Origin: Candidatus Bathyarchaeota archaeon
GTDB lineage: Archaea; Thermoproteota; Bathyarchaeia; Bathyarchaeales; Bathycorpusculaceae
Assembly (NCBI GenBank): GCA_963707955.1
Contig: OY970176.1
Coordinates: 1,760,001-1,824,000 of the forward strand
Reading direction: 5' to 3'
Length of the DNA: 64,000 nt
The stretch's first letter is position 1. Every line of letters begins with the position of its first letter. The notes below the pieces were generated by a model. The model saw nothing but the letters and a program-made list of their open reading frames with translations, did no database searches and was not told the origin of the DNA. Shown piece after piece: positions 1-64,000 of this stretch. The position numbers and the translations under genes are program-made.

Positions 1-204
1 GACCCATATTGCCTCCGAGGCCAAGACTTTTTCAGGGTTCGAGTAGATGTCTTCAAGAAGTCGTCTGGGGCTGTACTCGTTTCCCAGCATCTCAGCCATA
101 GAACAGCTGGCTGTGCAGATGCCGCATTCAAAGCAGTTTTTCAGCTTCTTGGCATCCAGTATTTTTTCTATTACTTCTTTGGTGATTGAGGTTGAGCTTT
201 CCAA
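1..204 (-). CDS. 4Fe-4S dicluster protein, HdrC-like (N-terminal part; runs off the window edge)
   Basis: Manual minus-strand translation from TTG at 204: MESSTSITKEVIEKILDAKKLKNCFECGICTASCSMAEMLGNEYSPRRLL...AIWV. Contains CxxCxxCxxxC followed by the HdrC-like 'YSPRR...IW' pattern. Not in the ORF track. Confidence 0.75.
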   Translation of the reverse strand, partial: MESSTSITKEVIEKILDAKKLKNCFECGICTASCSMAEMLGNEYSPRRLLEDIYSNPEKVLASEAIWV

Positions 205-356
205 GGCCGTGGGCCCTCTCAGGTACTGGAGGTTCGCAGAGATATAAAAGTTTACAAACGTAAAGGTTTTAAATAAACATACAAGCCGCGAGTTGTTTCG
301 AGTGCACATTTATATGATGAGACATAGTAGAGCATGACCCAAAGGAGAACGTTTCG

Positions 357-1391
357 ATGGAAAAAGTGAAGGTCCTAGCCTACGGCGTTGGCGTAGTCGG
401 CGGTTACATCGCGAAATACTTGCTTGAAAAAGAAGGAGTACAAATCGTCGGTGCAGTCGACGTCGCCAAAGACAAGGTCGGCAAGGACCTGGGCGAAGTT
501 CTGGGGCTGAAAAAGAAAGTTGGAGTAACAGTCTCTGGCAACATCGATTCAGCCCTTTTGAAGGTCAAAGCAGACATTGCAGTCCACACTACATCTTCCT
601 ACCTGAAGGACACCTTCGCACAGATAGCCTCAATCATAGAACACGGAGTCAACGTCATATCAACCTGCGAAGAACTGTCCTATCCATACGTTTCTGAACC
701 AAAGCTTGCGAAAAAGCTTGACGCCCTGGCCAAGAAGCACGACGTAACGGTCTTGGGAACTGGCATAAACCCGGGCTTTCTCATGGATGCTCTCGTGATA
801 ACTCTCACCGCACCCTGTCAGAAGATAGAGATGATCGAGGCAGTCCGAGTCATGAACGCAGCTACGAGGCGTTTACCATTCCAGAAGAAGATAGGTGCCG
901 GTCTGTCAGTTCAAGAGTTCACGCGGAAGATCGAGAAGAAACAGATCACAGGCCATGTTGGTCTTGAGCAATCCATCGCCATGATCGCTGACGCTTTAGC
1001 ATGGAAACTCGACAAAGTGGTCGTCCAGCCCGCAGAGGCCGTGATCGCAAAGAAACCTGTCGAGAGCAAAGACATAAGAGTCAGCGCAGGAAAAGTGGCG
1101 GGTCTGAGACAAAAAGCAAAAGGCATTGCCAAAGACAAAGAAGTCATAGTCTTAGACTTCAGGGCTTACATAGGAGCTGAAGAAGAGTACGACGCAGTAA
1201 CAATCAAGGGCATGCCAGAAATTAGACAACGAATAAGTCCATGCGTACATGGCGACTTGGGAACAGTTGCGATGATCGTTAATTCGATTCCGAAAGTGAT
1301 CAACGCGCCTGCCGGCTTGTTTACGATGAAGGACCTGCCCGTTCCGTCGGTTGCACTCGAAGACATGCGAAAATACGTGAAAACAGTTTGA
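357..1391 (+). CDS. 2,4-diaminopentanoate dehydrogenase (Ord)/DapB-like NAD(P)-dependent amine dehydrogenase family protein
   Basis: N-terminal Rossmann motif YGVGVVG; family motifs STCEELSYP, GTGINPGFLMD, GHVG and HGDLGT; SD AGGAG upstream. Confidence 0.75.
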   Translation: MEKVKVLAYGVGVVGGYIAKYLLEKEGVQIVGAVDVAKDKVGKDLGEVLGLKKKVGVTVSGNIDSALLKVKADIAVHTTSSYLKDTFAQIASIIEHGVNVISTCEELSYPYVSEPKLAKKLDALAKKHDVTVLGTGINPGFLMDALVITLTAPCQKIEMIEAVRVMNAATRRLPFQKKIGAGLSVQEFTRKIEKKQITGHVGLEQSIAMIADALAWKLDKVVVQPAEAVIAKKPVESKDIRVSAGKVAGLRQKAKGIAKDKEVIVLDFRAYIGAEEEYDAVTIKGMPEIRQRISPCVHGDLGTVAMIVNSIPKVINAPAGLFTMKDLPVPSVALEDMRKYVKTV

Positions 1392-1453
1392 CTCGGCAGA
1401 GCTACAGTATTTATCAAGCTCGCTGGTAACAGTTCTCCATCGTGGTGGCAAGC

Positions 1454-1915
1454 GTGACAAAGACAGCTGGAGTTCATGAAAAGGGAACGTTCTCTCTAGT
1501 AGACATAATAAACAGAACCAAGGGTAAACGGGGTTTTCGAAAGGCCGGAGCGATTGCAGTGTTTGTCGGTGTCGTGCGAGGAGAAACATTGGAGGGTGAA
1601 AAAGTCCAGAGGCTGGAGCTGCAGGCATACCAAGAAAAGGCAGACCAGGTGCTCACGAAAATCTGCGACGACCTGAAAAGAAAGCCCGGCATAGTTGACG
1701 TTCAAATCCACCATCTACTCGGTGAATTCCACGTTGGTGAGGACATTGTCTATGTTCTGGTTGCAGGTTCTCATCGTGAAGAGGTTTTCCCTGTTCTGGA
1801 AGAGGCGGTCGAAAGGTACAAGAAAGACGCACCTATCTTCAAGAAAGAATCAGTAACATCTGTGAAGGGCGAGAAAAGGGCTTACTGGTTAGAAGAACGA
1901 CAGAGCCATCGGTAA
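1454..1915 (+). CDS. moaE: molybdopterin synthase catalytic subunit MoaE
   Basis: GAIAVFVGVVR, LELQAY, HLLGEFHVGE, GSHREE, KKDAPIFKKE motifs; start could also be 1442. Confidence 0.9.
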   Translation: MTKTAGVHEKGTFSLVDIINRTKGKRGFRKAGAIAVFVGVVRGETLEGEKVQRLELQAYQEKADQVLTKICDDLKRKPGIVDVQIHHLLGEFHVGEDIVYVLVAGSHREEVFPVLEEAVERYKKDAPIFKKESVTSVKGEKRAYWLEERQSHR

Positions 1916-2032
1916 AACTGTCATGTAGCATTAGCTTCGCGGTTTTTCTATATAGAATAGATAGCTTTTGATAGAATATTTGGAAATTCTAAATATGCGA
2001 GGACTCCGATGTTTTTATGCGGAGGTACTGCG

Positions 2033-2104
2033 ATGCAAAGAAGCAGCAGAAAAAGGAAACAGGATGAAAAACTGAGTGAACCTTGGTACTTTACGCATTT
2101 TTGA
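2033..2104 (+). CDS. putative 23-aa small peptide MQRSSRKRKQDEKLSEPWYFTHF
   Basis: Perfect SD GGAGGT at 2021-2026, ATG at 2033, AT-rich promoter-like region upstream; no homology recognised. Confidence 0.3.
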   Translation: MQRSSRKRKQDEKLSEPWYFTHF

Positions 2105-2291
2105 GGTTGACGTCTTCAATGCTAAATCAAGTCAAGGAAGATGGTGCACGTTCAAATAAGAAAAAAGACAAAGAACAGGCGACGAGACCAAACGCAGAGA
2201 TCATTGATTGGTTTTTGGCCATAGACTTGATACACGTATAATGATGTGCGCATCAAGCTTCCAACGCAATTAGATTAGGATAGACACAGTC

Positions 2292-3380
2292 TCATTTTCT
2301 TTCAAACTGTCGACTTATAACAGATTCTACAGTCAGATTGAGGACGATTTCGCCGATGTCAGACGCGTATTCCGCGGTTCTTCTAACGCTTTCTATGATC
2401 AATCGGATGTTTGCAGCTTCTTCGACACCGATTTCTTGAGCCGCCAACACAGCCTCTTTTTCCATGGCAAGGATGTCCTTCGTCTTTTCGATAGCGCTCT
2501 CCGCAAGTTCAAAATCTCGTTTGAACAGAGATTCTATCGCGTTTTCAAAGATTGAAATGGCCAGTGAGCTCATGTCAAGAATCTTCTTGAGAATTCTTTC
2601 GTCGAGATGCTTCTTCAAAGGCAGAACATTTTCGGCAATGCTGACAGCGTGATCAGCCGTTCTTTCGACTGACTTGGTTACGAGCCGGTATCCGAGGCAT
2701 TCTCTTGCGTTGGCCAATCCTGTTTCTTTTATGATCGTTGGATTCTGTATAGCCATCTTGAGTTGACGAATGACGTACAGGTTGAACCGGTCAACTTCGT
2801 TATCAGTTGCCATAACATCTTTTGCAAGTTGATGGTCCGCCTTCTGCAGAGCCACTATTGCGTCCTTGTGCATCGAAGCCGTGATTATGGCCATTCTTCG
2901 CAAGGCACTTTGCACGGACAGTTCAGGATAGCTCAGCAGGACTTGTAATATCAACTCTGTCGGCGTATCCGTAACTATCTCGGTTCCCACGAGCAGATCG
3001 CGCGCAAAGCTCTTCAATGAACTCCGTTGCTTTGAAGAAAGTTGCTGTCCGTCCTGGGCTTTGATGTGCACTGTGTTGTAACCGACTAAGTAAGCAGAAA
3101 CTGTTTTCCGTATTATAGGGTCAGGCAGGTCCTTTGGAGAAACCATGACGTAGGCCTCTTGCAGTGGTTCTTGTTTTATCAAGTCTGACGGCATTATTGA
3201 CAATGATCCATCGTCTTCTGAACGTACGAGAATCGTACTGCTCTTCTTCAGTTGATTCTGAATTATCCATCTCTTGGGCAGAGAGATCACGTACGTTGAG
3301 CCGCCTGTCAGCTGAAGCCTTCTCGTTTCTCCTTCCTGTTTTCTGGAAGTGGGTGACACTCTACTCATATTTATAGTCAA
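2292..3380 (-). CDS. archaeal phosphate uptake regulator (AbrB/SpoVT DNA-binding N-terminus plus PhoU domains)
   Basis: RRLQLTGGSTYVISLPKRW AbrB motif; DNEVDR, ERTADHA and RRTAEYASDI PhoU motifs; divergent from the pst operon. Confidence 0.9.
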   Translation of the reverse strand: MTINMSRVSPTSRKQEGETRRLQLTGGSTYVISLPKRWIIQNQLKKSSTILVRSEDDGSLSIMPSDLIKQEPLQEAYVMVSPKDLPDPIIRKTVSAYLVGYNTVHIKAQDGQQLSSKQRSSLKSFARDLLVGTEIVTDTPTELILQVLLSYPELSVQSALRRMAIITASMHKDAIVALQKADHQLAKDVMATDNEVDRFNLYVIRQLKMAIQNPTIIKETGLANARECLGYRLVTKSVERTADHAVSIAENVLPLKKHLDERILKKILDMSSLAISIFENAIESLFKRDFELAESAIEKTKDILAMEKEAVLAAQEIGVEEAANIRLIIESVRRTAEYASDIGEIVLNLTVESVISRQFERK

Positions 3381-3399
3381 CTACAATCTATTTATTAAA

Positions 3400-3470
3400 T
3401 GCTTCTCTATATAGTTTATAAAGAATATATAAGCAACATATATAATTCTGCTCAACCTCTTAAGAGTTGA
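3400..3470. promoter_or_regulatory. divergent regulator/pstS promoter region with TATATA repeats and an imperfect palindrome
   Basis: TATATA at 3408, 3426 and 3439; TTTATAAA at 3415; palindrome TCAAC(C)TCTTAAGAGTTGA at 3452-3470. Confidence 0.55.
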
Positions 3471-3546
3471 AAATTAAAATGAAAAACGAAGAGATGTTAA
3501 AAATGAACTCGATAAACGCAACTACGCGGAAACTGAGGTATAAAAA

Positions 3547-4716
3547 ATGAAAAATACATACGTAATCGCCTTAGCAGCAGTAGTACTCGTCATAGTCATA
3601 GGAGGCGTGTTTGCCTACACGTATCTGGGGCGATCAGCAGCATCAACGCCTACGCCAAAACTAGCGGCTGCAACCCTTAACGGAGCAGGAAGTACACTTG
3701 TCTACCCGCTAATGTCTGTTTGGGAATCAGTCTATGCAGGAGTCGAACCCCAAATAAAAGTTAACTACAATCCTGTTGGAAGCGGTACCGGAATTACTGA
3801 CTTTCAAGATCAAATTGTCGATTTTGGCGGATCGGATGCACCAATGACTGCGGCACAGTATGCGGCACTTCCTTCAGGCACAACGGCTCTAACCATACCA
3901 ATATCCGCCAGCGCAGTGGTACCAGCATATAACTTAAAGCTTGCCAACGGTTCAATCTGTGGGAACGGTCTCAATTTCACCGGCACAGTTCTAGCAAATA
4001 TTTTCTTGGGAACCATAACTACATGGAACGACACACAAATTCAAAGTCTAAACCCAACAATACCTTTGCCTGATACACCAATAACCACGGTTCATCGATC
4101 TGACGGAAGCGGAACCATGTTCGCCTTCACTGATTTCTTATCCGAAGCAAGCCCAACATGGAACAAAACGGCTGGAAAGAGTACGTCTGCAACCATTTGG
4201 CCAACCATTCCACTTGAAATCGCAGCTCCTAAAAATGCTGGTGTAGCAGCTGCCATTGCTGGTAACAATGGCGCGATCGGTCCGCTTGAAATTGCCTATA
4301 TACTTGAAAACACAGGTCAAACCTCACTTTACTATGGCACCGTTCAAAATGCTGCAGGCAACTTCATCCTAGCTAACGTGACAAACATAGCAGCCGCGCT
4401 TCAAGCCGGAGCCTCTTTTGGTCTTCCAGCGGGAAATGCTGCATGGACAAGTGTCTCTATGGTCGACAACGTATACGGCGATGCAGCAGCCACTAATATC
4501 TACCCAATTGTGACCTTAACTTACGCTCTGGTATATGAACAACAGTCTAGTTATACTCAAGGTGCAGCTCTCGTCAACTTCACTTCATGGATTGTGAACT
4601 CAGGCCAAACAGATGGACAAGGGTTAGGCTACGTCGCATTGCCAGCTAACATAGTCGCTGTTGACAACGCAACGATCAAGTTGATAACCTACGACGGAAC
4701 GCCAATACAAAGCTAG
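3547..4716 (+). CDS. pstS: phosphate ABC transporter substrate-binding protein PstS
   Basis: N-terminal membrane anchor; GAGST, GSGTG, DFGGSDAPM, HRSDGSGT and YPI motifs. Confidence 0.95.
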   Translation: MKNTYVIALAAVVLVIVIGGVFAYTYLGRSAASTPTPKLAAATLNGAGSTLVYPLMSVWESVYAGVEPQIKVNYNPVGSGTGITDFQDQIVDFGGSDAPMTAAQYAALPSGTTALTIPISASAVVPAYNLKLANGSICGNGLNFTGTVLANIFLGTITTWNDTQIQSLNPTIPLPDTPITTVHRSDGSGTMFAFTDFLSEASPTWNKTAGKSTSATIWPTIPLEIAAPKNAGVAAAIAGNNGAIGPLEIAYILENTGQTSLYYGTVQNAAGNFILANVTNIAAALQAGASFGLPAGNAAWTSVSMVDNVYGDAAATNIYPIVTLTYALVYEQQSSYTQGAALVNFTSWIVNSGQTDGQGLGYVALPANIVAVDNATIKLITYDGTPIQS

Positions 4717-4779
4717 AATTTAATAGGCTATTCCTCCCCAATTTTTTATACTAACCAAGAAATACTGAGGACCGCAAAA

Positions 4780-5709
4780 TTGCAATTCAAACTGTCAAGA
4801 GGAGATACAATATTGAAAATCGTTCTTGCAGCTGCAGCTTTATGCATTATAGGTCTTCTTGTTGCACTTGCGGTTGAACTTTATCTGGGCGCAGCCCCCT
4901 CAATATACAAATTCGGACCAGCCTTTTTGATTGGATCAAAGTGGGATTCAGGTAAGGATGTATTTGGTGCTTTGCCGTTTATTTACGGAACACTGTTAAC
5001 ATCAGCGATTGCTATTGTCATAGGACTCCCAATTAGCCTGGGAGTAGCTATCTTTATCTCAGAGAAGCTAAAAAGCCATCAAACCTTTGGTTATTTATTA
5101 GGAACAATAGTTGATCTCCTAGCGGTTGTGCCCAGTGTTATTTACGGTCTATGGGGGATATTAATCCTAGCCCCGTTATTGCGTGATTATGTGGAAAAGC
5201 CCTTACATAATTCTCTTGGTTTCATCCCATTATTCTCGGGGACTCCTTCTACATTTAATTTTTTTACGGCTGGAATCATATTAGCTATAATGATTATTCC
5301 AACAATGTCCGCAGTTTCTAGAGATGTCTTAAATGCGGTTCCAAATAGTCAGCGCGAAGCAATGTACTCGCTTGGCGCTACAGAATGGGAAGTCACACAG
5401 AAAAGCGTCTTGCCCTATGCCAGGTCAGGTATATTTGGTGCGTTTGTTTTGGGGCTGGGACGTGCTGTCGGTGAAACAATGGCTGTTACCATGGTGATCG
5501 GCAACATTCCCACAATTACTCCGAATTTGTTTTCGACTGGCCAAACTTTATCTTCGCTAATAGCAAATGAATTCGGCGAGTCTTCAGGACTTTATGAATC
5601 CGCCATAATTGAAATAGGACTAATCCTGTTTCTTGTAGCTTTATTAATTAATGTTTTTGCCCGACTTTTGCTTTGGAGGATGACTCATGGAACACAAGTT
5701 AAGGTTTGA
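4780..5709 (+). CDS. pstC: phosphate ABC transporter permease PstC
   Basis: LAVVPSVIYGLWG, REAMYSLGAT, LGLGRAVGETMAV. Confidence 0.95.
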   Translation: MQFKLSRGDTILKIVLAAAALCIIGLLVALAVELYLGAAPSIYKFGPAFLIGSKWDSGKDVFGALPFIYGTLLTSAIAIVIGLPISLGVAIFISEKLKSHQTFGYLLGTIVDLLAVVPSVIYGLWGILILAPLLRDYVEKPLHNSLGFIPLFSGTPSTFNFFTAGIILAIMIIPTMSAVSRDVLNAVPNSQREAMYSLGATEWEVTQKSVLPYARSGIFGAFVLGLGRAVGETMAVTMVIGNIPTITPNLFSTGQTLSSLIANEFGESSGLYESAIIEIGLILFLVALLINVFARLLLWRMTHGTQVKV

Positions 5710-5723
5710 GAGGGGTTGCGGTA

Positions 5724-6602
5724 ATGACAAAATCTAATCTGCCTACGAGTATTTCACTCTGGCGAAAAATCGTTAACAAGTTAATGACCATATTAGTGAT
5801 AGTAGCCGTTGTTCTAGCCGTAGTACCCCTAATATTAATTCTCGGAGACGTTTTCATACGAGGAGGGTCAGCCATAAATCTAACGTTCTTAACTCATTTG
5901 CAGACTGCAATGAATTTTCCCGGCGGAGGAATAGCTAATGCACTAGTTGGTTCTTTTACAATGGTGGGTTTAGCTGCCCTTATTTCTATACCAATTGGTG
6001 TTGGAGCAGGTATCTTTTTTTCAGAATGGTCTTCATCTAAGCTTTCCACAGTTTCAGGTTTCATGAACGATGTGCTTACTGGATTTCCTTCAATGGTGAT
6101 AGGGCTGTTCGTTTTCGTTATAATTGTGATGACTACCAAAGAATTTTCTGCTTTTGCAGGTGCTGTCGCTTTAAGTTTCGTAATGATTCCTATTATTGCA
6201 AGGACGACAGGTGAATCTCTTAAGCTTGTTCCAATGACATTAAGAGAAGCCTCGATGGCTCTTGGAATCCCAAGATGGAAAACCGTGCTCAGCGTCGTTA
6301 TAAGTACAGGGAAAAATGGACTCTTGACTGGCATACTGTTGGCAGTGGCGCGTGCAACAGGAGAGACAGCTCCATTACTATTAACAGCGGGCTACAGCAA
6401 TTACATTGCATTAAGTTTATTTCAGCAAACAGGCTCATTAACAGTTCTCATTTACAATTACGGTACTTCTTCGAGCGCATCTTGGCAGACTCAGGCGTGG
6501 GGAGCAGCTTTAGTCCTTATACTCATCATGCTTGCACTGAATCTTTCGGTCAGGCTTATTATTGGAAGAAAACTAACAGAAACAAGGATGGTATATGTAT
6601 AG
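5724..6602 (+). CDS. pstA: phosphate ABC transporter permease PstA
   Basis: GGGIANALVGS, PSMVIGLF, REASMALG, ARATGETAPLL. Confidence 0.95.
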   Translation: MTKSNLPTSISLWRKIVNKLMTILVIVAVVLAVVPLILILGDVFIRGGSAINLTFLTHLQTAMNFPGGGIANALVGSFTMVGLAALISIPIGVGAGIFFSEWSSSKLSTVSGFMNDVLTGFPSMVIGLFVFVIIVMTTKEFSAFAGAVALSFVMIPIIARTTGESLKLVPMTLREASMALGIPRWKTVLSVVISTGKNGLLTGILLAVARATGETAPLLLTAGYSNYIALSLFQQTGSLTVLIYNYGTSSSASWQTQAWGAALVLILIMLALNLSVRLIIGRKLTETRMVYV

Positions 6603-6666
6603 TAAGGTGAAAGGATGAAAATTCAAAAGGCGACATACAAAATCAAGTTAGGAGGGACGATCAAAA

Positions 6667-7452
6667 ATAAGTAACTACGAAAACCTAGGTTTATCGACGG
6701 TTAAGCTGGCAACGAAAGACTTGAAAGCTAAATTTGGCAAAGTACAAGTTCTGAATGGAATCAACTTAGAGTTCCGTGAAAATAGCATAACTGCTATTAT
6801 GGGTCCTTCTGGATGTGGAAAAACTACGTTGATAAGATGCCTTAACCGGATTCACGAATTGACTCCAAACGCAAAAGTCGAAGGAGAGGTCATTTTAGAT
6901 GGAGTAAACATCTATTCTCCACGAGTTGATCCAGTTTTAATTCGCAGAAGGATAGGCATGGTCTTCCAGAAGGCCAATCCCTTTCCTACGATGTCTATAT
7001 ACGATAATGTGATAGCAGGCTTGAAACTCAGTGGTGTGAGAAATAAAGAGAAGCTCGACAGCGTGGCAGAAAGAAGTCTTCGAATGGCTTTCCTTTGGGA
7101 CGAAGTCAAAGATGATCTCAAGAAACCGGGAGTTGACTTGTCTGGGGGGCAACAGCAGAGGCTATGCATAGCGCGAGCCCTTGCGGTTGAGCCAGAAGTT
7201 ATTCTTATGGATGAGCCCTGCTCAGCTCTTGACCCAGTTGCTACCGCGAAAATTGAGGAATCAGTTATGTTGCTTAAACAGGATTATACGATAGTGATTG
7301 TGACGCATAATATGCAGCAAGCCGCACGTGTTTCGGACTTTACCGCTTTTATGTACTTAGGTGAACTTGTGGAGTTCGGTGACACAACGAGCATGTTTGA
7401 AAACCCAAAAAGTGAGTTAACAGAGAAATATCTAACTGGGAAATTTGGTTAG
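6667..7452 (+). CDS. pstB: phosphate ABC transporter ATP-binding protein PstB
   Basis: Walker [51 protein letters not shown]. Start uncertain: TTG 6721, or in-frame ATA 6667 after SD GGAGGG. Confidence 0.95.
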
Positions 7453-7462
7453 GTGAAGACGC

Positions 7463-8101
7463 ATGAGCAGATTGCTGGACGCCGGTTTAGAACAACTAAC
7501 GGCTATCGTTTTGAAGATGGGTGAGGCCGCTGAAAAAGCAGTTAGGACGTCTATCGCAGGGTTCATGGATGGCAGGGACGTAAGTGAACAAGTTAGAGAA
7601 CTGTCGGAAATGCTGGTTACGATGACCGTCAGTGTTGAAGACAAGGCATTCGAGCTGATAGTGAAGTATCAGCCTGTTGCGTCGGACTTGAGGATAATAA
7701 ATTCCTACATGAAAATCGCCTACGATTTTGAAAGGTACGGCCGCTATGCCTGGGACATCTCTTTTACCCACCGAAAATTCGCTACCTCAGAGAAATGCGC
7801 ATACTCATGGGACACCATGGAAAAGATGACCGAGAAAACGTTGCATATGGTTCGGACGAGCATAAAAGCCCTAAGAACTAATGATGGAGAATTGGTCAAG
7901 TCTCTTGCAAGCACTGAGAGCGAGGTTGACGAGATGTACTCCAACTATCTGGACAAGTTGTCAAAGGCTCCTCCTACCACAAAATGCATAGTCTGCAACC
8001 TCCTAGTAGTTAGGTACCTTGAGAGAATAGCGGACCACGCAACTTACGTTGGTGAAGCGATTTATTACATCGCAAGCGGCGAGAAAATAAGTCTAAGGTA
8101 G
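7463..8101 (+). CDS. phoU: phosphate signaling/transport accessory protein PhoU
   Basis: QPVASDLR, DFERYG, EVDEMY, YLERIADHATYVGE. Confidence 0.92.
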   Translation: MSRLLDAGLEQLTAIVLKMGEAAEKAVRTSIAGFMDGRDVSEQVRELSEMLVTMTVSVEDKAFELIVKYQPVASDLRIINSYMKIAYDFERYGRYAWDISFTHRKFATSEKCAYSWDTMEKMTEKTLHMVRTSIKALRTNDGELVKSLASTESEVDEMYSNYLDKLSKAPPTTKCIVCNLLVVRYLERIADHATYVGEAIYYIASGEKISLR

Positions 8102-8177
8102 AACTTGCTGCGAGGTTTTGGTCCTGAGAAAGGTTATAAGCACATGTGGAAAGGTAGTTTTAGCGGAGATGTAGAAC

Positions 8178-8846
8178 TTGGAAAGAAGAAGCTATGCATG
8201 GTTTGAAAAGCGTCGCAGGACAAAAGCTTTGGACTTAGCTCAAGAGCAGATAGCGAAAGCAATCGACACTGTAACCCTGTTACATCAGGCAACGAAGGGC
8301 ATTGCAGAAGGGAAGACAAAAGAAGCGATGCAGCGAATTGAGATTCTCTTCAAGACTGAAGAAGAGGTGGACCGTCTGCGAATGGACGTTTTCAAGGAGC
8401 TGTCAAAGGGTGCGGCCTTGGTTGCTGACTATCGTGAGGACCTGCTTCATCTTGTTAAAAGGCTCGACACTCTAGCTGATGATGTGAAGGACGCAGCAAG
8501 ATGCATGGAAATGCTCGCAGACACTCAGATTCCGCAGGAACTCTGCGAAAACACGGTGTGTATGACATCGGACCTGGTCGATTGCGCCCGTGCCCTACAT
8601 AACAGCATCGAGAAGATCTCGGTGGCTCCGGCAGAAGCAACAGAAGGTTCCAAAAAAGTCGAAGAGATTGAGCATCGAATTGACGACGATTATCTCAAGA
8701 CAAAGAAATTGTTCATCAAATACGGAGGGCAGATGAACGCGGGCACAATGGTAATCTTCGACGATTTGATCGAGTTCATCGAACAGGCTGCTGACATGTG
8801 TGCAGACACGGCTGACTACATCGTCATACTTTCCAACAGGGAATAG
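8178..8846 (+). CDS. DUF47 family PhoU-like phosphate transport regulator
   Basis: EEEVDRLR, REDLLHLVKRLDTLAD, IEHRIDD, IEQAADMCAD helical repeat pattern. Confidence 0.85.
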   Translation: MERRSYAWFEKRRRTKALDLAQEQIAKAIDTVTLLHQATKGIAEGKTKEAMQRIEILFKTEEEVDRLRMDVFKELSKGAALVADYREDLLHLVKRLDTLADDVKDAARCMEMLADTQIPQELCENTVCMTSDLVDCARALHNSIEKISVAPAEATEGSKKVEEIEHRIDDDYLKTKKLFIKYGGQMNAGTMVIFDDLIEFIEQAADMCADTADYIVILSNRE

Positions 8847-9077
8847 CGCGCGCGAGTTGGAAAATCTATAGATTGAAAATCCCGCGTGTGTCGTGGCTAC
8901 TTCGCCAGTGCAGTTGAACGTTGAAGTGATAACTGATCCCGCAGAAGTTCTGAGGTTTGTCGCTCAGGATGGTACGCACAAATCGTGTGTCCGCTCGCGT
9001 CTAACTAAAGTCAAACAAAGAAAGAAAAGGCGAGGTACTCGCCAAATGGGTACTTGGTTTTTTTAGGATTTCTGTTT

Positions 9078-9365
9078 CTAATCCTTTGCCAGCGTTATTT
9101 CCATTGTAGAAACCGCTCTTGCACCGCTTTCGCCTTCCCTGGCGGGCATCTGCTCTGTTCCTATGGCGATCTTTGAAACCTTCAGGTCCTTGAGGAAGCG
9201 GCTTCTCGTTATCTCAGCAACGTCCACCGCTGTCGTGATTGCTTGTCCTCTTGCCTTCAGTGTTATCTCTTTGCTGTTGGATGCCGATAGGCTGGTTATG
9301 ATCGCCAAGACGTAGCTCATTGCTGGTTTCCTGCCAATGAAAACAATCTTCGCACTTTCTGACAT
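9078..9365 (-). CDS. albA: chromatin protein Alba
   Basis: FIGRKPAMSYVLA, LKARGQAITTAVDVAEI, VSTMEITL. Confidence 0.95.
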   Translation of the reverse strand: MSESAKIVFIGRKPAMSYVLAIITSLSASNSKEITLKARGQAITTAVDVAEITRSRFLKDLKVSKIAIGTEQMPAREGESGARAVSTMEITLAKD

Positions 9366-9690
9366 TTTTCTTCACTCCTTTTGTTTTTAATTGTGTGTAG
9401 CGTTGTGTCTCTGTCTCATGTTCTCAACAGAACGCTACCGCGCCTTAATAATGCGCAACTCTCCTTTATAAACGCGATGAAAACAAACTTCTATTCGATT
9501 CCTCTATACAAAATCTGCTCAAGGACCGTCAATGATCAAGATTGGTTGCTCCACCATCCGTGTTGCCACACATTTACTCGTTTATAGTCTGAAGTTAGTT
9601 TTTTCTGTGAAATTCGTGGACGCGAGACAATGACAAGTCTCTTATGTTGTAACTCGACTGATAACAGGAGGCTGAGAGGTGAATTCACTG

Positions 9691-9996
9691 ATGGGGTTTG
9701 TGAAAGTAGCTTCGACAAAGGACCTGAAACCGGGTGAAATGATCGATGCTGGCGCGGGAGAAAAAGAGATCTGTGTTGCCAACATGGGAGGCAAGTACTA
9801 CGCGATTGGCAATCGTTGCACGCATATGGGTTGCTTGCTTTCAGACGGTACGCTGAGGGGAGAGAACGTAACGTGTCCGTGTCACGGTTCAGTTTTCAAC
9901 GTTCTAACGGGAGCCGTGGTGAAAGGACCTGCACAAAAATCTGAACCCGCATATGGAGTAAGGATAGAAGAAGACCAGGTCTTGATCGACGTGTGA
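9691..9996 (+). CDS. Rieske (2Fe-2S) ferredoxin
   Basis: CTHMGC and CPCHGS Rieske motifs; SD GAGGTGA upstream. Confidence 0.92.
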   Translation: MGFVKVASTKDLKPGEMIDAGAGEKEICVANMGGKYYAIGNRCTHMGCLLSDGTLRGENVTCPCHGSVFNVLTGAVVKGPAQKSEPAYGVRIEEDQVLIDV

Positions 9997-10036
9997 ATGG
10001 GCAGCTGCGCCGTTTAAGCAAGCACACCGAGTGAGT

Positions 10037-11470
10037 CTATAGGCTTTTTAGGAAGCCTCTGGTAACGTCTCTCGCGGATTGAAGAAGTGGGTGTTTTATT
10101 TCTGTTAGAGCTCCAAACTTTCTCAGTCTGTCGACTCTGAAGTAGATAGGCGGATGTGGATCAAAGCTTATCCATTCTTGAATGCGATACGAGGGGATCC
10201 GCTCATTGAGAAGTCTTTTGAACCCTATTTCTTCTAGGGCGTTGGCCAGAATGTTGGGTTGTCCCATCACCATCGCTGACGTTAAGTCTGCTCTTGCTTC
10301 GAAGAACTTGGCGATGAAATACGTGATCGTCGACAGCACCCAGAAATATATGAGGAGAAGAATAAGGGAGCTTGTGGGAAAGAATCCGAAGATCACGTAG
10401 AACCATAGAAGGTATTGGACAGCAGATAGTCCGTAGAGCCAGAAGGGATCACGTCCCCTTAGGTGTCCAAATTCGTGTCCTAGGACGCTGAGAAGCTCGT
10501 CTTCCTCAAGTTGTACGAGAGCCCCCGTAGTAATTAAAACTACTCCTCGGCTTGGGCTTGGGCCAGAGGCAGCTGCGTTAGGAGCCAAAGTGTTGGTTAC
10601 CACGATCTTGGGCACTTTAAAATGGAATTTGTCTGCCACCTTTTTCACTAGTTCGTAAACATTCACTTTTGTTGAAGACAGATTCTCTGGGCTGCACTCA
10701 AGCCCATACTTTTTAAAAATCTGCCCAGTCGTCTCGCAGTTGATTTCCCCGTTCTTGGCGATTGTCTCTTGATAAATCTCTTTCTTCATTTCGGCAACCT
10801 TTTCAGGAGGGTACTTCTGCCTGAAACCGTCCTGTTCTTCAACCGGCAGGCTGTATTCAAGAATATGTATGGTCGGGTTCTCTTCGGTGATTCGCCAGTC
10901 TGACGTTCTTTCAATAAACTTTGGTGAATACACCACGAAGATGAACATAAGCACCAGCAGGACAATCGGCGTGTACGGGCCGATAAGGAAGAACAGGAAC
11001 AAGCCTAGCGTGATGAATATGACGAAGAGGAAAACTTGCGTCTCGAGAAAAATGCGGTTCAACGGTTTCCTTTCCTTGCCAGACATCTTTTCTGGCACAA
11101 TCCTCTCACCTTCTCGCCACGCAAAGAAGAGTGTGCCCCCTCTAACCTTTTCTTCAAATGATTCAACTGAGATCACGAGGTCCTGCCTAACTTGGGTCAT
11201 CGTTTCTTCCGAGACGTTCTCACTTAACGGCGTCATGTTTACGTCAATCGGCTTCCCACCCTTGACCGCTACTTCTAGAACGCGTGTTCCAGACTGATCC
11301 AAGGTTGTGAAGGTGAGGGAAGAACGGCCGTCGACTGTGGCTCTTGAGATGTTGGCAAACCTTTGTTGTTGGGGCATGAGATATTTTTGATAAATGAAGT
11401 CCAACAAGTTTCCCATGTAGCTTTCGGGAATTTCCATGTCAATCGAGAAGGAAACAGCTTTGTTGGACAT
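10037..11470 (-). CDS. M48 family (HtpX-like) membrane zinc metalloprotease with extended N-terminus
   Basis: PNAAASG, ITTG, VLGHEFGH (HExxH), FEARAD, HPP...R; hydrophobic transmembrane segments. Confidence 0.88.
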   Translation of the reverse strand: MSNKAVSFSIDMEIPESYMGNLLDFIYQKYLMPQQQRFANISRATVDGRSSLTFTTLDQSGTRVLEVAVKGGKPIDVNMTPLSENVSEETMTQVRQDLVISVESFEEKVRGGTLFFAWREGERIVPEKMSGKERKPLNRIFLETQVFLFVIFITLGLFLFFLIGPYTPIVLLVLMFIFVVYSPKFIERTSDWRITEENPTIHILEYSLPVEEQDGFRQKYPPEKVAEMKKEIYQETIAKNGEINCETTGQIFKKYGLECSPENLSSTKVNVYELVKKVADKFHFKVPKIVVTNTLAPNAAASGPSPSRGVVLITTGALVQLEEDELLSVLGHEFGHLRGRDPFWLYGLSAVQYLLWFYVIFGFFPTSSLILLLIYFWVLSTITYFIAKFFEARADLTSAMVMGQPNILANALEEIGFKRLLNERIPSYRIQEWISFDPHPPIYFRVDRLRKFGALTEIKHPLLQSARDVTRGFLKSL

Positions 11471-11569
11471 TTCTGTTCATCTTTCAGCCGCGTATACATT
11501 TCAGTCTCTTACCAACATGTTCATTATAAAGTTGACCGTTAGACAGGCACAGCCGGAGCAGTCGGGAAT

Positions 11570-12196
11570 CTATTGCTGTTCCATGAAAGCGACAAATTCT
11601 TGAAGGGTGCGTTTTTGAAGTGTGTAGTTCGACCGCCTTTCTTCACCGATTGTTGAGTTGGGCTTCGGTCCGTAGTCGTGTCCCGGATAGACTTCGACGT
11701 TGTCGTCAAGTTTCATCAGCTTGTCAAAGAGGTTGTGATACATGTCCTCAGAACTTCCGTCGCCAAAATCTGTTCTTCCGCACTCGCCTACGAAGAGAGT
11801 GTCACCGGTGAGTACTTTGCCATCGACCAGTAAGCATATGCTATCTCGGCTGTGTCCTGGGGTGTGAACGACCTTGATTAAGACTTTGCCAAGCTTCAAA
11901 ATGTCGCCTTCAACCACTGCTGTGTCCTTCCTAGCTTTTGAGAGCTTGTGGGCGACGATTTTTGCGCCGAAGGCTGACCTGATGTCTTCATTGCCCGCCG
12001 TGTGGTCCCCGTGACTGTGCGTGTTTATGACATACTTAGCCGTCAGGTTCTGGCTGTGCAACAAAAGGCTTATTGCGTCGACGTTATAACTGGGGTCAAC
12101 GACCGCGGCTTCTCTGCTGTCCTCATCTGCGATGACATAGGAGAAGTTGTCGCCTCGATATTTGATCTGTTTAAAAAACATGGTAGACACCATCAT
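11570..12196 (-). CDS. metallo-beta-lactamase-fold hydrolase (glyoxalase II/persulfide dioxygenase-like)
   Basis: THSHGDH, HTPGHS, TGDTLFVGECGRTD, YPGHDY. Confidence 0.9.
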   Translation of the reverse strand: MMVSTMFFKQIKYRGDNFSYVIADEDSREAAVVDPSYNVDAISLLLHSQNLTAKYVINTHSHGDHTAGNEDIRSAFGAKIVAHKLSKARKDTAVVEGDILKLGKVLIKVVHTPGHSRDSICLLVDGKVLTGDTLFVGECGRTDFGDGSSEDMYHNLFDKLMKLDDNVEVYPGHDYGPKPNSTIGEERRSNYTLQKRTLQEFVAFMEQQ

Positions 12197-12202
12197 GCTA
12201 TA

Positions 12203-13579
12203 CTATTCTTTCCGAATATATTGTTCTGTTGGAAGATGCTCCACCTTCATTCCTAGGTCAGCCAGATCCTTCAAGTTTCCAACGCATCCGACGCTTGCGT
12301 CAATGTTGCGGTGTACAGGATGGAACCACATGTTCTTTGGCACGAGGTTGAACTGTAAAGGAATCCTGACTGTGACGCCGTATTTTTCGTTCAGATCCTT
12401 GAACAAGGAACCTGTTGAGCATGCCAGTCGCGTCGTAGTATAGCTCTTCAACAACTCTGAAGCGCCGAAGGCTCCGATGCCGTGCCACAGAACAGCGTTT
12501 TCCGGTGACGTCAGAGAGTACAGGAAGAACTGGGGTGAAGACGGCGTTTCCTTGAAGTTGTAATTCACCAACTTTTCACCTTCCACCGTGAAACTGTCAT
12601 CAGCTTTTGCCAGGCTGATGTCAGAAGGGTCGATCGCATTCGGGTAAAGCAGCGTCGTTCGATAGTCAACTTTGACGCTTTTGAGCTTGGCCCCGTCGAA
12701 GTAGATCCTCCCTCTAACGGCACGTTTTGACCCATAGCCCTTCGGCGAATGTGGAACCGTTAAAAGTGTGGTCAGGTTCTTCATGCTTCTGCCCATGCAT
12801 CTGTAAACTAGCTCAACCGACGAATAGTCCTTGTGAGCCTCTCTTATGATGTAGTGCAGCAAGCCGTCTGATGACTCTTTTTCCAGAGCACTCAGTGGCA
12901 ACCGCATCGAGTAAAGAAGTAGGTCGATGCCGAAAGCCTCTGACAGTTTTTCTAAGTGTTCGTATTTCACGGCGTCTATCATGTCCACGTAGCTGTTGTT
13001 GCAGGACTTGAGGTGGCGGTCTATCCTTTCAACTTCGCCCTTGCAGAAAAGTGACCCTTCATATTTCTGTGCGAACTGCTGGTCTATCTCAAGTTTCTCT
13101 GTTTTCACAGCAGCGGCCGGAAAGGCACTTTGGCCGCTGTTCACTATAGACTCTTTGAGCGGGTTCATCGAATACCTGTCAGCCTCGATATCGTCGGTGT
13201 TCAGCAGGAAAGAGACGACGACTCCATCAGGAGGCTTTTTCAGCAATGCGCATATTTCTTCCGTGTCCTGCACGGTCGGCTCATGCAACCCACGCTGGTG
13301 AAAGTAGTTGGCGCAGACCTCAAGCAGACGTGTGGCTATGATTCCCTGAACCTCTTCAACCGTGAGCTGCGGGTTTGAGTACTCAACTGAGCATCTTAGG
13401 AAGAAGTGTGAGCCGTCAGGCGTGACGTCGTTTCTCTGCCCTTTCTTGAGGTAATACAGGTTGACGGGTTTTCTTCTATCCTCTTTGAACGTGCCGAGTT
13501 CTCGCACTAGGGCCTCGACACAAGGCCATGAACTCTTCAGAAAGTCTTCAACGATTATTCTGCACAGGTTGGACGACAA
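12203..13579 (-). CDS. uncharacterised 458-aa soluble protein
   Basis: Long ORF, tightly co-oriented (6-7 bp gaps) between the GNAT and MBL genes; no family recognised. Confidence 0.8.
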   Translation of the reverse strand: MSSNLCRIIVEDFLKSSWPCVEALVRELGTFKEDRRKPVNLYYLKKGQRNDVTPDGSHFFLRCSVEYSNPQLTVEEVQGIIATRLLEVCANYFHQRGLHEPTVQDTEEICALLKKPPDGVVVSFLLNTDDIEADRYSMNPLKESIVNSGQSAFPAAAVKTEKLEIDQQFAQKYEGSLFCKGEVERIDRHLKSCNNSYVDMIDAVKYEHLEKLSEAFGIDLLLYSMRLPLSALEKESSDGLLHYIIREAHKDYSSVELVYRCMGRSMKNLTTLLTVPHSPKGYGSKRAVRGRIYFDGAKLKSVKVDYRTTLLYPNAIDPSDISLAKADDSFTVEGEKLVNYNFKETPSSPQFFLYSLTSPENAVLWHGIGAFGASELLKSYTTTRLACSTGSLFKDLNEKYGVTVRIPLQFNLVPKNMWFHPVHRNIDASVGCVGNLKDLADLGMKVEHLPTEQYIRKE

Positions 13580-13586
13580 CTAATAA

Positions 13587-14429
13587 TCACCCTCTCTCCA
13601 AAGATTCGGCCATGTAGACGCAATCCTCAGTGGCCGATGGACCATGGAACATCCTTTCCACGCTGAAGCTTTCATGAAAGCCAGATTCCTGCAACATGGA
13701 AACAATCCGCTTTTCCCTTTTCGGAACAAACACAGACGCTTCGAGACCCTCCAGCGCGCTTAAAGTAGCTCTTAACAGATCGACTGCCGTCTTGGCCTGT
13801 CCCCTCTTACACGCTAGGGGCCCCAATTCAGCCAATCCCCTGTACACTTTTGCGACCGCGAACCCCGAGATCTGCCCATCTTCGGTAGATACGAAGCATA
13901 GATTGTCACGGTCCATGAGAATCGGTTCAAGCATCTTTCTGCGGGATGCGCCGAAACAAGACTGGTCAAAGGCGATGACCTCCGCCAGTTCTTGTTTTGC
14001 AGCTTTCCTCACATTAGCCCCGAATGGCGAAGAAAAGCCTTTTCCCTTCAACACTGTGAACTCAGAGTCGCATTCAAAGCCGAGTCTCTTGTAGAACGGG
14101 ATTTTCTCGATGTACGCGTACAAGCCGACGGTGTCAACGTTTTTTTCTGTCAAGTACTTAAGAGCGTGCTTGACCAGCAGTGTTCCTCCACCCTTATTCC
14201 TTTTGCTCTCATCAACGATGAGGTTTCCAAACCAGCCGAGCTTGCTAAAGCTCACGGTGGTAGCGATTCCCACCCTGTCCGAATTGTCAAGAAGCACAAA
14301 ACACCCCTCTGGTTCCAACTCCATCATGAATTCAAAGTCTTGCTCCGCCAACCCCCAGCCCATCAGGCCGGTGATGCGGACGGCGAACTCGAAATCTGCC
14401 CTTGACATGTTCCTTGCGTGAAACACCAT
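13587..14429 (-). CDS. tandem GNAT N-acetyltransferase (YitH-like)
   Basis: LIVDESKRNKGGGTLL motif A, FYKRLGF, and a second GNAT-like half (DQSCFGASR, LGPL). Confidence 0.85.
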   Translation of the reverse strand: MVFHARNMSRADFEFAVRITGLMGWGLAEQDFEFMMELEPEGCFVLLDNSDRVGIATTVSFSKLGWFGNLIVDESKRNKGGGTLLVKHALKYLTEKNVDTVGLYAYIEKIPFYKRLGFECDSEFTVLKGKGFSSPFGANVRKAAKQELAEVIAFDQSCFGASRRKMLEPILMDRDNLCFVSTEDGQISGFAVAKVYRGLAELGPLACKRGQAKTAVDLLRATLSALEGLEASVFVPKREKRIVSMLQESGFHESFSVERMFHGPSATEDCVYMAESLERG

Positions 14430-14550
14430 ACGCTAGCCCTCTTCACGATGGATTGACGATTCTCAAGACTTATACGAGAGGATAAACTTTACTAACGTAC
14501 TCTGTTCATGATGAAGACCACAGGAAGGACAAACAACGGTAACGCCACGC

Positions 14551-15066
14551 TTGCACGTGAGAATAGTCCGCAAGGCTCCAGTATCGACATACCCGTTCAA
14601 AGATTACTTCAGCGGTTTCGACACGGTTGAAGCCGTGAAAAGGATCTTCGGCGAAAAGACGGATGAGGTTCTGTCAAATCTGAGGGTTGAGTTCATTGGG
14701 AGAAGAGGCTACATGGGCGTCAGCGAGGTCGACGGGCACCTTATAGCCAGCGCAGACTATTTATGCAGAGGCAACAGGGTCGACATATACCTCGACATAA
14801 TCCATGAGTTAGTTCACGTTAAGCAGTTTGCCGAAGGGAAGGAGCTTTTTGACCACAACTACTCCTACACAGAAAGGCCGACAGAGGTCGAGGCCTACCG
14901 GTGTGCAGTTGAGGAGGCAAGAAGACTGGGGATGAGTGACAAGAGAATCTGTGCTTACCTGAAGACCGAGTGGATGAGTGACGACGACTTCAGGCGGCTC
15001 GCGAAGGCCGTAAACGTCCGCTGCGCGAAAAGACCGGGAAACAGAAGTATCCACAGAGCCAGTTAA
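14551..15066 (+). CDS. hypothetical zincin-like (HExxH) protein
   Basis: IIHELVHVKQ followed by YTERPTEVEAY (possible third ligand). Confidence 0.65.
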   Translation: MHVRIVRKAPVSTYPFKDYFSGFDTVEAVKRIFGEKTDEVLSNLRVEFIGRRGYMGVSEVDGHLIASADYLCRGNRVDIYLDIIHELVHVKQFAEGKELFDHNYSYTERPTEVEAYRCAVEEARRLGMSDKRICAYLKTEWMSDDDFRRLAKAVNVRCAKRPGNRSIHRAS

Positions 15067-15207
15067 CGGCATTTGTGTTATTAGAAAAAGGACAAGCTGA
15101 AGACCGCAAGAGACTAGTGGCGGAATTTAATCCGTAGCTACTCCAAAAGAGCAATATTTCGATTCTGCAGAGTTACTGGTGGGAATAAGGATGTTGAACG
15201 TTGCGAC

Positions 15208-16224
15208 TTGGAGAGTGCAGCGCCAGTGAAAGGCTTGACCGAAGGTGCACACTTGGTGGGGGTAGACTTGGGAGGTACCCGTGTGAGAGTTGTGCTCTCG
15301 GACGAAAAGGGCAACTTCGTTGAGAAGAGAAGCGAAGAGGTTGACAAGAGAAACGCCGAGGCGATCACTGACCAGATAGTCAAGCTTACTCGTTTCTTAT
15401 GCGCTAAACATGGCTTTGACGTCAAATCCTTACGGGGAGTAGGGATCGTGTCGGCGGGTCCTCTGATCCAAGAAGAGGGCGTGCTCTTCAAACCCCCAAA
15501 CCTGCCGTTTGACCGTGTACCCATCACGAAGCCCATCACAGAAAAGCTGGGCATACCAGCATGTTTGATCAACGATTGTGCCGGGGCGGTTCTGGGCGAA
15601 AACATGTTCGGCGCCGCAAAAGGGCTGGACAACTGCGTTTACGTAACGATAAGCACCGGTTTAGGCTGCGGAGCGATTGTTAACGGCACTTTGCTCTTGG
15701 GAAAAGATGGGAACGCCCATGAAGTCGGTCATTTCGTCATAGACTCTCAAGGCAGGCTGACATGTGGCTGCGGAAGACGCGGCCACTGGGAAGCTTACTG
15801 CTCTGGGAGAAACATTCCGAACTATGTCAGAATGCGACTCAAAGAAATGCATGCAAAAACGGTGAAGGAAAGTTTGCTGTTCAAGACATTAGAAGGCGAC
15901 CTGTCGAGGTTGGTTGCAGCTGACCTGTTCGCCTGTGCAAAAAAGGGCGATGGCCTGTCTGTCAAATTCGTCAACGAAATTGGGGTTCTGAACGCGATGG
16001 GCTTCGCGAGCGTGATAAACGCCTACGATCCGTCCCTGATCACGGTAGGTGGTACTGTAACATTGAGGAACAAGAAAATGATTCTCTCTCCAATCAAAAA
16101 ATACGTGAAGGACTACGCGATAAACAGGGTTCCGAAGATTATGGTTACACCTCTGGGCGAAAATGTCGGTGTTTACGGAGCTGTTGCAGCTGTTCTAAAA
16201 TACATACCATCCGCTGTGAAATAG
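15208..16224 (+). CDS. ROK family sugar kinase (glucokinase-like)
   Basis: VDLGGT, INDC, STGLGCG, EVGH, CGCGRRGHWEAY zinc motif. Confidence 0.92.
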   Translation: MESAAPVKGLTEGAHLVGVDLGGTRVRVVLSDEKGNFVEKRSEEVDKRNAEAITDQIVKLTRFLCAKHGFDVKSLRGVGIVSAGPLIQEEGVLFKPPNLPFDRVPITKPITEKLGIPACLINDCAGAVLGENMFGAAKGLDNCVYVTISTGLGCGAIVNGTLLLGKDGNAHEVGHFVIDSQGRLTCGCGRRGHWEAYCSGRNIPNYVRMRLKEMHAKTVKESLLFKTLEGDLSRLVAADLFACAKKGDGLSVKFVNEIGVLNAMGFASVINAYDPSLITVGGTVTLRNKKMILSPIKKYVKDYAINRVPKIMVTPLGENVGVYGAVAAVLKYIPSAVK

Positions 16225-16451
16225 TCAGAAAAAATGCGATATTTGGTCAACGGACCAAAATCAGAACCGTTGCAAATTGTCAGCCCAGGATCGTGGAAGT
16301 GCTCGTAGGATTTGAAACGCCCAAGCACGTGAAGATGCAACACAGGGGTGCTCATTCTTCTCAAGGATGCACTAGTACTGGTGTGACGGCCTCATCTAGT
16401 TCTCGTATTCAAATTTCGACTTCGACGAGATGTGTGTCAACTTATTGGGAG

Positions 16452-16706
16452 CTACTTGGTTGTTGTTGTTGCGGTTGTTGCGGTTGTTGCGGTTGTTGCC
16501 TTTGGCGTTTCCTTTTTCATCAGGGCCCATGCTGCTATTATGATGCCAATCAAACCGATGAGTCCGAACAAGCCGTAGACGTACAGATGTCTCCCTCCTA
16601 GACTGGGGGTGAAGTCGTAGGCGTTGAAGAGTTGAATTCCACCTAGTATTAGCGCGATGATAATCAGTAGTGCGCCGAGGCCCAGACCTATAGTCTTGCT
16701 GTTCAA
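16452..16706 (-). CDS. small two-TM membrane protein with a Thr/Ala-repeat tail
   Basis: Two hydrophobic segments, SD-like GAGGTTGA upstream, C-terminus KATTATTATTATTTTK. Confidence 0.65.
   Translation of the reverse strand: MNSKTIGLGLGALLIIIALILGGIQLFNAYDFTPSLGGRHLYVYGLFGLIGLIGIIIAAWALMKKETPKATTATTATTATTTTK
16458..16499. repeat. 9-bp tandem repeat (GCGGTTGTT)x3 plus a GTT run
   Basis: ggttgttgttgtt gcggttgtt gcggttgtt gcggttgtt gc read directly from the sequence. Confidence 0.9.
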
Positions 16707-17073
16707 TCTTTCAACCTCTTGCCTAGGCGTTTAGAAGTAGGTGATATTTAAATTACTCGTAACTGAAGGCGCAACTGCGCGCTTGAGAGGATACGCTTTG
16801 ACCTTTGATCCTTGACTCACTGCTAGCGCGCGCTTTAAAGTCCATTTTCTTAGAACAAAACTCAGAAAACAATTGCGCCACATGTGGACGACTTGGCAAT
16901 GTTAACGTGAGCGTGCGGCATGCCCTTTGTGAAAGTGCAATGAATAGATGGAAAGCTGTCAAGCTCGTTGCTTAAGTGTTGCAGGTCAGATGCCTATCCG
17001 ACAAGGCTTTAAGTCTTATATCCTGTTATTCAGAATATTCTCGAAGAAGTGTTTGTGGGGAATGATTGAAGCT

Positions 17074-19755
17074 ATGTTGAAACGTTTTGCAGTGGTTTTC
17101 ATGGCATTGATAGTTGTTGTAAGCGTTAACAGTGTTGTCTTCAGAGTCTCTGCTGTTCCGAATTCAAGTTTGCCTCAATCAACGGGGCATAATGGTCTTG
17201 CCTCGTCCAATGGTGATCCATCTCAACTGGTTATAGGCGTAAACCATACAATCCCATGGGCTTATGACGAATTGACAGGTCTTGTTCTGAGGACAGGAGG
17301 AGAAAGCGTCGGCAACGTTTCAGTTGAAGGGCAGACTATCGCAATAGTTGTCAACGTGCCCTCAAACAATTTCTCAATTCTCTCGAATGAGCTCCAAAGA
17401 ACAGGGCTGGCCAGATATGTGGAACCGAACATGGTGTTCCAGGAACAGTTTGTTCCAAACGACCCGTACTACGTTTATCAGTGGGCTCTACCGAAGATTC
17501 AGGCTAGCTGGGCTTGGAACACAACCACAGGGAACTCGTCCATACTCGTGGCCATTGTCGATACCGGGATTGATTATAACCATCCTGACCTAGCTGGCAA
17601 CTACGTTCCGCTTGGCTATAACTGGATTAATAACAGCAATAATACGATGGACGACAATGGACACGGAACAGCTGTTGCTGGAGTAATCGCAGCAGTTCTG
17701 AACAATTCGGTGGGCATTGCAGGGATTGCTCAGGTTAGCATCATGGTTGAAAAAGCTTTGAACGCGAGTGGCATAGGCGTTGAAACCGACTTGGCGAATG
17801 CCATATTCGACGCAGTGGAAAAAGGTGCGCGCATTCTGAGTCTTAGCTGGGGCAGTAATTTTGACAGTTCGCTGATTCATGATGCGATTAGCTACGCGTA
17901 CCAGCATGGGGTTTTGGTGATTGCTGCGGCAGGAAACTCGAATTCTAATGTGAAGGTTTACCCCGCGGCCTACGACGAGGTTGTCGCTGTTGCTGCCACA
18001 GACGAGTCAGATAGGGAGGCGACGTTCTCAAACTGGGGAAGCTGGATTGGGGTTTCGGCGCCTGGAGTTAACATTTTTTCAACGATGCCCACGTACAATG
18101 TGACACTGAACGGTTACCCCTACTATGAGTCTATGAACTATGATTATTTGAGTGGCACGTCGTTGGCTTGTCCGCAGGCCGCAGGTGTGGCTGCTCTGAT
18201 TTGGAGCGCGTTTCCCAACGCGACGAGAGACTGGGTCAGAGGTCAATTAAGCTTCACGTGTGACGATTTGGGAGTCCCTGGCTTCGACGTGATCTACGGT
18301 GCTGGAAGGGTTAACGCAATGAAAGCCGTTGAACAGCAACCATTACAGCATAATGTGTTCCTGTACAGGTATGATATGCCAACGTTTATTCAGCCTGGAG
18401 ATATCGTTCCGATCAGCGTAACCGTTCTTGATTTTGGATCAAGCAACGAAAGCAACGTTAACGTAAGCCTTCTTGTCGATGGGAGCGTTGTTGATTCAAC
18501 ATTCATTCACGCTTTGGCAAGTGACTCGTTCGCCGCTCCAGTTACGCTTCTGTGGAATCCTCTTGAAATTGGGACCTACAATGTGACCATGTACGTTCAG
18601 CCCGTCACTGGTGAAACCATTGTCAGCGACAATGTAATATCAGTTCAGGTCAACGTGAATTTCTTGCTTACCTTGAGTCCGTCACGAGGACCCGTGGGAA
18701 CCGGCGTAACGGCGACGGGCGTCCAGTTTACTCCCAACAGTGTAGTGGAAATCACGTTTAATGACATGTTTTTGGGCTATGCGGCCACAGATGGCTCTGG
18801 CGATTTCACGTTCACGTTCAACGTGCCATTTTCGACGGCTCAAACGTGGGTCGTCAAGGCTTTTGACGCTAACGTCTTTGCTGAAACCGACTTCACCGTT
18901 GTCGATGTCACTCCGCTGAACGTTCAGGTAGATGTTGGCGCGCTTCAATTCAGAGGCGAAGTTGTCACGTTTCAGATCTACACGGCTTTCAACGGGTCCG
19001 CAGTCAACGCCACGGTTACAAGCGCCTTGCTGTACAAGCCTGACGGTTCGAACCAAACATTGACGGTTCAACCCGTTGCAGAAGGGCTTTTCGAGGCTTC
19101 CTACACGTTGCCCGCGGATGCTCAGACAGGCTCCTACGCGTTGGTCATAACCGCGGACTACTCGTCAAGCGTGGTTCAATCTGTGGGAACGGCGTTCAAA
19201 TCATTCTTGGTGAGCCCAACCCTCTCAGGGTGGAACGCCATGCTCACCAGCGTCAACCAAACTGTCGGAACAATCCAGACAGATGTGGGCTTAGTGAACG
19301 TGCGCCTTGACGCGCTTAACCTGACTCTAGCGCGCATTGAGGGAGACGTTGTAACGCTTAACTCCTCTTTGGGGACGATTCAGTCTGACTTGGAAACGAT
19401 AGGGTTCGAAGTCACGGCGATAAACGGGACGACAGCAACCATGGAAACTGTTCTAGGCACGGTTAACGGAACAGTGACTTCAATTAGGGATGAGGAAGCA
19501 ACTATCATAATTCAAGGAATCGGACAGGTTGAAAGTGACGTTTCCAGTTTGAAGGTTGCGCAGGGAAACTGGGCGATACCGCAGTACGCCATTCTAGCCT
19601 CAGCGCTGGTAGCAGCGGCATGTGCGTTGCTGGCGGTTGTGATGCTCAGGCGCAGGAGAGTAGCTGCGCGTGCACAAGAAGAACCCAAGAGTCCTGAGAG
19701 TCCACCTGAGAGCTCCGGCCAGGATTTGACCCCGGGGCAAGAGGGCGTCACCTGA
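17074..19755 (+). CDS. membrane-anchored extracellular S8 (subtilisin/thermitase-like) serine protease with Ig-like domains and a stalk
   Basis: Signal peptide; catalytic triad VDTG/GHGT/SGTSLA; AAAGN oxyanion motif; C-terminal TM followed by RRRR; many N-x-S/T sequons. Start uncertain (17062 or 17074). Confidence 0.92.
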   Translation: MLKRFAVVFMALIVVVSVNSVVFRVSAVPNSSLPQSTGHNGLASSNGDPSQLVIGVNHTIPWAYDELTGLVLRTGGESVGNVSVEGQTIAIVVNVPSNNFSILSNELQRTGLARYVEPNMVFQEQFVPNDPYYVYQWALPKIQASWAWNTTTGNSSILVAIVDTGIDYNHPDLAGNYVPLGYNWINNSNNTMDDNGHGTAVAGVIAAVLNNSVGIAGIAQVSIMVEKALNASGIGVETDLANAIFDAVEKGARILSLSWGSNFDSSLIHDAISYAYQHGVLVIAAAGNSNSNVKVYPAAYDEVVAVAATDESDREATFSNWGSWIGVSAPGVNIFSTMPTYNVTLNGYPYYESMNYDYLSGTSLACPQAAGVAALIWSAFPNATRDWVRGQLSFTCDDLGVPGFDVIYGAGRVNAMKAVEQQPLQHNVFLYRYDMPTFIQPGDIVPISVTVLDFGSSNESNVNVSLLVDGSVVDSTFIHALASDSFAAPVTLLWNPLEIGTYNVTMYVQPVTGETIVSDNVISVQVNVNFLLTLSPSRGPVGTGVTATGVQFTPNSVVEITFNDMFLGYAATDGSGDFTFTFNVPFSTAQTWVVKAFDANVFAETDFTVVDVTPLNVQVDVGALQFRGEVVTFQIYTAFNGSAVNATVTSALLYKPDGSNQTLTVQPVAEGLFEASYTLPADAQTGSYALVITADYSSSVVQSVGTAFKSFLVSPTLSGWNAMLTSVNQTVGTIQTDVGLVNVRLDALNLTLARIEGDVVTLNSSLGTIQSDLETIGFEVTAINGTTATMETVLGTVNGTVTSIRDEEATIIIQGIGQVESDVSSLKVAQGNWAIPQYAILASALVAAACALLAVVMLRRRRVAARAQEEPKSPESPPESSGQDLTPGQEGVT

Positions 19756-19931
19756 TTTTTTCTCGTACGACTTTTATCTAACACGACGACTAGGTAGACT
19801 GCTGTTGAGGCATAAGGATTTCTTACGGGCTCGCTTCATATGAATGGCTCTTTGCAGAATAGTCGAGTTGAGTTTTAAACGTTTTTATTTATCTAGTAGG
19901 GTATCTTCCTTTTTGAAAAGCCGTGTGAAGA

Positions 19932-20699
19932 CTATTTTCTTCTGCCGAACGCCCAAGTTCCGATTGCTATCATGGCAAGATCGAAGCAGGTCACCACGAG
20001 GAGTTCGAGGTAGAGGGGGTACAGGGGCTGCCACGACCCGCCGAGGATCACTGTTCTCAAAGCGTCAACGGCATAAGTGAACGGGTTGCAGCTTGCGACT
20101 ATCTGCAACCAGCTTGGAACACCCGGGCCCCGAATAAGGAATAGTGCCCCACTCAGGAAGAACATTGGCATGTTAATGAAGTTCACGATCAACCCGAAGC
20201 TTTCCAAGCTTCCTATGAAACTGGCCACTGTAAGCCCGATGCTTACCAGTCCAAACGTTATTAGAATCATGATTGGCAACGCCTCTCCAAGAATCAAAGG
20301 ATTGAAAGTTATCCCCAAAAGTGCGCCCAGCACGAATACGAGTATTCCCTGAATCATGGCATCCGTGCTGGCACCCAGCAGCTTGCCTGTAAAAACGGAA
20401 AAACGCGAAATCGGTGCCACCATTATTTCCTTTAGAAAACCGAATTCTCTGTCCCATATCACGGAGATGCCTATAAACATCGACGTAAAAAGAAGTGTTT
20501 GTCCAATAATTCCAGGAAAGATGTACTGTTGATAGGTTAGCCCGGGGATCGGGATCCGAATCAAAGCGCTGAGGGCGCTCCCAAATATCACGAGCCACAG
20601 TAGCGGCTGAACAAAGCTACTCACGATTCTTGCCCTGTCCCTGAGGTAGCGCTTGATCTCGCGTAGCCAAAGGGTGTAAATCCCCCTGATCTCGGTCAT
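19932..20699 (-). CDS. ABC-2 type transporter permease (DrrB-like)
   Basis: QPLLWLVIFG, WDREFGFLKEIMVAPISR, MFFLSGALF, NPFTYAVDALR. Confidence 0.9.
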   Translation of the reverse strand: MTEIRGIYTLWLREIKRYLRDRARIVSSFVQPLLWLVIFGSALSALIRIPIPGLTYQQYIFPGIIGQTLLFTSMFIGISVIWDREFGFLKEIMVAPISRFSVFTGKLLGASTDAMIQGILVFVLGALLGITFNPLILGEALPIMILITFGLVSIGLTVASFIGSLESFGLIVNFINMPMFFLSGALFLIRGPGVPSWLQIVASCNPFTYAVDALRTVILGGSWQPLYPLYLELLVVTCFDLAMIAIGTWAFGRRK

Positions 20700-21694
20700 T
20701 TGATGCGCCTCCTTCGAACAGCCGCCATACCATGCAGCTCCTCACCACCTTCAACACGAATCGCCCGACCAGTATAGTGTAAGAAAACATCTCCAAGGTT
20801 CGGCTCTCGCAACGAGACCGACTCAATGAAAATGCCGCTTTTCGCCGCCACTTCCACTATCCTGGGCAACAGAGCCTTTCCACCACGAACCGTGAGTTCA
20901 AGTCCGCCGCCCACTACGTTGGTCCTCAGAATGCCCGCAGTCCCAGCAACAACAGAAGAGAACTTCGACGCCTCCTTGGTGTTCACCGTTATAACGTCAC
21001 CCTCAAGCGTTAGCTTCAACGCGGCAGGAGTATCTGAAGCCACAATCTTACCGTAATCCATAATCGCTATGCGGTCAGAAAGCCTGTCAGCCTCATCCAT
21101 GTAATGTGTCGTTAAAACCATGGTAACGTCATGAGCTTTTCTCAACCCCTCAATGTGCGACCAAATGTGCTCCCGCGTCTGAGGATCAAGTCCAATCGTA
21201 GGCTCGTCCAGAAACAAAACCTTTGGAGAATGAATCAGCCCCCTCGCAATCTCCAACCGCCGCCGCATCCCGCCCGAATAAGTGCGCATTAGATCGTCAG
21301 CTCTGTCCTCAAGCTCAACAAGCTTCAAAACGCTGTCAATACGCGACTTCTGTTCACCCGGCGGCACACCATATAGATTGGCATGCATGTAAAGGTTTTC
21401 GCGTCCCGTCAGCCTGTCATCAATACTTGGATCTTGAAAAACAATTCCTATCGACTTCCGCACTTGCATATCCTGCTTGACAACATCAAAACCATTGACC
21501 CTCGCGGTTCCAGAAGTAGGTTTCAAAATGGCGCAAAGCATCGAAATCGTCGTCGTCTTCCCGGCCCCGTTGGGCCCCAGCAACCCAAAGACTTCCCCAC
21601 GCTCAACCGAAATGTTCAGCTTGTCAACTGCCACAAGGCCGTTAAAGCGTCTTGTAAGCTCGGTCGTCTCTATAGCATTGTCCAACTGCTTCAC
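20696..21694 (-). CDS. ABC transporter ATP-binding protein (DrrA-like)
   Basis: GPNGAGKT, YSGGMRRRLEIARGL, DEPTIGLDP, TTHYMDEA. Confidence 0.93.
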   Translation of the reverse strand: MKQLDNAIETTELTRRFNGLVAVDKLNISVERGEVFGLLGPNGAGKTTTISMLCAILKPTSGTARVNGFDVVKQDMQVRKSIGIVFQDPSIDDRLTGRENLYMHANLYGVPPGEQKSRIDSVLKLVELEDRADDLMRTYSGGMRRRLEIARGLIHSPKVLFLDEPTIGLDPQTREHIWSHIEGLRKAHDVTMVLTTHYMDEADRLSDRIAIMDYGKIVASDTPAALKLTLEGDVITVNTKEASKFSSVVAGTAGILRTNVVGGGLELTVRGGKALLPRIVEVAAKSGIFIESVSLREPNLGDVFLHYTGRAIRVEGGEELHGMAAVRRRRIK

Positions 21695-21887
21695 TTTCGA
21701 TTTTCACAACACTCTTAGCCAAAGAAAAAGCTAGGGCCACAATAAAAGTTTATGTTAAGACATTCTCTATCGACACCTTTCGCGTGGAAGGGGAGGAAAG
21801 GATCGCTGCTTGATTCTTGCGTTTGAGGCATCCAAGAATAGTTGGAGCAAAAAATACAAGTCTAAACTGTCTGATCAATGCCATGTG

Positions 21888-22946
21888 ATGAAGCAGATTA
21901 CCATTTTGGGTGCTGGTCTTTCGGGTCTAACTGCTGGAATAAACCTTGCAAGGAAAGGGTACGAGGTCGACGTTTACGAGAGAAATGAAGACGTGGGCAT
22001 GAGGTTCAACGGTGACATGCAAGGTTTAGAGAACTGGTCTGAAAGGAAAGACATCCTAGAAGAACTGAGAGAAATGAACATTGAAATCAGCTTTGACTGT
22101 GACCCTTTTTCAAAAGTGACCCTGACCAATTGCTCAAAAACCAAGGAAATCAATTCCCAAAGACCACTGTTTTACTTGGTGAAGCGGGGTTCTTTTTGTG
22201 GGACGATTGATTATAGTCTAAAAGCACAGGCGTTGAAATTAGGCGTAAACCTGCATTTTCGACGGACACTTTCCCCGGACGAAGCTGATATTGTCGCAAC
22301 AGGTCCTACATATCGGAAAGCACAGGGCATCGTTAAAGGAATTGTTTTCAACACTGATGTCGCTGACACAGCAATGGCGGTGTTTAACAACAACCTAGCT
22401 TTCAAAGGATACTCCTACCTATTAATCGCCAGAAAATACGGTTGCATCTGTACAGTAGTATTCGATGAAGTATGGCGAGCTAATGAGTGTTTTCAGAAGA
22501 CAAGAGAATATTTCGTGAGAAAACTCAATCTAAACGCAAGGTCAATCAAAGAGGTTGCCGGCGTTGGAAATTTCTCATCGAAATGTGCCAAGAAAAGGAT
22601 TCCCCTATACGTTGGTGAAGCTGCCGGGCTGCAGGACTTTCTCGGAGGCTTCGGAATGAGGTTTGCTATTACATCGGGTTATCTTGCAGCTCAAAGGTTT
22701 ATTGAAAACAGAGACTATGGAAGAATTGCGAATAGACGTTTTCAAAACAAGTTGAAAGCAGGTGTCGTCAACAGGTATTTGTGGGAAAACGTCCTATGCA
22801 AGAGAAATTATGCGTTCCTAATCAACATTGGAGACTTTGCAAAGGTCAACATGCATTCGATGTACAATTATAGTTTGTTGCAGAGAATGATTTACCCGCT
22901 CGCTTTGGCTAACTTGAAGAAAACGTACCCTCAACTTGAATTCTAG
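21888..22946 (+). CDS. NAD(P)/FAD-dependent oxidoreductase (geranylgeranyl-reductase-like)
   Basis: ILGAGLSGL...VYE FAD-binding motif; VGEAAG...GFGMRFAITSGYLAA. Confidence 0.8.
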   Translation: MKQITILGAGLSGLTAGINLARKGYEVDVYERNEDVGMRFNGDMQGLENWSERKDILEELREMNIEISFDCDPFSKVTLTNCSKTKEINSQRPLFYLVKRGSFCGTIDYSLKAQALKLGVNLHFRRTLSPDEADIVATGPTYRKAQGIVKGIVFNTDVADTAMAVFNNNLAFKGYSYLLIARKYGCICTVVFDEVWRANECFQKTREYFVRKLNLNARSIKEVAGVGNFSSKCAKKRIPLYVGEAAGLQDFLGGFGMRFAITSGYLAAQRFIENRDYGRIANRRFQNKLKAGVVNRYLWENVLCKRNYAFLINIGDFAKVNMHSMYNYSLLQRMIYPLALANLKKTYPQLEF

Positions 22947-23065
22947 AGCCAATTTTTCAATCGATTCTTCGGCTGAAGAAAGCATCATTCCGTAACTTGC
23001 AGACCCGGAGAGCTATTGAGGTGTTTTCCGCGCTGCAAGTTCGGTGCTTAAGAGTTAGTTGTGCT

Positions 23066-23764
23066 TTACACGGCGTAATGTATGTTCTTGGCAAATGTCA
23101 TTTTTATCAGTGGAGGTTTGAGGCGCTCAACTTTCACTTGGGCGAACCTTCGTTTTTGATCGCCGAGGACTTCTTGTGCCTTCTCCACGGTGATTGAATG
23201 CCCGCTCACGATTCTTATGGCATGTCGCACAACGGCGCGCATGATTGGTTTGTAGTTTTCCTTCATCCAAGCTTCACTTTGCGGCGTCAGTTCGCTGTCA
23301 AGCTCGTAGATCCATACCTCACCCTGCGGTTTCAAGACTCTGAAGAGTTCATCAAAGGCTTTCGCTTGGTTTTTCCAATGATGGAAGCTCAGGGTAGCTA
23401 CAACAAGATCCACGGACTCGTCGATGATGCCGATTTCTGCAGCGTCTCCTACGAGCAGTTCCAAGTTTTCTTTGCCAGCCTGCCGGGTCTTCTTCCGAGC
23501 TATCTTGATCATATCCCGCGAGATATCTAGGCCCACCATTCTCAGGTGCTGATTACGTAAAACAACCTTCTCCAGGAGATCTCCTGGGCCTGTTCCGATG
23601 TCCAGTACTGTTCCTGACGAAATTCGTCCAAGAATCTCATCTGCCACAGCGTCATGAAAGTCTTTGATTAAAGAAATTCTCTTCGATGCAAACCCATAAA
23701 ATTTTGCTGCCAATCCGGTGATCGCTTCTGACATAAGCTGGCGCTGATGACAATGTGGAGACAA
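23066..23764 (-). CDS. class I SAM-dependent methyltransferase
   Basis: VLDIGTGPG, GLDISRDM, GDA, SFHHW, RVLKPQG; start may be ATG 23734. Confidence 0.88.
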   Translation of the reverse strand: MSPHCHQRQLMSEAITGLAAKFYGFASKRISLIKDFHDAVADEILGRISSGTVLDIGTGPGDLLEKVVLRNQHLRMVGLDISRDMIKIARKKTRQAGKENLELLVGDAAEIGIIDESVDLVVATLSFHHWKNQAKAFDELFRVLKPQGEVWIYELDSELTPQSEAWMKENYKPIMRAVVRHAIRIVSGHSITVEKAQEVLGDQKRRFAQVKVERLKPPLIKMTFAKNIHYAV

Positions 23765-23948
23765 CGAAAAATAGCTTTCTCAGGGCTCAGAACCATTTTC
23801 GGAAATGCTTGAAGATCTCTGTTCTTTTTTCAAGATGAGTGGAAATCCAGGAACCGCCTCCTTATTAGGTTGTGAGAATTGGATTCGACCGAAGCATTAA
23901 CTCTAAGAGCCAGGCGAGAAATACTGTGGATAGCTGTGCGGTGAGACG

Positions 23949-24818
23949 ATGAAAAGAAATGTTAAGCAGATTCTGAAGAGTAAGGCAACGGTAGAGGGCG
24001 CAGGTGTCAGACTCAAGCGAGTTTTTGGCTATAATGAAGTTCCTCTGTTTGACCCCTTCCTGCTCCTGGACAATTTTGGTTCAGAAAACCCTGAGGATTA
24101 CATCAGGGGATTTCCATGGCACCCTCATAGAGGGATTGAAACTGTCACTTATGTGCTTAGTGGAGAAGTTGAGCATGGTGACAGCATAGGTAACAGCGGG
24201 TTGATTAGAACCGGTGACGTTCAATGGATGACTGCAGGGTCAGGGATAATCCATCAGGAAATGCCCAAGAGATATGAAGGCTTGATGCAGGGATTTCAGC
24301 TTTGGGTGAACCTGCCCGCAAAAAAGAAGATGATTGACTCAAGATACCGTGGAATCACCAAAGACCAGATTCCAGTGCTGGAAAAAGAAGGATCTGAGAT
24401 CAGGGTGATAGCGGGGACCATCGATGGGACTGAGGGGCCGGTTCAAGATCTTGTGGTTGATGTTGATTATTTCGATGTGGAATTAGCTGCTTCCAAAACG
24501 TTCGAACACTCAACGGAAAGGGACCGAAACGTGTTTGCCTACGTAATTAAAGGTTCAGGCTATTTCGATGACAAACTAATCGAATCCCAACAATGTGCCC
24601 TGTTTGGTGAGGGCGACATCGTCAGAATAAAAACAAAAGATGGTATTCGCTTCTTGTTTGTATCAGGAAAGCCGTTGAAAGAACCTGTAGCTTGGGGAGG
24701 GCCTATCGTTATGAACACTCAGGAGGAGTTGGCAAAAGCCTTCCAGGAGCTTGATCAAGACACCTTCATCAGAACTGGCGGAACAGTAAAACCTTCAAGA
24801 AACTTCTATCGAAGCTAA
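23949..24818 (+). CDS. pirin family protein
   Basis: DPFLLLD, GFPWHPHRGIETVTY, WMTAGSGIIHQE, QLWVNLP, GPIVMNT. Confidence 0.95.
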   Translation: MKRNVKQILKSKATVEGAGVRLKRVFGYNEVPLFDPFLLLDNFGSENPEDYIRGFPWHPHRGIETVTYVLSGEVEHGDSIGNSGLIRTGDVQWMTAGSGIIHQEMPKRYEGLMQGFQLWVNLPAKKKMIDSRYRGITKDQIPVLEKEGSEIRVIAGTIDGTEGPVQDLVVDVDYFDVELAASKTFEHSTERDRNVFAYVIKGSGYFDDKLIESQQCALFGEGDIVRIKTKDGIRFLFVSGKPLKEPVAWGGPIVMNTQEELAKAFQELDQDTFIRTGGTVKPSRNFYRS

Positions 24819-24961
24819 ACATAGATACAAGCTGGCAAGTGCCGTCCAAAAACTATATTTCCAACACCGCACAACCTCACGCAGTACAGTTGTGGACAAT
24901 GGGGCTATGCCAGTTCCAGGAGATTCTGTGAAAGGGATGGCTGAGTGAGGTTGTACTTCGA

Positions 24962-25927
24962 ATGATTCCGGTTGAAATCTCTTCTGTTAAGAAATCGTAT
25001 GGCGACGTGAAGGCGGTTGATGGGGTTTCCTTGTCGGTTAATGAAGGCGAAGTTTTCGCTCTTCTCGGCCCAAACGGCGCTGGTAAGACAACGCTGATAG
25101 AGATTTTGGAGGGTTTGCGGAAACGAGACGAGGGTACTGTGAAGGTGCTCGGTCTTGATCCATGGGGAAACAGCTATGCGCTTCATAGGAGAATTGGGGT
25201 GATACCGCAAGACTTCACGTTCTTTGACAAAGCAAACCCTAGAGAGGCGGTGGTATACTATGCGGATCTTTTTGGTGTCAGCGTCGACGTAGATGCGATC
25301 CTGAAAGAAGTTTTACTGGACGATTCGACAGAGGTCCTTTTTGAAAATCTTTCTGGAGGGCAGAAGCAGAAGCTGGGTCTTGCGCTCGCACTCGTGAATT
25401 CTGCTGAACTTCTTTTCCTCGATGAACCGACCACGGGGCTTGATCCGAACGCGAGAAGAGCGATTTGGGACGTGATAAGAGGGTTGAAAAGTAAGGGCAG
25501 AACCGTAATTCTGACTACTCATTACCTCGACGAGGCTCAGCAGCTTTCTGACAGGGTTGCTATCATGAATCATGGGCATATAGTGGCTCTGGGAACTTCT
25601 GAGGACATCATCGAAAGTCATGGTTCGGGGGAAAGGTTGGAAATCCACGGAACCGAGGAGTTGGCCGCCTACGTCAGGGCGAACACTAATCTGAAGGCTG
25701 AGTATAACGGCAAGGGTTTGGTCAGCATAGCGATTAGTCAGAAGCATGATGCGTTGGCGGCCTTGACGGCTGTCGAGCGGTCAGGACTCGAATGGCGCGA
25801 CCTTCACACACGCCGTGACAGTTTGGACGATGTGTTTGTCAAACTTGTAAGCGGAAGGATCGATGAGAAGGGCGAGATCAGAGTAGAGAATTCCGGTGAA
25901 AATTCACGTGATCAGGGGAGGCACTAG
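24962..25927 (+). CDS. ABC transporter ATP-binding protein
   Basis: GPNGAGKT, LSGGQKQK, DEPTTGLDP, TTHYLDEA. Confidence 0.93.
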   Translation: MIPVEISSVKKSYGDVKAVDGVSLSVNEGEVFALLGPNGAGKTTLIEILEGLRKRDEGTVKVLGLDPWGNSYALHRRIGVIPQDFTFFDKANPREAVVYYADLFGVSVDVDAILKEVLLDDSTEVLFENLSGGQKQKLGLALALVNSAELLFLDEPTTGLDPNARRAIWDVIRGLKSKGRTVILTTHYLDEAQQLSDRVAIMNHGHIVALGTSEDIIESHGSGERLEIHGTEELAAYVRANTNLKAEYNGKGLVSIAISQKHDALAALTAVERSGLEWRDLHTRRDSLDDVFVKLVSGRIDEKGEIRVENSGENSRDQGRH

Positions 25928-25932
25928 GACCA

Positions 25933-27027
25933 ATGGCCAGCGCAAGAAGAATCGTTTCTGACCTTCGCCTGTACGGTCGGGGATATCTGAGAAATGCGGC
26001 AGGACTGTTCTTCGGTCTGATATTCCCAGTGATCCTCATACTCATTTTCGGCGCCATTTTCTCGTCAGGCTTTTCCGGAACGATAACAGTCTACGTTCAA
26101 AACCAAGACACAGGTCCAATCTCCAACTATTTCCTAGGCAACCTTACCAAGACAGGCACAGTTAGCCTGGTATTGGTGAATAATTCTAAAGACTTCTCTC
26201 AATACCTCTCGGCTCATTCCGCGTCCGACGGGATAATCATTCCCCCAGATTTCTCGGCCAATTACATGACCGGCAAGCCTGTCAACGTGACACTCTATGG
26301 TAATCCTTCTCAAAGCTCCAGCGCCATCGTGAGCGGAACCGTAAACGGAGTGGTAAACGGGTTTAACCTAGCGCGCGCGGGGGGCTCACCGATCATCGGT
26401 ATAACTCAGACCACGGCCAATTCTCAGGTGACCAAATACATCGATTTTCTAGTTCCTGGCCTTATCGGCTTTTCAATACTCATCAGCCCGATGTTTTCCC
26501 TGGTGAACATATCCTCCGAGTACAAGAGAATAAAGCTTTTCAAACAGTTATCGTTGACTCCTCTCACCAAGATCGAGTGGCTAGCCTCCAAAGTACTCTT
26601 CTATATTCTCCTGTCAGTGGCGTCATTCTTGTTGATGGTTGCCGTAGGGGTCATAGCCTTCGGCGCACACGTTGCGCTCTCACCATGGCTCATACCGTTC
26701 CTAATACTTGGACCGATGTTCTTCGCCTCGCTGGGCATGCTAGTTGGGACCGTATCAAAGAGCACCGAAACAGCCAGCGTCGTCGGAAACGTAATAACCT
26801 TCCCAATGATGTTTCTCTCAGGCACGTTCTTCCCAATCTCGCTCATGCCCACGTATTTGCAATACTTGGCACATGTCCTACCCCTCTTCTATATCATCGA
26901 TGGACTCAACGGGGTTATGATATACAACAACTATGCACAGGCAACGATAGACCTGATAGTAGTCTTGATAATCACGATCGTCGCCTTCGTAGCTGCAGCG
27001 AGGATATTCAAGTGGAGAGAAGACTAG
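25933..27027 (+). CDS. ABC-2 type transporter permease with an extracellular domain
   Basis: YIDFLVPG, PMMFLSGTFFP, multiple TM segments; adjacent to the ATPase gene. Confidence 0.9.
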   Translation: MASARRIVSDLRLYGRGYLRNAAGLFFGLIFPVILILIFGAIFSSGFSGTITVYVQNQDTGPISNYFLGNLTKTGTVSLVLVNNSKDFSQYLSAHSASDGIIIPPDFSANYMTGKPVNVTLYGNPSQSSSAIVSGTVNGVVNGFNLARAGGSPIIGITQTTANSQVTKYIDFLVPGLIGFSILISPMFSLVNISSEYKRIKLFKQLSLTPLTKIEWLASKVLFYILLSVASFLLMVAVGVIAFGAHVALSPWLIPFLILGPMFFASLGMLVGTVSKSTETASVVGNVITFPMMFLSGTFFPISLMPTYLQYLAHVLPLFYIIDGLNGVMIYNNYAQATIDLIVVLIITIVAFVAAARIFKWRED

Positions 27028-27186
27028 CATCAGAAACAAGTATTCGTTGGACATTTCAAGAATCATGAACCAAGAGATTCGAAAGAGCATGTGCCTACTC
27101 AACGCGGTGCGAACTTCTAATCGCGTGTCATTTGAACGATTGTGAAACGCGAAAGGTTTTAGTTACGCGTACATCGTTGTTCTTTT

Positions 27187-27723
27187 GTGAGTAAAATGAG
27201 CGGTACAAATTCTCTCCTTGAAATCAACGATCTCGTATTGAAGAAGAAGATACTGTCTGTGCGTGAGCACTACGATCTGGAGGATGTGAGTGGAACGAAA
27301 TTGGGAGAAGCTGATGGCAATCTCTTCCAGTTTCCAGCGAAGTTTGTCGTCATTGATACCAATGGTTCGGAGTTGATGCACGTCGAAGGGAAAGTATTGT
27401 CGCTCCGAAGGCAGTTCACTTTCTATGACAATGCTGGAGTGGAACTGGGAACCATACAGAAAAAGATAGTCAAGCTGATTGGAGAAGAGTACTGGGTGGA
27501 AAGAGACGGGCGCGAGTTCATGCGCATCTACGGGAATTTCACGGAGCACGACTATCAGATGCAGGTCAACGGGGTTCAGGTCGCCTCTGTACACAAGAAG
27601 TGGGTCTCGGTGCGAGATCAGCTCAAGGTCTCGATAACAGGAGACGCGGATCACCGAGTTGTTATCGGAACAGTGATTGTGATCGAACATGTGGAAGTCA
27701 CGGAGAGGCAGAACCAGCACTAA
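27187..27723 (+). CDS. LURP-one/scramblase (tubby C-terminal-like) family protein
   Basis: KKKILSVREHY, GNFTEHDY, VASVHKKWVSVRD pattern. Confidence 0.75.
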   Translation: MSKMSGTNSLLEINDLVLKKKILSVREHYDLEDVSGTKLGEADGNLFQFPAKFVVIDTNGSELMHVEGKVLSLRRQFTFYDNAGVELGTIQKKIVKLIGEEYWVERDGREFMRIYGNFTEHDYQMQVNGVQVASVHKKWVSVRDQLKVSITGDADHRVVIGTVIVIEHVEVTERQNQH

Positions 27724-28183
27724 ACTGTAACAAAGTTCAACCTTGATTTGAGCAGTTTGTCGGATTTCTGGGCTCCTCTTGAGGTATGGGCCATAAAGAC
27801 TAGCAACGTTCAAGGTGCAGAACCCTCGTGTGTATACGCTAAACTTCCTCTCTCTATAGTTCCAGTAAAGGAAAATGATCTTTGACCCAGGTGAGGAATA
27901 ATGGATCCTTTCCGAAAAAGCAAACGTGACCCATCCTCTCTGCAACAAGTCGAAAGCATGCCCTCCTCCTTTTGAGTGAGCTCTACGCAATATCCTGAAT
28001 TGGGTTTCTTTTGCTGAAATACGCTCAGAACAAACCAGAAATTAGGGTGCCGAGGTCATGTTTACACTATTGTTTAGAACTTCGAGCATGCTTGTTCCTA
28101 AATTCTGTTCAAGAGGGAGGCATGGCGTTTTCCGATGGTGATGGTTAGTGTTACGGTTCGGGCTGGGTTCTTGCTTGCTCACA

Positions 28184-28219
28184 CCCTCCCCCCCGGGTAT
28201 CCTATATGATCCAAATATG
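28184..28219. repeat. dispersed intergenic repeat, copy 1 (C-tract plus CTATATGATCCAAATATG)
   Basis: 18-bp exact match between 28202-28219 and 47574-47591, each preceded by a CCCTCC tract. Confidence 0.75.
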
Positions 28220-28382
28220 GTTGAAGAGCAGAATGAGTAGCGCAAGCTGCTTCCCGAAAGAATGTAGGAACGCGCTAGCGCGCATCAGCGCCTATGCGAA
28301 GAGTCTTTAGCCAAAAAAGTCTTATTGCTTCGCGCGCGCTGTTGATTCATGATTCATATTCAACTTCTGAAAAGTTTGACCC

Positions 28383-28757
28383 TCACGTTTGAGATTGTCG
28401 TTCGCTCTGTTCAAATCGTGCCAGTGAATAACATAGCAGGTCTGCCGCCAATTCCTCCGTTTTCTTGCATATGGCTCTCAGGTTGTCCAGTTGAACAGGA
28501 CACAATGCACACTGTTTACATTCTTGTTCGAGTTTTCTGTATTCCTCCCATGCGTTTTTGCTTCGCAGGATTTGAGAATCGGTTAACGTGTTAAGACGCT
28601 TTATCGCCGAGTCTAAAGCTTTCAAATCTAGAGTTTTCGGAGTGCGTTGCTCTAGTTCGTTCATCTTGTTTTTCAGTTTTTGCACTTTTTCCAAAGTTTT
28701 TCCGTAGTCCCCTTGAATTTGTCTCCCTGTCTCTTTAATTCGGGCTCGAAGCTCCAT
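28383..28757 (-). CDS. hypothetical coiled-coil protein with a CxxCxxC cluster
   Basis: Heptad-like K/E/L-rich ORF containing CKQCALC; divergent from the dienelactone hydrolase gene. Confidence 0.45.
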   Translation of the reverse strand: MELRARIKETGRQIQGDYGKTLEKVQKLKNKMNELEQRTPKTLDLKALDSAIKRLNTLTDSQILRSKNAWEEYRKLEQECKQCALCPVQLDNLRAICKKTEELAADLLCYSLARFEQSERQSQT

Positions 28758-28874
28758 GGTGCGTCCCAAAGTGTTTCCCTGCTTTCTTTTTTCTCAAAGA
28801 ATGCATTTAGAATCGAAAACTATTTAGCCGTTTCAACCGCTATAGCCTTGACAAAAAACCGTTGGGAGTTTCCC

Positions 28875-29570
28875 TTGGAAATTACCTCTCTTATGGTTGA
28901 GTTTTCAGACAGGAGCGCAGGTAGGAAAACCGCGGGCTTCTTGGCGAGACCGAAAAAGGACGGGACGTATCCCGCCGTAATCGTGATTCACGAAATATGG
29001 GGTTTGGTGGACCACATAAAGGATGTGGCTGCGAGACTTGCGCGTGAAGGCTATGTTGCTCTTGCTGTGGATCTGTTTGAAGGAAAGACGGTAACGAAAC
29101 TGGAGGAAGGACGCAAGTTCAGGGAACAATTCACCGAAGAGAAAATTATTGGAGACTTGAACAGAGCATTTGATTACCTCAAGAATTTTTCGTACGTGAA
29201 CCCGAAAGGTATAGGAAGCATAGGGTTCTGTATGGGCGGGGGACTTTCACTTCTCTTTGCTTGCCATAACAAGGAGTTGGCGGCTGCTGTTGTCTTCTAT
29301 GGCAGAAACCCATCACCAATAGACCGAGTAAAGACGATTCAATGCCCGATTCTCGGCAACTACGCAGGAGCCGACATGGCGATAACTGAATCAGACATCA
29401 ACCTTCTAAAACAGACTCTGACAAAATACAAGAAGACCTTCGACATCAAAACATATCCAGAAGCTCCACACGCATTTTTTAATGACACACGAGAGAGTTA
29501 CAGACCCGAAGCCGCCAAAGACGCTTGGACAAGAACGCTGCAGTTTTTCAACAAATACTTGAAAGCCTAA
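28875..29570 (+). CDS. dienelactone hydrolase family protein
   Basis: VIHEIWGL, GFCMGG nucleophile elbow, HAFFND. Confidence 0.93.
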   Translation: MEITSLMVEFSDRSAGRKTAGFLARPKKDGTYPAVIVIHEIWGLVDHIKDVAARLAREGYVALAVDLFEGKTVTKLEEGRKFREQFTEEKIIGDLNRAFDYLKNFSYVNPKGIGSIGFCMGGGLSLLFACHNKELAAAVVFYGRNPSPIDRVKTIQCPILGNYAGADMAITESDINLLKQTLTKYKKTFDIKTYPEAPHAFFNDTRESYRPEAAKDAWTRTLQFFNKYLKA

Positions 29571-29814
29571 AGGGCTCATTTTTTATCTCTCACTTTCTGC
29601 AACCAAGACCCCAATCTAAGTATACGGTAAAAACATGCTTGATGTACGTGCTGAAAATGCCGGTAGAAATCAAAGGGCAGAGGCTTTCTCAAACCCCTCA
29701 TGCTTCACTGATCCTGCTTTTCTACCGACAAACTGGAGCCAAATTTTAACCCATGCGTCAGCGTTCCGAAATGGTCTTATCTAGCCAAGATAGCCTCAAA
29801 ATATGCCCAAAATT

Positions 29815-31504
29815 ATGGTGCGGGGGGTTAGGTTTATGCTGTCGTTTAAAACTGTCAAGTTCCAAATTCCATAGCTAAGTTGCAACACTCTTGGCCTCTG
29901 CCAAAATCCAGCAATTTCAACTTTTCCGCAATTTCGCACCTTTTCGTTATTTCTTGAATCTTGTTCTTTGTAAGCGCTCACGCTTGCTTCATGGCTGATC
30001 TCCTATAGCTCAAATAACCCACTCAAAGACTTGCTTACATGCATTGGCTCAGCGCTGAGGATCGTCTGAATTACAGAAGATTTGTAAACTCGGATGATTT
30101 AGTAAACTTATTGGGGAACAAAAGAATTGGAGTTACATTTTCCTTCATTAGAAAGAGGACTAAGCAGTAACCCTAGATTAGGCGAGCTAGTCTATTCAAT
30201 TCCTGGAACTGAATACTTGAAGCTTCTTGACCAATTATTCGACGATCTCTATAATGGAGGATGCGAAGGGGTAGATAAAAAAGTTGTCGAAGTCTCAGAT
30301 TTGCTCAGATTTCAGTCCTTGGTTTCAGAATTGCAGTTTGCTCGTTACTTCATTCTGAAAAACTGCCAAGTTGAGTTTCTGCCCAATGACGCATTTTCTG
30401 GCAGAAAAGCCCCCGACATGCTCGTCACTGGCAACTCAAAAGATTACTTCGTTGAAGTTAAGAACATCCAGTTTGATGACGAAGAATACAATTTTGGAAA
30501 AGCGATAGCTGATGCATTGAATTCAGTGGGAAAGTCATTTATGGTGGTAATAAGATCTTCGAGCAACCTTTCCAAGCCAGCGTATAAATACGAAACCAAA
30601 AACCAGAAAGAACTTGATTCAAGGAATGCGTTGGAGGAATTCAGAACTAAGATTAGAGAGATCCCAGAAGACAAAAAGACGGAAATTAGTACGACCGTTG
30701 CGGACATAGAACTGTACCCGACAAGAAAAGGCAAGTCCTATCTTGGGATGAGTGCAATGAAACAAGTAATAACCCTGCGCGAAGAATACTTGGAACGAAT
30801 TAAGTATGATGTCTTGCAAAAAGGCAGTAAAAGAAATGATTGGTCAGGGTTTGAGCTTGACAAGCTTTACGTTGTAGCCATTGACGATGAATCGATTTTT
30901 TTCGACACAGATTGGTATAACATAATCATGTTTGGACTTGCAACCGAGTTTTATCCTCCTCTCCCAATTCCAGAGCCAACAATTGATGACACCATCCAAC
31001 ATGCAATCGATCTGGGATGGAAAGAATATCTGACAAAAATGCGCATTCTGCGCAATAACAGATCAGTCATCGAAGATAATCAAAGGGGGGCATTCTTCAA
31101 CGAAGAGGCAATGAAGAATGTGACAGCAGTAATGGTTCGGAATAGAACCAATTTCTACTTGATGGCAAATCCTTTTTCAGAAGATCGCATAAATAGCCCG
31201 AGCATATTGACCGAAATGGCAGATTGCATTATTGGGTGGGTATAACAGGAAACCTGTAATCACTGAGAAGGTCGTTTACGTTAACTCCATTAGCCAACCT
31301 GATTGAATTTGAACGGTTGGGTATTAAGATCGACGCGTAGCATAAGAAAAAAGGATTGCGCGATGGTAGTTGTCTAAGTTGACAGTTTAAACGCTCAAGT
31401 GAAATCAAAACCCACCCTGAATTTGAAGTCGTTTTTCTACCGTCCTGCGCTCAAAACGAGCGAAAAATGAGCTAAATGAATTGTTCTGAGATGGTGCGGG
31501 GGGT
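29815..31504. mobile_element. degenerate integrative islet at the tRNA-Leu 3' end (no integrase)
   Basis: Direct repeat ATGGTGCGGGGGGT at 29815-29828 and 31491-31504 (the tRNA 3' end); inner inverted repeat at 29843-29858 and 31379-31393; AT-rich cargo gene. Confidence 0.65.
30127..31245 (+). CDS. hypothetical protein with a PD-(D/E)XK nuclease-like motif
   Basis: SELQFARYF helix followed by APDMLVTGNSKDYFVEVK; AT-rich codon usage relative to its neighbours. Confidence 0.6.
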   Translation: MELHFPSLERGLSSNPRLGELVYSIPGTEYLKLLDQLFDDLYNGGCEGVDKKVVEVSDLLRFQSLVSELQFARYFILKNCQVEFLPNDAFSGRKAPDMLVTGNSKDYFVEVKNIQFDDEEYNFGKAIADALNSVGKSFMVVIRSSSNLSKPAYKYETKNQKELDSRNALEEFRTKIREIPEDKKTEISTTVADIELYPTRKGKSYLGMSAMKQVITLREEYLERIKYDVLQKGSKRNDWSGFELDKLYVVAIDDESIFFDTDWYNIIMFGLATEFYPPLPIPEPTIDDTIQHAIDLGWKEYLTKMRILRNNRSVIEDNQRGAFFNEEAMKNVTAVMVRNRTNFYLMANPFSEDRINSPSILTEMADCIIGWV

Positions 31505-31579
31505 GGGATTTGAACCCACGAACCCCTGCGGGATAGGCGCCTCAGGCCTACGCCTTTGGCCATGCTTGGCAACCCCCGC
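31492..31579 (-). tRNA. tRNA-Leu(GAG), CCA encoded, no intron
   Basis: Acceptor GCGGGGG/CCCCCGC; anticodon arm TAGGC-CTGAGGC-GCCTA; long variable arm; T arm GTGGG-TTCAAAT-CCCAC; ACCA end. Confidence 0.97.
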
Positions 31580-31679
31580 CCTGGCGAAGTAATCGCTCTA
31601 TCTCGTAACCTTTAGTCTGAATTAAATCTTGCCCATTGTGCGTTGGACAATAAGAAGGGATAGTTGAGCTTCTAGTTTT

Positions 31680-32129
31680 TCAGATTATGCGAAAATCTTC
31701 TTTAATCGTAGTCAACACGACATGCGTGTTCGTTCGTTCCACGTAAGGTAGTGACAAGAGACGTTTTGTGAACTTGCTGAGGTCTTCGCGGTTCTTGAAT
31801 TTTGCGACTATCGCGGCGTCTGACAAGCCGGTTAGGTCGTAAACGCAGCACACGTTAGGAATGCGCGCGATCTCGTTTTCCATCTCCAAGAGTCTTCCTT
31901 TGGAAACAGTTATTTCTGTCACAACCGTCAACTCGTAGCCGAGCTTCTCTTGGTCAAGAAGCGCCGTGTACCCCTTTATTATCCCTTCGTCTTCCATCTT
32001 CCTAATTCTCGACAGCGCTGTGCCAACTGAAACGCCACACTGCTTGGCTATCTGCCTCGAGGAAAGCCTCGAGTCAAGCGTCAACGCCTTCAGAACTTTA
32101 ACATCCATCTCGTCCAAGAAATATTCCAC
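31680..32129 (-). CDS. Lrp/AsnC family transcriptional regulator
   Basis: LDEMDVKVL...DSRLSSRQIAK HTH; GIIKGY; YDLTG RAM domain. Confidence 0.93.
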   Translation of the reverse strand: MEYFLDEMDVKVLKALTLDSRLSSRQIAKQCGVSVGTALSRIRKMEDEGIIKGYTALLDQEKLGYELTVVTEITVSKGRLLEMENEIARIPNVCCVYDLTGLSDAAIVAKFKNREDLSKFTKRLLSLPYVERTNTHVVLTTIKEDFRII

Positions 32130-32581
32130 CAGAATCAGTGTACATTCATCCAGTTAAGAAAGTTATGCTTAACATTTGGCTTCAAGAATGGTAAGAAGTC
32201 TATACATCTACAGACAGTTTTGATTCTTCTATAAACTTCCACACGGTGAAAAAATCGCGCCCGCTACTATTGATTTGTAAAAAGCACAGCATAACTGTTC
32301 CTAAATCTCTCATTAACCATTCTAGGCTGTGCCGAAGCGTGCCTCAACAGCATGAGGTAAGGGTTAAGCGTTTTGGACTTTCAGGCGGCAAAAACCGACG
32401 GGGGAGGCTCACTTTTAAGGCTTCCAGATCGCACAAAATTCCCAAACCAAACTGTCGTCGATGTCGGTCCAGCAGCTAATGCACAGCGAGCCATTGGCAC
32501 AATCAAGAAACTCCATAGGACGCGAGAAACGGGAACATTATCAATCAAAAACGTTTTAACCGTATAGACGAACCGAAGTAT

Positions 32582-33481
32582 ATGGCAGCTCATTGGCTGC
32601 GGCGCTCAAGCAGAATTCTCTTCCTCGTGGCAATGGCCGTTCTGATCGTTCTAAGCCTTTACACTTTCATAGTCGCGTATCCCGAGACTTCTAGACTCGA
32701 CTCGGGCATCTCTGGCACCGGGGTGCTATCCAAAGACTTCTCAGCATATTACATCGGGGCATGGCGATTGCTGCACGACCCCTCTCAGATCTACACCCAC
32801 GGATTCGTCAATGATGGAGAGTACCAGGTCTACCCTCGATCCGAAGCTTACAAGTACCTGCCCTCCTTCCTGGTCCTAGTATCTCCATTTCTTTCCCTCG
32901 GCTACCAGCAAGCCCTCGTCGCATTCGATGTCTTTCAGTTTGCTCTTTTGCCACTGATGACCCTGCTGCTCTACAAACTGCTCAGCAGAAAAGGTCTCGC
33001 GTTAACGTTCGCGGTCGCCGTGATTGTGCTGCTCCAGCCTCTTCCTCTGCCGAATCGGGGGCTCTCCGTCACCTACTTCTGGCAGTGGGGGGAAGGGCAG
33101 GCTAAGGTCTTCGATACCTTCCTCCTTCTTCTCGCATTCTATCTAGGCGACTCAGACAGACCATTTCTCTCAGGCATAGTCTTTGCGCTCGCGGCCTTCG
33201 ACCCGAGGTTCGCAGCACTATCGCTGCCGCTCTTCCTTTTTTACAATAGAAAGAACCTTCGGGTTTCGGTAGAAAGTATGCTAGTGGCTCTTCTTGTGTC
33301 AAACTTCGCGTTGTTCTACCCCGGAACTGGCTTGGGTTTCCTGAATATGGCCCTAGGTTCTGCCGCTGAAAGGCTCTACTACTACGCCTTCATACCGCTT
33401 CTTATGATAATCTCTCTGACGGTAGTCAACGGTAGGGAAATGCTTGCAGCACTGTCTCGTTCAGTTCGGACTGCTCACTGA
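32582..33481 (+). CDS. multi-pass membrane glycosyltransferase, GT-C/GT87 (DUF2029)-like
   Basis: KDFSAYY, YKYLPSF, WGEGQ motifs with many TM segments. Confidence 0.65.
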   Translation: MAAHWLRRSSRILFLVAMAVLIVLSLYTFIVAYPETSRLDSGISGTGVLSKDFSAYYIGAWRLLHDPSQIYTHGFVNDGEYQVYPRSEAYKYLPSFLVLVSPFLSLGYQQALVAFDVFQFALLPLMTLLLYKLLSRKGLALTFAVAVIVLLQPLPLPNRGLSVTYFWQWGEGQAKVFDTFLLLLAFYLGDSDRPFLSGIVFALAAFDPRFAALSLPLFLFYNRKNLRVSVESMLVALLVSNFALFYPGTGLGFLNMALGSAAERLYYYAFIPLLMIISLTVVNGREMLAALSRSVRTAH

Positions 33482-33563
33482 AGCCTTACAGAGTGGAGAG
33501 GTTGCAAGCCAAGTAAGGATCGCGACTCTTCCATGGTGTAAACTCGCACTCAGTGTTATATGG

Positions 33564-34271
33564 CTACTGTCTCAGAACTAGGGCAACTAACCCTATTCCC
33601 ATTTTCAAGGTCGTTGCCAAAGGTCTAAGCTGCGATCTTTCTGGTCTTCTCTCTTTCCACTTTACGGGGATTCTCTTTATCGGCAGTCCAAATTTCTTTG
33701 CACGCAAAATCAGTTCAGTATCAAACAAGAAACCATTATCCACAACCTGCTCAAACAGCACTCTCGCATCAACATTCCGCAAACCTTTGAAACCACATTG
33801 ATGATCGGCTACCCCTGTTCTGAAAAGCAGTCTTACTAACGAATTGTACCCGAGGCTTAATATTGTCCGAGTATACCCTTGGGTTAACCTGTCATGGACA
33901 GCTCTCTCACCGATAATAAGCGCGCGGTCAGTCTCAACAGTGCCCATCAATTCTCTAATGTGTCTCAGATCTGTGGCTAGGTCTGCGTCCATAATCACTA
34001 TTATCTCTCCTTTGGCTTTAGCAAGTGCAGCTTTTATAGTGCCCCCCTTTCCAATTCTCTGTCTAAAGTATAAGGGCCGAACACTTGCGTTTTTTCCTGC
34101 TACGCTTACCAAGATTTCATATGTTCCATCATTACTACAATCATCGCAAACGAGAATTTCATAGCGCTCATTTTTCATAAAATCACAAAGGACACCCAAA
34201 TTCTTTGCTATGATACTGCTCTCGTTACGCACCGGAATAATTAGGGAAACATGCCGCAACTCATATGACAC
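33564..34271 (-). CDS. GT2 glycosyltransferase (dolichyl-phosphate hexosyltransferase-like)
   Basis: IIPVRNE, DDCSNDGT, GKGG, MDADL, DHQCGFK, FDTEL. Confidence 0.9.
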   Translation of the reverse strand: MSYELRHVSLIIPVRNESSIIAKNLGVLCDFMKNERYEILVCDDCSNDGTYEILVSVAGKNASVRPLYFRQRIGKGGTIKAALAKAKGEIIVIMDADLATDLRHIRELMGTVETDRALIIGERAVHDRLTQGYTRTILSLGYNSLVRLLFRTGVADHQCGFKGLRNVDARVLFEQVVDNGFLFDTELILRAKKFGLPIKRIPVKWKERRPERSQLRPLATTLKMGIGLVALVLRQ

Positions 34272-34511
34272 CGATTCGATTCACGATACTGCAACATTTT
34301 CTATATGTAATAGTGCAATGCGCACTATTTTCATTTGCTATTAACATATACACCCGGAAACAGGTAATGGTTTTCACAGTTCAGACTACCTTTCCCGCTT
34401 CAATATGCCTTTGGAGCAGAACCAACCAGATCAAAAGACAACCGCATCGTTCTACAGCTTCACTATTACGTCACAACTTGTCGAAGGAGCTGATCACTTC
34501 TAGGATGAGTC

Positions 34512-35279
34512 TTAGACTTTGGGTTTCTCAAGCAGATCTCTCATCTTCGCATTTTTCAGCAATTCAACATGTCTGCTAAGCTCTTTGACAAGAGCTTCGA
34601 AGTCTTTTCTCCCCTTCGCGACAGAGGCTGTTGATGTCTTACCAAAAGCGCCCGAGGTCGTTTCATCCACGGTCCCTAGGGGAAGCGTTATGCCAGCGGC
34701 CTCCAGCTTGTGCTTACCTGGTTCTTCATCCACCGCTCTGCTCACATCAACCAGATGCGGGTGCATGGCAAGGTTCAACGAGGTCTCTTCAGCAGCCGCG
34801 TGCCTTCTCTCGTCGTCTGCGAAAAGTCTGGGCAAAAGTTTACCCGTAGCCGTCCACCACTGAAAGACAGACACGAAAACTCCGTCTTCTCTCAGCTCTC
34901 TCGCCAACTCTGTGAGCGCAGCCAGGTTACCTCCGTGGCCGTTGACGATCACTATTCTACGTACTCCGTAGTATTGGAGTGCCAGGCAAGTTTCTTTAAC
35001 ATACTTCTTGAAGGTTCTGGCAGAAACAAAAATTGTTCCCCAGAACTGCTTGTGATGAGAGTTCACGCCGAACGGTATGACTTGGACGCACATCACCCCT
35101 GTGCGTTTGGCCACTTCCTCAGCGATGCCTTTGGCAATCAGGTGGTCCGTGCCTAAGGGGTTAGGAGGCCCGTGCTGTTCGTTTGACCCCACTGGGATGA
35201 TGGCGATGTCGTTCTTAGCAAAATACTCCTTGGCTTCCTGCCAACTCATCTCATGAAGCAAGACTTTCAAGTCGTTCAC
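34512..35279 (-). CDS. creatininase family amidohydrolase
   Basis: PVGSNEQHG, GTD, VNGHGGN, HAAAEETS. Confidence 0.92.
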   Translation of the reverse strand: MNDLKVLLHEMSWQEAKEYFAKNDIAIIPVGSNEQHGPPNPLGTDHLIAKGIAEEVAKRTGVMCVQVIPFGVNSHHKQFWGTIFVSARTFKKYVKETCLALQYYGVRRIVIVNGHGGNLAALTELARELREDGVFVSVFQWWTATGKLLPRLFADDERRHAAAEETSLNLAMHPHLVDVSRAVDEEPGKHKLEAAGITLPLGTVDETTSGAFGKTSTASVAKGRKDFEALVKELSRHVELLKNAKMRDLLEKPKV

Positions 35280-35348
35280 CTTTCACGAAACGGTTTTATT
35301 ATGAGCCGACTGAATATAAGTCTGCACTTTGGACTCGGTGGAAAAGAT

Positions 35349-36434
35349 TTGAAGGCAGTGATTCTCGCTGGCGGTTTCGGCACAAGACTCAGACCTTTAA
35401 GCTGCACACGCCCGAAGATTCTTTTTCCAATACTTAACAAGCCACTGCTCCAGTGGACTTTTGAAAGACTTGCGTTGAACGATGTTAAAGACGTAACGCT
35501 TGCTGTCTTCTATCAAACCGAAGTCTACATAAAGCATCACAGGGTTCCAAGGTCTGGGGTGCAGGTCACCTATTCTCATGATCCGCTGAGAAAGCCGCTC
35601 GGAACTGGCGGTTCAATCAAGAAGGCTGAAAAGCGGATTGGACACGAGTCCCCCTTCATAGTCCTTAACGGTGACATATTCGCCGACGTTAACTACAGAG
35701 AAATCCTGAGTCTGCACGAGGAGAAAAAAGGTGTGGCAACCATAGCGCTTCACAAAGTGCAGGATCCAAGTAGGTTTGGGGTTGCAGAGCTGTCAGAGGA
35801 CGGCCGCATTTCGAGATTCATTGAAAAGCCCCCTGCGGGAAGCGTTTCCCGTGCTTTGATCAATGCTGGAGTCTACGTTTTCAGCCCGAAGATCTTCGAC
35901 TATATTCCGGAAGGGCGAGCGGTGTCGATCGAGCGAGAGGTTTTTCCAAGGCTTGCGCAAGAAAAAGCACTCTATGGTTACGTTTTTGATGGTTTTTGGG
36001 CGGACATAGGCAAGCCAGAGGACTATCTGGAGCTTAACAAAATCATGCTCAATCATACTGGTAGTCAAAGAAGAATGAAAAGGGGAGACAACGTAGAGAT
36101 TAAGGATGCTGTGGCTTTCGGCAAGAACATCTCGATAGGAAAACAGTCGGTTATCGGTCCATACGCAGTTCTAGGATCAAAAGTTGCAGTTGGAAAGAAC
36201 GTTCGCATTCAAGACTCCATTGTTATGTCTGGAACAGTGATATCTGATTTTGCCACAATAGACGGCGCCATAATTGGCGAGGGCGTTCATGTTGGAAAAA
36301 GTGCCTACATTCCAAAAGGCTGCATAATCGGCGATCACGCTGAAATAAGAGACGACGTTTCACTAGCCCCAGGAACTTCGATCTGCCCAGCAAAGGAAGT
36401 CAGTGAAAGCGTGTTAATGTCTAATTCTGCTTGA
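35349..36434 (+). CDS. sugar-1-phosphate nucleotidyltransferase (mannose-1-phosphate guanylyltransferase-like) with hexapeptide repeats
   Basis: LAGGFGTRLRPL, PLGTGG, NGD, FIEKP, WADIG; C-terminal left-handed beta-helix repeats. Confidence 0.9.
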   Translation: MKAVILAGGFGTRLRPLSCTRPKILFPILNKPLLQWTFERLALNDVKDVTLAVFYQTEVYIKHHRVPRSGVQVTYSHDPLRKPLGTGGSIKKAEKRIGHESPFIVLNGDIFADVNYREILSLHEEKKGVATIALHKVQDPSRFGVAELSEDGRISRFIEKPPAGSVSRALINAGVYVFSPKIFDYIPEGRAVSIEREVFPRLAQEKALYGYVFDGFWADIGKPEDYLELNKIMLNHTGSQRRMKRGDNVEIKDAVAFGKNISIGKQSVIGPYAVLGSKVAVGKNVRIQDSIVMSGTVISDFATIDGAIIGEGVHVGKSAYIPKGCIIGDHAEIRDDVSLAPGTSICPAKEVSESVLMSNSA

Positions 36435-36456
36435 TGGCGGTAGAGGAAGTTTGAAC

Positions 36457-37834
36457 ATGTTGAGTGCGAGACGCTTGTTCGGCACGAACGGCATCCGTGG
36501 GCTTGTCAATGAAGAATTGACCCCTGAAATGGCGGTGAAAGTTGGATGCGCAATAGGCACGTTCTTTGAGAATGGAACTCTTTTGGTGGGCTATGATGCT
36601 AGGACAAGCGGGCCAATGCTTGCAAAGGCTGTTGTAGCTGGGTTGACCGCAACAGGATGCGGCGTGCTTCTAAGCTGGGATGGCACCTACACCAGCGCTG
36701 CAGTACGCAGTCAAGCACAACAAGCTCAGAGGCGGAGTAATAATAACGGCATCGCACAACCCGCCAGAATACAACGGGATAAAAGTTGTTTGGAATGATG
36801 GCGTGGAAATCTCGCGCGACCAGGAAATTGCAGTCGAGGACGTGTACTTCAACGAAAGGATAAGGTATTCGAAATGGAGTCTTATCGGAGAGACGCGCGA
36901 CCTGCCAGGAGTAATCGACGACTATGTCAAGGCTGTAGAAAAGCACGTGGACACTGCAGCAATATCTAGGAAACACTTCCACATTGTGGTTGATGCGGCA
37001 AACAGCGTGGGCGCCTTGGCTGCGCCCCGATTGCTTCGCGAACTAGAATGCAAGGTTACAACCATAAACGCAAACATTGATGGAACATTTCCTGGAAGGC
37101 CTCCTGAACCCCGCCCTGAGAACCTCAGGGACTTGGCATTGACTGTGAAAGCAATGAGCGCAGATTTGGGCGTAGCATACGACGGTGACGCTGATCGGTC
37201 CATTTTCGTCGATGAAAAAGGACAGGTCCACATGGGCGATGAGAGCTTCGCTCTCGTAGAAAAATACTTTCTGAAAGACAACCCGAATGAACAGGTTGTC
37301 ACTCCTGTGAGTTCTTCAAGCTTGATAAAGGACATAGCCGACGCCTACAAGGGAAAAATCGTGTGGACCAAGGTGGGAAGCGTCACAGTTGCGCAAACCA
37401 TGAAGAAGTTGAAGGCCAAGCTCGGCGGAGAAGAAAACGGCGGAATCTTCTACGGACCCCATCAGCCAGTTCGAGACGGAGCAATGTCCACCGCTCTGAT
37501 GTTACAGATAATGGCCAAAACTGGGGAGAAGCTTTCAAAACTAATCCGAGAACTGCCACAGTACTTCATTGAAAAAGACAAGGTCGAATGCAAAGAGGAA
37601 CTTAAGGAAAAGGTTCTAGAAAAGTTGATCTCAGAGGTGAAAGAATTGAACATAAACACCATCGACGGCGTCAAAATCTGGTTCAAAGACGGGCAAGCCA
37701 TCCTGATCAGACCAAGTGGGACAGAACCTATCTACCGACTGTACGCAGAAGCCAAGACAGAGCGAAAAGCCCAAGAGCTGGTCAAAGAGTACACTCTGAG
37801 GCTTAGGAAAATAGTTGCCAGCCTGAACCGTTAA
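36457..37834 (+). CDS. glmM: phosphoglucosamine mutase/phosphomannomutase; apparent +1 frameshift near 36672
   Basis: LFGTNGIRG and GYDARTSG in one frame; PTP, ITASHNP, DGDADR, GGEENGG and RPSGTEP in the next frame. Removing one A restores LLAGMAPTP. Confidence 0.85.
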
Positions 37835-37867
37835 ACCTCCAATACCCTTCTGGGAGAGAAGAATCAT

Positions 37868-39244
37868 ATGTCCTTGCCGATAATGAACGCAAAACCTGAA
37901 GACCTCAACACCGTCGAGAAATGCGGAAAATACACCGTGTGCATAGTAGGCTGCGGACAGGTCGGAATTCACCACGCTGCACTTTTCGCCGAAGCTGGTT
38001 TCAAAGTCGTATGCTTTGACGCAGATCAGATCGTGGTCAACAACGTTGCCAGAGGAAGAGCTCCGTTTTCAAGAATCGAAACAGAGGGGAAGATAAAAGA
38101 GCAGGTGAGAAAGGGCCGTTTGACTGCAACAAGCGACATTGAGAAAGCAGTCTCGCCGAGTGACATAATCGTGGTCACAATTTCAGTGAGAACTGACGGT
38201 AGGAAAAAGCCTGACTACTCAAACGTGGAGGGTGTGTGCAAACGAATAGGCTCAAGTCTTCGACTCGGGTCGCTTGTCATCTTCGTGAAGCTAGCTGGGA
38301 TAGGCATCGTCGAGGGCACCGTTAAAGAGGCGCTTGAAAACAGTTCAGGGTTCAAGGTTGGTACAGACTTCGGATTAGCGTACAGTCCATTCCATGTTCT
38401 ATCCAGTCAAGGTCCAGCAGCAACCGTAGACCGCCCCCGACTGTTGGCAGCAACTGAGAGAAACAGCCTGAACGCTGCCTCAGCCGTGTTGGCTCTGGTC
38501 TCAAGAGGCGGTGTAGAAAAGACTGTAAACATGAAAGCAGCAGGGGCAGCTGCCCTTTTCCAGGTTCAGCAAAAAGATGTCGCCGTTGCGCTTGCAAACG
38601 AGCTAGCCCTATTCTGCGAGAAAATCGGCGTTGACTATTTTGAGGCAAACGAGCTCTTGGCTGGAAGTGTGAGCAGTCTTGAGCCGCCCGTCCTTTCCAA
38701 CGAGGACGTCCAAGAGGAACCATATCTATTGCTGGCTGACGCCGAGAATCAGAACGTGAAGTTGCGGATTCCAGCAGTCGCCAGAGAGATAAACGAGCAG
38801 ACAGCAAAGCACGTTGCTAACTTGGTGAAGGATGCTTTGAGAAGCTGTGGAAAAACGCTTAGAAGGTCCAGGGTTTCCATCCTTGGGCTGTCGCAGACGC
38901 CCAACACAAAGAGCCATCCTAAGAGAATCGTGAAGCAAGTCGTACAGGTTCTAACTGCTAGAGGGGCCAGGATAAGACTCTACGACCCATACTTCTCGGA
39001 GAATGAACTGGGCGACTTGAAACCGCTATTCAAGAAAAACCTTACCGAAGCCCTTGAGGCCGCAGACTGCATCGTCATACTCACAGGCCACGACCAGTTT
39101 AAGCGGCTAGGTCTCCACAAACTGAAGATCATGATGAAAACGCCAAGTGCTATCGTTGACTTAGAAAGAATCGTAGAACCGGCGAAGGCAGAAAAGGAAG
39201 GTTTCATATACCGTGGCTTGGGAAGAGGGGTGTGGACAAAATGA
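37868..39244 (+). CDS. nucleotide-sugar dehydrogenase (WecC/WbpA) homolog with degenerate catalytic motifs
   Basis: GCGQVG Rossmann motif, GFKVGTDFGLAYSP, ALANELA and YDPY...TGHDQF...YRGLGRG retained; the GGHC, PER and KLxEN motifs are absent. Confidence 0.8.
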   Translation: MSLPIMNAKPEDLNTVEKCGKYTVCIVGCGQVGIHHAALFAEAGFKVVCFDADQIVVNNVARGRAPFSRIETEGKIKEQVRKGRLTATSDIEKAVSPSDIIVVTISVRTDGRKKPDYSNVEGVCKRIGSSLRLGSLVIFVKLAGIGIVEGTVKEALENSSGFKVGTDFGLAYSPFHVLSSQGPAATVDRPRLLAATERNSLNAASAVLALVSRGGVEKTVNMKAAGAAALFQVQQKDVAVALANELALFCEKIGVDYFEANELLAGSVSSLEPPVLSNEDVQEEPYLLLADAENQNVKLRIPAVAREINEQTAKHVANLVKDALRSCGKTLRRSRVSILGLSQTPNTKSHPKRIVKQVVQVLTARGARIRLYDPYFSENELGDLKPLFKKNLTEALEAADCIVILTGHDQFKRLGLHKLKIMMKTPSAIVDLERIVEPAKAEKEGFIYRGLGRGVWTK

Positions 39245-40188
39245 AAAAGCTAGGCGTAGCAGTCGTCGGGACTGGTTTCTGGGGGAAGAACCACGCCAGA
39301 GTCTACAAGGAACTCCAGGAGACGGAGCTTCTGGCAGTGTGCGACATAGACCCTGAGAGGGCTAGAAGCGTGGCCGCCCAGTTTGGGGCAAAACCTTACA
39401 CGAGCTTTCGAAAGATGCTTCAGGACAGAAACATCGAAGCTATCAGCGTGGCAACGTGGTCGACGAGTCTTGCAAAGGTGGCGACCGAGGCTGTGAAAGC
39501 TGGAAAACACGTTATGGTAGAGAAACCCATGGCTGCAAACGTCGGACAAGCTGAAAAACTTCTTGAAACGGCGAAAAAGAAGCGAGTGCATGTGAGCGTT
39601 GGTTTCTTGATGCGTTTTATCCCAGGGCTTCAGCACATCAAGAAGGCGGTTGAGGAGAAAACAATCGGTGAACTCGTGTGCGCCACGGCGAAGAGAGTTT
39701 CTCAATGGCCTGAGCGGGTCGGCGACGTGGGCGTGGTCAAGGACACAGCGATCCATGACATCGACGTTATGCTGTACCTCTTCAATAAGGACCCCATCGC
39801 TGTTTACGCGAAAACCGGAAGCATGAGGCAAGGGAAGTTTGAGGACTACGCGCAGGTAATGCTCACGTTTGAGGGCGAAAAGACTGCTTTCATCGAATCC
39901 AACTGGCTTACGCCTTACAAGACCAGGATACTCATCGCCACGGGAAGCGAGGCCATAATGAACCTTGACTACATCACTCAGGAGCTGAAGATCGAGGACG
40001 CCAAGGAAACACTGCAGCCGAGATACCCAATGCAAGAACCGCTGAAGCTTGAGCTCCGCCACTTCGCAAACTGCGTTCTGGAAAAAGAGAAACCTCTGGT
40101 CACAGGGTTAGACGGCCTGCGAGCCCTCAGAATAGCTGAGGCAGCTCTGAAGTCTTCAGCAACAGGCAGAATAATCAAGCTCAAGTAG
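39241..40188 (+). CDS. Gfo/Idh/MocA oxidoreductase (UDP-GlcNAc(A) 3-dehydrogenase-like)
   Basis: GTGFWG, VEKPMA, DVGVVKDTAIHDID, SNWLTPYK; ATGA-coupled to the upstream gene. Confidence 0.85.
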   Translation: MKKLGVAVVGTGFWGKNHARVYKELQETELLAVCDIDPERARSVAAQFGAKPYTSFRKMLQDRNIEAISVATWSTSLAKVATEAVKAGKHVMVEKPMAANVGQAEKLLETAKKKRVHVSVGFLMRFIPGLQHIKKAVEEKTIGELVCATAKRVSQWPERVGDVGVVKDTAIHDIDVMLYLFNKDPIAVYAKTGSMRQGKFEDYAQVMLTFEGEKTAFIESNWLTPYKTRILIATGSEAIMNLDYITQELKIEDAKETLQPRYPMQEPLKLELRHFANCVLEKEKPLVTGLDGLRALRIAEAALKSSATGRIIKLK

Positions 40189-40477
40189 ACGCGTGTCCGA
40201 AGCTAGCTTTTCCGAGGTTGAAGGGTTTTCCCTCTGAAAGAACCTTCCTCGGAACCTTCTCCTTCCACTTCTTCAAGAAAGGCAAGTCTTCCTTCTCTTT
40301 CCGCAATTCGTCTGGCAACATTTCCGGAATCTCTTCACGGATCGGATACCACCTCAAACATTTCGGGCACACGATCAAGCCTTCAACGATTTCCTCTTTC
40401 TCCTCAAAAACGTGCAGCTCAAGCGGGTAGTACTTATCAATCGGGCACGCGAGTATGTCCATCAGCTTCTTTTTTAT
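40181..40477 (-). CDS. trm112: Trm112 family protein
   Basis: KKLMDILACPIDK, EGLIVCPKCLRWYPIREEIPEMLP; start uncertain (ATA 40477 after SD, or ATG 40462). Confidence 0.88.
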   Translation of the reverse strand: MKKKLMDILACPIDKYYPLELHVFEEKEEIVEGLIVCPKCLRWYPIREEIPEMLPDELRKEKEDLPFLKKWKEKVPRKVLSEGKPFNLGKASFGHAST

Positions 40478-40880
40478 ATTGTCACTCCCCAACTCTATTT
40501 TTGCCCTAAACATTAAAGCTTTTTCATGAAAGTGGTGATTGTCTATAGCAGGCGTCGCGAAACGCCTCAGGCTACGTGTTACGCAACAGATTCAAGAACC
40601 GACGGGCTACCGCGAAAATGCGCTACCGCCAAGCCATATTTTAGGACACCCTCTATCTTTCAACGCTAAGAAAACGACTGGGTACCAGAACTTTCAGTTG
40701 CACGAGCCTTAAAGTTCCTCGGACCCCCATTTTGAGATTAAGACGACCAAGCAAGACGAGCTCACCAACTTCCACCTAAGGACTAGATCAACAGTACCGT
40801 CTGGAGAAAAACTCTGAGAGGGAGAGGAGTAAGCATGTTAGACGGGTCAGAACACGAAGCAGGGAATGTTCTCAACCTAG

Positions 40881-41747
40881 CTATGTGCACGCCTTACTGG
40901 GCTTGGCTTTGATGTCCAAGACTATCTGGTACCAGTTTGGGCCAGTTGCTCTAACGACGCGACCGAATGGAATCTCGAATGAGGCGCAAATGTCCAGAAG
41001 TTTCTCAGACACTTTCACCCTGACCTTGTCAACAGCGTCCTCGTCCTTCGCGGCATGTTCAAAATCATAATAGTGCACCCATCCCCCCTTCTCTTTGAGC
41101 GCCAGCAGAGCATAAGGAAGATACTCAAGGGTTTTCGCGGGCAGAGGCATAAGAACCCTGTCCGCCACATGGCACAGTCTCTCTTCAACAACCTCTCTTG
41201 CGTCGCCAAGCATCGGGACAACCCTCCCATAGACTCTGTTCATCCTGATGTTTTCTCGCATCTGCTGAACCGCTTCCGGATTAACGTCTATAGAATACGC
41301 CTTTTCGACCTCAGCATGCTTTGCCATCACTATCGAAAAACATCCCACGCCCGCAAACATGTTCACAACAGTCTCCCCATCCTCAGCCAGCCTTGCAATC
41401 CGCATTCTTTCATAGAAGAGCCTCGGCGAAAAATAGCACTTCTCAACATCAACTCTGAACAGGCATCCAGACTCCCTGTGAACTGTACAGGTTTTCCTTT
41501 CACCAGCAACATACTCCAGGCTGCGAAGCCTAAACTCTCCGCGAACAGCGCTTGCCTGTGCCAACACGGTTTTGACGTTCTTGTGAACAGCCATGATGGC
41601 CTCTGCAATCTTTTCAGAGTACTTTCTTGATCTTTCTGTCAAACGTACGATTGCGATGTCACCGACAACGTCATAAGAATTACAGACGCACACAGAATCT
41701 TGTGGAGAAAGAATCTCCGTCAGCGTTTTACTCAAACGTTTCCTCAA
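40881..41747 (-). CDS. trm5: Trm5/TYW2 (Met-10+) family tRNA methyltransferase lacking the D1 domain
   Basis: YDVVGDIAIV, HRESGC, YFSPRL..ER, NMFAGVG, DVNP, RVLMPLP. Confidence 0.8.
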   Translation of the reverse strand: MRKRLSKTLTEILSPQDSVCVCNSYDVVGDIAIVRLTERSRKYSEKIAEAIMAVHKNVKTVLAQASAVRGEFRLRSLEYVAGERKTCTVHRESGCLFRVDVEKCYFSPRLFYERMRIARLAEDGETVVNMFAGVGCFSIVMAKHAEVEKAYSIDVNPEAVQQMRENIRMNRVYGRVVPMLGDAREVVEERLCHVADRVLMPLPAKTLEYLPYALLALKEKGGWVHYYDFEHAAKDEDAVDKVRVKVSEKLLDICASFEIPFGRVVRATGPNWYQIVLDIKAKPSKACT

Positions 41748-41831
41748 GGCCTGTCATTCCGCGGATAGGATAACCATGGCCGGAAACATTTAAAAGCAGA
41801 ACGGCTTTCCTCAGTACGAAGAGGGAAACGC

Positions 41832-41999
41832 TTGGAAAAGTCACCGGCAGGCATAGTCTACGAATGCGTAAGATGCGGAGCAAAGGTTCCATCGGACGAG
41901 TTGGACATGCGCGGCGGAGAAATAAAATGCATCGTCTGCGGCTACAGGATTCTGAAAAAGGTAAAGCCGCCGGTCGTTAAACGCGTTCCTGCCAAGTAG
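41832..41999 (+). CDS. rpoP: DNA-directed RNA polymerase subunit P (Rpo12)
   Basis: Manual translation MEKSPAGIVYECVRCGAKV...IKCIVCGYRILKKVKPPVVKRVPAK; below the ORF-track length cutoff. Confidence 0.93.
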   Translation: MEKSPAGIVYECVRCGAKVPSDELDMRGGEIKCIVCGYRILKKVKPPVVKRVPAK

Positions 42000-42069
42000 A
42001 AATAAAAAAGAGAAAATGAACTACTTGATGCTGGCTCCGCCTTGAATGCTTAAGATGTCACTGGCCCCG

Positions 42070-42367
42070 CTAGAAGATCTCTTTTTCTCCAATCTTGCGG
42101 AGAGACTCTGCCGCGGAGTTTTATCGTCGGGCCGATGACCTCGTCCGGATGCTTTTCAACGGTCTTCCTCTTTATGGTCTCTCCGCAGATTCCTCTTGGC
42201 AGCAGTCGTCTTTTCACGCAGATAGCGTAGGTGCAGTCTGCGACGTTGCACGTGTCTTCAGTCCATCTGCACCAAACGTCGTCCTGGCGCTGCAGGGTCG
42301 CGTTTTTTGTACACTTGAAGGCTTCGCATCTTTGAGAACAAGTCTTGACCTGTGCCAACACATGCAC
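42070..42367 (-). CDS. small Cys-rich hypothetical protein; probable +1 frameshift near 42105
   Basis: Eight Cys (CSQRCEAFKC, WCRWTEDTC, CTYAIC, IC). Removing one base gives a clean end RGRALRKIGEKEIF*. Confidence 0.6.
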
Positions 42368-42460
42368 AACCTTTGATCATTTCTTTACCAAAACTTCATC
42401 GTTGCGAGTCTCGCTTCTCTCAACAATACTTCTAACGAGTTTTCATATAAACTTTTTTCC

Positions 42461-44524
42461 CTAAGACTCCTTATTTGAACTCTCAGTCTCACTCTTCTTC
42501 GTCTTCGAGCGTCTAAACCTGTACACTTCTAATGCCAGAACGAAGACGATTGCCAACGCGATCACGAGTATCGTGGCGAACTCGCTTGTTTCAACTAGCA
42601 ATCCTCCTAGGACGATGTACTTGCTTATTGTGACCTGAATCGTCGTTGAATTCTCGACGGTTAATCCTTGGGTCACAATCGGCTGGGTCGAATCACCCAG
42701 AAACAAGACAACTTCCAGGTTTCCTCCAATCACGTTGTTGAACGTCGCAATTCCGTCCGCTTTTGTCGGCGGCGCAGACATCGTAGGCTCTCCTTCCCTC
42801 TGCAGTTTCACGTTCACGTTTCCAATGCCCTGACCAAAATAATCAACCACCTTCACAGAGACTGTCAAGTCGTAGAGGTCGCATTGCACCATCGCACTCT
42901 GGTTCTGGAACAGATCTACAGTTGTTTCGTTAAGCATTATTCCGCTCTTGTCGTACACCATTACACTGTATATGCCCAAAGGAGGGTTAAACGTAGCACT
43001 TCCATTTTCGTCAGTGTACTGTTCATAAAGAGGTTCACCAGACATTTCTTGAACCCTTACCAGCGTGTTATTGAACGGTTGTCCGCGTGACTCAGTGGCG
43101 ATGACTCGTAACACCAAGGTAGGACAGCTGACCGTCACGTTATACCACGCCACAGCCGTTTCATTCATCAAAAGTTGAAAATTCGACGTCACGTTGAACG
43201 ATGTGCCGTAACGGGTTACGTTCAAGCCGTATTCTAAATCGGGCAACAGAGAATGAATTATGGCAGTGCCATTGAGATCTGTAGTGAATGTCTCGTTCAA
43301 CGGCGTTAAATATATTCCAGCATCAGGAATGCTAGTGTTAGCTGATGAGACCTGGACCTTCAAGTTGGTGAGGTTGCAGACAAGGTCCAGCGAGGCAGTA
43401 TCATTAACCTCTATCCCCCGCTCGCCAACGATCTCGTTCTGAGTGGTCGCGTTACACGTGTAGCTACCAACCTCAAGGTTTAACGCTGCTAGGCCAGTTG
43501 TATCAGTTGTCTCAGCGTCCGCAACGGTTCCGTTCTCAAACGCTACGACGGTCACGCCTGAAACAGGTTCTTCGGCAAGATTCCTCGCAGTGACGTTCAC
43601 TGCAAAACCAGGCACTGCGAAGGTTTGGATGTCAGGTGGGTTCTTAACCGTGGGTCCTGACGACGAGAAGACGCTGACAGTGTAGTTCCCTACCGACGTG
43701 TCTGCAGGCACAGTCCAGTTATAGTTAATCAAACCTGAAGGGTCTGTCAGGTTGTAAATGTTGTTTCCTGCTATCGTGATTGTGACATTTTCGTTCGGCT
43801 CATAGACAGCCTTGATGTTTACTGTTTGATTCCTGTGATACTGGGTCGCGTTTGTCAAACCGACGTAGAAAGTCTGATAACTCATCGTGGTGTTAAGCAA
43901 TGCCGTATAGTTACCCACGAAGTGCGTGTTGGCGCCCGCTGAGAAATCGTTTGGATAGTTTGCAGTTGCAGTCCCGTTTCCCAAAGTCGAGGTTGGTCCA
44001 ACGTTAAGCATATTTACGTACGACACGTTGGTCGGAGCTTGGACAGTGATGTTTGCGACATAAGTCATGCCTGATGCGCCCCCAGTTACGTTGACAGAAA
44101 TCGGTATCGAGTCATTTTCCTGTAACGGTTCTGCCATTGTAGGTATGACAAGCGAGTATGATGTCGTAACGTTGAAAGTTGCAGTGGCGTTGTCGTGAGT
44201 AGCAACGTCCACAACTGTAACATTGTGGTTGTTGCCTGCAGTGGTTTGAGGGACAATAAATGTTGCGTTTACGCTGTTTGCGCTAGAAGTGCCGCTCGCA
44301 GTCAGGTCTTGATCAAAATAAACGTCGTACTTGCCGTTCGCCGTGGTTACATTTGCAGTTACTGTCACAAGTGTTCCAACGTTTCCAGTATCAGGGTTCA
44401 ATCCCATTATCGACATCCCAGCCACTGCTTTGGGCAAGAGAGAAAGGGTGATCAAACCCGATGTCAATATAAGAATTAGACATGTCAATCGTTCAATCGT
44501 TTTAAGCCGAGTCTTCATCAGCAT
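42461..44524 (-). CDS. large membrane-anchored surface glycoprotein with repeated beta-sandwich (carboxypeptidase-regulatory-like) domains
   Basis: Signal peptide, T/N/V-rich with many sequons, repeated TDxxGxA motifs, C-terminal TM and basic tail. Confidence 0.8.
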   Translation of the reverse strand: MLMKTRLKTIERLTCLILILTSGLITLSLLPKAVAGMSIMGLNPDTGNVGTLVTVTANVTTANGKYDVYFDQDLTASGTSSANSVNATFIVPQTTAGNNHNVTVVDVATHDNATATFNVTTSYSLVIPTMAEPLQENDSIPISVNVTGGASGMTYVANITVQAPTNVSYVNMLNVGPTSTLGNGTATANYPNDFSAGANTHFVGNYTALLNTTMSYQTFYVGLTNATQYHRNQTVNIKAVYEPNENVTITIAGNNIYNLTDPSGLINYNWTVPADTSVGNYTVSVFSSSGPTVKNPPDIQTFAVPGFAVNVTARNLAEEPVSGVTVVAFENGTVADAETTDTTGLAALNLEVGSYTCNATTQNEIVGERGIEVNDTASLDLVCNLTNLKVQVSSANTSIPDAGIYLTPLNETFTTDLNGTAIIHSLLPDLEYGLNVTRYGTSFNVTSNFQLLMNETAVAWYNVTVSCPTLVLRVIATESRGQPFNNTLVRVQEMSGEPLYEQYTDENGSATFNPPLGIYSVMVYDKSGIMLNETTVDLFQNQSAMVQCDLYDLTVSVKVVDYFGQGIGNVNVKLQREGEPTMSAPPTKADGIATFNNVIGGNLEVVLFLGDSTQPIVTQGLTVENSTTIQVTISKYIVLGGLLVETSEFATILVIALAIVFVLALEVYRFRRSKTKKSETESSNKES

Positions 44525-44709
44525 TTCCCCTCGCAGTTCGAATGAAACGTGTGAACAACTCTAGCACTGAGACCATTTTAAACTTTACCTTTGTCTCTGC
44601 CTCTTGAACGATTTGCTTAGCGCATGAACGGTTCGAGCATAAACAATGCTGAGTCGTTACGTAAGAGTTGGCCGAAAGATGAATTAGGTTCGCAGGGGAA
44701 TAGTACGGC

Positions 44710-45912
44710 TTGCCCTTTGAGTTGTTAGAAATGATCGACGAGATTCTAGAACTCGTTCAGAGCCATGAAGAGTGGCGTGGAAAGGAATGCTTGAACCTAA
44801 TACCCTCAGAGAACGTCATGAGTCCGGCTGTCAGAGCCCTGCTCTCATCCGAGCTTGCACATCGCTACACCGCAAGAGACCGTTACTACATGGGCACACG
44901 TTTCACGGACCAAATCGAGCAGTACGGCGAGAAGGTTGCAAGGGAACTTTTCAAAGCTGAAACTGCGGATTTACGCCCTCTCTCAGGCCACATTGCCGAC
45001 CTGATCGTTCTAGCTAACCTGACGAAACAGAATGAAACACTAATGTGCGTTTCTCCGGATGACGGCGGGTACCCTGGAATGTGGAGAGACGGCCTGGCAG
45101 GCCTCCTTAAGCTTAACGTAACACCTTTCCCGTTTTCGAAGAAAGACATGAACATAAAAGTTCAGGCGGCCCAAGAAATCATACCTAAGGCAAAGCCAAA
45201 AGCCGTTATCTTCGGTGCAAGTTTGATCACTTTTCCTCATCCCGTCAAAGATCTGGCCAAAGTTGCACGCGAAAACAGTGCAATCGTAGGGTTTGACGGT
45301 TCACACGTTCTGGGGCTGATCGCCGGCGGCCAGTTTCAGGACCCGTTGAGAGAAGGCGCACAAGTTCTTTTCGGGTCGACTCATAAGAGCTTTTTTGGTC
45401 CTCAAGGAGGCATAATCTTGGCGAACAAAGAAACTGGAGAGTTCCTGAAAGAGAAAATATACCCGGCCTTCGTTGACAACGCTCACTGGAATCGAATCGC
45501 TGCACTGACCTTGGCTCTGGCTGAGATGAGAAATTTCGGCAAAGACTACGCGTTACAAGTCGTTCGGAACTCAAAGACTCTGGCCAAGAGTTTGCATGAC
45601 CTTGGCTTTCCAGTTATCTGCAGCCATCTTGGCTTCACCAAATCACATCAGGTAATCTTGGACTATGGAGACGTAAGAAAAGCAAGAAGCGTCGCCGAAA
45701 AACTCCAGCGTGCAAACATAATCGTTGATTGCGTCATCAGAGTCGGCACTTGCGAGGTTACAAGGCGTGGGATGAAGGAGGCTGATATGTTGAGAGTAGC
45801 TGAACTACTAAGAAGGGTAATCATAGACGAGGAAAGGCCAGAAGCGGTCAAGAATGACGTGGCTAGGCTATGCAGTGAATTCCAGAAAGTTGAATACTGT
45901 TTTGACCAGTAA
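44710..45912 (+). CDS. glyA: serine hydroxymethyltransferase
   Basis: LNLIPSEN, DGSHVLGLIAGG, STHKSFFGPQGG (PLP lysine). Confidence 0.93.
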   Translation: MPFELLEMIDEILELVQSHEEWRGKECLNLIPSENVMSPAVRALLSSELAHRYTARDRYYMGTRFTDQIEQYGEKVARELFKAETADLRPLSGHIADLIVLANLTKQNETLMCVSPDDGGYPGMWRDGLAGLLKLNVTPFPFSKKDMNIKVQAAQEIIPKAKPKAVIFGASLITFPHPVKDLAKVARENSAIVGFDGSHVLGLIAGGQFQDPLREGAQVLFGSTHKSFFGPQGGIILANKETGEFLKEKIYPAFVDNAHWNRIAALTLALAEMRNFGKDYALQVVRNSKTLAKSLHDLGFPVICSHLGFTKSHQVILDYGDVRKARSVAEKLQRANIIVDCVIRVGTCEVTRRGMKEADMLRVAELLRRVIIDEERPEAVKNDVARLCSEFQKVEYCFDQ

Positions 45913-45976
45913 AACTCTTTATCTTGCGTATTGCTAAATTTCCAAAGGTTCACATGGTGTTTAAGAGTGACATGCA

Positions 45977-46939
45977 ATGGAGACATTGGCTCCTTCTTCG
46001 CTCATTGATGCTCTGAAGAAGCAAAAGTATCACCTGGTTGGCCAGCATTCGGCAGTGAAAAGATGTAGATGGTTCCATGAAACCCTGATCCATGATAGAG
46101 AATGCTACAAGCAAAAGTTCTACGGCATCAAGACGCATCAGTGCATACAAATGACACCCGCAGCATTCTACTGCACTCAGCAGTGTCTTTTCTGCTGGCG
46201 AACTCAAAGCGGAGAACTTCAAGCCTCGTGGGAAGAGACAAACATGCCAACGTGGGATTCTCCAGAAGAGATCGTGCAGAAAAGCCTCAAAGCCCAGCAT
46301 GCGATCTTGAGTGGATACATAGGGAACCCCAAAACAAACAGGCAAAAATACACGGAAGCATTGACGCCCAAACACGTAGCTATAAGCCTGACTGGCGAAC
46401 CGACTCTCTACAAACCTCTGGGAGAGTTGATCCAAGTCTTCCACAGGAAGGGGTTCACCACATTTCTGGTTTCAAACGGAACTCTGCCTTCCGCTTTGGC
46501 AGAACTAACCGAAGAGCCCACTCAGCTTTACATTTCTGTCTGTGCTCCAGACGAAGAAACCTATAAGCGTGCTTGTCGTCCACAGATCTCGCGAGGCTGG
46601 GAAAAACTGAACGAAACCCTATCGCTGTTGCCCAGCTTCAAATGTCCAACGGTAATGCGAATAACGTCAGTCCGCGGCCTAAACATGAAAAACCCAAAAG
46701 CATACGCTGCACTTATCGAGAAGGCAGACCCGACCTACGTTGAAGCTAAGGCCTACATGCACGTAGGCTTCTCCAGACTTAGATTAGATTATGAGGCCAT
46801 GCCGAGCCACGGCGAGATGCAACAGTTTTCGGCGCAGTTGGCGAACGAAACAGGCTACAATTCCATCGATGAATCGCCAGAAAGCCGCGTTGTACTGCTG
46901 AGCAGGCTTCAAAACCCAATAAAATTCTGCAATGATTAG
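45977..46939 (+). CDS. taw1: 4-demethylwyosine synthase Taw1 (radical SAM)
   Basis: HSAVKRCRW, CYKQKFYGI, CTQQCLFCWR, AISLTGEPTLY, KAYMHVGFSR. Confidence 0.95.
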   Translation: METLAPSSLIDALKKQKYHLVGQHSAVKRCRWFHETLIHDRECYKQKFYGIKTHQCIQMTPAAFYCTQQCLFCWRTQSGELQASWEETNMPTWDSPEEIVQKSLKAQHAILSGYIGNPKTNRQKYTEALTPKHVAISLTGEPTLYKPLGELIQVFHRKGFTTFLVSNGTLPSALAELTEEPTQLYISVCAPDEETYKRACRPQISRGWEKLNETLSLLPSFKCPTVMRITSVRGLNMKNPKAYAALIEKADPTYVEAKAYMHVGFSRLRLDYEAMPSHGEMQQFSAQLANETGYNSIDESPESRVVLLSRLQNPIKFCND

Positions 46940-47080
46940 ACCGCGTTGCAAACAATTCATGTTCAAGTAACCTTGACGTAGTTGAATGTGTTTCTTTGAA
47001 TTAGGTGAGAACAAACCTTAAATATTGCCTCATTCATTAGCCTTGACCTTGAACTGAAAATTGAATCGAGGTGTTAACAA

Positions 47081-47272
47081 ATGGTTTGTGATGGAAGAGG
47101 CCGCCTGTTCAGAAGGAAGGACGGAAAGTACTTGATCTACCTGCCTAAGGACTTTGCAGAAGACAGTATGTTTCCGTTCAAAGGCTCTGACTCCGTGTTT
47201 GTGAAAGTGGCCTTCAAGTTCGGGGACAACAAGCTGCTGATAGAGAAATGGAAAGAGCCCGCGGTCGAATAG
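47081..47272 (+). CDS. small hypothetical protein, possibly AbrB/MazE-like swapped hairpin
   Basis: SD GAGGTG; GKYLIYLPKD...V.V....LLIEK pattern. Confidence 0.6.
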   Translation: MVCDGRGRLFRRKDGKYLIYLPKDFAEDSMFPFKGSDSVFVKVAFKFGDNKLLIEKWKEPAVE

Positions 47273-47559
47273 AGAATGGCTCTTCGAGAACAATGACTTC
47301 TTATCCCATTCTCGCAGCGTGACATTTCATTTTGAACAATTGAAGATAGCCCGCTTTCTCATTCCTGGATTCGCTTGCGGTGTGGGTTGTACTTCTTGAG
47401 TTGCTTCGTCTGCAGCTGAAATTGTGTCTCGGGAAACGAGAAGCATCGTTTGGAGGGCGTGACTCAACCTTACTATACTTCAGGAAAGGAATCTAGGGGC
47501 ATAAATATGCTCCGGTCAATGGTTCTCGGGTTTTCGGTGTGTTAGTTCGCTTACGCTCT

Positions 47560-47591
47560 ACCCCTCCGGTTCACTATATGATCCAAATATG
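47560..47591. repeat. dispersed intergenic repeat, copy 2
   Basis: CCCCTCC followed by CTATATGATCCAAATATG, identical to 28202-28219. Confidence 0.75.
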
Positions 47592-47791
47592 ATTCAACAA
47601 AAACCGCGCGCGTGTCTGTGCGACCTGAAACTCTCAACTTGAAAGAGGAAATTCGGGAATACGATTGCGCGCATGCGCCAAGTATGATTGAATGAAGTAT
47701 TGCAGCCGAGTGTTTATCTTCAATCGTCCCCTCGACACTAAACATTATATTCTGATTTTCGCATTGTTAACTGTGAACTGGTGTTGTTCAA

Positions 47792-48436
47792 ATGCCTACC
47801 CTAAAAGCTGTCTTAAGTGTCGTGAGAAAGGACCTCATCTTCAGAGACGAATTGCGCGAGAAGTCTCAAGGAGACATGCGGAAAGTGACGAGTCTTTCGA
47901 AGCAGGCGATACTTTTGATTCATCAGAAACGGTTGGAGGAGGCCGAGAAACTTGTCGCGAGAGCAGGTGAGACTCTTTCGAAGCTTTGGGACACTTCGGC
48001 TGCTCATCCAGACATCATTTACACTGGCTTGTTTAGCGCTGCGCTTCAGGAGTATTCTGAGGCAAACATTTTCTTGAGACTGGTTGAGGAATCTAGGTTC
48101 TTAACTCCTAAGGAAATCCAAGTGCCCTCAGCAGATTATGTCTTGGGGTTAGCAGACGTTATAGGCGAGTGCAGGCGCCTAGTGCTCGACGCCTTGCGTG
48201 AGGGGAACGCTGAGAGAGCTGAAAACTGTTTGCAGAGAATGGACGAGATCTTCATTGAACTTATGGGTATGGACGAGTCTTACATGCTGGTTCCTGGTTT
48301 GAGGAGAAAATGTGATGTTGCGAGAAAGCTCATTGAGATCACACGGGGGGACGTGACCCAGGAAATTCGAAGAAGCATGCTTGAAGAACACTTGAAACAA
48401 GTCGAAAAAAGCCTGAGAAAACGAAGACGCACTTGA
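47792..48436 (+). CDS. translin/TRAX (C3PO-like) family protein
   Basis: RE...R.....S..AI, QEYSEA, YVLGLADVIGECRR, LRRKCDVAR. Confidence 0.88.
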   Translation: MPTLKAVLSVVRKDLIFRDELREKSQGDMRKVTSLSKQAILLIHQKRLEEAEKLVARAGETLSKLWDTSAAHPDIIYTGLFSAALQEYSEANIFLRLVEESRFLTPKEIQVPSADYVLGLADVIGECRRLVLDALREGNAERAENCLQRMDEIFIELMGMDESYMLVPGLRRKCDVARKLIEITRGDVTQEIRRSMLEEHLKQVEKSLRKRRRT

Positions 48437-48443
48437 GACAATT

Positions 48444-49154
48444 GTGAAGGGCAGAATGACACGCGTCGGACTGAAACCCGCATTCTCAGCGAAAAAGGCT
48501 CATGAAGCTCAGAGGCGCTTATCTGAACACATTATTTCTGAGGACAAGGCTCCACAGAGAATCCGTCTGATAGGAGGCGTCGACGTTGCTTATGTTGAAG
48601 GCGCTTCAATCGCAGCTGTGGCAGTTTTGGATTTTGGTTCTATGAAGCTGAAAGAGTCACAAACAGCTATATGCCCGACACGTTTCCCCTACATTCCAAC
48701 ATTGCTTGCCTTCAGAGAAATCCCTCCAGCGCTCCTGTGTATTCGAAAGCTGCGTGTTCAGCCTGACGTTTTCCTTGTCGACGGACACGGTTTCGCTCAT
48801 CCATATCGCTGTGGATTTGCGAGCCATCTCGGACTCGTGATGAGGAAACCTACGGTAGGAGTTGCAAAAGGGATTTTGGTTGGGGAGGTTGAGCGCACGA
48901 AGGTTGAAGGAGACGTTGCCTTCATACGCGACAAAGGAGAAGTGATCGGTGCTCAGATCGTCTCAAAGCGTGGACTCAAACCCATCTGTGTTAGCGTTGG
49001 GCACATGGTTTCACTGGGAACAGCCATAGAGATCGTTAAGCAATGTACACTTTACAACCGTGTTCCGGAACCAGTCTTACAAGCTCACAGAATAGCCACG
49101 GCTGAAAAAAGAAAAGTCAATATCTCCACTGCAGCAGTAACATGTAACGAGTGA
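48444..49154 (+). CDS. nfi: endonuclease V
   Basis: GGVDVAY, FPYIPTLLAFRE, LVDGHG, GFASHLG, GVAK, SVGH, PEP. Confidence 0.95.
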   Translation: MKGRMTRVGLKPAFSAKKAHEAQRRLSEHIISEDKAPQRIRLIGGVDVAYVEGASIAAVAVLDFGSMKLKESQTAICPTRFPYIPTLLAFREIPPALLCIRKLRVQPDVFLVDGHGFAHPYRCGFASHLGLVMRKPTVGVAKGILVGEVERTKVEGDVAFIRDKGEVIGAQIVSKRGLKPICVSVGHMVSLGTAIEIVKQCTLYNRVPEPVLQAHRIATAEKRKVNISTAAVTCNE

Positions 49155-49161
49155 ATGAAAA

Positions 49162-49870
49162 TTGCTGAACCCACAACTGAGAGAATTGGCGAACAAGATC
49201 CGTGACAAGTCTCTTCGAAAAAAAACTATCGCTTTGCTTGAGGCACCAACATTCGAAGCAAACGGCAAAACGTACTCGGGAATGCCTCTTGAAATCTCGC
49301 CGGTCTGGGAGAAGCCACCATCATTCCTACCCTGGAGGTTACTTGGAGCATGTTGTTTCAGCGACAAACATCGCATTAGCGATGTGTGAGACTGCGGAGA
49401 AAATCTACCATGGGAAAGTGAACCATGACCTCGTCATAGCTGGGATGTTGTTGCATGACGTTTTCAAGCCGGCAACATACTTCGTGAACAAGGATGGACG
49501 CTACGGGTCGACACCTCTAGCAGATTATCTGGATCACCTGTTGATTGCAACTTCAGAGCTTGTTCGAAGGGGTTTCCCGCTGGAGTTGATTCACATAGTG
49601 GCCGCGCATCACGGAGAATATGGCCCGATTAGGCCCCGAACGCTTGAAGCCTTGATCTGCCACCTAGCAGACTTTGCGGACTCACGACTTAACGGTGAAG
49701 TCTTGAGCGCGGCGGCCTACCTGACGAGAAGAGTCGCCGGTCAGGAACTGTTTGGAATGACTTCGAAGGAAGCTTTCGAAATAGTCCATTCGAAGTCTGT
49801 CGAAGGTTGGGAAGGCGTTGCAAGAACTGTAGAAAGGTTAAGCCGCAAAAAGAAAGGACGCAAGCCTTAA
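49162..49870 (+). CDS. HD-domain phosphohydrolase (YhaM HD-like, no OB domain); apparent +1 frameshift near 49304
   Basis: SP(A)GRSHHHSYPGGYLEH, LLHDVFK, AHHG, PRTLEALICHLAD, split across two frames. Confidence 0.8.
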
Positions 49871-49910
49871 TAGTCGACTCAAATGAGAAGTGCGAAAAGG
49901 TGATTTGCAG

Positions 49911-50237
49911 ATGGAGATATCGTTTGAGGAGTTTCAGAATCTTGACATCCGCGTCGGAAAAATCTTGGAAGCGAATCAGATTCCAGGCTCCCGAAACCTC
50001 ATTAGAATGATTGTTGACTTTGGAACTGAAAAGAGACAGGCGGTTGCAGGGCTGCTGCAATGGTACAAGCCTGAACAGCTTGTGGGCAAGAAATGCGCCT
50101 TCATCCTCAATTTACAGAGACGAAAACTCATGGGAATAGAATCGCAGTGCATGATCTTTGCGGCCGAAGACGACAAGGGTAGTGTTGTGATTCTTCAACC
50201 AGAGAAGGATATTGCGGAAGGCAGCAAGGTACACTAA
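49911..50237 (+). CDS. stand-alone tRNA-binding OB-fold protein (Trbp111/MetRS C-terminal/CsaA-like)
   Basis: ISFEEFQNLDIRVGKI, VDFG, NLQRRKLMGIESQCMI, GSKV. Confidence 0.9.
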   Translation: MEISFEEFQNLDIRVGKILEANQIPGSRNLIRMIVDFGTEKRQAVAGLLQWYKPEQLVGKKCAFILNLQRRKLMGIESQCMIFAAEDDKGSVVILQPEKDIAEGSKVH

Positions 50238-50253
50238 TCTGGGCAACTTTTTT

Positions 50254-51522
50254 CTAGCCAGTAAATTTGATTATTGCCTCAGCTTTTTCTTCGCTTTCAG
50301 CTACGTATTCAACCATTTCCTGGTCTAGGTCAAGCCACTTGGCAAGTCCAGCCGCCATTTCCACGTTGTTCTTGAAGATTATTCTCAAGTAGGGAAGTAC
50401 CTCTTTCGATGCTCTGACGGTTGAAATGTGGCATCTTCGCTTGATTTTGGATCCTATGCTGCGCTGAATTGCACGTTCAGCCCTGGACCTTGACAGCATC
50501 TGTATGCGCTGGGGGAACTTGAAGGGTATCCACCCAGATGTTTTGGTGCCCTGTCTAGCCATGGCCACGCCGGCGGTCATGTAGTCAATTACATAACGCA
50601 AGAAGCTCCAGTCTCGAGTTGCACGGATTCTGCCACGGTAGACATCCGCCACTGCCAATGCATCCATGGCATTAGCCAAGTCATGCGGGTCTGTAAAGTG
50701 CGCTGGAACGTTCTCATAGATCCATTCAAAGAGCATGTCAACGTCAACGTCAGCCATGTCCACCGCCTGCTTTGCGCCGAAACATGTTTTACCGTAGAAT
50801 ATCATTCTTAACACGTTGAAAATGCTGTCTTGTCGGTCGCGGTAGCCAAGCCAAGAAACATCTTCGTAGGTTAGCTTCTTCTTGCCCTGTCCGAGAGCCT
50901 GAAGGTCGTTCACAGCTGACCGTATGTCGCCTCCCGAGCGTTGAGCAATGAACTTAAGCGCGTTTTCATCTGACTGTATTCCCTCTTTTTCGCAAATCTT
51001 CTTGAGGTGTTTCGCGACTTCGCTTGCAGGCGGTTTCTTGAGCTCTATGAGGAGGCAATAGTTGCGAAGGCTAGAAAAACGTGGGTCGTACGCGTTGTTG
51101 GCGATTAGAACGATAGGGCACTGTGCTGTTTTCGCGACGTCAGTTATCGCTTTGACGCCTCCCCGGTCTGCAGTTCCAGTCAAACCGTCCAGTTCGTCTA
51201 GAAGGATGATTCTTTTTCCGCCGAACAAAGATCCATACTGCGAAGCGAGGCCAGCAAAGCGGTTTATCGCTTCTTCGGTTCGGTAGTCGCTGGCGTTTTT
51301 CTCTACAAACTCCATTTTATACTCGTTTGCGATGGCCTCCACAGTGACAGTTTTTCCGATGCCTGGTGATCCGTAGAGAAATGCGCATCTCTTTTTCGGT
51401 ACGCCTTTTTCCCATGATTTTATCCAGTTGACAAACTGTTGGATGGCTTCAGTGTTTCCTACAATTTCGGTCAGTGATTTTGGTTTGTGTCTAACGGTCC
51501 AGGCATCGTACAAGTCTAGCAC
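50254..51522 (-). CDS. rfcL: replication factor C large subunit
   Basis: WTVRHKP, GSPGIGKT, NASDYR, LLDELD, GDIRSAVNDLQ, WIYEN. Confidence 0.95.
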   Translation of the reverse strand: MLDLYDAWTVRHKPKSLTEIVGNTEAIQQFVNWIKSWEKGVPKKRCAFLYGSPGIGKTVTVEAIANEYKMEFVEKNASDYRTEEAINRFAGLASQYGSLFGGKRIILLDELDGLTGTADRGGVKAITDVAKTAQCPIVLIANNAYDPRFSSLRNYCLLIELKKPPASEVAKHLKKICEKEGIQSDENALKFIAQRSGGDIRSAVNDLQALGQGKKKLTYEDVSWLGYRDRQDSIFNVLRMIFYGKTCFGAKQAVDMADVDVDMLFEWIYENVPAHFTDPHDLANAMDALAVADVYRGRIRATRDWSFLRYVIDYMTAGVAMARQGTKTSGWIPFKFPQRIQMLSRSRAERAIQRSIGSKIKRRCHISTVRASKEVLPYLRIIFKNNVEMAAGLAKWLDLDQEMVEYVAESEEKAEAIIKFTG

Positions 51523-52494
51523 CTATTCTGCGTTCTTTAGTTCGTCACCTGCTTCAACAAGCCTGGCCAATAGTGCGCTCAACTGCACCTCTTCATCCGC
51601 GCCCTCAACAAGTCTATAGTCTACTTCACCAACGATGTCGGCAAGCTTGATCTTCCACTTTTCAGGCGTGTCTGATCTGAAGATTTCTGTGTGGATTTGG
51701 CGAATCAGGTCACTTCCAGACACGCCGTATTTCTGAATCATGTCGCGCAACTGCTTTCTCGCCTCCACAAAGTTGCCGTCCATGGCAACCTTGATCATTT
51801 TTTGCACGTCTGCCGGACTGGCCCTTCCAGTTATTGAGTACACGATTTTTGCATCTATGGGTTTACTCAACGACGCGGCTGACTGCAGGGTGTTGATTGC
51901 CTTTCTCAAGTCTCCGCCACAGACTTCAAAGATAGCGTCTAAGCCGTCAGATGAGATCTTCAATTTTTCTTTTTCAGCAATCTCCTTCAAATAGCGGTCC
52001 TGCTCTTCTCTGGGCAAATGCGTGAAACGGAAGGGTGCGCATCTTGACTGGATGGGTTCTATTATTCTTCCGCTGTAGTTTGCGCACAGGACGAAACGGC
52101 ATGTTTCCGTGAAGCGTTCCATCGTTCGCCTGAGAGCTTGCTGTGCGTCTGAGGTCATGTTGTCCGCTTCGTCCAGAATCATTATCTTAAACGGGATGTC
52201 TCCGATGGATTTGACTCTGGCGAAAGTCTTCACAGTTTCCCGAACAACATCAATTCCTCTCTCGTCACTCGCGTTCAACTCCATAATATGCTCTCTATAC
52301 ACATCACCATAAAGATCTCTTGTTAGGCAGAGAGCAACCGTTGTCTTCCCTGTTCCAGGCGGGCCAGCAAAGATGCAATGCGGCACGTTTCTTGACTTAG
52401 TGAAACTCTTTAAGCGTTCGACAATCTCCTTTTGATCGACCATCTCGCTTAACCTTTTAGGCCTGTACTTTTCAGCCCACATCTCAAAACTCAA
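51523..52494 (-). CDS. rfcS: replication factor C small subunit (no intein)
   Basis: WAEKYRP, GPPGTGKT, ELNASDERG, LDEAD, IQSRC. Confidence 0.97.
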   Translation of the reverse strand: MSFEMWAEKYRPKRLSEMVDQKEIVERLKSFTKSRNVPHCIFAGPPGTGKTTVALCLTRDLYGDVYREHIMELNASDERGIDVVRETVKTFARVKSIGDIPFKIMILDEADNMTSDAQQALRRTMERFTETCRFVLCANYSGRIIEPIQSRCAPFRFTHLPREEQDRYLKEIAEKEKLKISSDGLDAIFEVCGGDLRKAINTLQSAASLSKPIDAKIVYSITGRASPADVQKMIKVAMDGNFVEARKQLRDMIQKYGVSGSDLIRQIHTEIFRSDTPEKWKIKLADIVGEVDYRLVEGADEEVQLSALLARLVEAGDELKNAE

Positions 52495-52709
52495 CCTGAA
52501 TTATCCTCCTAGTTTATACGTAGTTTTCATGTACTAATAAAAGTATATTTGAGCAGAGAAGCCTGCCTTCCTCTATTTTATTGGCTTTGTGTTGGAAAAA
52601 TCGTTGGTTCTGAAGGATGTTTCCTTTCTAGCTCAAAGTAACGCTTAAATGCTGACTGATTTTACTCACTTTGCGCTAAAAAACTGGAAATTTGAAGGGA
52701 GTGAGAAAA

Positions 52710-54317
52710 ATGTCGGAACGTGTGCATAAAAACAGTGCTTATCTGAACGGTAAATCAACGTGTGGAACGCAAACGCGTGTCAAAGATACAAGCCCGACTA
52801 GCGGAATGTGCCCAATTTGCATTCGAGACTGTCCATTCTTGTGTGAAATAAGCATGTCAGCCTTTAGGGGAAGAGAGGCACTTTATCCAGAACCGGTGCA
52901 GTTTGGTTATAGCACCGCTGGTGCTCTGAAAGACTTCGGTTTGGACTGGTCGCACTTCAACATACAAGCAGGCCTATTCGATGCGCAGGGCATTGAGCAG
53001 AACTCGGACCTGACCGTTTTCCCGAACGTGAACATAGAGACCAAAGTGGGTGGCATACCCTTGAAAGTGCCGATCCTGGCTGGCGCATTCGGTTCAACAG
53101 ACGTTGCAAGACTGAACTGGGAAGGCTTGGCCATAGGAGCTGCGCTCTCTGGTGCATCAGTCATCGTTGGAGAGAACGTTTGTGGTATGGACGCTGAGGC
53201 CCAGATCACCGGTGGAAAAGTCACCCATTCGGAAGAGTTGAAGCGAAGAGTGGATCTGTTCCGAAAGTTCTGGGACAAGAAGTACGGAGAAGTGGTTGTT
53301 CAAACAAACGTGGAAGATCAGAGGCTTGGCGTCGATGTCTACGCTATCTCAAAGCTCGAAGTGAACGTCATCGAGAGAAAGTGGGGACAGGGTGCAAAGG
53401 CAATTGGCGGCGAAGTGCGAGTCAGAGACTTGGAAAAAGCCATATTGTTGAAGAAGAGAGGCTACATCGTGATTCCAGATCCGGAAGACAAGGCTGTTCA
53501 AGAAGCTTTCAAGGATGGAGTATTCAAGTCTTTTGAAAGGCACAGCAGAGTGGGCATTCCAAAGGAGAAAAGCTTTGTCGAGGACATCGAGTGGCTGAGA
53601 AAGCAGGGCGCAAAACACGTAACACTGAAAACAGGGGCCTACAGACCTTCAGCCGTTGCCTACACTATGAAGATAGCATCTGAAGCGAAGATCGATTATG
53701 TTTCATTCGACGGCGCAGGCGGCGGAACAGGCATGAGCCCTGTACCGATGATGGACGAAATGAGCATACCGACAGTCTACCTGGAAGCTTTGGTTCTAAA
53801 ATGTGCACAGATACTGAAGAAGAAGGGCCGCTATGTTCCAGACCTGGTTATGGCAGGAGGCTTCATAGAAGAGACATCTATCTTCAAGGCGATCGCGATG
53901 AGCAACTTCGGAGAAGGCCCGTTCATCAAAGCAGTACTTCTCGGACGCTCACCGATAACCGCAGCTTTCAAAGGAGGCTACTTCAAGCAGCTGGCTGAAG
54001 AAGGGAAGCTGCCAAAGGCATTTGCAGACAAGTTCGGAGCTACACCTGACAAATTCTTCATTGCCGCACCGGATTTGAAGACCAAGTACGGAGCACGCTT
54101 CAAAGAGATACCATGGGAAGCCGTCGGAGTCTACACCTACCTAACTGACAGAATCGGCGTCGGGCTCAAGCAAATGCTGGCTGGAAACAGAAAGTGGAAG
54201 CTGGATCTTATCAGCAGAAACGACCTGATGAGCCTATCTGAAAGAGCTGCAAAAGTTACAGGCATACCGATGCCCGATGAAGTAGAAAAAGATGCAGTCG
54301 AAAAAATCCTCGGCTAG
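52710..54317 (+). CDS. FMN-binding glutamate synthase family protein (no glutamine amidotransferase domain)
   Basis: KWGQGAK, LKTG, DGAGGGTG FMN-barrel motifs; N-terminal CPICIRDCPFLC. Confidence 0.85.
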   Translation: MSERVHKNSAYLNGKSTCGTQTRVKDTSPTSGMCPICIRDCPFLCEISMSAFRGREALYPEPVQFGYSTAGALKDFGLDWSHFNIQAGLFDAQGIEQNSDLTVFPNVNIETKVGGIPLKVPILAGAFGSTDVARLNWEGLAIGAALSGASVIVGENVCGMDAEAQITGGKVTHSEELKRRVDLFRKFWDKKYGEVVVQTNVEDQRLGVDVYAISKLEVNVIERKWGQGAKAIGGEVRVRDLEKAILLKKRGYIVIPDPEDKAVQEAFKDGVFKSFERHSRVGIPKEKSFVEDIEWLRKQGAKHVTLKTGAYRPSAVAYTMKIASEAKIDYVSFDGAGGGTGMSPVPMMDEMSIPTVYLEALVLKCAQILKKKGRYVPDLVMAGGFIEETSIFKAIAMSNFGEGPFIKAVLLGRSPITAAFKGGYFKQLAEEGKLPKAFADKFGATPDKFFIAAPDLKTKYGARFKEIPWEAVGVYTYLTDRIGVGLKQMLAGNRKWKLDLISRNDLMSLSERAAKVTGIPMPDEVEKDAVEKILG

Positions 54318-54328
54318 CACCAACCCTA

Positions 54329-54345
54329 TTTTTCTTTTTTTGTTT
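54329..54345 (+). terminator. oligo-T archaeal terminator-like tract after the glutamate-synthase-family gene
   Basis: ttttt c ttttttt g ttt directly downstream of the stop codon. Confidence 0.45.
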
Positions 54346-54406
54346 CTAAAGCGACGCGCAATATTAATAACGTCAAGCAGACAGAAGATCGTTGGAGTAA
54401 TCGTTT

Positions 54407-55657
54407 ATGGTAGAGACGCAGACAGCGTTAGCAGTAGCATTGGAGCAGTTAAAAATAGCTGCTGAGAAACTCGACCTTGACCCCGGATTGCACTGCATGT
54501 TAGCACGTCCCAAGAGATCCCTTATAGTCTCCATCACGGTGAAAATGGACGATGGCAACGTTAACGTTTTCACGGGTTGCCGAGTGCAGCATTGGGATGC
54601 TAGAGGACCGTTCAAGGGTGGAATAAGGTATCATCCGAATGTCACGTTTGACGAGGTTACTGCCTTAGCGATTTGGATGACGTGGAAATGCGCAGTCGTG
54701 GACATTCCGTACGGCGGCGCCAAGGGTGGAGTGTGCTGCAACCCAAAGAAAATGTCGAAAGGCGAACTGGAGCGACTGACCAGACGATTCACGACGCTTC
54801 TCTTCGATTTCATAGGGCCGTATCGCGATGTGCCCGCACCGGACGTGTACACCGACGCTCAAACCATGGCTTGGATAATGGACACCTACAGCCAGATCAG
54901 GGGTTACAGCGTCCCAGAATGTGTCACGGGGAAACCCATAAGCGTCGGCGGTTCAGAAGGCAGAGCCGAAGCCACCTCGCTCGGCGTGGTAGTATGCGCA
55001 AGAGAAGCAGCGAAGCAGTTAGGCCTGAAGCTTAGAGGATCCACGGTTGCGGTGCAAGGCTTTGGCAATGTCGGCTGGAACGCTGCCAAGATAGCCTATG
55101 ACCTTGGTTCCAAAGTCGTTGCAGTGAGTGATTCAATAGGAGGAATCTACTCTGCAAGGGGTCTGAACCCTTACGATGTGTACAAGCACAAGTCGAAAAC
55201 GGGTTCAGTGATCAACTACAAGGGAAGCCAAAACATAACGAACGAGGATGTCCTTGAAGCAAGATGCGACATACTTATCCCCGCAGCCTTAGAAAACCAG
55301 ATAAAGAAAACGAACGCAGACAAGATCAAAGCGAGAATCGTAGTTGAGGGTGCAAACGGGCCGACAACGCCTGAAGCCGACAGAGCTCTTCACGAGAAGG
55401 GAATCGTTCTCATTCCAGACATCTTGGCAAACTCTGGAGGCGTTGCGACAAGCTATTTTGAGTGGGTTCAGAATCTGACGCGAGAACATTGGACGTTGGA
55501 GGATGTGAACCGGAAACTGGAAGGCAAGATGATCAAGGCCTTCAATGATGTTCACAAGATGGCGAAGGAGGAGGAGAGTGACATGCGAACGGGGGCGTTG
55601 ATGCTGGGAGTGGGAAGAGTAGCGGAGGCGATTAAGACTCTGGGTCTCTGGCCGTAG
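54407..55657 (+). CDS. gdhA: glutamate dehydrogenase (Glu/Leu/Phe/Val family)
   Basis: GPFKGGIRYHP, MTWK, GGAKGG, DVPAPD, VTGKP, QGFGNVG, EGANGP, SYFEWVQN. Confidence 0.93.
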   Translation: MVETQTALAVALEQLKIAAEKLDLDPGLHCMLARPKRSLIVSITVKMDDGNVNVFTGCRVQHWDARGPFKGGIRYHPNVTFDEVTALAIWMTWKCAVVDIPYGGAKGGVCCNPKKMSKGELERLTRRFTTLLFDFIGPYRDVPAPDVYTDAQTMAWIMDTYSQIRGYSVPECVTGKPISVGGSEGRAEATSLGVVVCAREAAKQLGLKLRGSTVAVQGFGNVGWNAAKIAYDLGSKVVAVSDSIGGIYSARGLNPYDVYKHKSKTGSVINYKGSQNITNEDVLEARCDILIPAALENQIKKTNADKIKARIVVEGANGPTTPEADRALHEKGIVLIPDILANSGGVATSYFEWVQNLTREHWTLEDVNRKLEGKMIKAFNDVHKMAKEEESDMRTGALMLGVGRVAEAIKTLGLWP

Positions 55658-55817
55658 TGGCGCAGAGACACTTTCAGTCTTCTTTTTTCTCTGAAGAGCG
55701 AGAGATCGGATGCAGTTTCCAACTTTGTTATGCTCTTTAATCTAAACTTTTAAACTGTTCTTCTTATATCTGCTCTAAGTGATTTGCCTTAGAGTCAAGC
55801 GTGAGGAGGGGTAGCAG

Positions 55818-56384
55818 ATGGCGAAGACAGCTTCGATGAGAATGGACAGTTTGGACTTCATATTCCAGAATTCGCCCGTGAGGATCGTGGCCAACCGAAA
55901 TTGTGCAGAAATCAAGCTTGCGGGGTTGAGTGTTGGGCCCTTCGAGGAGGGAAACGAGTACGAGGTCAGTTATTGGGTGGCTTCAGAACTTGCAAAATCT
56001 GGAATTGTTCACTTTCACGCGGAAGACCAGCTTGACACTGGTAAGCTGGGCAAGATTCAGTGGACAGAGCGTGTCCAAACGGCTGGGCAGGTGTCTAAGC
56101 TTCCTGAGGGTTTTTATCCGAAGCTTCGGCGGTGTCTTGCAGAGTTGCGAGAAGGCGCTGCCAACAACCCTGAGAAGATGAAGGAGTATGAAAGAGCTGA
56201 TCAGTTGACGATGGACATCGTTAATTCTAGGTTGAAGAAGGTCGTGTCGATCGCGTCGGCGCCGGCCCAGACTGAGAGCAGGCTGAGAGATTTCACTGCA
56301 GAGGAGAGACTTCTGTACGAGCGGCTTTTCAGTGTTATCAATCATTGGAAGACGAAGATATTGGAGCGCGGGGGAGGGGAGTAG
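55818..56384 (+). CDS. GINS complex subunit Gins23-like
   Basis: B-domain-first pattern (EVSYWVASEL..G), LPEGFY, RLKKVV, TAEERLLY; directly abuts mcm. Confidence 0.8.
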   Translation: MAKTASMRMDSLDFIFQNSPVRIVANRNCAEIKLAGLSVGPFEEGNEYEVSYWVASELAKSGIVHFHAEDQLDTGKLGKIQWTERVQTAGQVSKLPEGFYPKLRRCLAELREGAANNPEKMKEYERADQLTMDIVNSRLKKVVSIASAPAQTESRLRDFTAEERLLYERLFSVINHWKTKILERGGGE

Positions 56385-58422
56385 ATGGTGGAAGAACTGG
56401 AAGTTGGAGACCCGCAGGAGCGTTTCCAGAATTTCTTGAAGACTGAGCAGTACCGGCAGAGGATCTCCCAGATGGCAATGTCTGGAAAGACGTCTTTGAC
56501 GGTTGATTTTGAAGACCTCCTAGCTTTTGACCAGAAGCTGACTGAAGAGCTTCTGGAAAGACCTGATGAGTACTTGAAGCACGCTAACAACGCGGCCTAT
56601 GCGCAACTGCAGATTGAGGACCCTGAGTATGCAGAGAAGATCGCGGGCTTAGTTGTCCGAATTGTGAAGCTTTTAGAGGCGGCGCCGTTGCGAAAGCTCG
56701 GCTCGGAGCAGATAGGCAAGCTCGTCATGGTTGAGGGCATCGTTGTTCGCTCGTCGCCGGTGCGGCCGATGGTGATGCAGGCCGTGTTCAAGTGTAAGAG
56801 GTGCGGGACGACGAACCCGGTGAACCAAGCAGGCAGCTTCCTTCGGGGACCTTTTGCTTGTAGCAGTCCAGACTGCAGGTCTAAGGGTCCTTTCGAGTTC
56901 GTTCAAGAGGAATCCACCTTCGTAGACTCGCAGGACCTGCGTGTTCAGGAGAGGCCAGAAGACCTTCCGCCGGGGCAGTTGCCCAGAACTTTAGGCATCA
57001 AGCTTGTCGGAGAGGAGATCGTTGATGTCGCGAGGCCGGGTGACGATGTCTCTGCTGTGGGTCAGGTCCGTGCGCAGGCGTCGACGCTTCCGGGGGTTGG
57101 AAAGCTTCGCACGTTCATTCTTCACTTGGAAGCTAACTCGATCGAGGTGTTGGGCAAGGAGCCTGAGACCGCTATGCCGTCGCCTGAGGAGGAGGAGAAG
57201 ATCGTTGCGCTCGCTAAAGATCCTTGGGTGCATCGAAAGATAGTGAGTTCGATTGCTCCGTCGATTTATGGTTACGACCATATCAAGGAGGCGATTATGT
57301 ACCTTCTCTTCGGCGGGGTGCCTAAGACTCTGCCGGACATCACGATACGGGGTGAGATGAACGCCTTGTTGGTTGGGGACCCTGGGACTGCCAAGTCTCA
57401 GCTGTTGATGTACGTTGCGCGGATCGCGCCGCGCGGGTTGTACACTTCTGGCCGTGGCACGACTGCTGCGGGCTTGACTGCTGCGGTGATCAGGGAGAAG
57501 GGCGGCGGGATGAGTCTTGAGGCTGGGGCTTTGGTGTTGGCTGACAAGGGAATCGCCTGCATCGATGAGATGGATAAGATGCGTCCAGAGGACAGGGTGG
57601 CCATTCATGAGGCTATGGAGCAGCACACCGTTTCAGTGGCGAAGGGCGGCATCGTTGCTACGCTTAACGCGAGGGCGGCTATACTTGCAGCGGCGAACCC
57701 TGCGTTGGGTAGGTACGAGCCGCATCGGACGGTTGCTGAGAACATCTCCTTGCCGGTTACGATACTTTCCAGGTTTGACCTGATCTTTGTTCTGAGGGAC
57801 GTTCCGAACAAGGAGTCAGACAGCAAGATGTCGATGCACATCCTTGAGCTTCATAGGAAGGGTGCAAGCCCGGTTGAGCCGCCGATCTCTGCGGAGCTGC
57901 TGCGGAAGTACATCAGTTATTCTAAGAGCGTCAAGCCCGTGTTGACTGACGAGGCTTTGAAGCGTCTGAACGATTTCTATCTGGCTATGCGTGCGGCAAG
58001 CGAGACTGAGGGCTCGCCTGTTGCGATCACCGCGCGTCAGCTTGGAGTCGCTTGTTCGCACGGCGGAGGCAAGAGCCCGTGCAGCATTGAGAAAGGAGGT
58101 TTTGGCTGAGGACGCTGAGGCTGCGGTGGCGATTATGAAGAGGTCACTGGAGGAGGTTGGGATAGACTTGTCTTCGTTCAAGATAGACATTGACATCATA
58201 ATGACAGGAAAGTCCAAGAGCATGAGGGACAGGTTGCAAGTGATCCTGACCACGCTGATGGACATGGAGAAGCAAACGGGGATGGTTGAAAGAGCCGCGT
58301 TGGAAGCTGAGCTTGAGGAGAAGTACAAGGTTTCGAGGGGTGACGCGGAGCGTCTTCTCGGACAGTTGCTGCGGGAGGGCACGATTTACGAGCCCAGGGA
58401 GGGCTACCTGAAGAAGACATAA
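56385..58422 (+). CDS. mcm: replicative helicase MCM; apparent +1 frameshift near 58043
   Basis: Zn finger CKRC/CSSPDC, GDPGTAKS, CIDEMDKM, LSRFD. ITARQL|ESLVR is split between frames; winged-helix end GTIYEPREG. Confidence 0.95.
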
Positions 58423-58648
58423 ACGTGTGATTTGGCTGACGCTACATCCCTGTATTCGCGTTTTGGCCTCGTCTATTCCACCTTCCCCCTCCCCCCTAGG
58501 GTGCTAGTACTGCACGTAGGCGCTGTGGAGGGCACTAATGGATTTGTATGGGCTTGAGGCTGAGCGCGTGCGAAGGACTTGGCAACGAGTCTGGGCAAGG
58601 GTGGCAACTTTCAATGCGCTTGACGGTCACCGAGGGCTCTACACGTGC

Positions 58649-60034
58649 TTAGACCATTTTCTTGGGGTCAAGCAGTCTGTCTAGGTCTCCTTTGATCTTC
58701 AAGTTTGCGTCGATTATCACTTGTTTTATGGTTTTGCCGGTTTTGGCTGCAGTCTGGGCTATTTCTGAAGCCTTGTCGTAGCCTATTATCGGAACCAGGT
58801 TTGTGACGATCATAAGGTTGCTTTCAAGCTGGGATCCGATGTGTTCCTCGTTTGCTTTCAGTCCGTCCAAGCAGTTTTTCACGAAGGAGTGAATCCCGTT
58901 CGTGAGAAGTTCAATCGCCTCGGTGAGGTTGGTGATCATTAACGGTTTGGTCACGTTCAGGTCGAGTGTGCTGCCGAAGGCTTCGGCAAACGAGATGGTT
59001 GTGTCGTTTCCCACGATTTGCAGGCAAACCTGTATCAGCGCTTCGGCCTGAGTGGGGTTGACTTTGCCGGGCATCATCGACGAGCCGGGTTCGTTTGCGG
59101 GAAGTGTGAGTTCTCCTAGGCCAGCACGTGGGCCGCTTCCCATCCAGCGGATGTCGTTGGCCATCTTTAAGGTTGAAAGGGCTAGGAGGCGCAGTTCGCC
59201 GCTTGCTTTTACGATTGAGTTGTGAGATGCGATTCCTTCAGCCTTGACCGGGTTGAGTCTGAAAGGAATACCCGTGATTTCTTTCAGGTAGGAAACCGTC
59301 AGCTTGCCGAAGTTCTTGTCAGCGTTCACTCCTGTTCCGACTGCCGTTCCCCCGATGGGAACGAGACAAAGCTCGTCACAAGCGTTTTTTATGCGTAGCT
59401 GGCTCTGTTGAACCTGTCTTTCGTAAACCTTAAACTCTGTGGACAGGCGGATAGGCACGGCGTCTTGAAGGTGCGTCCTGCCTACTTTCACGACGCCCCT
59501 GAATTCTCCTATTTTTCGTCGAAGGCTCTTCCTTAAAGTCTCAAGGGCTGGAAGCAGCTTAGAGTTCATGAGCTCTAGGGCACACAGATGCATGGCAGTT
59601 GGTATCACGTCATTCGACGACTGACTCATGTTCACGTGATCGTTCGGATGGACCGGAAACTTGCTTCCCAACGGATGCCCCAGAATCGCATTGGCTCTGT
59701 TCGCCAAGACTTCGTTCATGTTCATGTTTATCTGAGTCCCGGAACCTGTTTGAAAAACGTCAAGCGGAAACTGATCCAACCATTTATCTTCCTCCACGAC
59801 TTCATCAACCGCTTGAATTATCGCGTTCGCTCTACGTTCGTCTATTTCGCCAAGCTGAACATTTGCCTTCACACACGCCTTCTTCACCTTGGCCAAAGAG
59901 ATGATGAAAGACTTCGGGAACCTCCTGCCGCTTATCTGGAAGTTCAGAATCGCTCTCTGAGTGTTTATTCCCCAGTACGCGCCCTTTGGAACCAGCATCT
60001 CCCCGAGCATGTCTCGTTCTTTTCTGGTCTTCAT
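58649..60034 (-). CDS. fumC: class II fumarate hydratase
   Basis: QTGSGT, HPNDHVNMSQSSND, GRTHLQDA, GSSMMPGKVNP; start uncertain (60034-60043). Confidence 0.9.
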   Translation of the reverse strand: MKTRKERDMLGEMLVPKGAYWGINTQRAILNFQISGRRFPKSFIISLAKVKKACVKANVQLGEIDERRANAIIQAVDEVVEEDKWLDQFPLDVFQTGSGTQINMNMNEVLANRANAILGHPLGSKFPVHPNDHVNMSQSSNDVIPTAMHLCALELMNSKLLPALETLRKSLRRKIGEFRGVVKVGRTHLQDAVPIRLSTEFKVYERQVQQSQLRIKNACDELCLVPIGGTAVGTGVNADKNFGKLTVSYLKEITGIPFRLNPVKAEGIASHNSIVKASGELRLLALSTLKMANDIRWMGSGPRAGLGELTLPANEPGSSMMPGKVNPTQAEALIQVCLQIVGNDTTISFAEAFGSTLDLNVTKPLMITNLTEAIELLTNGIHSFVKNCLDGLKANEEHIGSQLESNLMIVTNLVPIIGYDKASEIAQTAAKTGKTIKQVIIDANLKIKGDLDRLLDPKKMV

Positions 60035-60157
60035 AAGCATCAAGCTCCTCTGTCGAACCTCTCGAATACAAATGTTTCTACGAACCATAGATGTGCGCGA
60101 ACTAGAAAAACGCTCTATATAAGATGCGGGTACGCCATTCTAAAGCTTGTGAAAGTC

Positions 60158-60568
60158 ATGAGGGTATTGTTTGTGTGCTCTGGCAACGCTCACCGCAGTC
60201 CGTTAGCAGAAGCACTGCTGAAGAAGCTGAGACCCGACTTAGAAGTCGACTCAGCCGGAACAAGCACTTCTATTCCAGTCTCAGAAGAGGTAAAAGAATA
60301 CTTGGCAAAAGAAAATGCAGGAAAATATCTTAAGAGAGTTCCCGAAAACTTGACGAGGAAGCGACTCAGAGATTACGATCTGATCGTGGCCATGGAGCAA
60401 CGTCACAGGGACGCTGTTGTAGCATTGTGCGCAGAATGTGAGCAAAGAACAGTTGTGTGGAGTATTGAAGATCCATACCTTTTAGATCACAAAGATGCGG
60501 AGAGGATCTACAAACAGGTTGAAGACAAAGTCAGAGAACTAGCCAAATCATTGCAATCCACACGTTAG
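60158..60568 (+). CDS. low-molecular-weight phosphotyrosine phosphatase/ArsC family protein
   Basis: VLFVCSGNAHRS (Cx5R), SAGT, DLIVAM, IEDPY. Confidence 0.88.
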   Translation: MRVLFVCSGNAHRSPLAEALLKKLRPDLEVDSAGTSTSIPVSEEVKEYLAKENAGKYLKRVPENLTRKRLRDYDLIVAMEQRHRDAVVALCAECEQRTVVWSIEDPYLLDHKDAERIYKQVEDKVRELAKSLQSTR

Positions 60569-60638
60569 GCATCGTTATATATCCGTGTTGCCTAGTTTAA
60601 AACCGTTTTTTTGTGACGAAGCGTGGTCTAGATGCCTA

Positions 60639-61064
60639 TCAATGATTCATGTTGCTCTCGTCTAAGAATTTTCTTATCTTGGCCGCAACCCTGTCCAGTT
60701 CGTTCTGTTCAGCGGTTCCACGGGGTCTATGTGAATCCTGTCCCTCATATCTGGGAATGATGTGAACATGAAAGTGAAATACAATTTGATGAGCAGCTTC
60801 TCCGTTGTTTTGGACTAAGCTTATTCCCTCAGCTTTTTCGCTCTTTGAAACGCCGTAGGCCAGCTTCTTCACGATCTTGAAGAGATTTGCAACCTCTTCA
60901 TCTGGAACCTCAAAAATGTTTTCATAATGCTTTCTCGGCACTACGAGCGTGTGACCTTCATTGACCGGTCTCGAATCCAAGAACGCTACGACATCTTTGT
61001 CTTCGTAAACGAAACTCGCATGCTCCAGTTTTCTCGCTATCCTGCAGAATACACAGTTTTCCAA
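60639..61064 (-). CDS. HIT family nucleotide hydrolase
   Basis: CVFC, GHTLVVP, HFHVHIIPR. Confidence 0.93.
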   Translation of the reverse strand: MENCVFCRIARKLEHASFVYEDKDVVAFLDSRPVNEGHTLVVPRKHYENIFEVPDEEVANLFKIVKKLAYGVSKSEKAEGISLVQNNGEAAHQIVFHFHVHIIPRYEGQDSHRPRGTAEQNELDRVAAKIRKFLDESNMNH

Positions 61065-61194
61065 ACACCAGCCGCTCCTTTCTATGTATCAGAACGCAAA
61101 CTGCATTTTAGTTTTACTTGTCTCTTTGCGCTTTCCATCTTCGCGCCTGCTGAGGTAAATCATAAAAGTTGAAAGGCGATCACAGTAATGAGAC

Positions 61195-62670
61195 ATGGAA
61201 GACATTAAGAATCATGGGCTTTACATAAGCGGTGCCTGGGTTGATTCTGTTTCTCACGAAACATTTGTGAGCGATAACCCTGCTAGGCCGAAGCAGGTTC
61301 TTGGAATCTTCCAGAAAGGGTGCAAGGAAGACGTTGACAAGGCTGTGGAGGCTGCTGAAAAAGCCTTTGAAAGATGGAGTGAAACACCGGCGCCGAGAAG
61401 AGGGTCAATTCTTCTAAAGGCCGCTCAGTTGCTGCGAGAGAACAAGGAACGGTTTGCAAGAGAAATGACTATGGAGATGGGAAAGGTCATCGTAGAATCC
61501 AGAGGGGACGTTCAGGAAGCGATAGACATCACAGAGTACATGGCGGGTGAGGGCAGGCGCCTGCTCGGTTTTACCACGCCCTCAGAATTGAGGAAGAAAC
61601 TCTGCTTGACCGTGAGGATGCCCGTTGGCGTTTGTGGGTTGATAACACCCTGGAACTTTCCTATGGCTATCCCAGCGTGGAAGATCATGACTGCGCTGAT
61701 CTGCGGAAACACTGTGGTTTTTAAGCCTTCGTCTGACACGCCGCTCTGTGCAACGCGGCTCGTAGAAATCTTGGAGAAGGCTGGGCTGCCTAGAGGCGTC
61801 TTGAACATGGTCACTGGCTCAGGCGATGATGTGGGAATGAGCCTTGTGAGGCATGAGAAAGTCGAAACGATTTCATTCACGGGGCACAAAGACACCGGCG
61901 CTCTGATTCTGAGAGAAGCAGGTATCAAGAAAGTCGGTCTGGAAATGGGCGGAAAGAACGGCATCATAGTTATGGATGATGCTGACTTGAACCTTGCCTT
62001 GGAGGGAGTGATATGGGGTGGGTACGGCACAACGGGACAGAGGTGCACAGCAGCTTCCAGGGTAATAGTTCATGAGAAGGTCAGAAGCAAGTTTGAGAAG
62101 ATGCTGATAAGCAGAATAGGAAAACTGCGGCTGGGTAATGGACTGAAAGCTGAAACAGACGTTGGTCCATTAGTAAACAGGGCTGCGCAGGAAAAGAGTG
62201 CGAAGTACGTTGAAATCGGAAAAGATGAGGGTGCCAAACTGATGATCGGCGGTAGAATTCCAGAAATGGACGGCTACTTCTTCGAGCCAACGCTGTTCAC
62301 GGACTGCACGATCGAGATGAGAATCGCACAGGAGGAAATATTCGGTCCAGTTGTCTCGCTCATCTCTGTGAAGGACTTTGACGAAGCAATAGACGTGATG
62401 AACTCGGTGGAGTATGGGTTGAGCTCAGCTATTTACACCAGTGACATAAGCAGGGCATGCGAGGCTATCACGAAGATCAGGGCAGGGTTGACATACATCA
62501 ACTCGAGCACGATTGGGTCCGAGGTTCACCTTCCCTTCGGAGGAGTGAAGCACACAGGTTTCGGAACAAGGGAAGGCGGCATTGAAGGGATAGACGAGTT
62601 CTCTGAGACCAAAACGGTCTACGTAGACTACTCTGGAAAACTGCAAAAGGCACAGATTGACATAGAATGA
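61195..62670 (+). CDS. NAD(P)-dependent aldehyde dehydrogenase
   Basis: ITPWNFP, KPS, FTG, LEMGGKN, GQRCTA, EEIFGPV, PFGG. Confidence 0.95.
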   Translation: MEDIKNHGLYISGAWVDSVSHETFVSDNPARPKQVLGIFQKGCKEDVDKAVEAAEKAFERWSETPAPRRGSILLKAAQLLRENKERFAREMTMEMGKVIVESRGDVQEAIDITEYMAGEGRRLLGFTTPSELRKKLCLTVRMPVGVCGLITPWNFPMAIPAWKIMTALICGNTVVFKPSSDTPLCATRLVEILEKAGLPRGVLNMVTGSGDDVGMSLVRHEKVETISFTGHKDTGALILREAGIKKVGLEMGGKNGIIVMDDADLNLALEGVIWGGYGTTGQRCTAASRVIVHEKVRSKFEKMLISRIGKLRLGNGLKAETDVGPLVNRAAQEKSAKYVEIGKDEGAKLMIGGRIPEMDGYFFEPTLFTDCTIEMRIAQEEIFGPVVSLISVKDFDEAIDVMNSVEYGLSSAIYTSDISRACEAITKIRAGLTYINSSTIGSEVHLPFGGVKHTGFGTREGGIEGIDEFSETKTVYVDYSGKLQKAQIDIE

Positions 62671-62948
62671 CAATCCGTATACAATACTGGCTCATCTAGC
62701 CGCTCAGGTTCTACCGTCTTTGCGTTTTGAATGTCGCGCGTTGGCTTGTCCCTAAATTCGCAAAAAGACGAATTTTCAAAGCTTATACATTTTGCTTATA
62801 CATTTTGCATATACAGTTGACGGGCAATGTTGAAAAAGGTGGCGCTGTTCATGTTGGACGCGGAGCCCTTTGGGCTGTTCAAGTGGGCACGCATAATAAA
62901 TGGACAAGGTAGCGCGCTGATTTGTGAATCTGCCAATCAGGGCTCAAC

Positions 62949-62975
62949 GCGGGTCCGCTGGGATTTGAACCTAAA
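62949..62975 (-). other. orphan tRNA 3' fragment (T arm plus acceptor 3' strand)
   Basis: Minus strand TTAGGTTCAAATCCCAGCGGACCCGC; no matching 5' half found nearby. Confidence 0.55.
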
Positions 62976-63096
62976 CGGGTTCAAGTCCATCAGTTAAAGT
63001 GCCACGAATCGTGTTTGAACCCGAGCGCGCGCTCATTATTCGAGATTCATAACATTTTTACATCATCTTCTCCAGCTATCAACAGGGAATTTGAAG

Positions 63097-63264
63097 ATGG
63101 TTAATTGTCCAGAATGTGGGAAACCATTGAAAAGGGGTTCGCGCAAGAAAAGATACTGCTGCGAAAACAGCGCTTGTTCCGTTATATTTGTTCTTCATGC
63201 TGACAATCAATCTATGATGGAGATAAAATACAAGGCCAGCGCGAGCTCTAAGGCTTCCATATGA
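63097..63264 (+). CDS. small zinc-ribbon protein
   Basis: Manual translation MVNCPECGKPLKRGSRKKRYCCENSACSVIFV...; CxxC...Cx4C. Confidence 0.55.
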   Translation: MVNCPECGKPLKRGSRKKRYCCENSACSVIFVLHADNQSMMEIKYKASASSKASI

Positions 63265-63309
63265 AGCGACCCGTCTTAAGGTCTCTGTAACCGTCTTGAC
63301 TTTTCGCCT

Positions 63310-64000
63310 TCACAGTTTCAGGGCTAGGAACAGGGGAAGAAGCGTTATCGAGACGATATTGAGAAGTTTTATTAAGATGTGGAGTGATGGTCCTGCGGTG
63401 TCCTTTAATGGGTCTCCAAAAACGTCTCCTGTGATGGCTGCGTCATGGGCAAAAGTTCCTTTTCCGCCGAGTTTTCCACTTTCAATGTACTTCTTAGAGT
63501 TGTCCAACGCTCCACCCGTGTTGAACATGAAGGTAGCAAGTAACGCGCCGACAACTGTGGCTGACAGGAGGAAGGGCGCGAGGGTCCATATTCCAAAAGC
63601 AAATCCCACGACAATCGGCGAAATCAAGCCTAGTAGGGTTGGAAGAATCATTTCCTTCAGCGAATTCTTGGTGCTTACATCCACGCATTTAGCGTAGTCA
63701 GGCTTTGCTTTACCTTCAATCAGCCCTGGAATGGTCTCAAACTGTCTCCTTACCTCGTTAACCATCTGTCCAGAGGTTCTGCCCACTGCAAGTATGGCCA
63801 TGCCTGAAAAAATAAAGGGAATGGTTGCGCCGATCAATACGCCGACGATAATCAAGGGGCTTGCAAGATCAAAGTAAGGTGCTACTTGGCTAATGGACGT
63901 GGGAAGAGCACCTGTCTGTATTCGAAACGCGTCGGAAACAAAAGCAAAAAGTAAAGCAAAACTGGTCATAACTGCAGCGGCCATGGAGAAACCCTTGGTT
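63310..64000 (-). CDS. hppA: membrane-bound H+/Na+-translocating pyrophosphatase (C-terminal part; starts outside the window)
   Basis: TKGF, EVRRQF, KPDY..CVD, GGALDNSKK, GDVFGDPLKDTAGPSL. Confidence 0.93.
   Translation of the reverse strand, partial: TKGFSMAAAVMTSFALLFAFVSDAFRIQTGALPTSISQVAPYFDLASPLIIVGVLIGATIPFIFSGMAILAVGRTSGQMVNEVRRQFETIPGLIEGKAKPDYAKCVDVSTKNSLKEMILPTLLGLISPIVVGFAFGIWTLAPFLLSATVVGALLATFMFNTGGALDNSKKYIESGKLGGKGTFAHDAAITGDVFGDPLKDTAGPSLHILIKLLNIVSITLLPLFLALKL

Follow-up and report, generated by a model that had tools for sequence, protein, structure and literature searches.

In archaea, a gene cluster of the order TYW1-TRAX-SepRS-EndoV has been published for Euryarchaeota, TACK and Asgard members, and the available text of the two reports describes TRAX-SepRS-EndoV, accompanied by TYW1/Taw1, riboflavin kinase or DUF169, as the 'ancestral operon' of clade I SepRS (Mukai 2017 mBio, PMC5424206; 2022 Front Genet, PMC8762117). 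These two papers were the only ones found in our literature search on translin in Bathyarchaeota. We know of no cellular role for an archaeal TRAX/C3PO, and the enzymes of the endonuclease V (EndoV) family cleave at the second bond 3' of inosine. According to the accessible portion of PMC8438529, Pfu-EndoV cuts inosine-containing RNA and Afu- and Tba-EndoV act on DNA only; the lesion stays on the 3' side after the EndoV nick, the later steps being described as unsettled in all domains of life; the E. coli pathway requires the 3'-5' exonuclease of Pol I, and no genetic study of an archaeal EndoV is reported. The B. subtilis route is given as YwqL-ExoA-PolA (available part of PMC6364969). Among the archaeal C3PO proteins, AfTRAX (3ZC0/3ZC1) and NeC3PO (NEQ131, 5JR9), the latter has the tetrad E82/E85/D117/E121, prefers ssRNA to ssDNA in cleavage by a factor of at least 10 and can process strands of 49 nt, those of 77 nt being handled poorly (PMC5100593, as far as its available text goes). 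The YhaM/Cbf1 3'-5' exonuclease of Firmicutes (9H3F, 9O7T) has the metal site H163/H193/D194/H250/H251/D274 (PMC12107432), and an N-terminal OB fold is stated for all members of the YhaM family (PMC11347170; both from the parts available).

The window analysed here is the whole stretch of 64,000 nucleotides. It carries, all on the forward strand, the row TRAX-like translin, EndoV, YhaM-type HD protein without OB fold and free Trbp, with the following features in and around it.

45977..46939, + strand: TYW1/Taw1 radical-SAM tRNA-wyosine enzyme (PF08608 2.8e-21, PF04055 1.7e-13)
47081..47272, + strand: orf63, 63 aa, between TYW1 and translin, strongly conserved
47792..48436, + strand: TRAX-like translin, 214 aa, C3PO-type nuclease subunit (PF01997 E 3.8e-12)
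48444..49154, + strand: endonuclease V, 236 aa from GTG 48444 (PF04493 E 6.8e-63, NF008629 2.6e-62)
49162..49870, + strand: YhaM-type HD protein without OB fold, 235 aa after removal of a spurious T (PF01966 E 2.7e-09, HDIG)
49304..49304, + strand: extra T, assembly error in the HD frame, missing from relatives and short-read contigs
49911..50237, + strand: free Trbp111/MetRS-C-terminal-domain-like protein, 108 aa from ATG (PF01588 E 4.5e-27)
50248..50253, + strand: T6 run 3' of the Trbp stop codon, in the interval where the Trbp and RFC-large genes converge (sequence reading)

An earlier note on this DNA had named the same four genes and their tight co-orientation, and both are upheld by the Pfam profile matches (PF01997, PF04493, PF01966 and PF01588) and by the spacing, which is 7 nt from translin to EndoV, 7 nt from EndoV to HD and 40 nt from HD to the ATG at 49911 of Trbp (19 nt to its GTG). 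The three gaps between the genes of the row contain no T-run; the T6 run occurs only after Trbp and is a possible candidate for an archaeal terminator. Directly beyond Trbp, the genes of the RFC large and small subunits lie convergent on the opposite strand. Upstream of translin, a TTATAT was read by eye at 47745-47750. No Rfam family was found within 44000-53000 at E up to 0.1, and no tRNA gene within 40000-56000. The orf63 product has a mean column identity of 78% (28 sequences) and is modelled as an all-beta protein with a pLDDT of 69.5; it has no Pfam match, and Foldseek returned nothing at E <= 0.001 for this mediocre model.

The translin, present in single copy in the genome, scores 47 bits with PF01997 (cut-off 25.9). 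Its best PDB match is AfTRAX (3zc1, E 7.5e-19), followed by NEQ131, which places it in the same translin fold family, with an identity of only about 25-30%. The residues E87, E90, D122 and E126 are invariant in 42/42 aligned translins, which agrees with the acidic catalytic-type motifs QEYSE (E87/E90) and D..GE (D122/E126) noticed earlier, and they reproduce the E-E-D-E tetrad of NeC3PO with the same +3/+32/+4 spacing. In the alignment, D122 corresponds to the AfTRAX residue that is changed from D to A in 3zc0. Moreover, one gene per genome is the arrangement here too, as with the homo-octamers of AfTRAX and NEQ131. A complex prediction of two translin chains with EndoV, run with alignments, gave a score of 0.14 against a mark of 0.32 and speaks neither for nor against an interaction.

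EndoV matches positions 2-198 of the 198 of PF04493 (212 bits), with ATG 48456 as an alternative start. All 40 aligned sequences share D47, Y83 (in PYIP) and E92; D113 is present here and in 33/40, K142 in 36/40 and H215 in 39/40. The roles of these residues, metal binding by D/E/D and a wedge formed by PYIP, are presumably those of the T. maritima enzyme.

In the window, the HD gene, starting at TTG 49162 and ending at 49870, falls into two frames, A at 49162-49389 (75 aa) and B at 49202-49870. The T at 49304 is missing in the relatives G001, G007 and G003 and is also left out in the Logan contigs of X1 (depth 34.2), X2 (5.3) and X4 (9.9); the contigs of X3 do not span this position. Since the short-read contigs of X1, the probable source sample, lack the T, it is taken as an assembly error, and the HD gene is therefore whole in the organism and encodes 235 aa. 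A programmed +1 frameshift or a pseudogene was considered and rejected on the same grounds, the T being absent from X1, X2, X4 and the relatives.

The earlier description of this protein as YhaM-like and devoid of an OB fold holds. A profile search of the PDB with HD retrieved YhaM only (9h3f 9.9e-15, 9o7t 7.4e-11), and the structure model (pLDDT 89.5) had 9h3f as its sole significant Foldseek match (E 5.8e-07, TM 0.59/0.65, rmsd 3.0 over 193 columns), the next match reaching a TM of 0.33. The residues H63, H98, D99, H149, H150 and D170, invariant in 21/21 sequences, align onto H163/H193/D194/H250/H251/D274 of YhaM, so that the extended H..HD..HH..D two-metal site and the overall HD fold are shared. 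On the other hand, no OB Pfam match was found in HD, and residues 1-47 of the model form two helices and a hairpin; this 47-residue element replaces the N-terminal OB domain, and the protein has 235 aa against about 315-325 aa in YhaM/Cbf1. Without the N-terminal OB fold, HD should therefore not be filed as YhaM proper. Its nuclease activity is also not assured, because the 26-kDa N-terminally truncated YhaM of S. aureus is reported to be without RNase activity (available text of PMC11347170). Fused forms of HD of at least 413 aa (HD-EndoV, HD-OB or HD-Trbp) were searched for and none was found, which is weak evidence, and none of the papers listed by our literature search joined YhaM, archaea and endonuclease V.

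The HD protein may also be thought of as MptB of pterin biosynthesis, the 7,8-dihydroneopterin 2',3'-cyclic phosphate phosphodiesterase; its substrate would then be a small molecule, and it would have no link to the genes around it. Many close homologues carry the MptB name at JGI (automatic names), the Atlas clusters of HD homologues, one of them of Methanobacteriota, are named likewise, and a gene for the pterin-dependent enzyme SHMT lies three genes upstream of HD. However, MptA/FolE2 (PF02649), which produces the substrate of MptB, was found in just 2/41 relatives, a set in which 34 have HD; the sole significant PDB match of HD, by sequence and by fold, is YhaM, and no MptB-type NCBIfam match was seen for it. 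With the substrate-making enzyme so rare, this reading was set low and is considered very improbable.

The Trbp ORF (49890-50237) opens at GTG 49890 and gives 108-115 aa; the likely start is ATG 49911, which has GGTGA at 49899-49903 ahead of it. Like Trbp111 and the C-terminal domain of MetRS (the 'MetRS beta subunit'), it is a protein of the PF01588 fold (94 bits), free and of ~110 aa, and it passes the TIGR00399 metG_C_term cut-off of 116.65 with 122.4 bits; here, in distinction, it is encoded far from MetRS and behind nuclease genes. It is the sole PF01588 match in the genome (G000), and the MetRS of this genome, a 577-aa ORF (G000:C1:367424-368602), is without the PF01588 domain. In the genomes G026, G028 and G038 the domain is fused to MetRS, and in the sisters G026 and G028, which have the HD gene, this fused copy is the only one found. 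Trbp adjoins HD in 0/13 HD loci from other families; it stands behind EndoV in G012, where there is no HD gene, and next to RFC without HD in G025. From these sequence relations, Trbp is best read as a split-off C-terminal domain of MetRS and not as a dedicated OB partner of HD. The suggestion that Trbp supplies the missing OB function of HD in trans is thus not supported, as the domain would complement a MetRS lacking it and as HD is kept where Trbp is fused to MetRS.

The order Translin-EndoV-HD-Trbp was found in 75/80 HD-anchored Bathyarchaeia loci, which are close relatives with common ancestry chosen by the HD gene itself, and contig ends interrupt the remaining 5; the order thus reaches beyond one genome, whereas synteny confined to a single genome was what the earlier note had named as a refutation. 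The median gaps in these loci are approximately 0, 14 and 23 nt, EndoV and HD are adjacent in nearly all of them, and in most of them TYW1 is the next gene upstream of translin or close to it. TYW1 is likewise upstream in the translin-anchored loci L046-L049, L055, L056, L063, L080 and L081. Translin and EndoV are adjacent or overlapping on one strand in 6/40 translin-anchored loci of other families (L068, L071, L072, L076, L080, L081), and in 8/40 of this set (L046-L048, L055, L056, L082-L084) SepRS stands directly behind translin, with EndoV following in all but L046. The HD-anchored L032 and L040 also have SepRS, bringing the count to 10/72 loci in total. SepRS is present in none of the 80 close HD-anchored loci and was not found in G000, the best match being a 416-aa ORF with 30% identity over 160 residues; the adjacency of translin and EndoV therefore persists without SepRS.

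In comparison to the published 'ancestral operon', the same order of TYW1, TRAX and EndoV on one strand is found here, and the relatives L032, L040, L047, L048, L055, L056 and L082-L084 keep SepRS between translin and EndoV, whereas in this genome SepRS has been lost and orf63, HD and Trbp have been added. The core of the cluster is already known, and this genome has a SepRS-less derived form of it, trimmed and extended. No mention of HD or Trbp was found in the text of PMC8762117 and PMC5424206 that was available, and the figures or supplements of these papers may show them. A layered history is well supported, in which HD and then Trbp were added to an old TYW1 - TRAX - [SepRS] - EndoV core. 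The insertion of HD behind EndoV at the order level and the juxtaposition of Trbp at the family level are equally well supported, Trbp arriving together with the opposite-strand RFC genes. The tRNA theme proposed earlier is borne out in this form, translin-EndoV being the remnant of the published cluster with TYW1 still upstream. Hence, the earlier interpretation stands for the gene identities, the co-orientation, the order and the tRNA theme, and fails for Trbp as the OB fold of HD in trans; the sequential module that it proposed for recognising, nicking and degrading RNA stays a hypothesis.

The phyletic profiles show no obligate partnership among translin, EndoV and HD, each of which is present without the others in many genomes. 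Translin and EndoV occur, respectively, in 43/44 and 2/44 genomes of family f19, 0/12 and 12/12 of f26, 1/18 and 17/18 of f31, and 4/14 and 14/14 of f23. Of the 24 genomes of f24, 17 carry EndoV and 22 carry HD, so at least 5 have HD without EndoV; conversely, EndoV occurs without HD in G012, G034, G114, G316, G098, G246, G305 and others. Outside this taxonomic order, HD is separated from translin by 19-45 kb or placed on a different contig (examples are G047, G163, G094, G078, G212, G264). Such independence would be expected if the synteny were inherited with no functional coupling, four housekeeping genes being kept together by descent and operon economy. The growth of the cluster by accretion, with HD gained at the order level, Trbp at the family level and SepRS lost, fits this explanation, as does the origin of the 75/80 count in close kin selected by the HD gene. 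It is nevertheless somewhat unlikely, as translin and EndoV remain adjacent, often overlapping, in the distant families f35, f38, f49 and f54 after the loss of SepRS, and the adjacency spans archaeal phyla (available text of PMC8762117), which is more than drift usually retains.

The best explanation overall, held tentatively, is that the layered cluster encodes three co-expressed nucleases in tRNA or small-RNA maintenance which form no obligate complex. Where adenine deamination has produced an inosine, EndoV would cut the RNA, or DNA, one bond to its 3' side; a homo-oligomeric TRAX barrel, taking short strands only, would degrade the EndoV fragments, and HD, as a 3'-5' enzyme of the Mn type, would trim the newly made 3' ends. 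Trbp may be a general tRNA-binding cofactor, a beta-like part of MetRS, made from the same transcript with no specific tie to HD. Three neighbours are related to tRNA, namely TYW1 ahead of the nucleases, Trbp behind them and, in relatives, SepRS. A shared role in tRNA/RNA clean-up is plausible. The action of Pfu-EndoV and NeC3PO on RNA speaks for this reading; the DNA-only Afu- and Tba-EndoV, the best binding of YhaM to ssDNA and the independent occurrence of translin, EndoV and HD speak against it.

The same set of enzymes may also be arranged into a repair of inosine in DNA, in which an EndoV nick 3' of hypoxanthine is followed by removal of the 3' lesion end by HD, clearance of displaced single strands by TRAX and RFC/PCNA-dependent fill-in. 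The pairing of EndoV with a 3'-5' exonuclease would be common to this scheme and to the EndoV-initiated alternative excision repair of E. coli (Nfi and Pol I) and B. subtilis (YwqL-ExoA-PolA), the candidate exonuclease here being the HD protein encoded beside EndoV. The lesion left 3' of the nick, the need of E. coli for Pol I and the DNA-only Afu- and Tba-EndoV (PMC8438529), the B. subtilis precedent (PMC6364969), the near-constant EndoV-HD adjacency and the convergent RFC genes all speak in its favour, and YhaM is described as a 3'-deoxyribonuclease which prefers and best binds ssDNA. However, dsDNA and base-paired ends are not attacked by YhaM (both statements from the available part of PMC12107432), at least five f24 genomes have HD without EndoV and many genomes EndoV without HD, the long-standing neighbours SepRS and TYW1 are tRNA enzymes rather than repair genes, and the RFC adjacency goes with Trbp and not with HD, as in G025. 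DNA repair is accordingly regarded as unlikely.

A more specific form of cooperation can be drawn by analogy. In RISC activation, Ago2 acts as a nickase and C3PO, a TRAX barrel, then clears the nicked short strand. Similarly, TRAX and EndoV might be an archaeal pair of the 'nick and clear' kind, in which EndoV would mark and nick inosine-bearing strands and the TRAX barrel would remove the short nicked products; in this Bathyarchaeia order, HD would then be the sought 3'-5' exonuclease that removes the 3'-end inosine and completes EndoV-initiated excision or decay, in RNA or DNA. The likeness to Ago2 and C3PO is an analogy only: in both, a TRAX barrel would act after an endonuclease that nicks, but the part of the nickase would fall to EndoV in this case, and we know of no small-RNA pathway. 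We consider this proposal doubtful.

In this lineage, the EndoV gene is flanked immediately by that of a TRAX nuclease and that of a candidate 3'-5' exonuclease of the YhaM type, an arrangement that bears on the step after the EndoV nick. If the proteins cooperate, the locus would show what follows EndoV in its pathway and would give prokaryotic C3PO a first cellular role. Otherwise, the much-cited TRAX-SepRS-EndoV neighbourhood would be a historical trace only.

The four co-oriented genes described in the earlier note were found to be present in the window, as follows:

47792-48436, + strand: translin (PF01997, E 3.8e-12)
48444-49154, + strand: endonuclease V, EndoV (PF04493, E 6.8e-63)
TTG 49162 to 49870, + strand: HD-domain protein (PF01966, E 2.7e-09, HDIG)
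ORF 49890-50237, + strand: tRNA_bind protein, Trbp (PF01588, E 4.5e-27)

The gaps are 7 nt (translin-EndoV), 7 nt (EndoV-HD) and 40 nt from HD to the Trbp ATG at 49911, which is preceded by GGTGA at 49899-49903; the last gap is 19 nt if GTG 49890 is taken as the start. Direct reading of the sequence found no T-run in the three gaps, and a T6 run (50248-50253) lies after the Trbp stop, just ahead of the convergent RFC-large gene; the four genes may be co-transcribed.

The HD gene is divided between two frames in the window, its N-terminal 47 residues being in the frame of TTG 49162 and the HD domain in the +1 frame (ORF 49202-49870); in all relatives it is a single open frame of ~235 aa. Alignment with three relatives (G001, G007, G003) has shown one extra T at 49304, which is an assembly error, as the base is left out by the Logan short-read contigs of samples X1 (the probable source; depth 34), X2 and X4 (a related strain), X3 being without coverage there. 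A pseudogene or recoded HD gene is ruled out by these contigs and by the relatives, which lack the extra T. The X1 contigs differ from the assembly at three positions in 3.4 kb (47219, 48848 and 49304): T>C at 47219 changes F47 to L, as in relatives, in the 63-aa protein upstream of translin (orf63), and A>G at 48848 leaves the EndoV protein unchanged. The window's genome (G000; 2.35 Mb, one contig) probably contains residual consensus errors. The HD match is also interrupted by one in-frame TAG or TGA in L138 (G138), L083/G083, G079 and G189; the stop could reflect sequencing error, a pseudogene or recoding.

The second gene is indeed endonuclease V and keeps its key residues D47, Y83 (in PYIP), E92, D113, K142 and H215, with roles as known from T. 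maritima EndoV. The nearest solved structures of the translin are AfTRAX (7.5e-19), NEQ131 and then eukaryotic TRAX chains, with no translin chain among the solved-structure matches; by sequence it is TRAX-like. The acidic catalytic-type residues noticed earlier, E87, E90, D122 and E126, are invariant in 42/42 sequences spanning the phylum and have the spacing of the catalytic E82/E85/D117/E121 of NeC3PO, as given in the available text of PMC5100593. The same text gives NeC3PO a preference of 10-fold or more for ssRNA relative to ssDNA and describes it as handling 49-nt strands, and 77-nt strands poorly. The gene is single-copy in G000, like those of the homo-octameric archaeal C3POs.

For the HD protein, a family profile search of the PDB matched YhaM only (9h3f, 9.9e-15; 9o7t, 7.4e-11), and 9h3f was the sole significant fold match (E 5.8e-07, TM 0.59/0.65) of its AlphaFold model (pLDDT 89.5); the NCBIfam YhaM model NF010007 matches weakly. 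The proposed YhaM-like HD domain lacking its OB fold was thereby confirmed, the OB domain being absent and residues 1-47 being modelled as two helices and a hairpin. Many homologues are named dihydroneopterin cyclic phosphate phosphodiesterase (MptB) in JGI and Atlas, whereas MptA/FolE2, which produces the MptB substrate, was found in 2/41 relatives and the HD protein in 34 of the same 41; an MptB identity is very improbable. An MptA/FolE2-type GTP cyclohydrolase (PF02649) does occur in G000 outside the window (C1:901905-902644), divided in two by a single TAG, either through assembly error or as a pseudogene. Some ORFs of 309-333 aa, as long as genuine OB+HD YhaM proteins, contain weak HD matches at E 1e-9 to 1e-20 (G200:C84:3123-3509, G281:C8:27619-28011, and in G105, G059, G166, G211 and G193); judging from length, Thermoproteota lineages without the short form may carry full-length YhaM-like genes.

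The six YhaM metal ligands, according to the accessible part of PMC12107432, align to invariant H63, H98, D99, H149, H150 and D170, and YhaM is described there as degrading ssRNA and ssDNA 3'-5' with Mn2+. DNA inosine repair, with the HD protein as the missing 3'-5' exonuclease, is a distinctly unlikely function for the cluster.

The suggestion that Trbp supplies the OB fold in trans is not unfounded, since a 26-kDa YhaM truncated at its N-terminus is reported as inactive in the excerpted PMC11347170. It was not borne out among relatives. Trbp is free-standing as claimed and carries the only PF01588 domain of G000 (TIGR00399 metG_C_term, 122.4 bits, cut-off 116.65); MetRS is encoded at a distant site, in a 577-aa ORF without this domain. 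The tRNA_bind domain was found solely as the MetRS C-terminus in G026 and G028, and G038 has both this fusion and a free copy. These fused enzymes are 59-66% identical to the G000 MetRS, and HD is present in each of the three genomes. Conversely, Trbp stands without HD beside the RFC genes in G025 and after EndoV in G012. Hence, Trbp is best read as a split-off MetRS C-domain brought beside nuclease genes in one family, and the genome comparison does not indicate an OB partner for the HD protein, if any exists.

The four-gene order extends beyond this genome. Near home, 32 loci anchored on the HD gene and 80 more were examined. The usual order is SHMT, TYW1, orf63, translin, EndoV, HD and Trbp, with RFC-large and RFC-small on the opposite strand. 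All four genes were in order in 75/80 loci (the remaining 5 cut by contig ends; median gaps ~0, 14 and 23 nt), a conditional figure and not a count of independent events, the loci having been picked by the HD gene and being close kin. Trbp follows HD in 19 of the 32 loci (18 from family f1 and one from family f8) and in 0/13 loci of f2-f7, f9, f10 and f12, 3-4 of which end soon past HD. The protein orf63 (47081-47272), always between TYW1 and translin within this taxonomic order, is more conserved than its neighbours (78% mean column identity, 28 Bathyarchaeia sequences) and has no Pfam family or fold match. The spacer behind it (47273-47791) is 519 bp in the window's genus vs ~100 bp in other genera; neither an RNA family nor a tRNA was found in it, and it is probably unconstrained, since it holds many of the positions at which strain X4 differs. 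A contig titled 'Candidatus Acidiferrales bacterium' (L101, DASPPK010000064.1) carries HD-Trbp-RFC at 94% identity to Bathyarchaeia genes and is probably mis-binned or mislabelled. Upstream, 42461-44524 (- strand) encodes what is, judged by eye, probably a glycosylated surface protein of 687 aa: its N-terminus resembles a signal or anchor, a transmembrane stretch lies at the C-terminus, and N-x-S/T sequons are very numerous.

Judging from their presence by family, the genes do not depend on each other. In a 301-genome sample, translin and EndoV were present in 43/44 vs 2/44 genomes of f19, 0/12 vs 12/12 of f26, 1/18 vs 17/18 of f31, 4/14 vs 14/14 of f23 and 16/16 vs 10/16 of f1. The HD family (threshold E up to 1e-15) was found in 79/301 genomes, including f13, f15, f21, f24 (22/24), f25 (6/6), f30, f36, f43, f45 and f48, where 19-45 kb separate it from translin or the two are on different contigs (e.g. 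G047, G163, G094, G078, G212, G264). EndoV occurs in 17/24 f24 genomes, therefore at least 5 have HD without EndoV; EndoV without HD is common (G012, G034, G114, G316, G098, G246, G305). Six f1 genomes lack both, explained by one deletion because the genes are adjacent. Plain inherited synteny, as an account of the cluster, is rather unlikely.

Among 40 loci anchored on translin, drawn from other families within the phylum, translin and EndoV adjoin or overlap on one strand in L068 (f35), L071, L072 (f38), L076 (f49), L080 (f54) and L081 (G012, f1), and in L049 and L057 they lie next to each other on opposite strands; TYW1 immediately precedes translin in L046-L049, L055, L056, L063, L080 and L081. 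Sampled loci of f19, f20, f27, f28, f32-f34, f37, f42, f44 and f50-f52 had no EndoV within 8 kb of translin. A 530-545-aa gene directly behind translin in 10/72 loci (L032, L040, L046-L048, L055, L056, L082-L084), and in 0/80 close loci, is SepRS (PF01409 and SepRS_C, checked on L048 and L082). An ancestral TRAX-SepRS operon is described in the available portion of Mukai et al., mBio 2017 (PMC5424206); a 2022 update, in the part at hand (PMC8762117), places SepRS most commonly with TRAX and endonuclease V and occasionally with TYW1/Taw1, riboflavin kinase or DUF169, the most complete operon being in some Bathyarchaeota and other lineages having probably lost parts. SepRS was not found in G000; the window cluster is therefore a SepRS-less derivative of the published TRAX-SepRS-EndoV cluster, new as a variant with its core already published.

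Hence the earlier interpretation as an RNA quality-control module stands in part, the cluster itself being real and the OB supply by Trbp being unsupported. Gene identities, intact active sites and a conserved order beside tRNA enzymes are established, and the genes may tentatively be regarded as co-expressed enzymes of tRNA and small-RNA maintenance, in which EndoV would cut at inosine, the size-limited TRAX barrel would clear short fragments and the HD enzyme would trim 3' ends, substrates and order of action being as supposed here.
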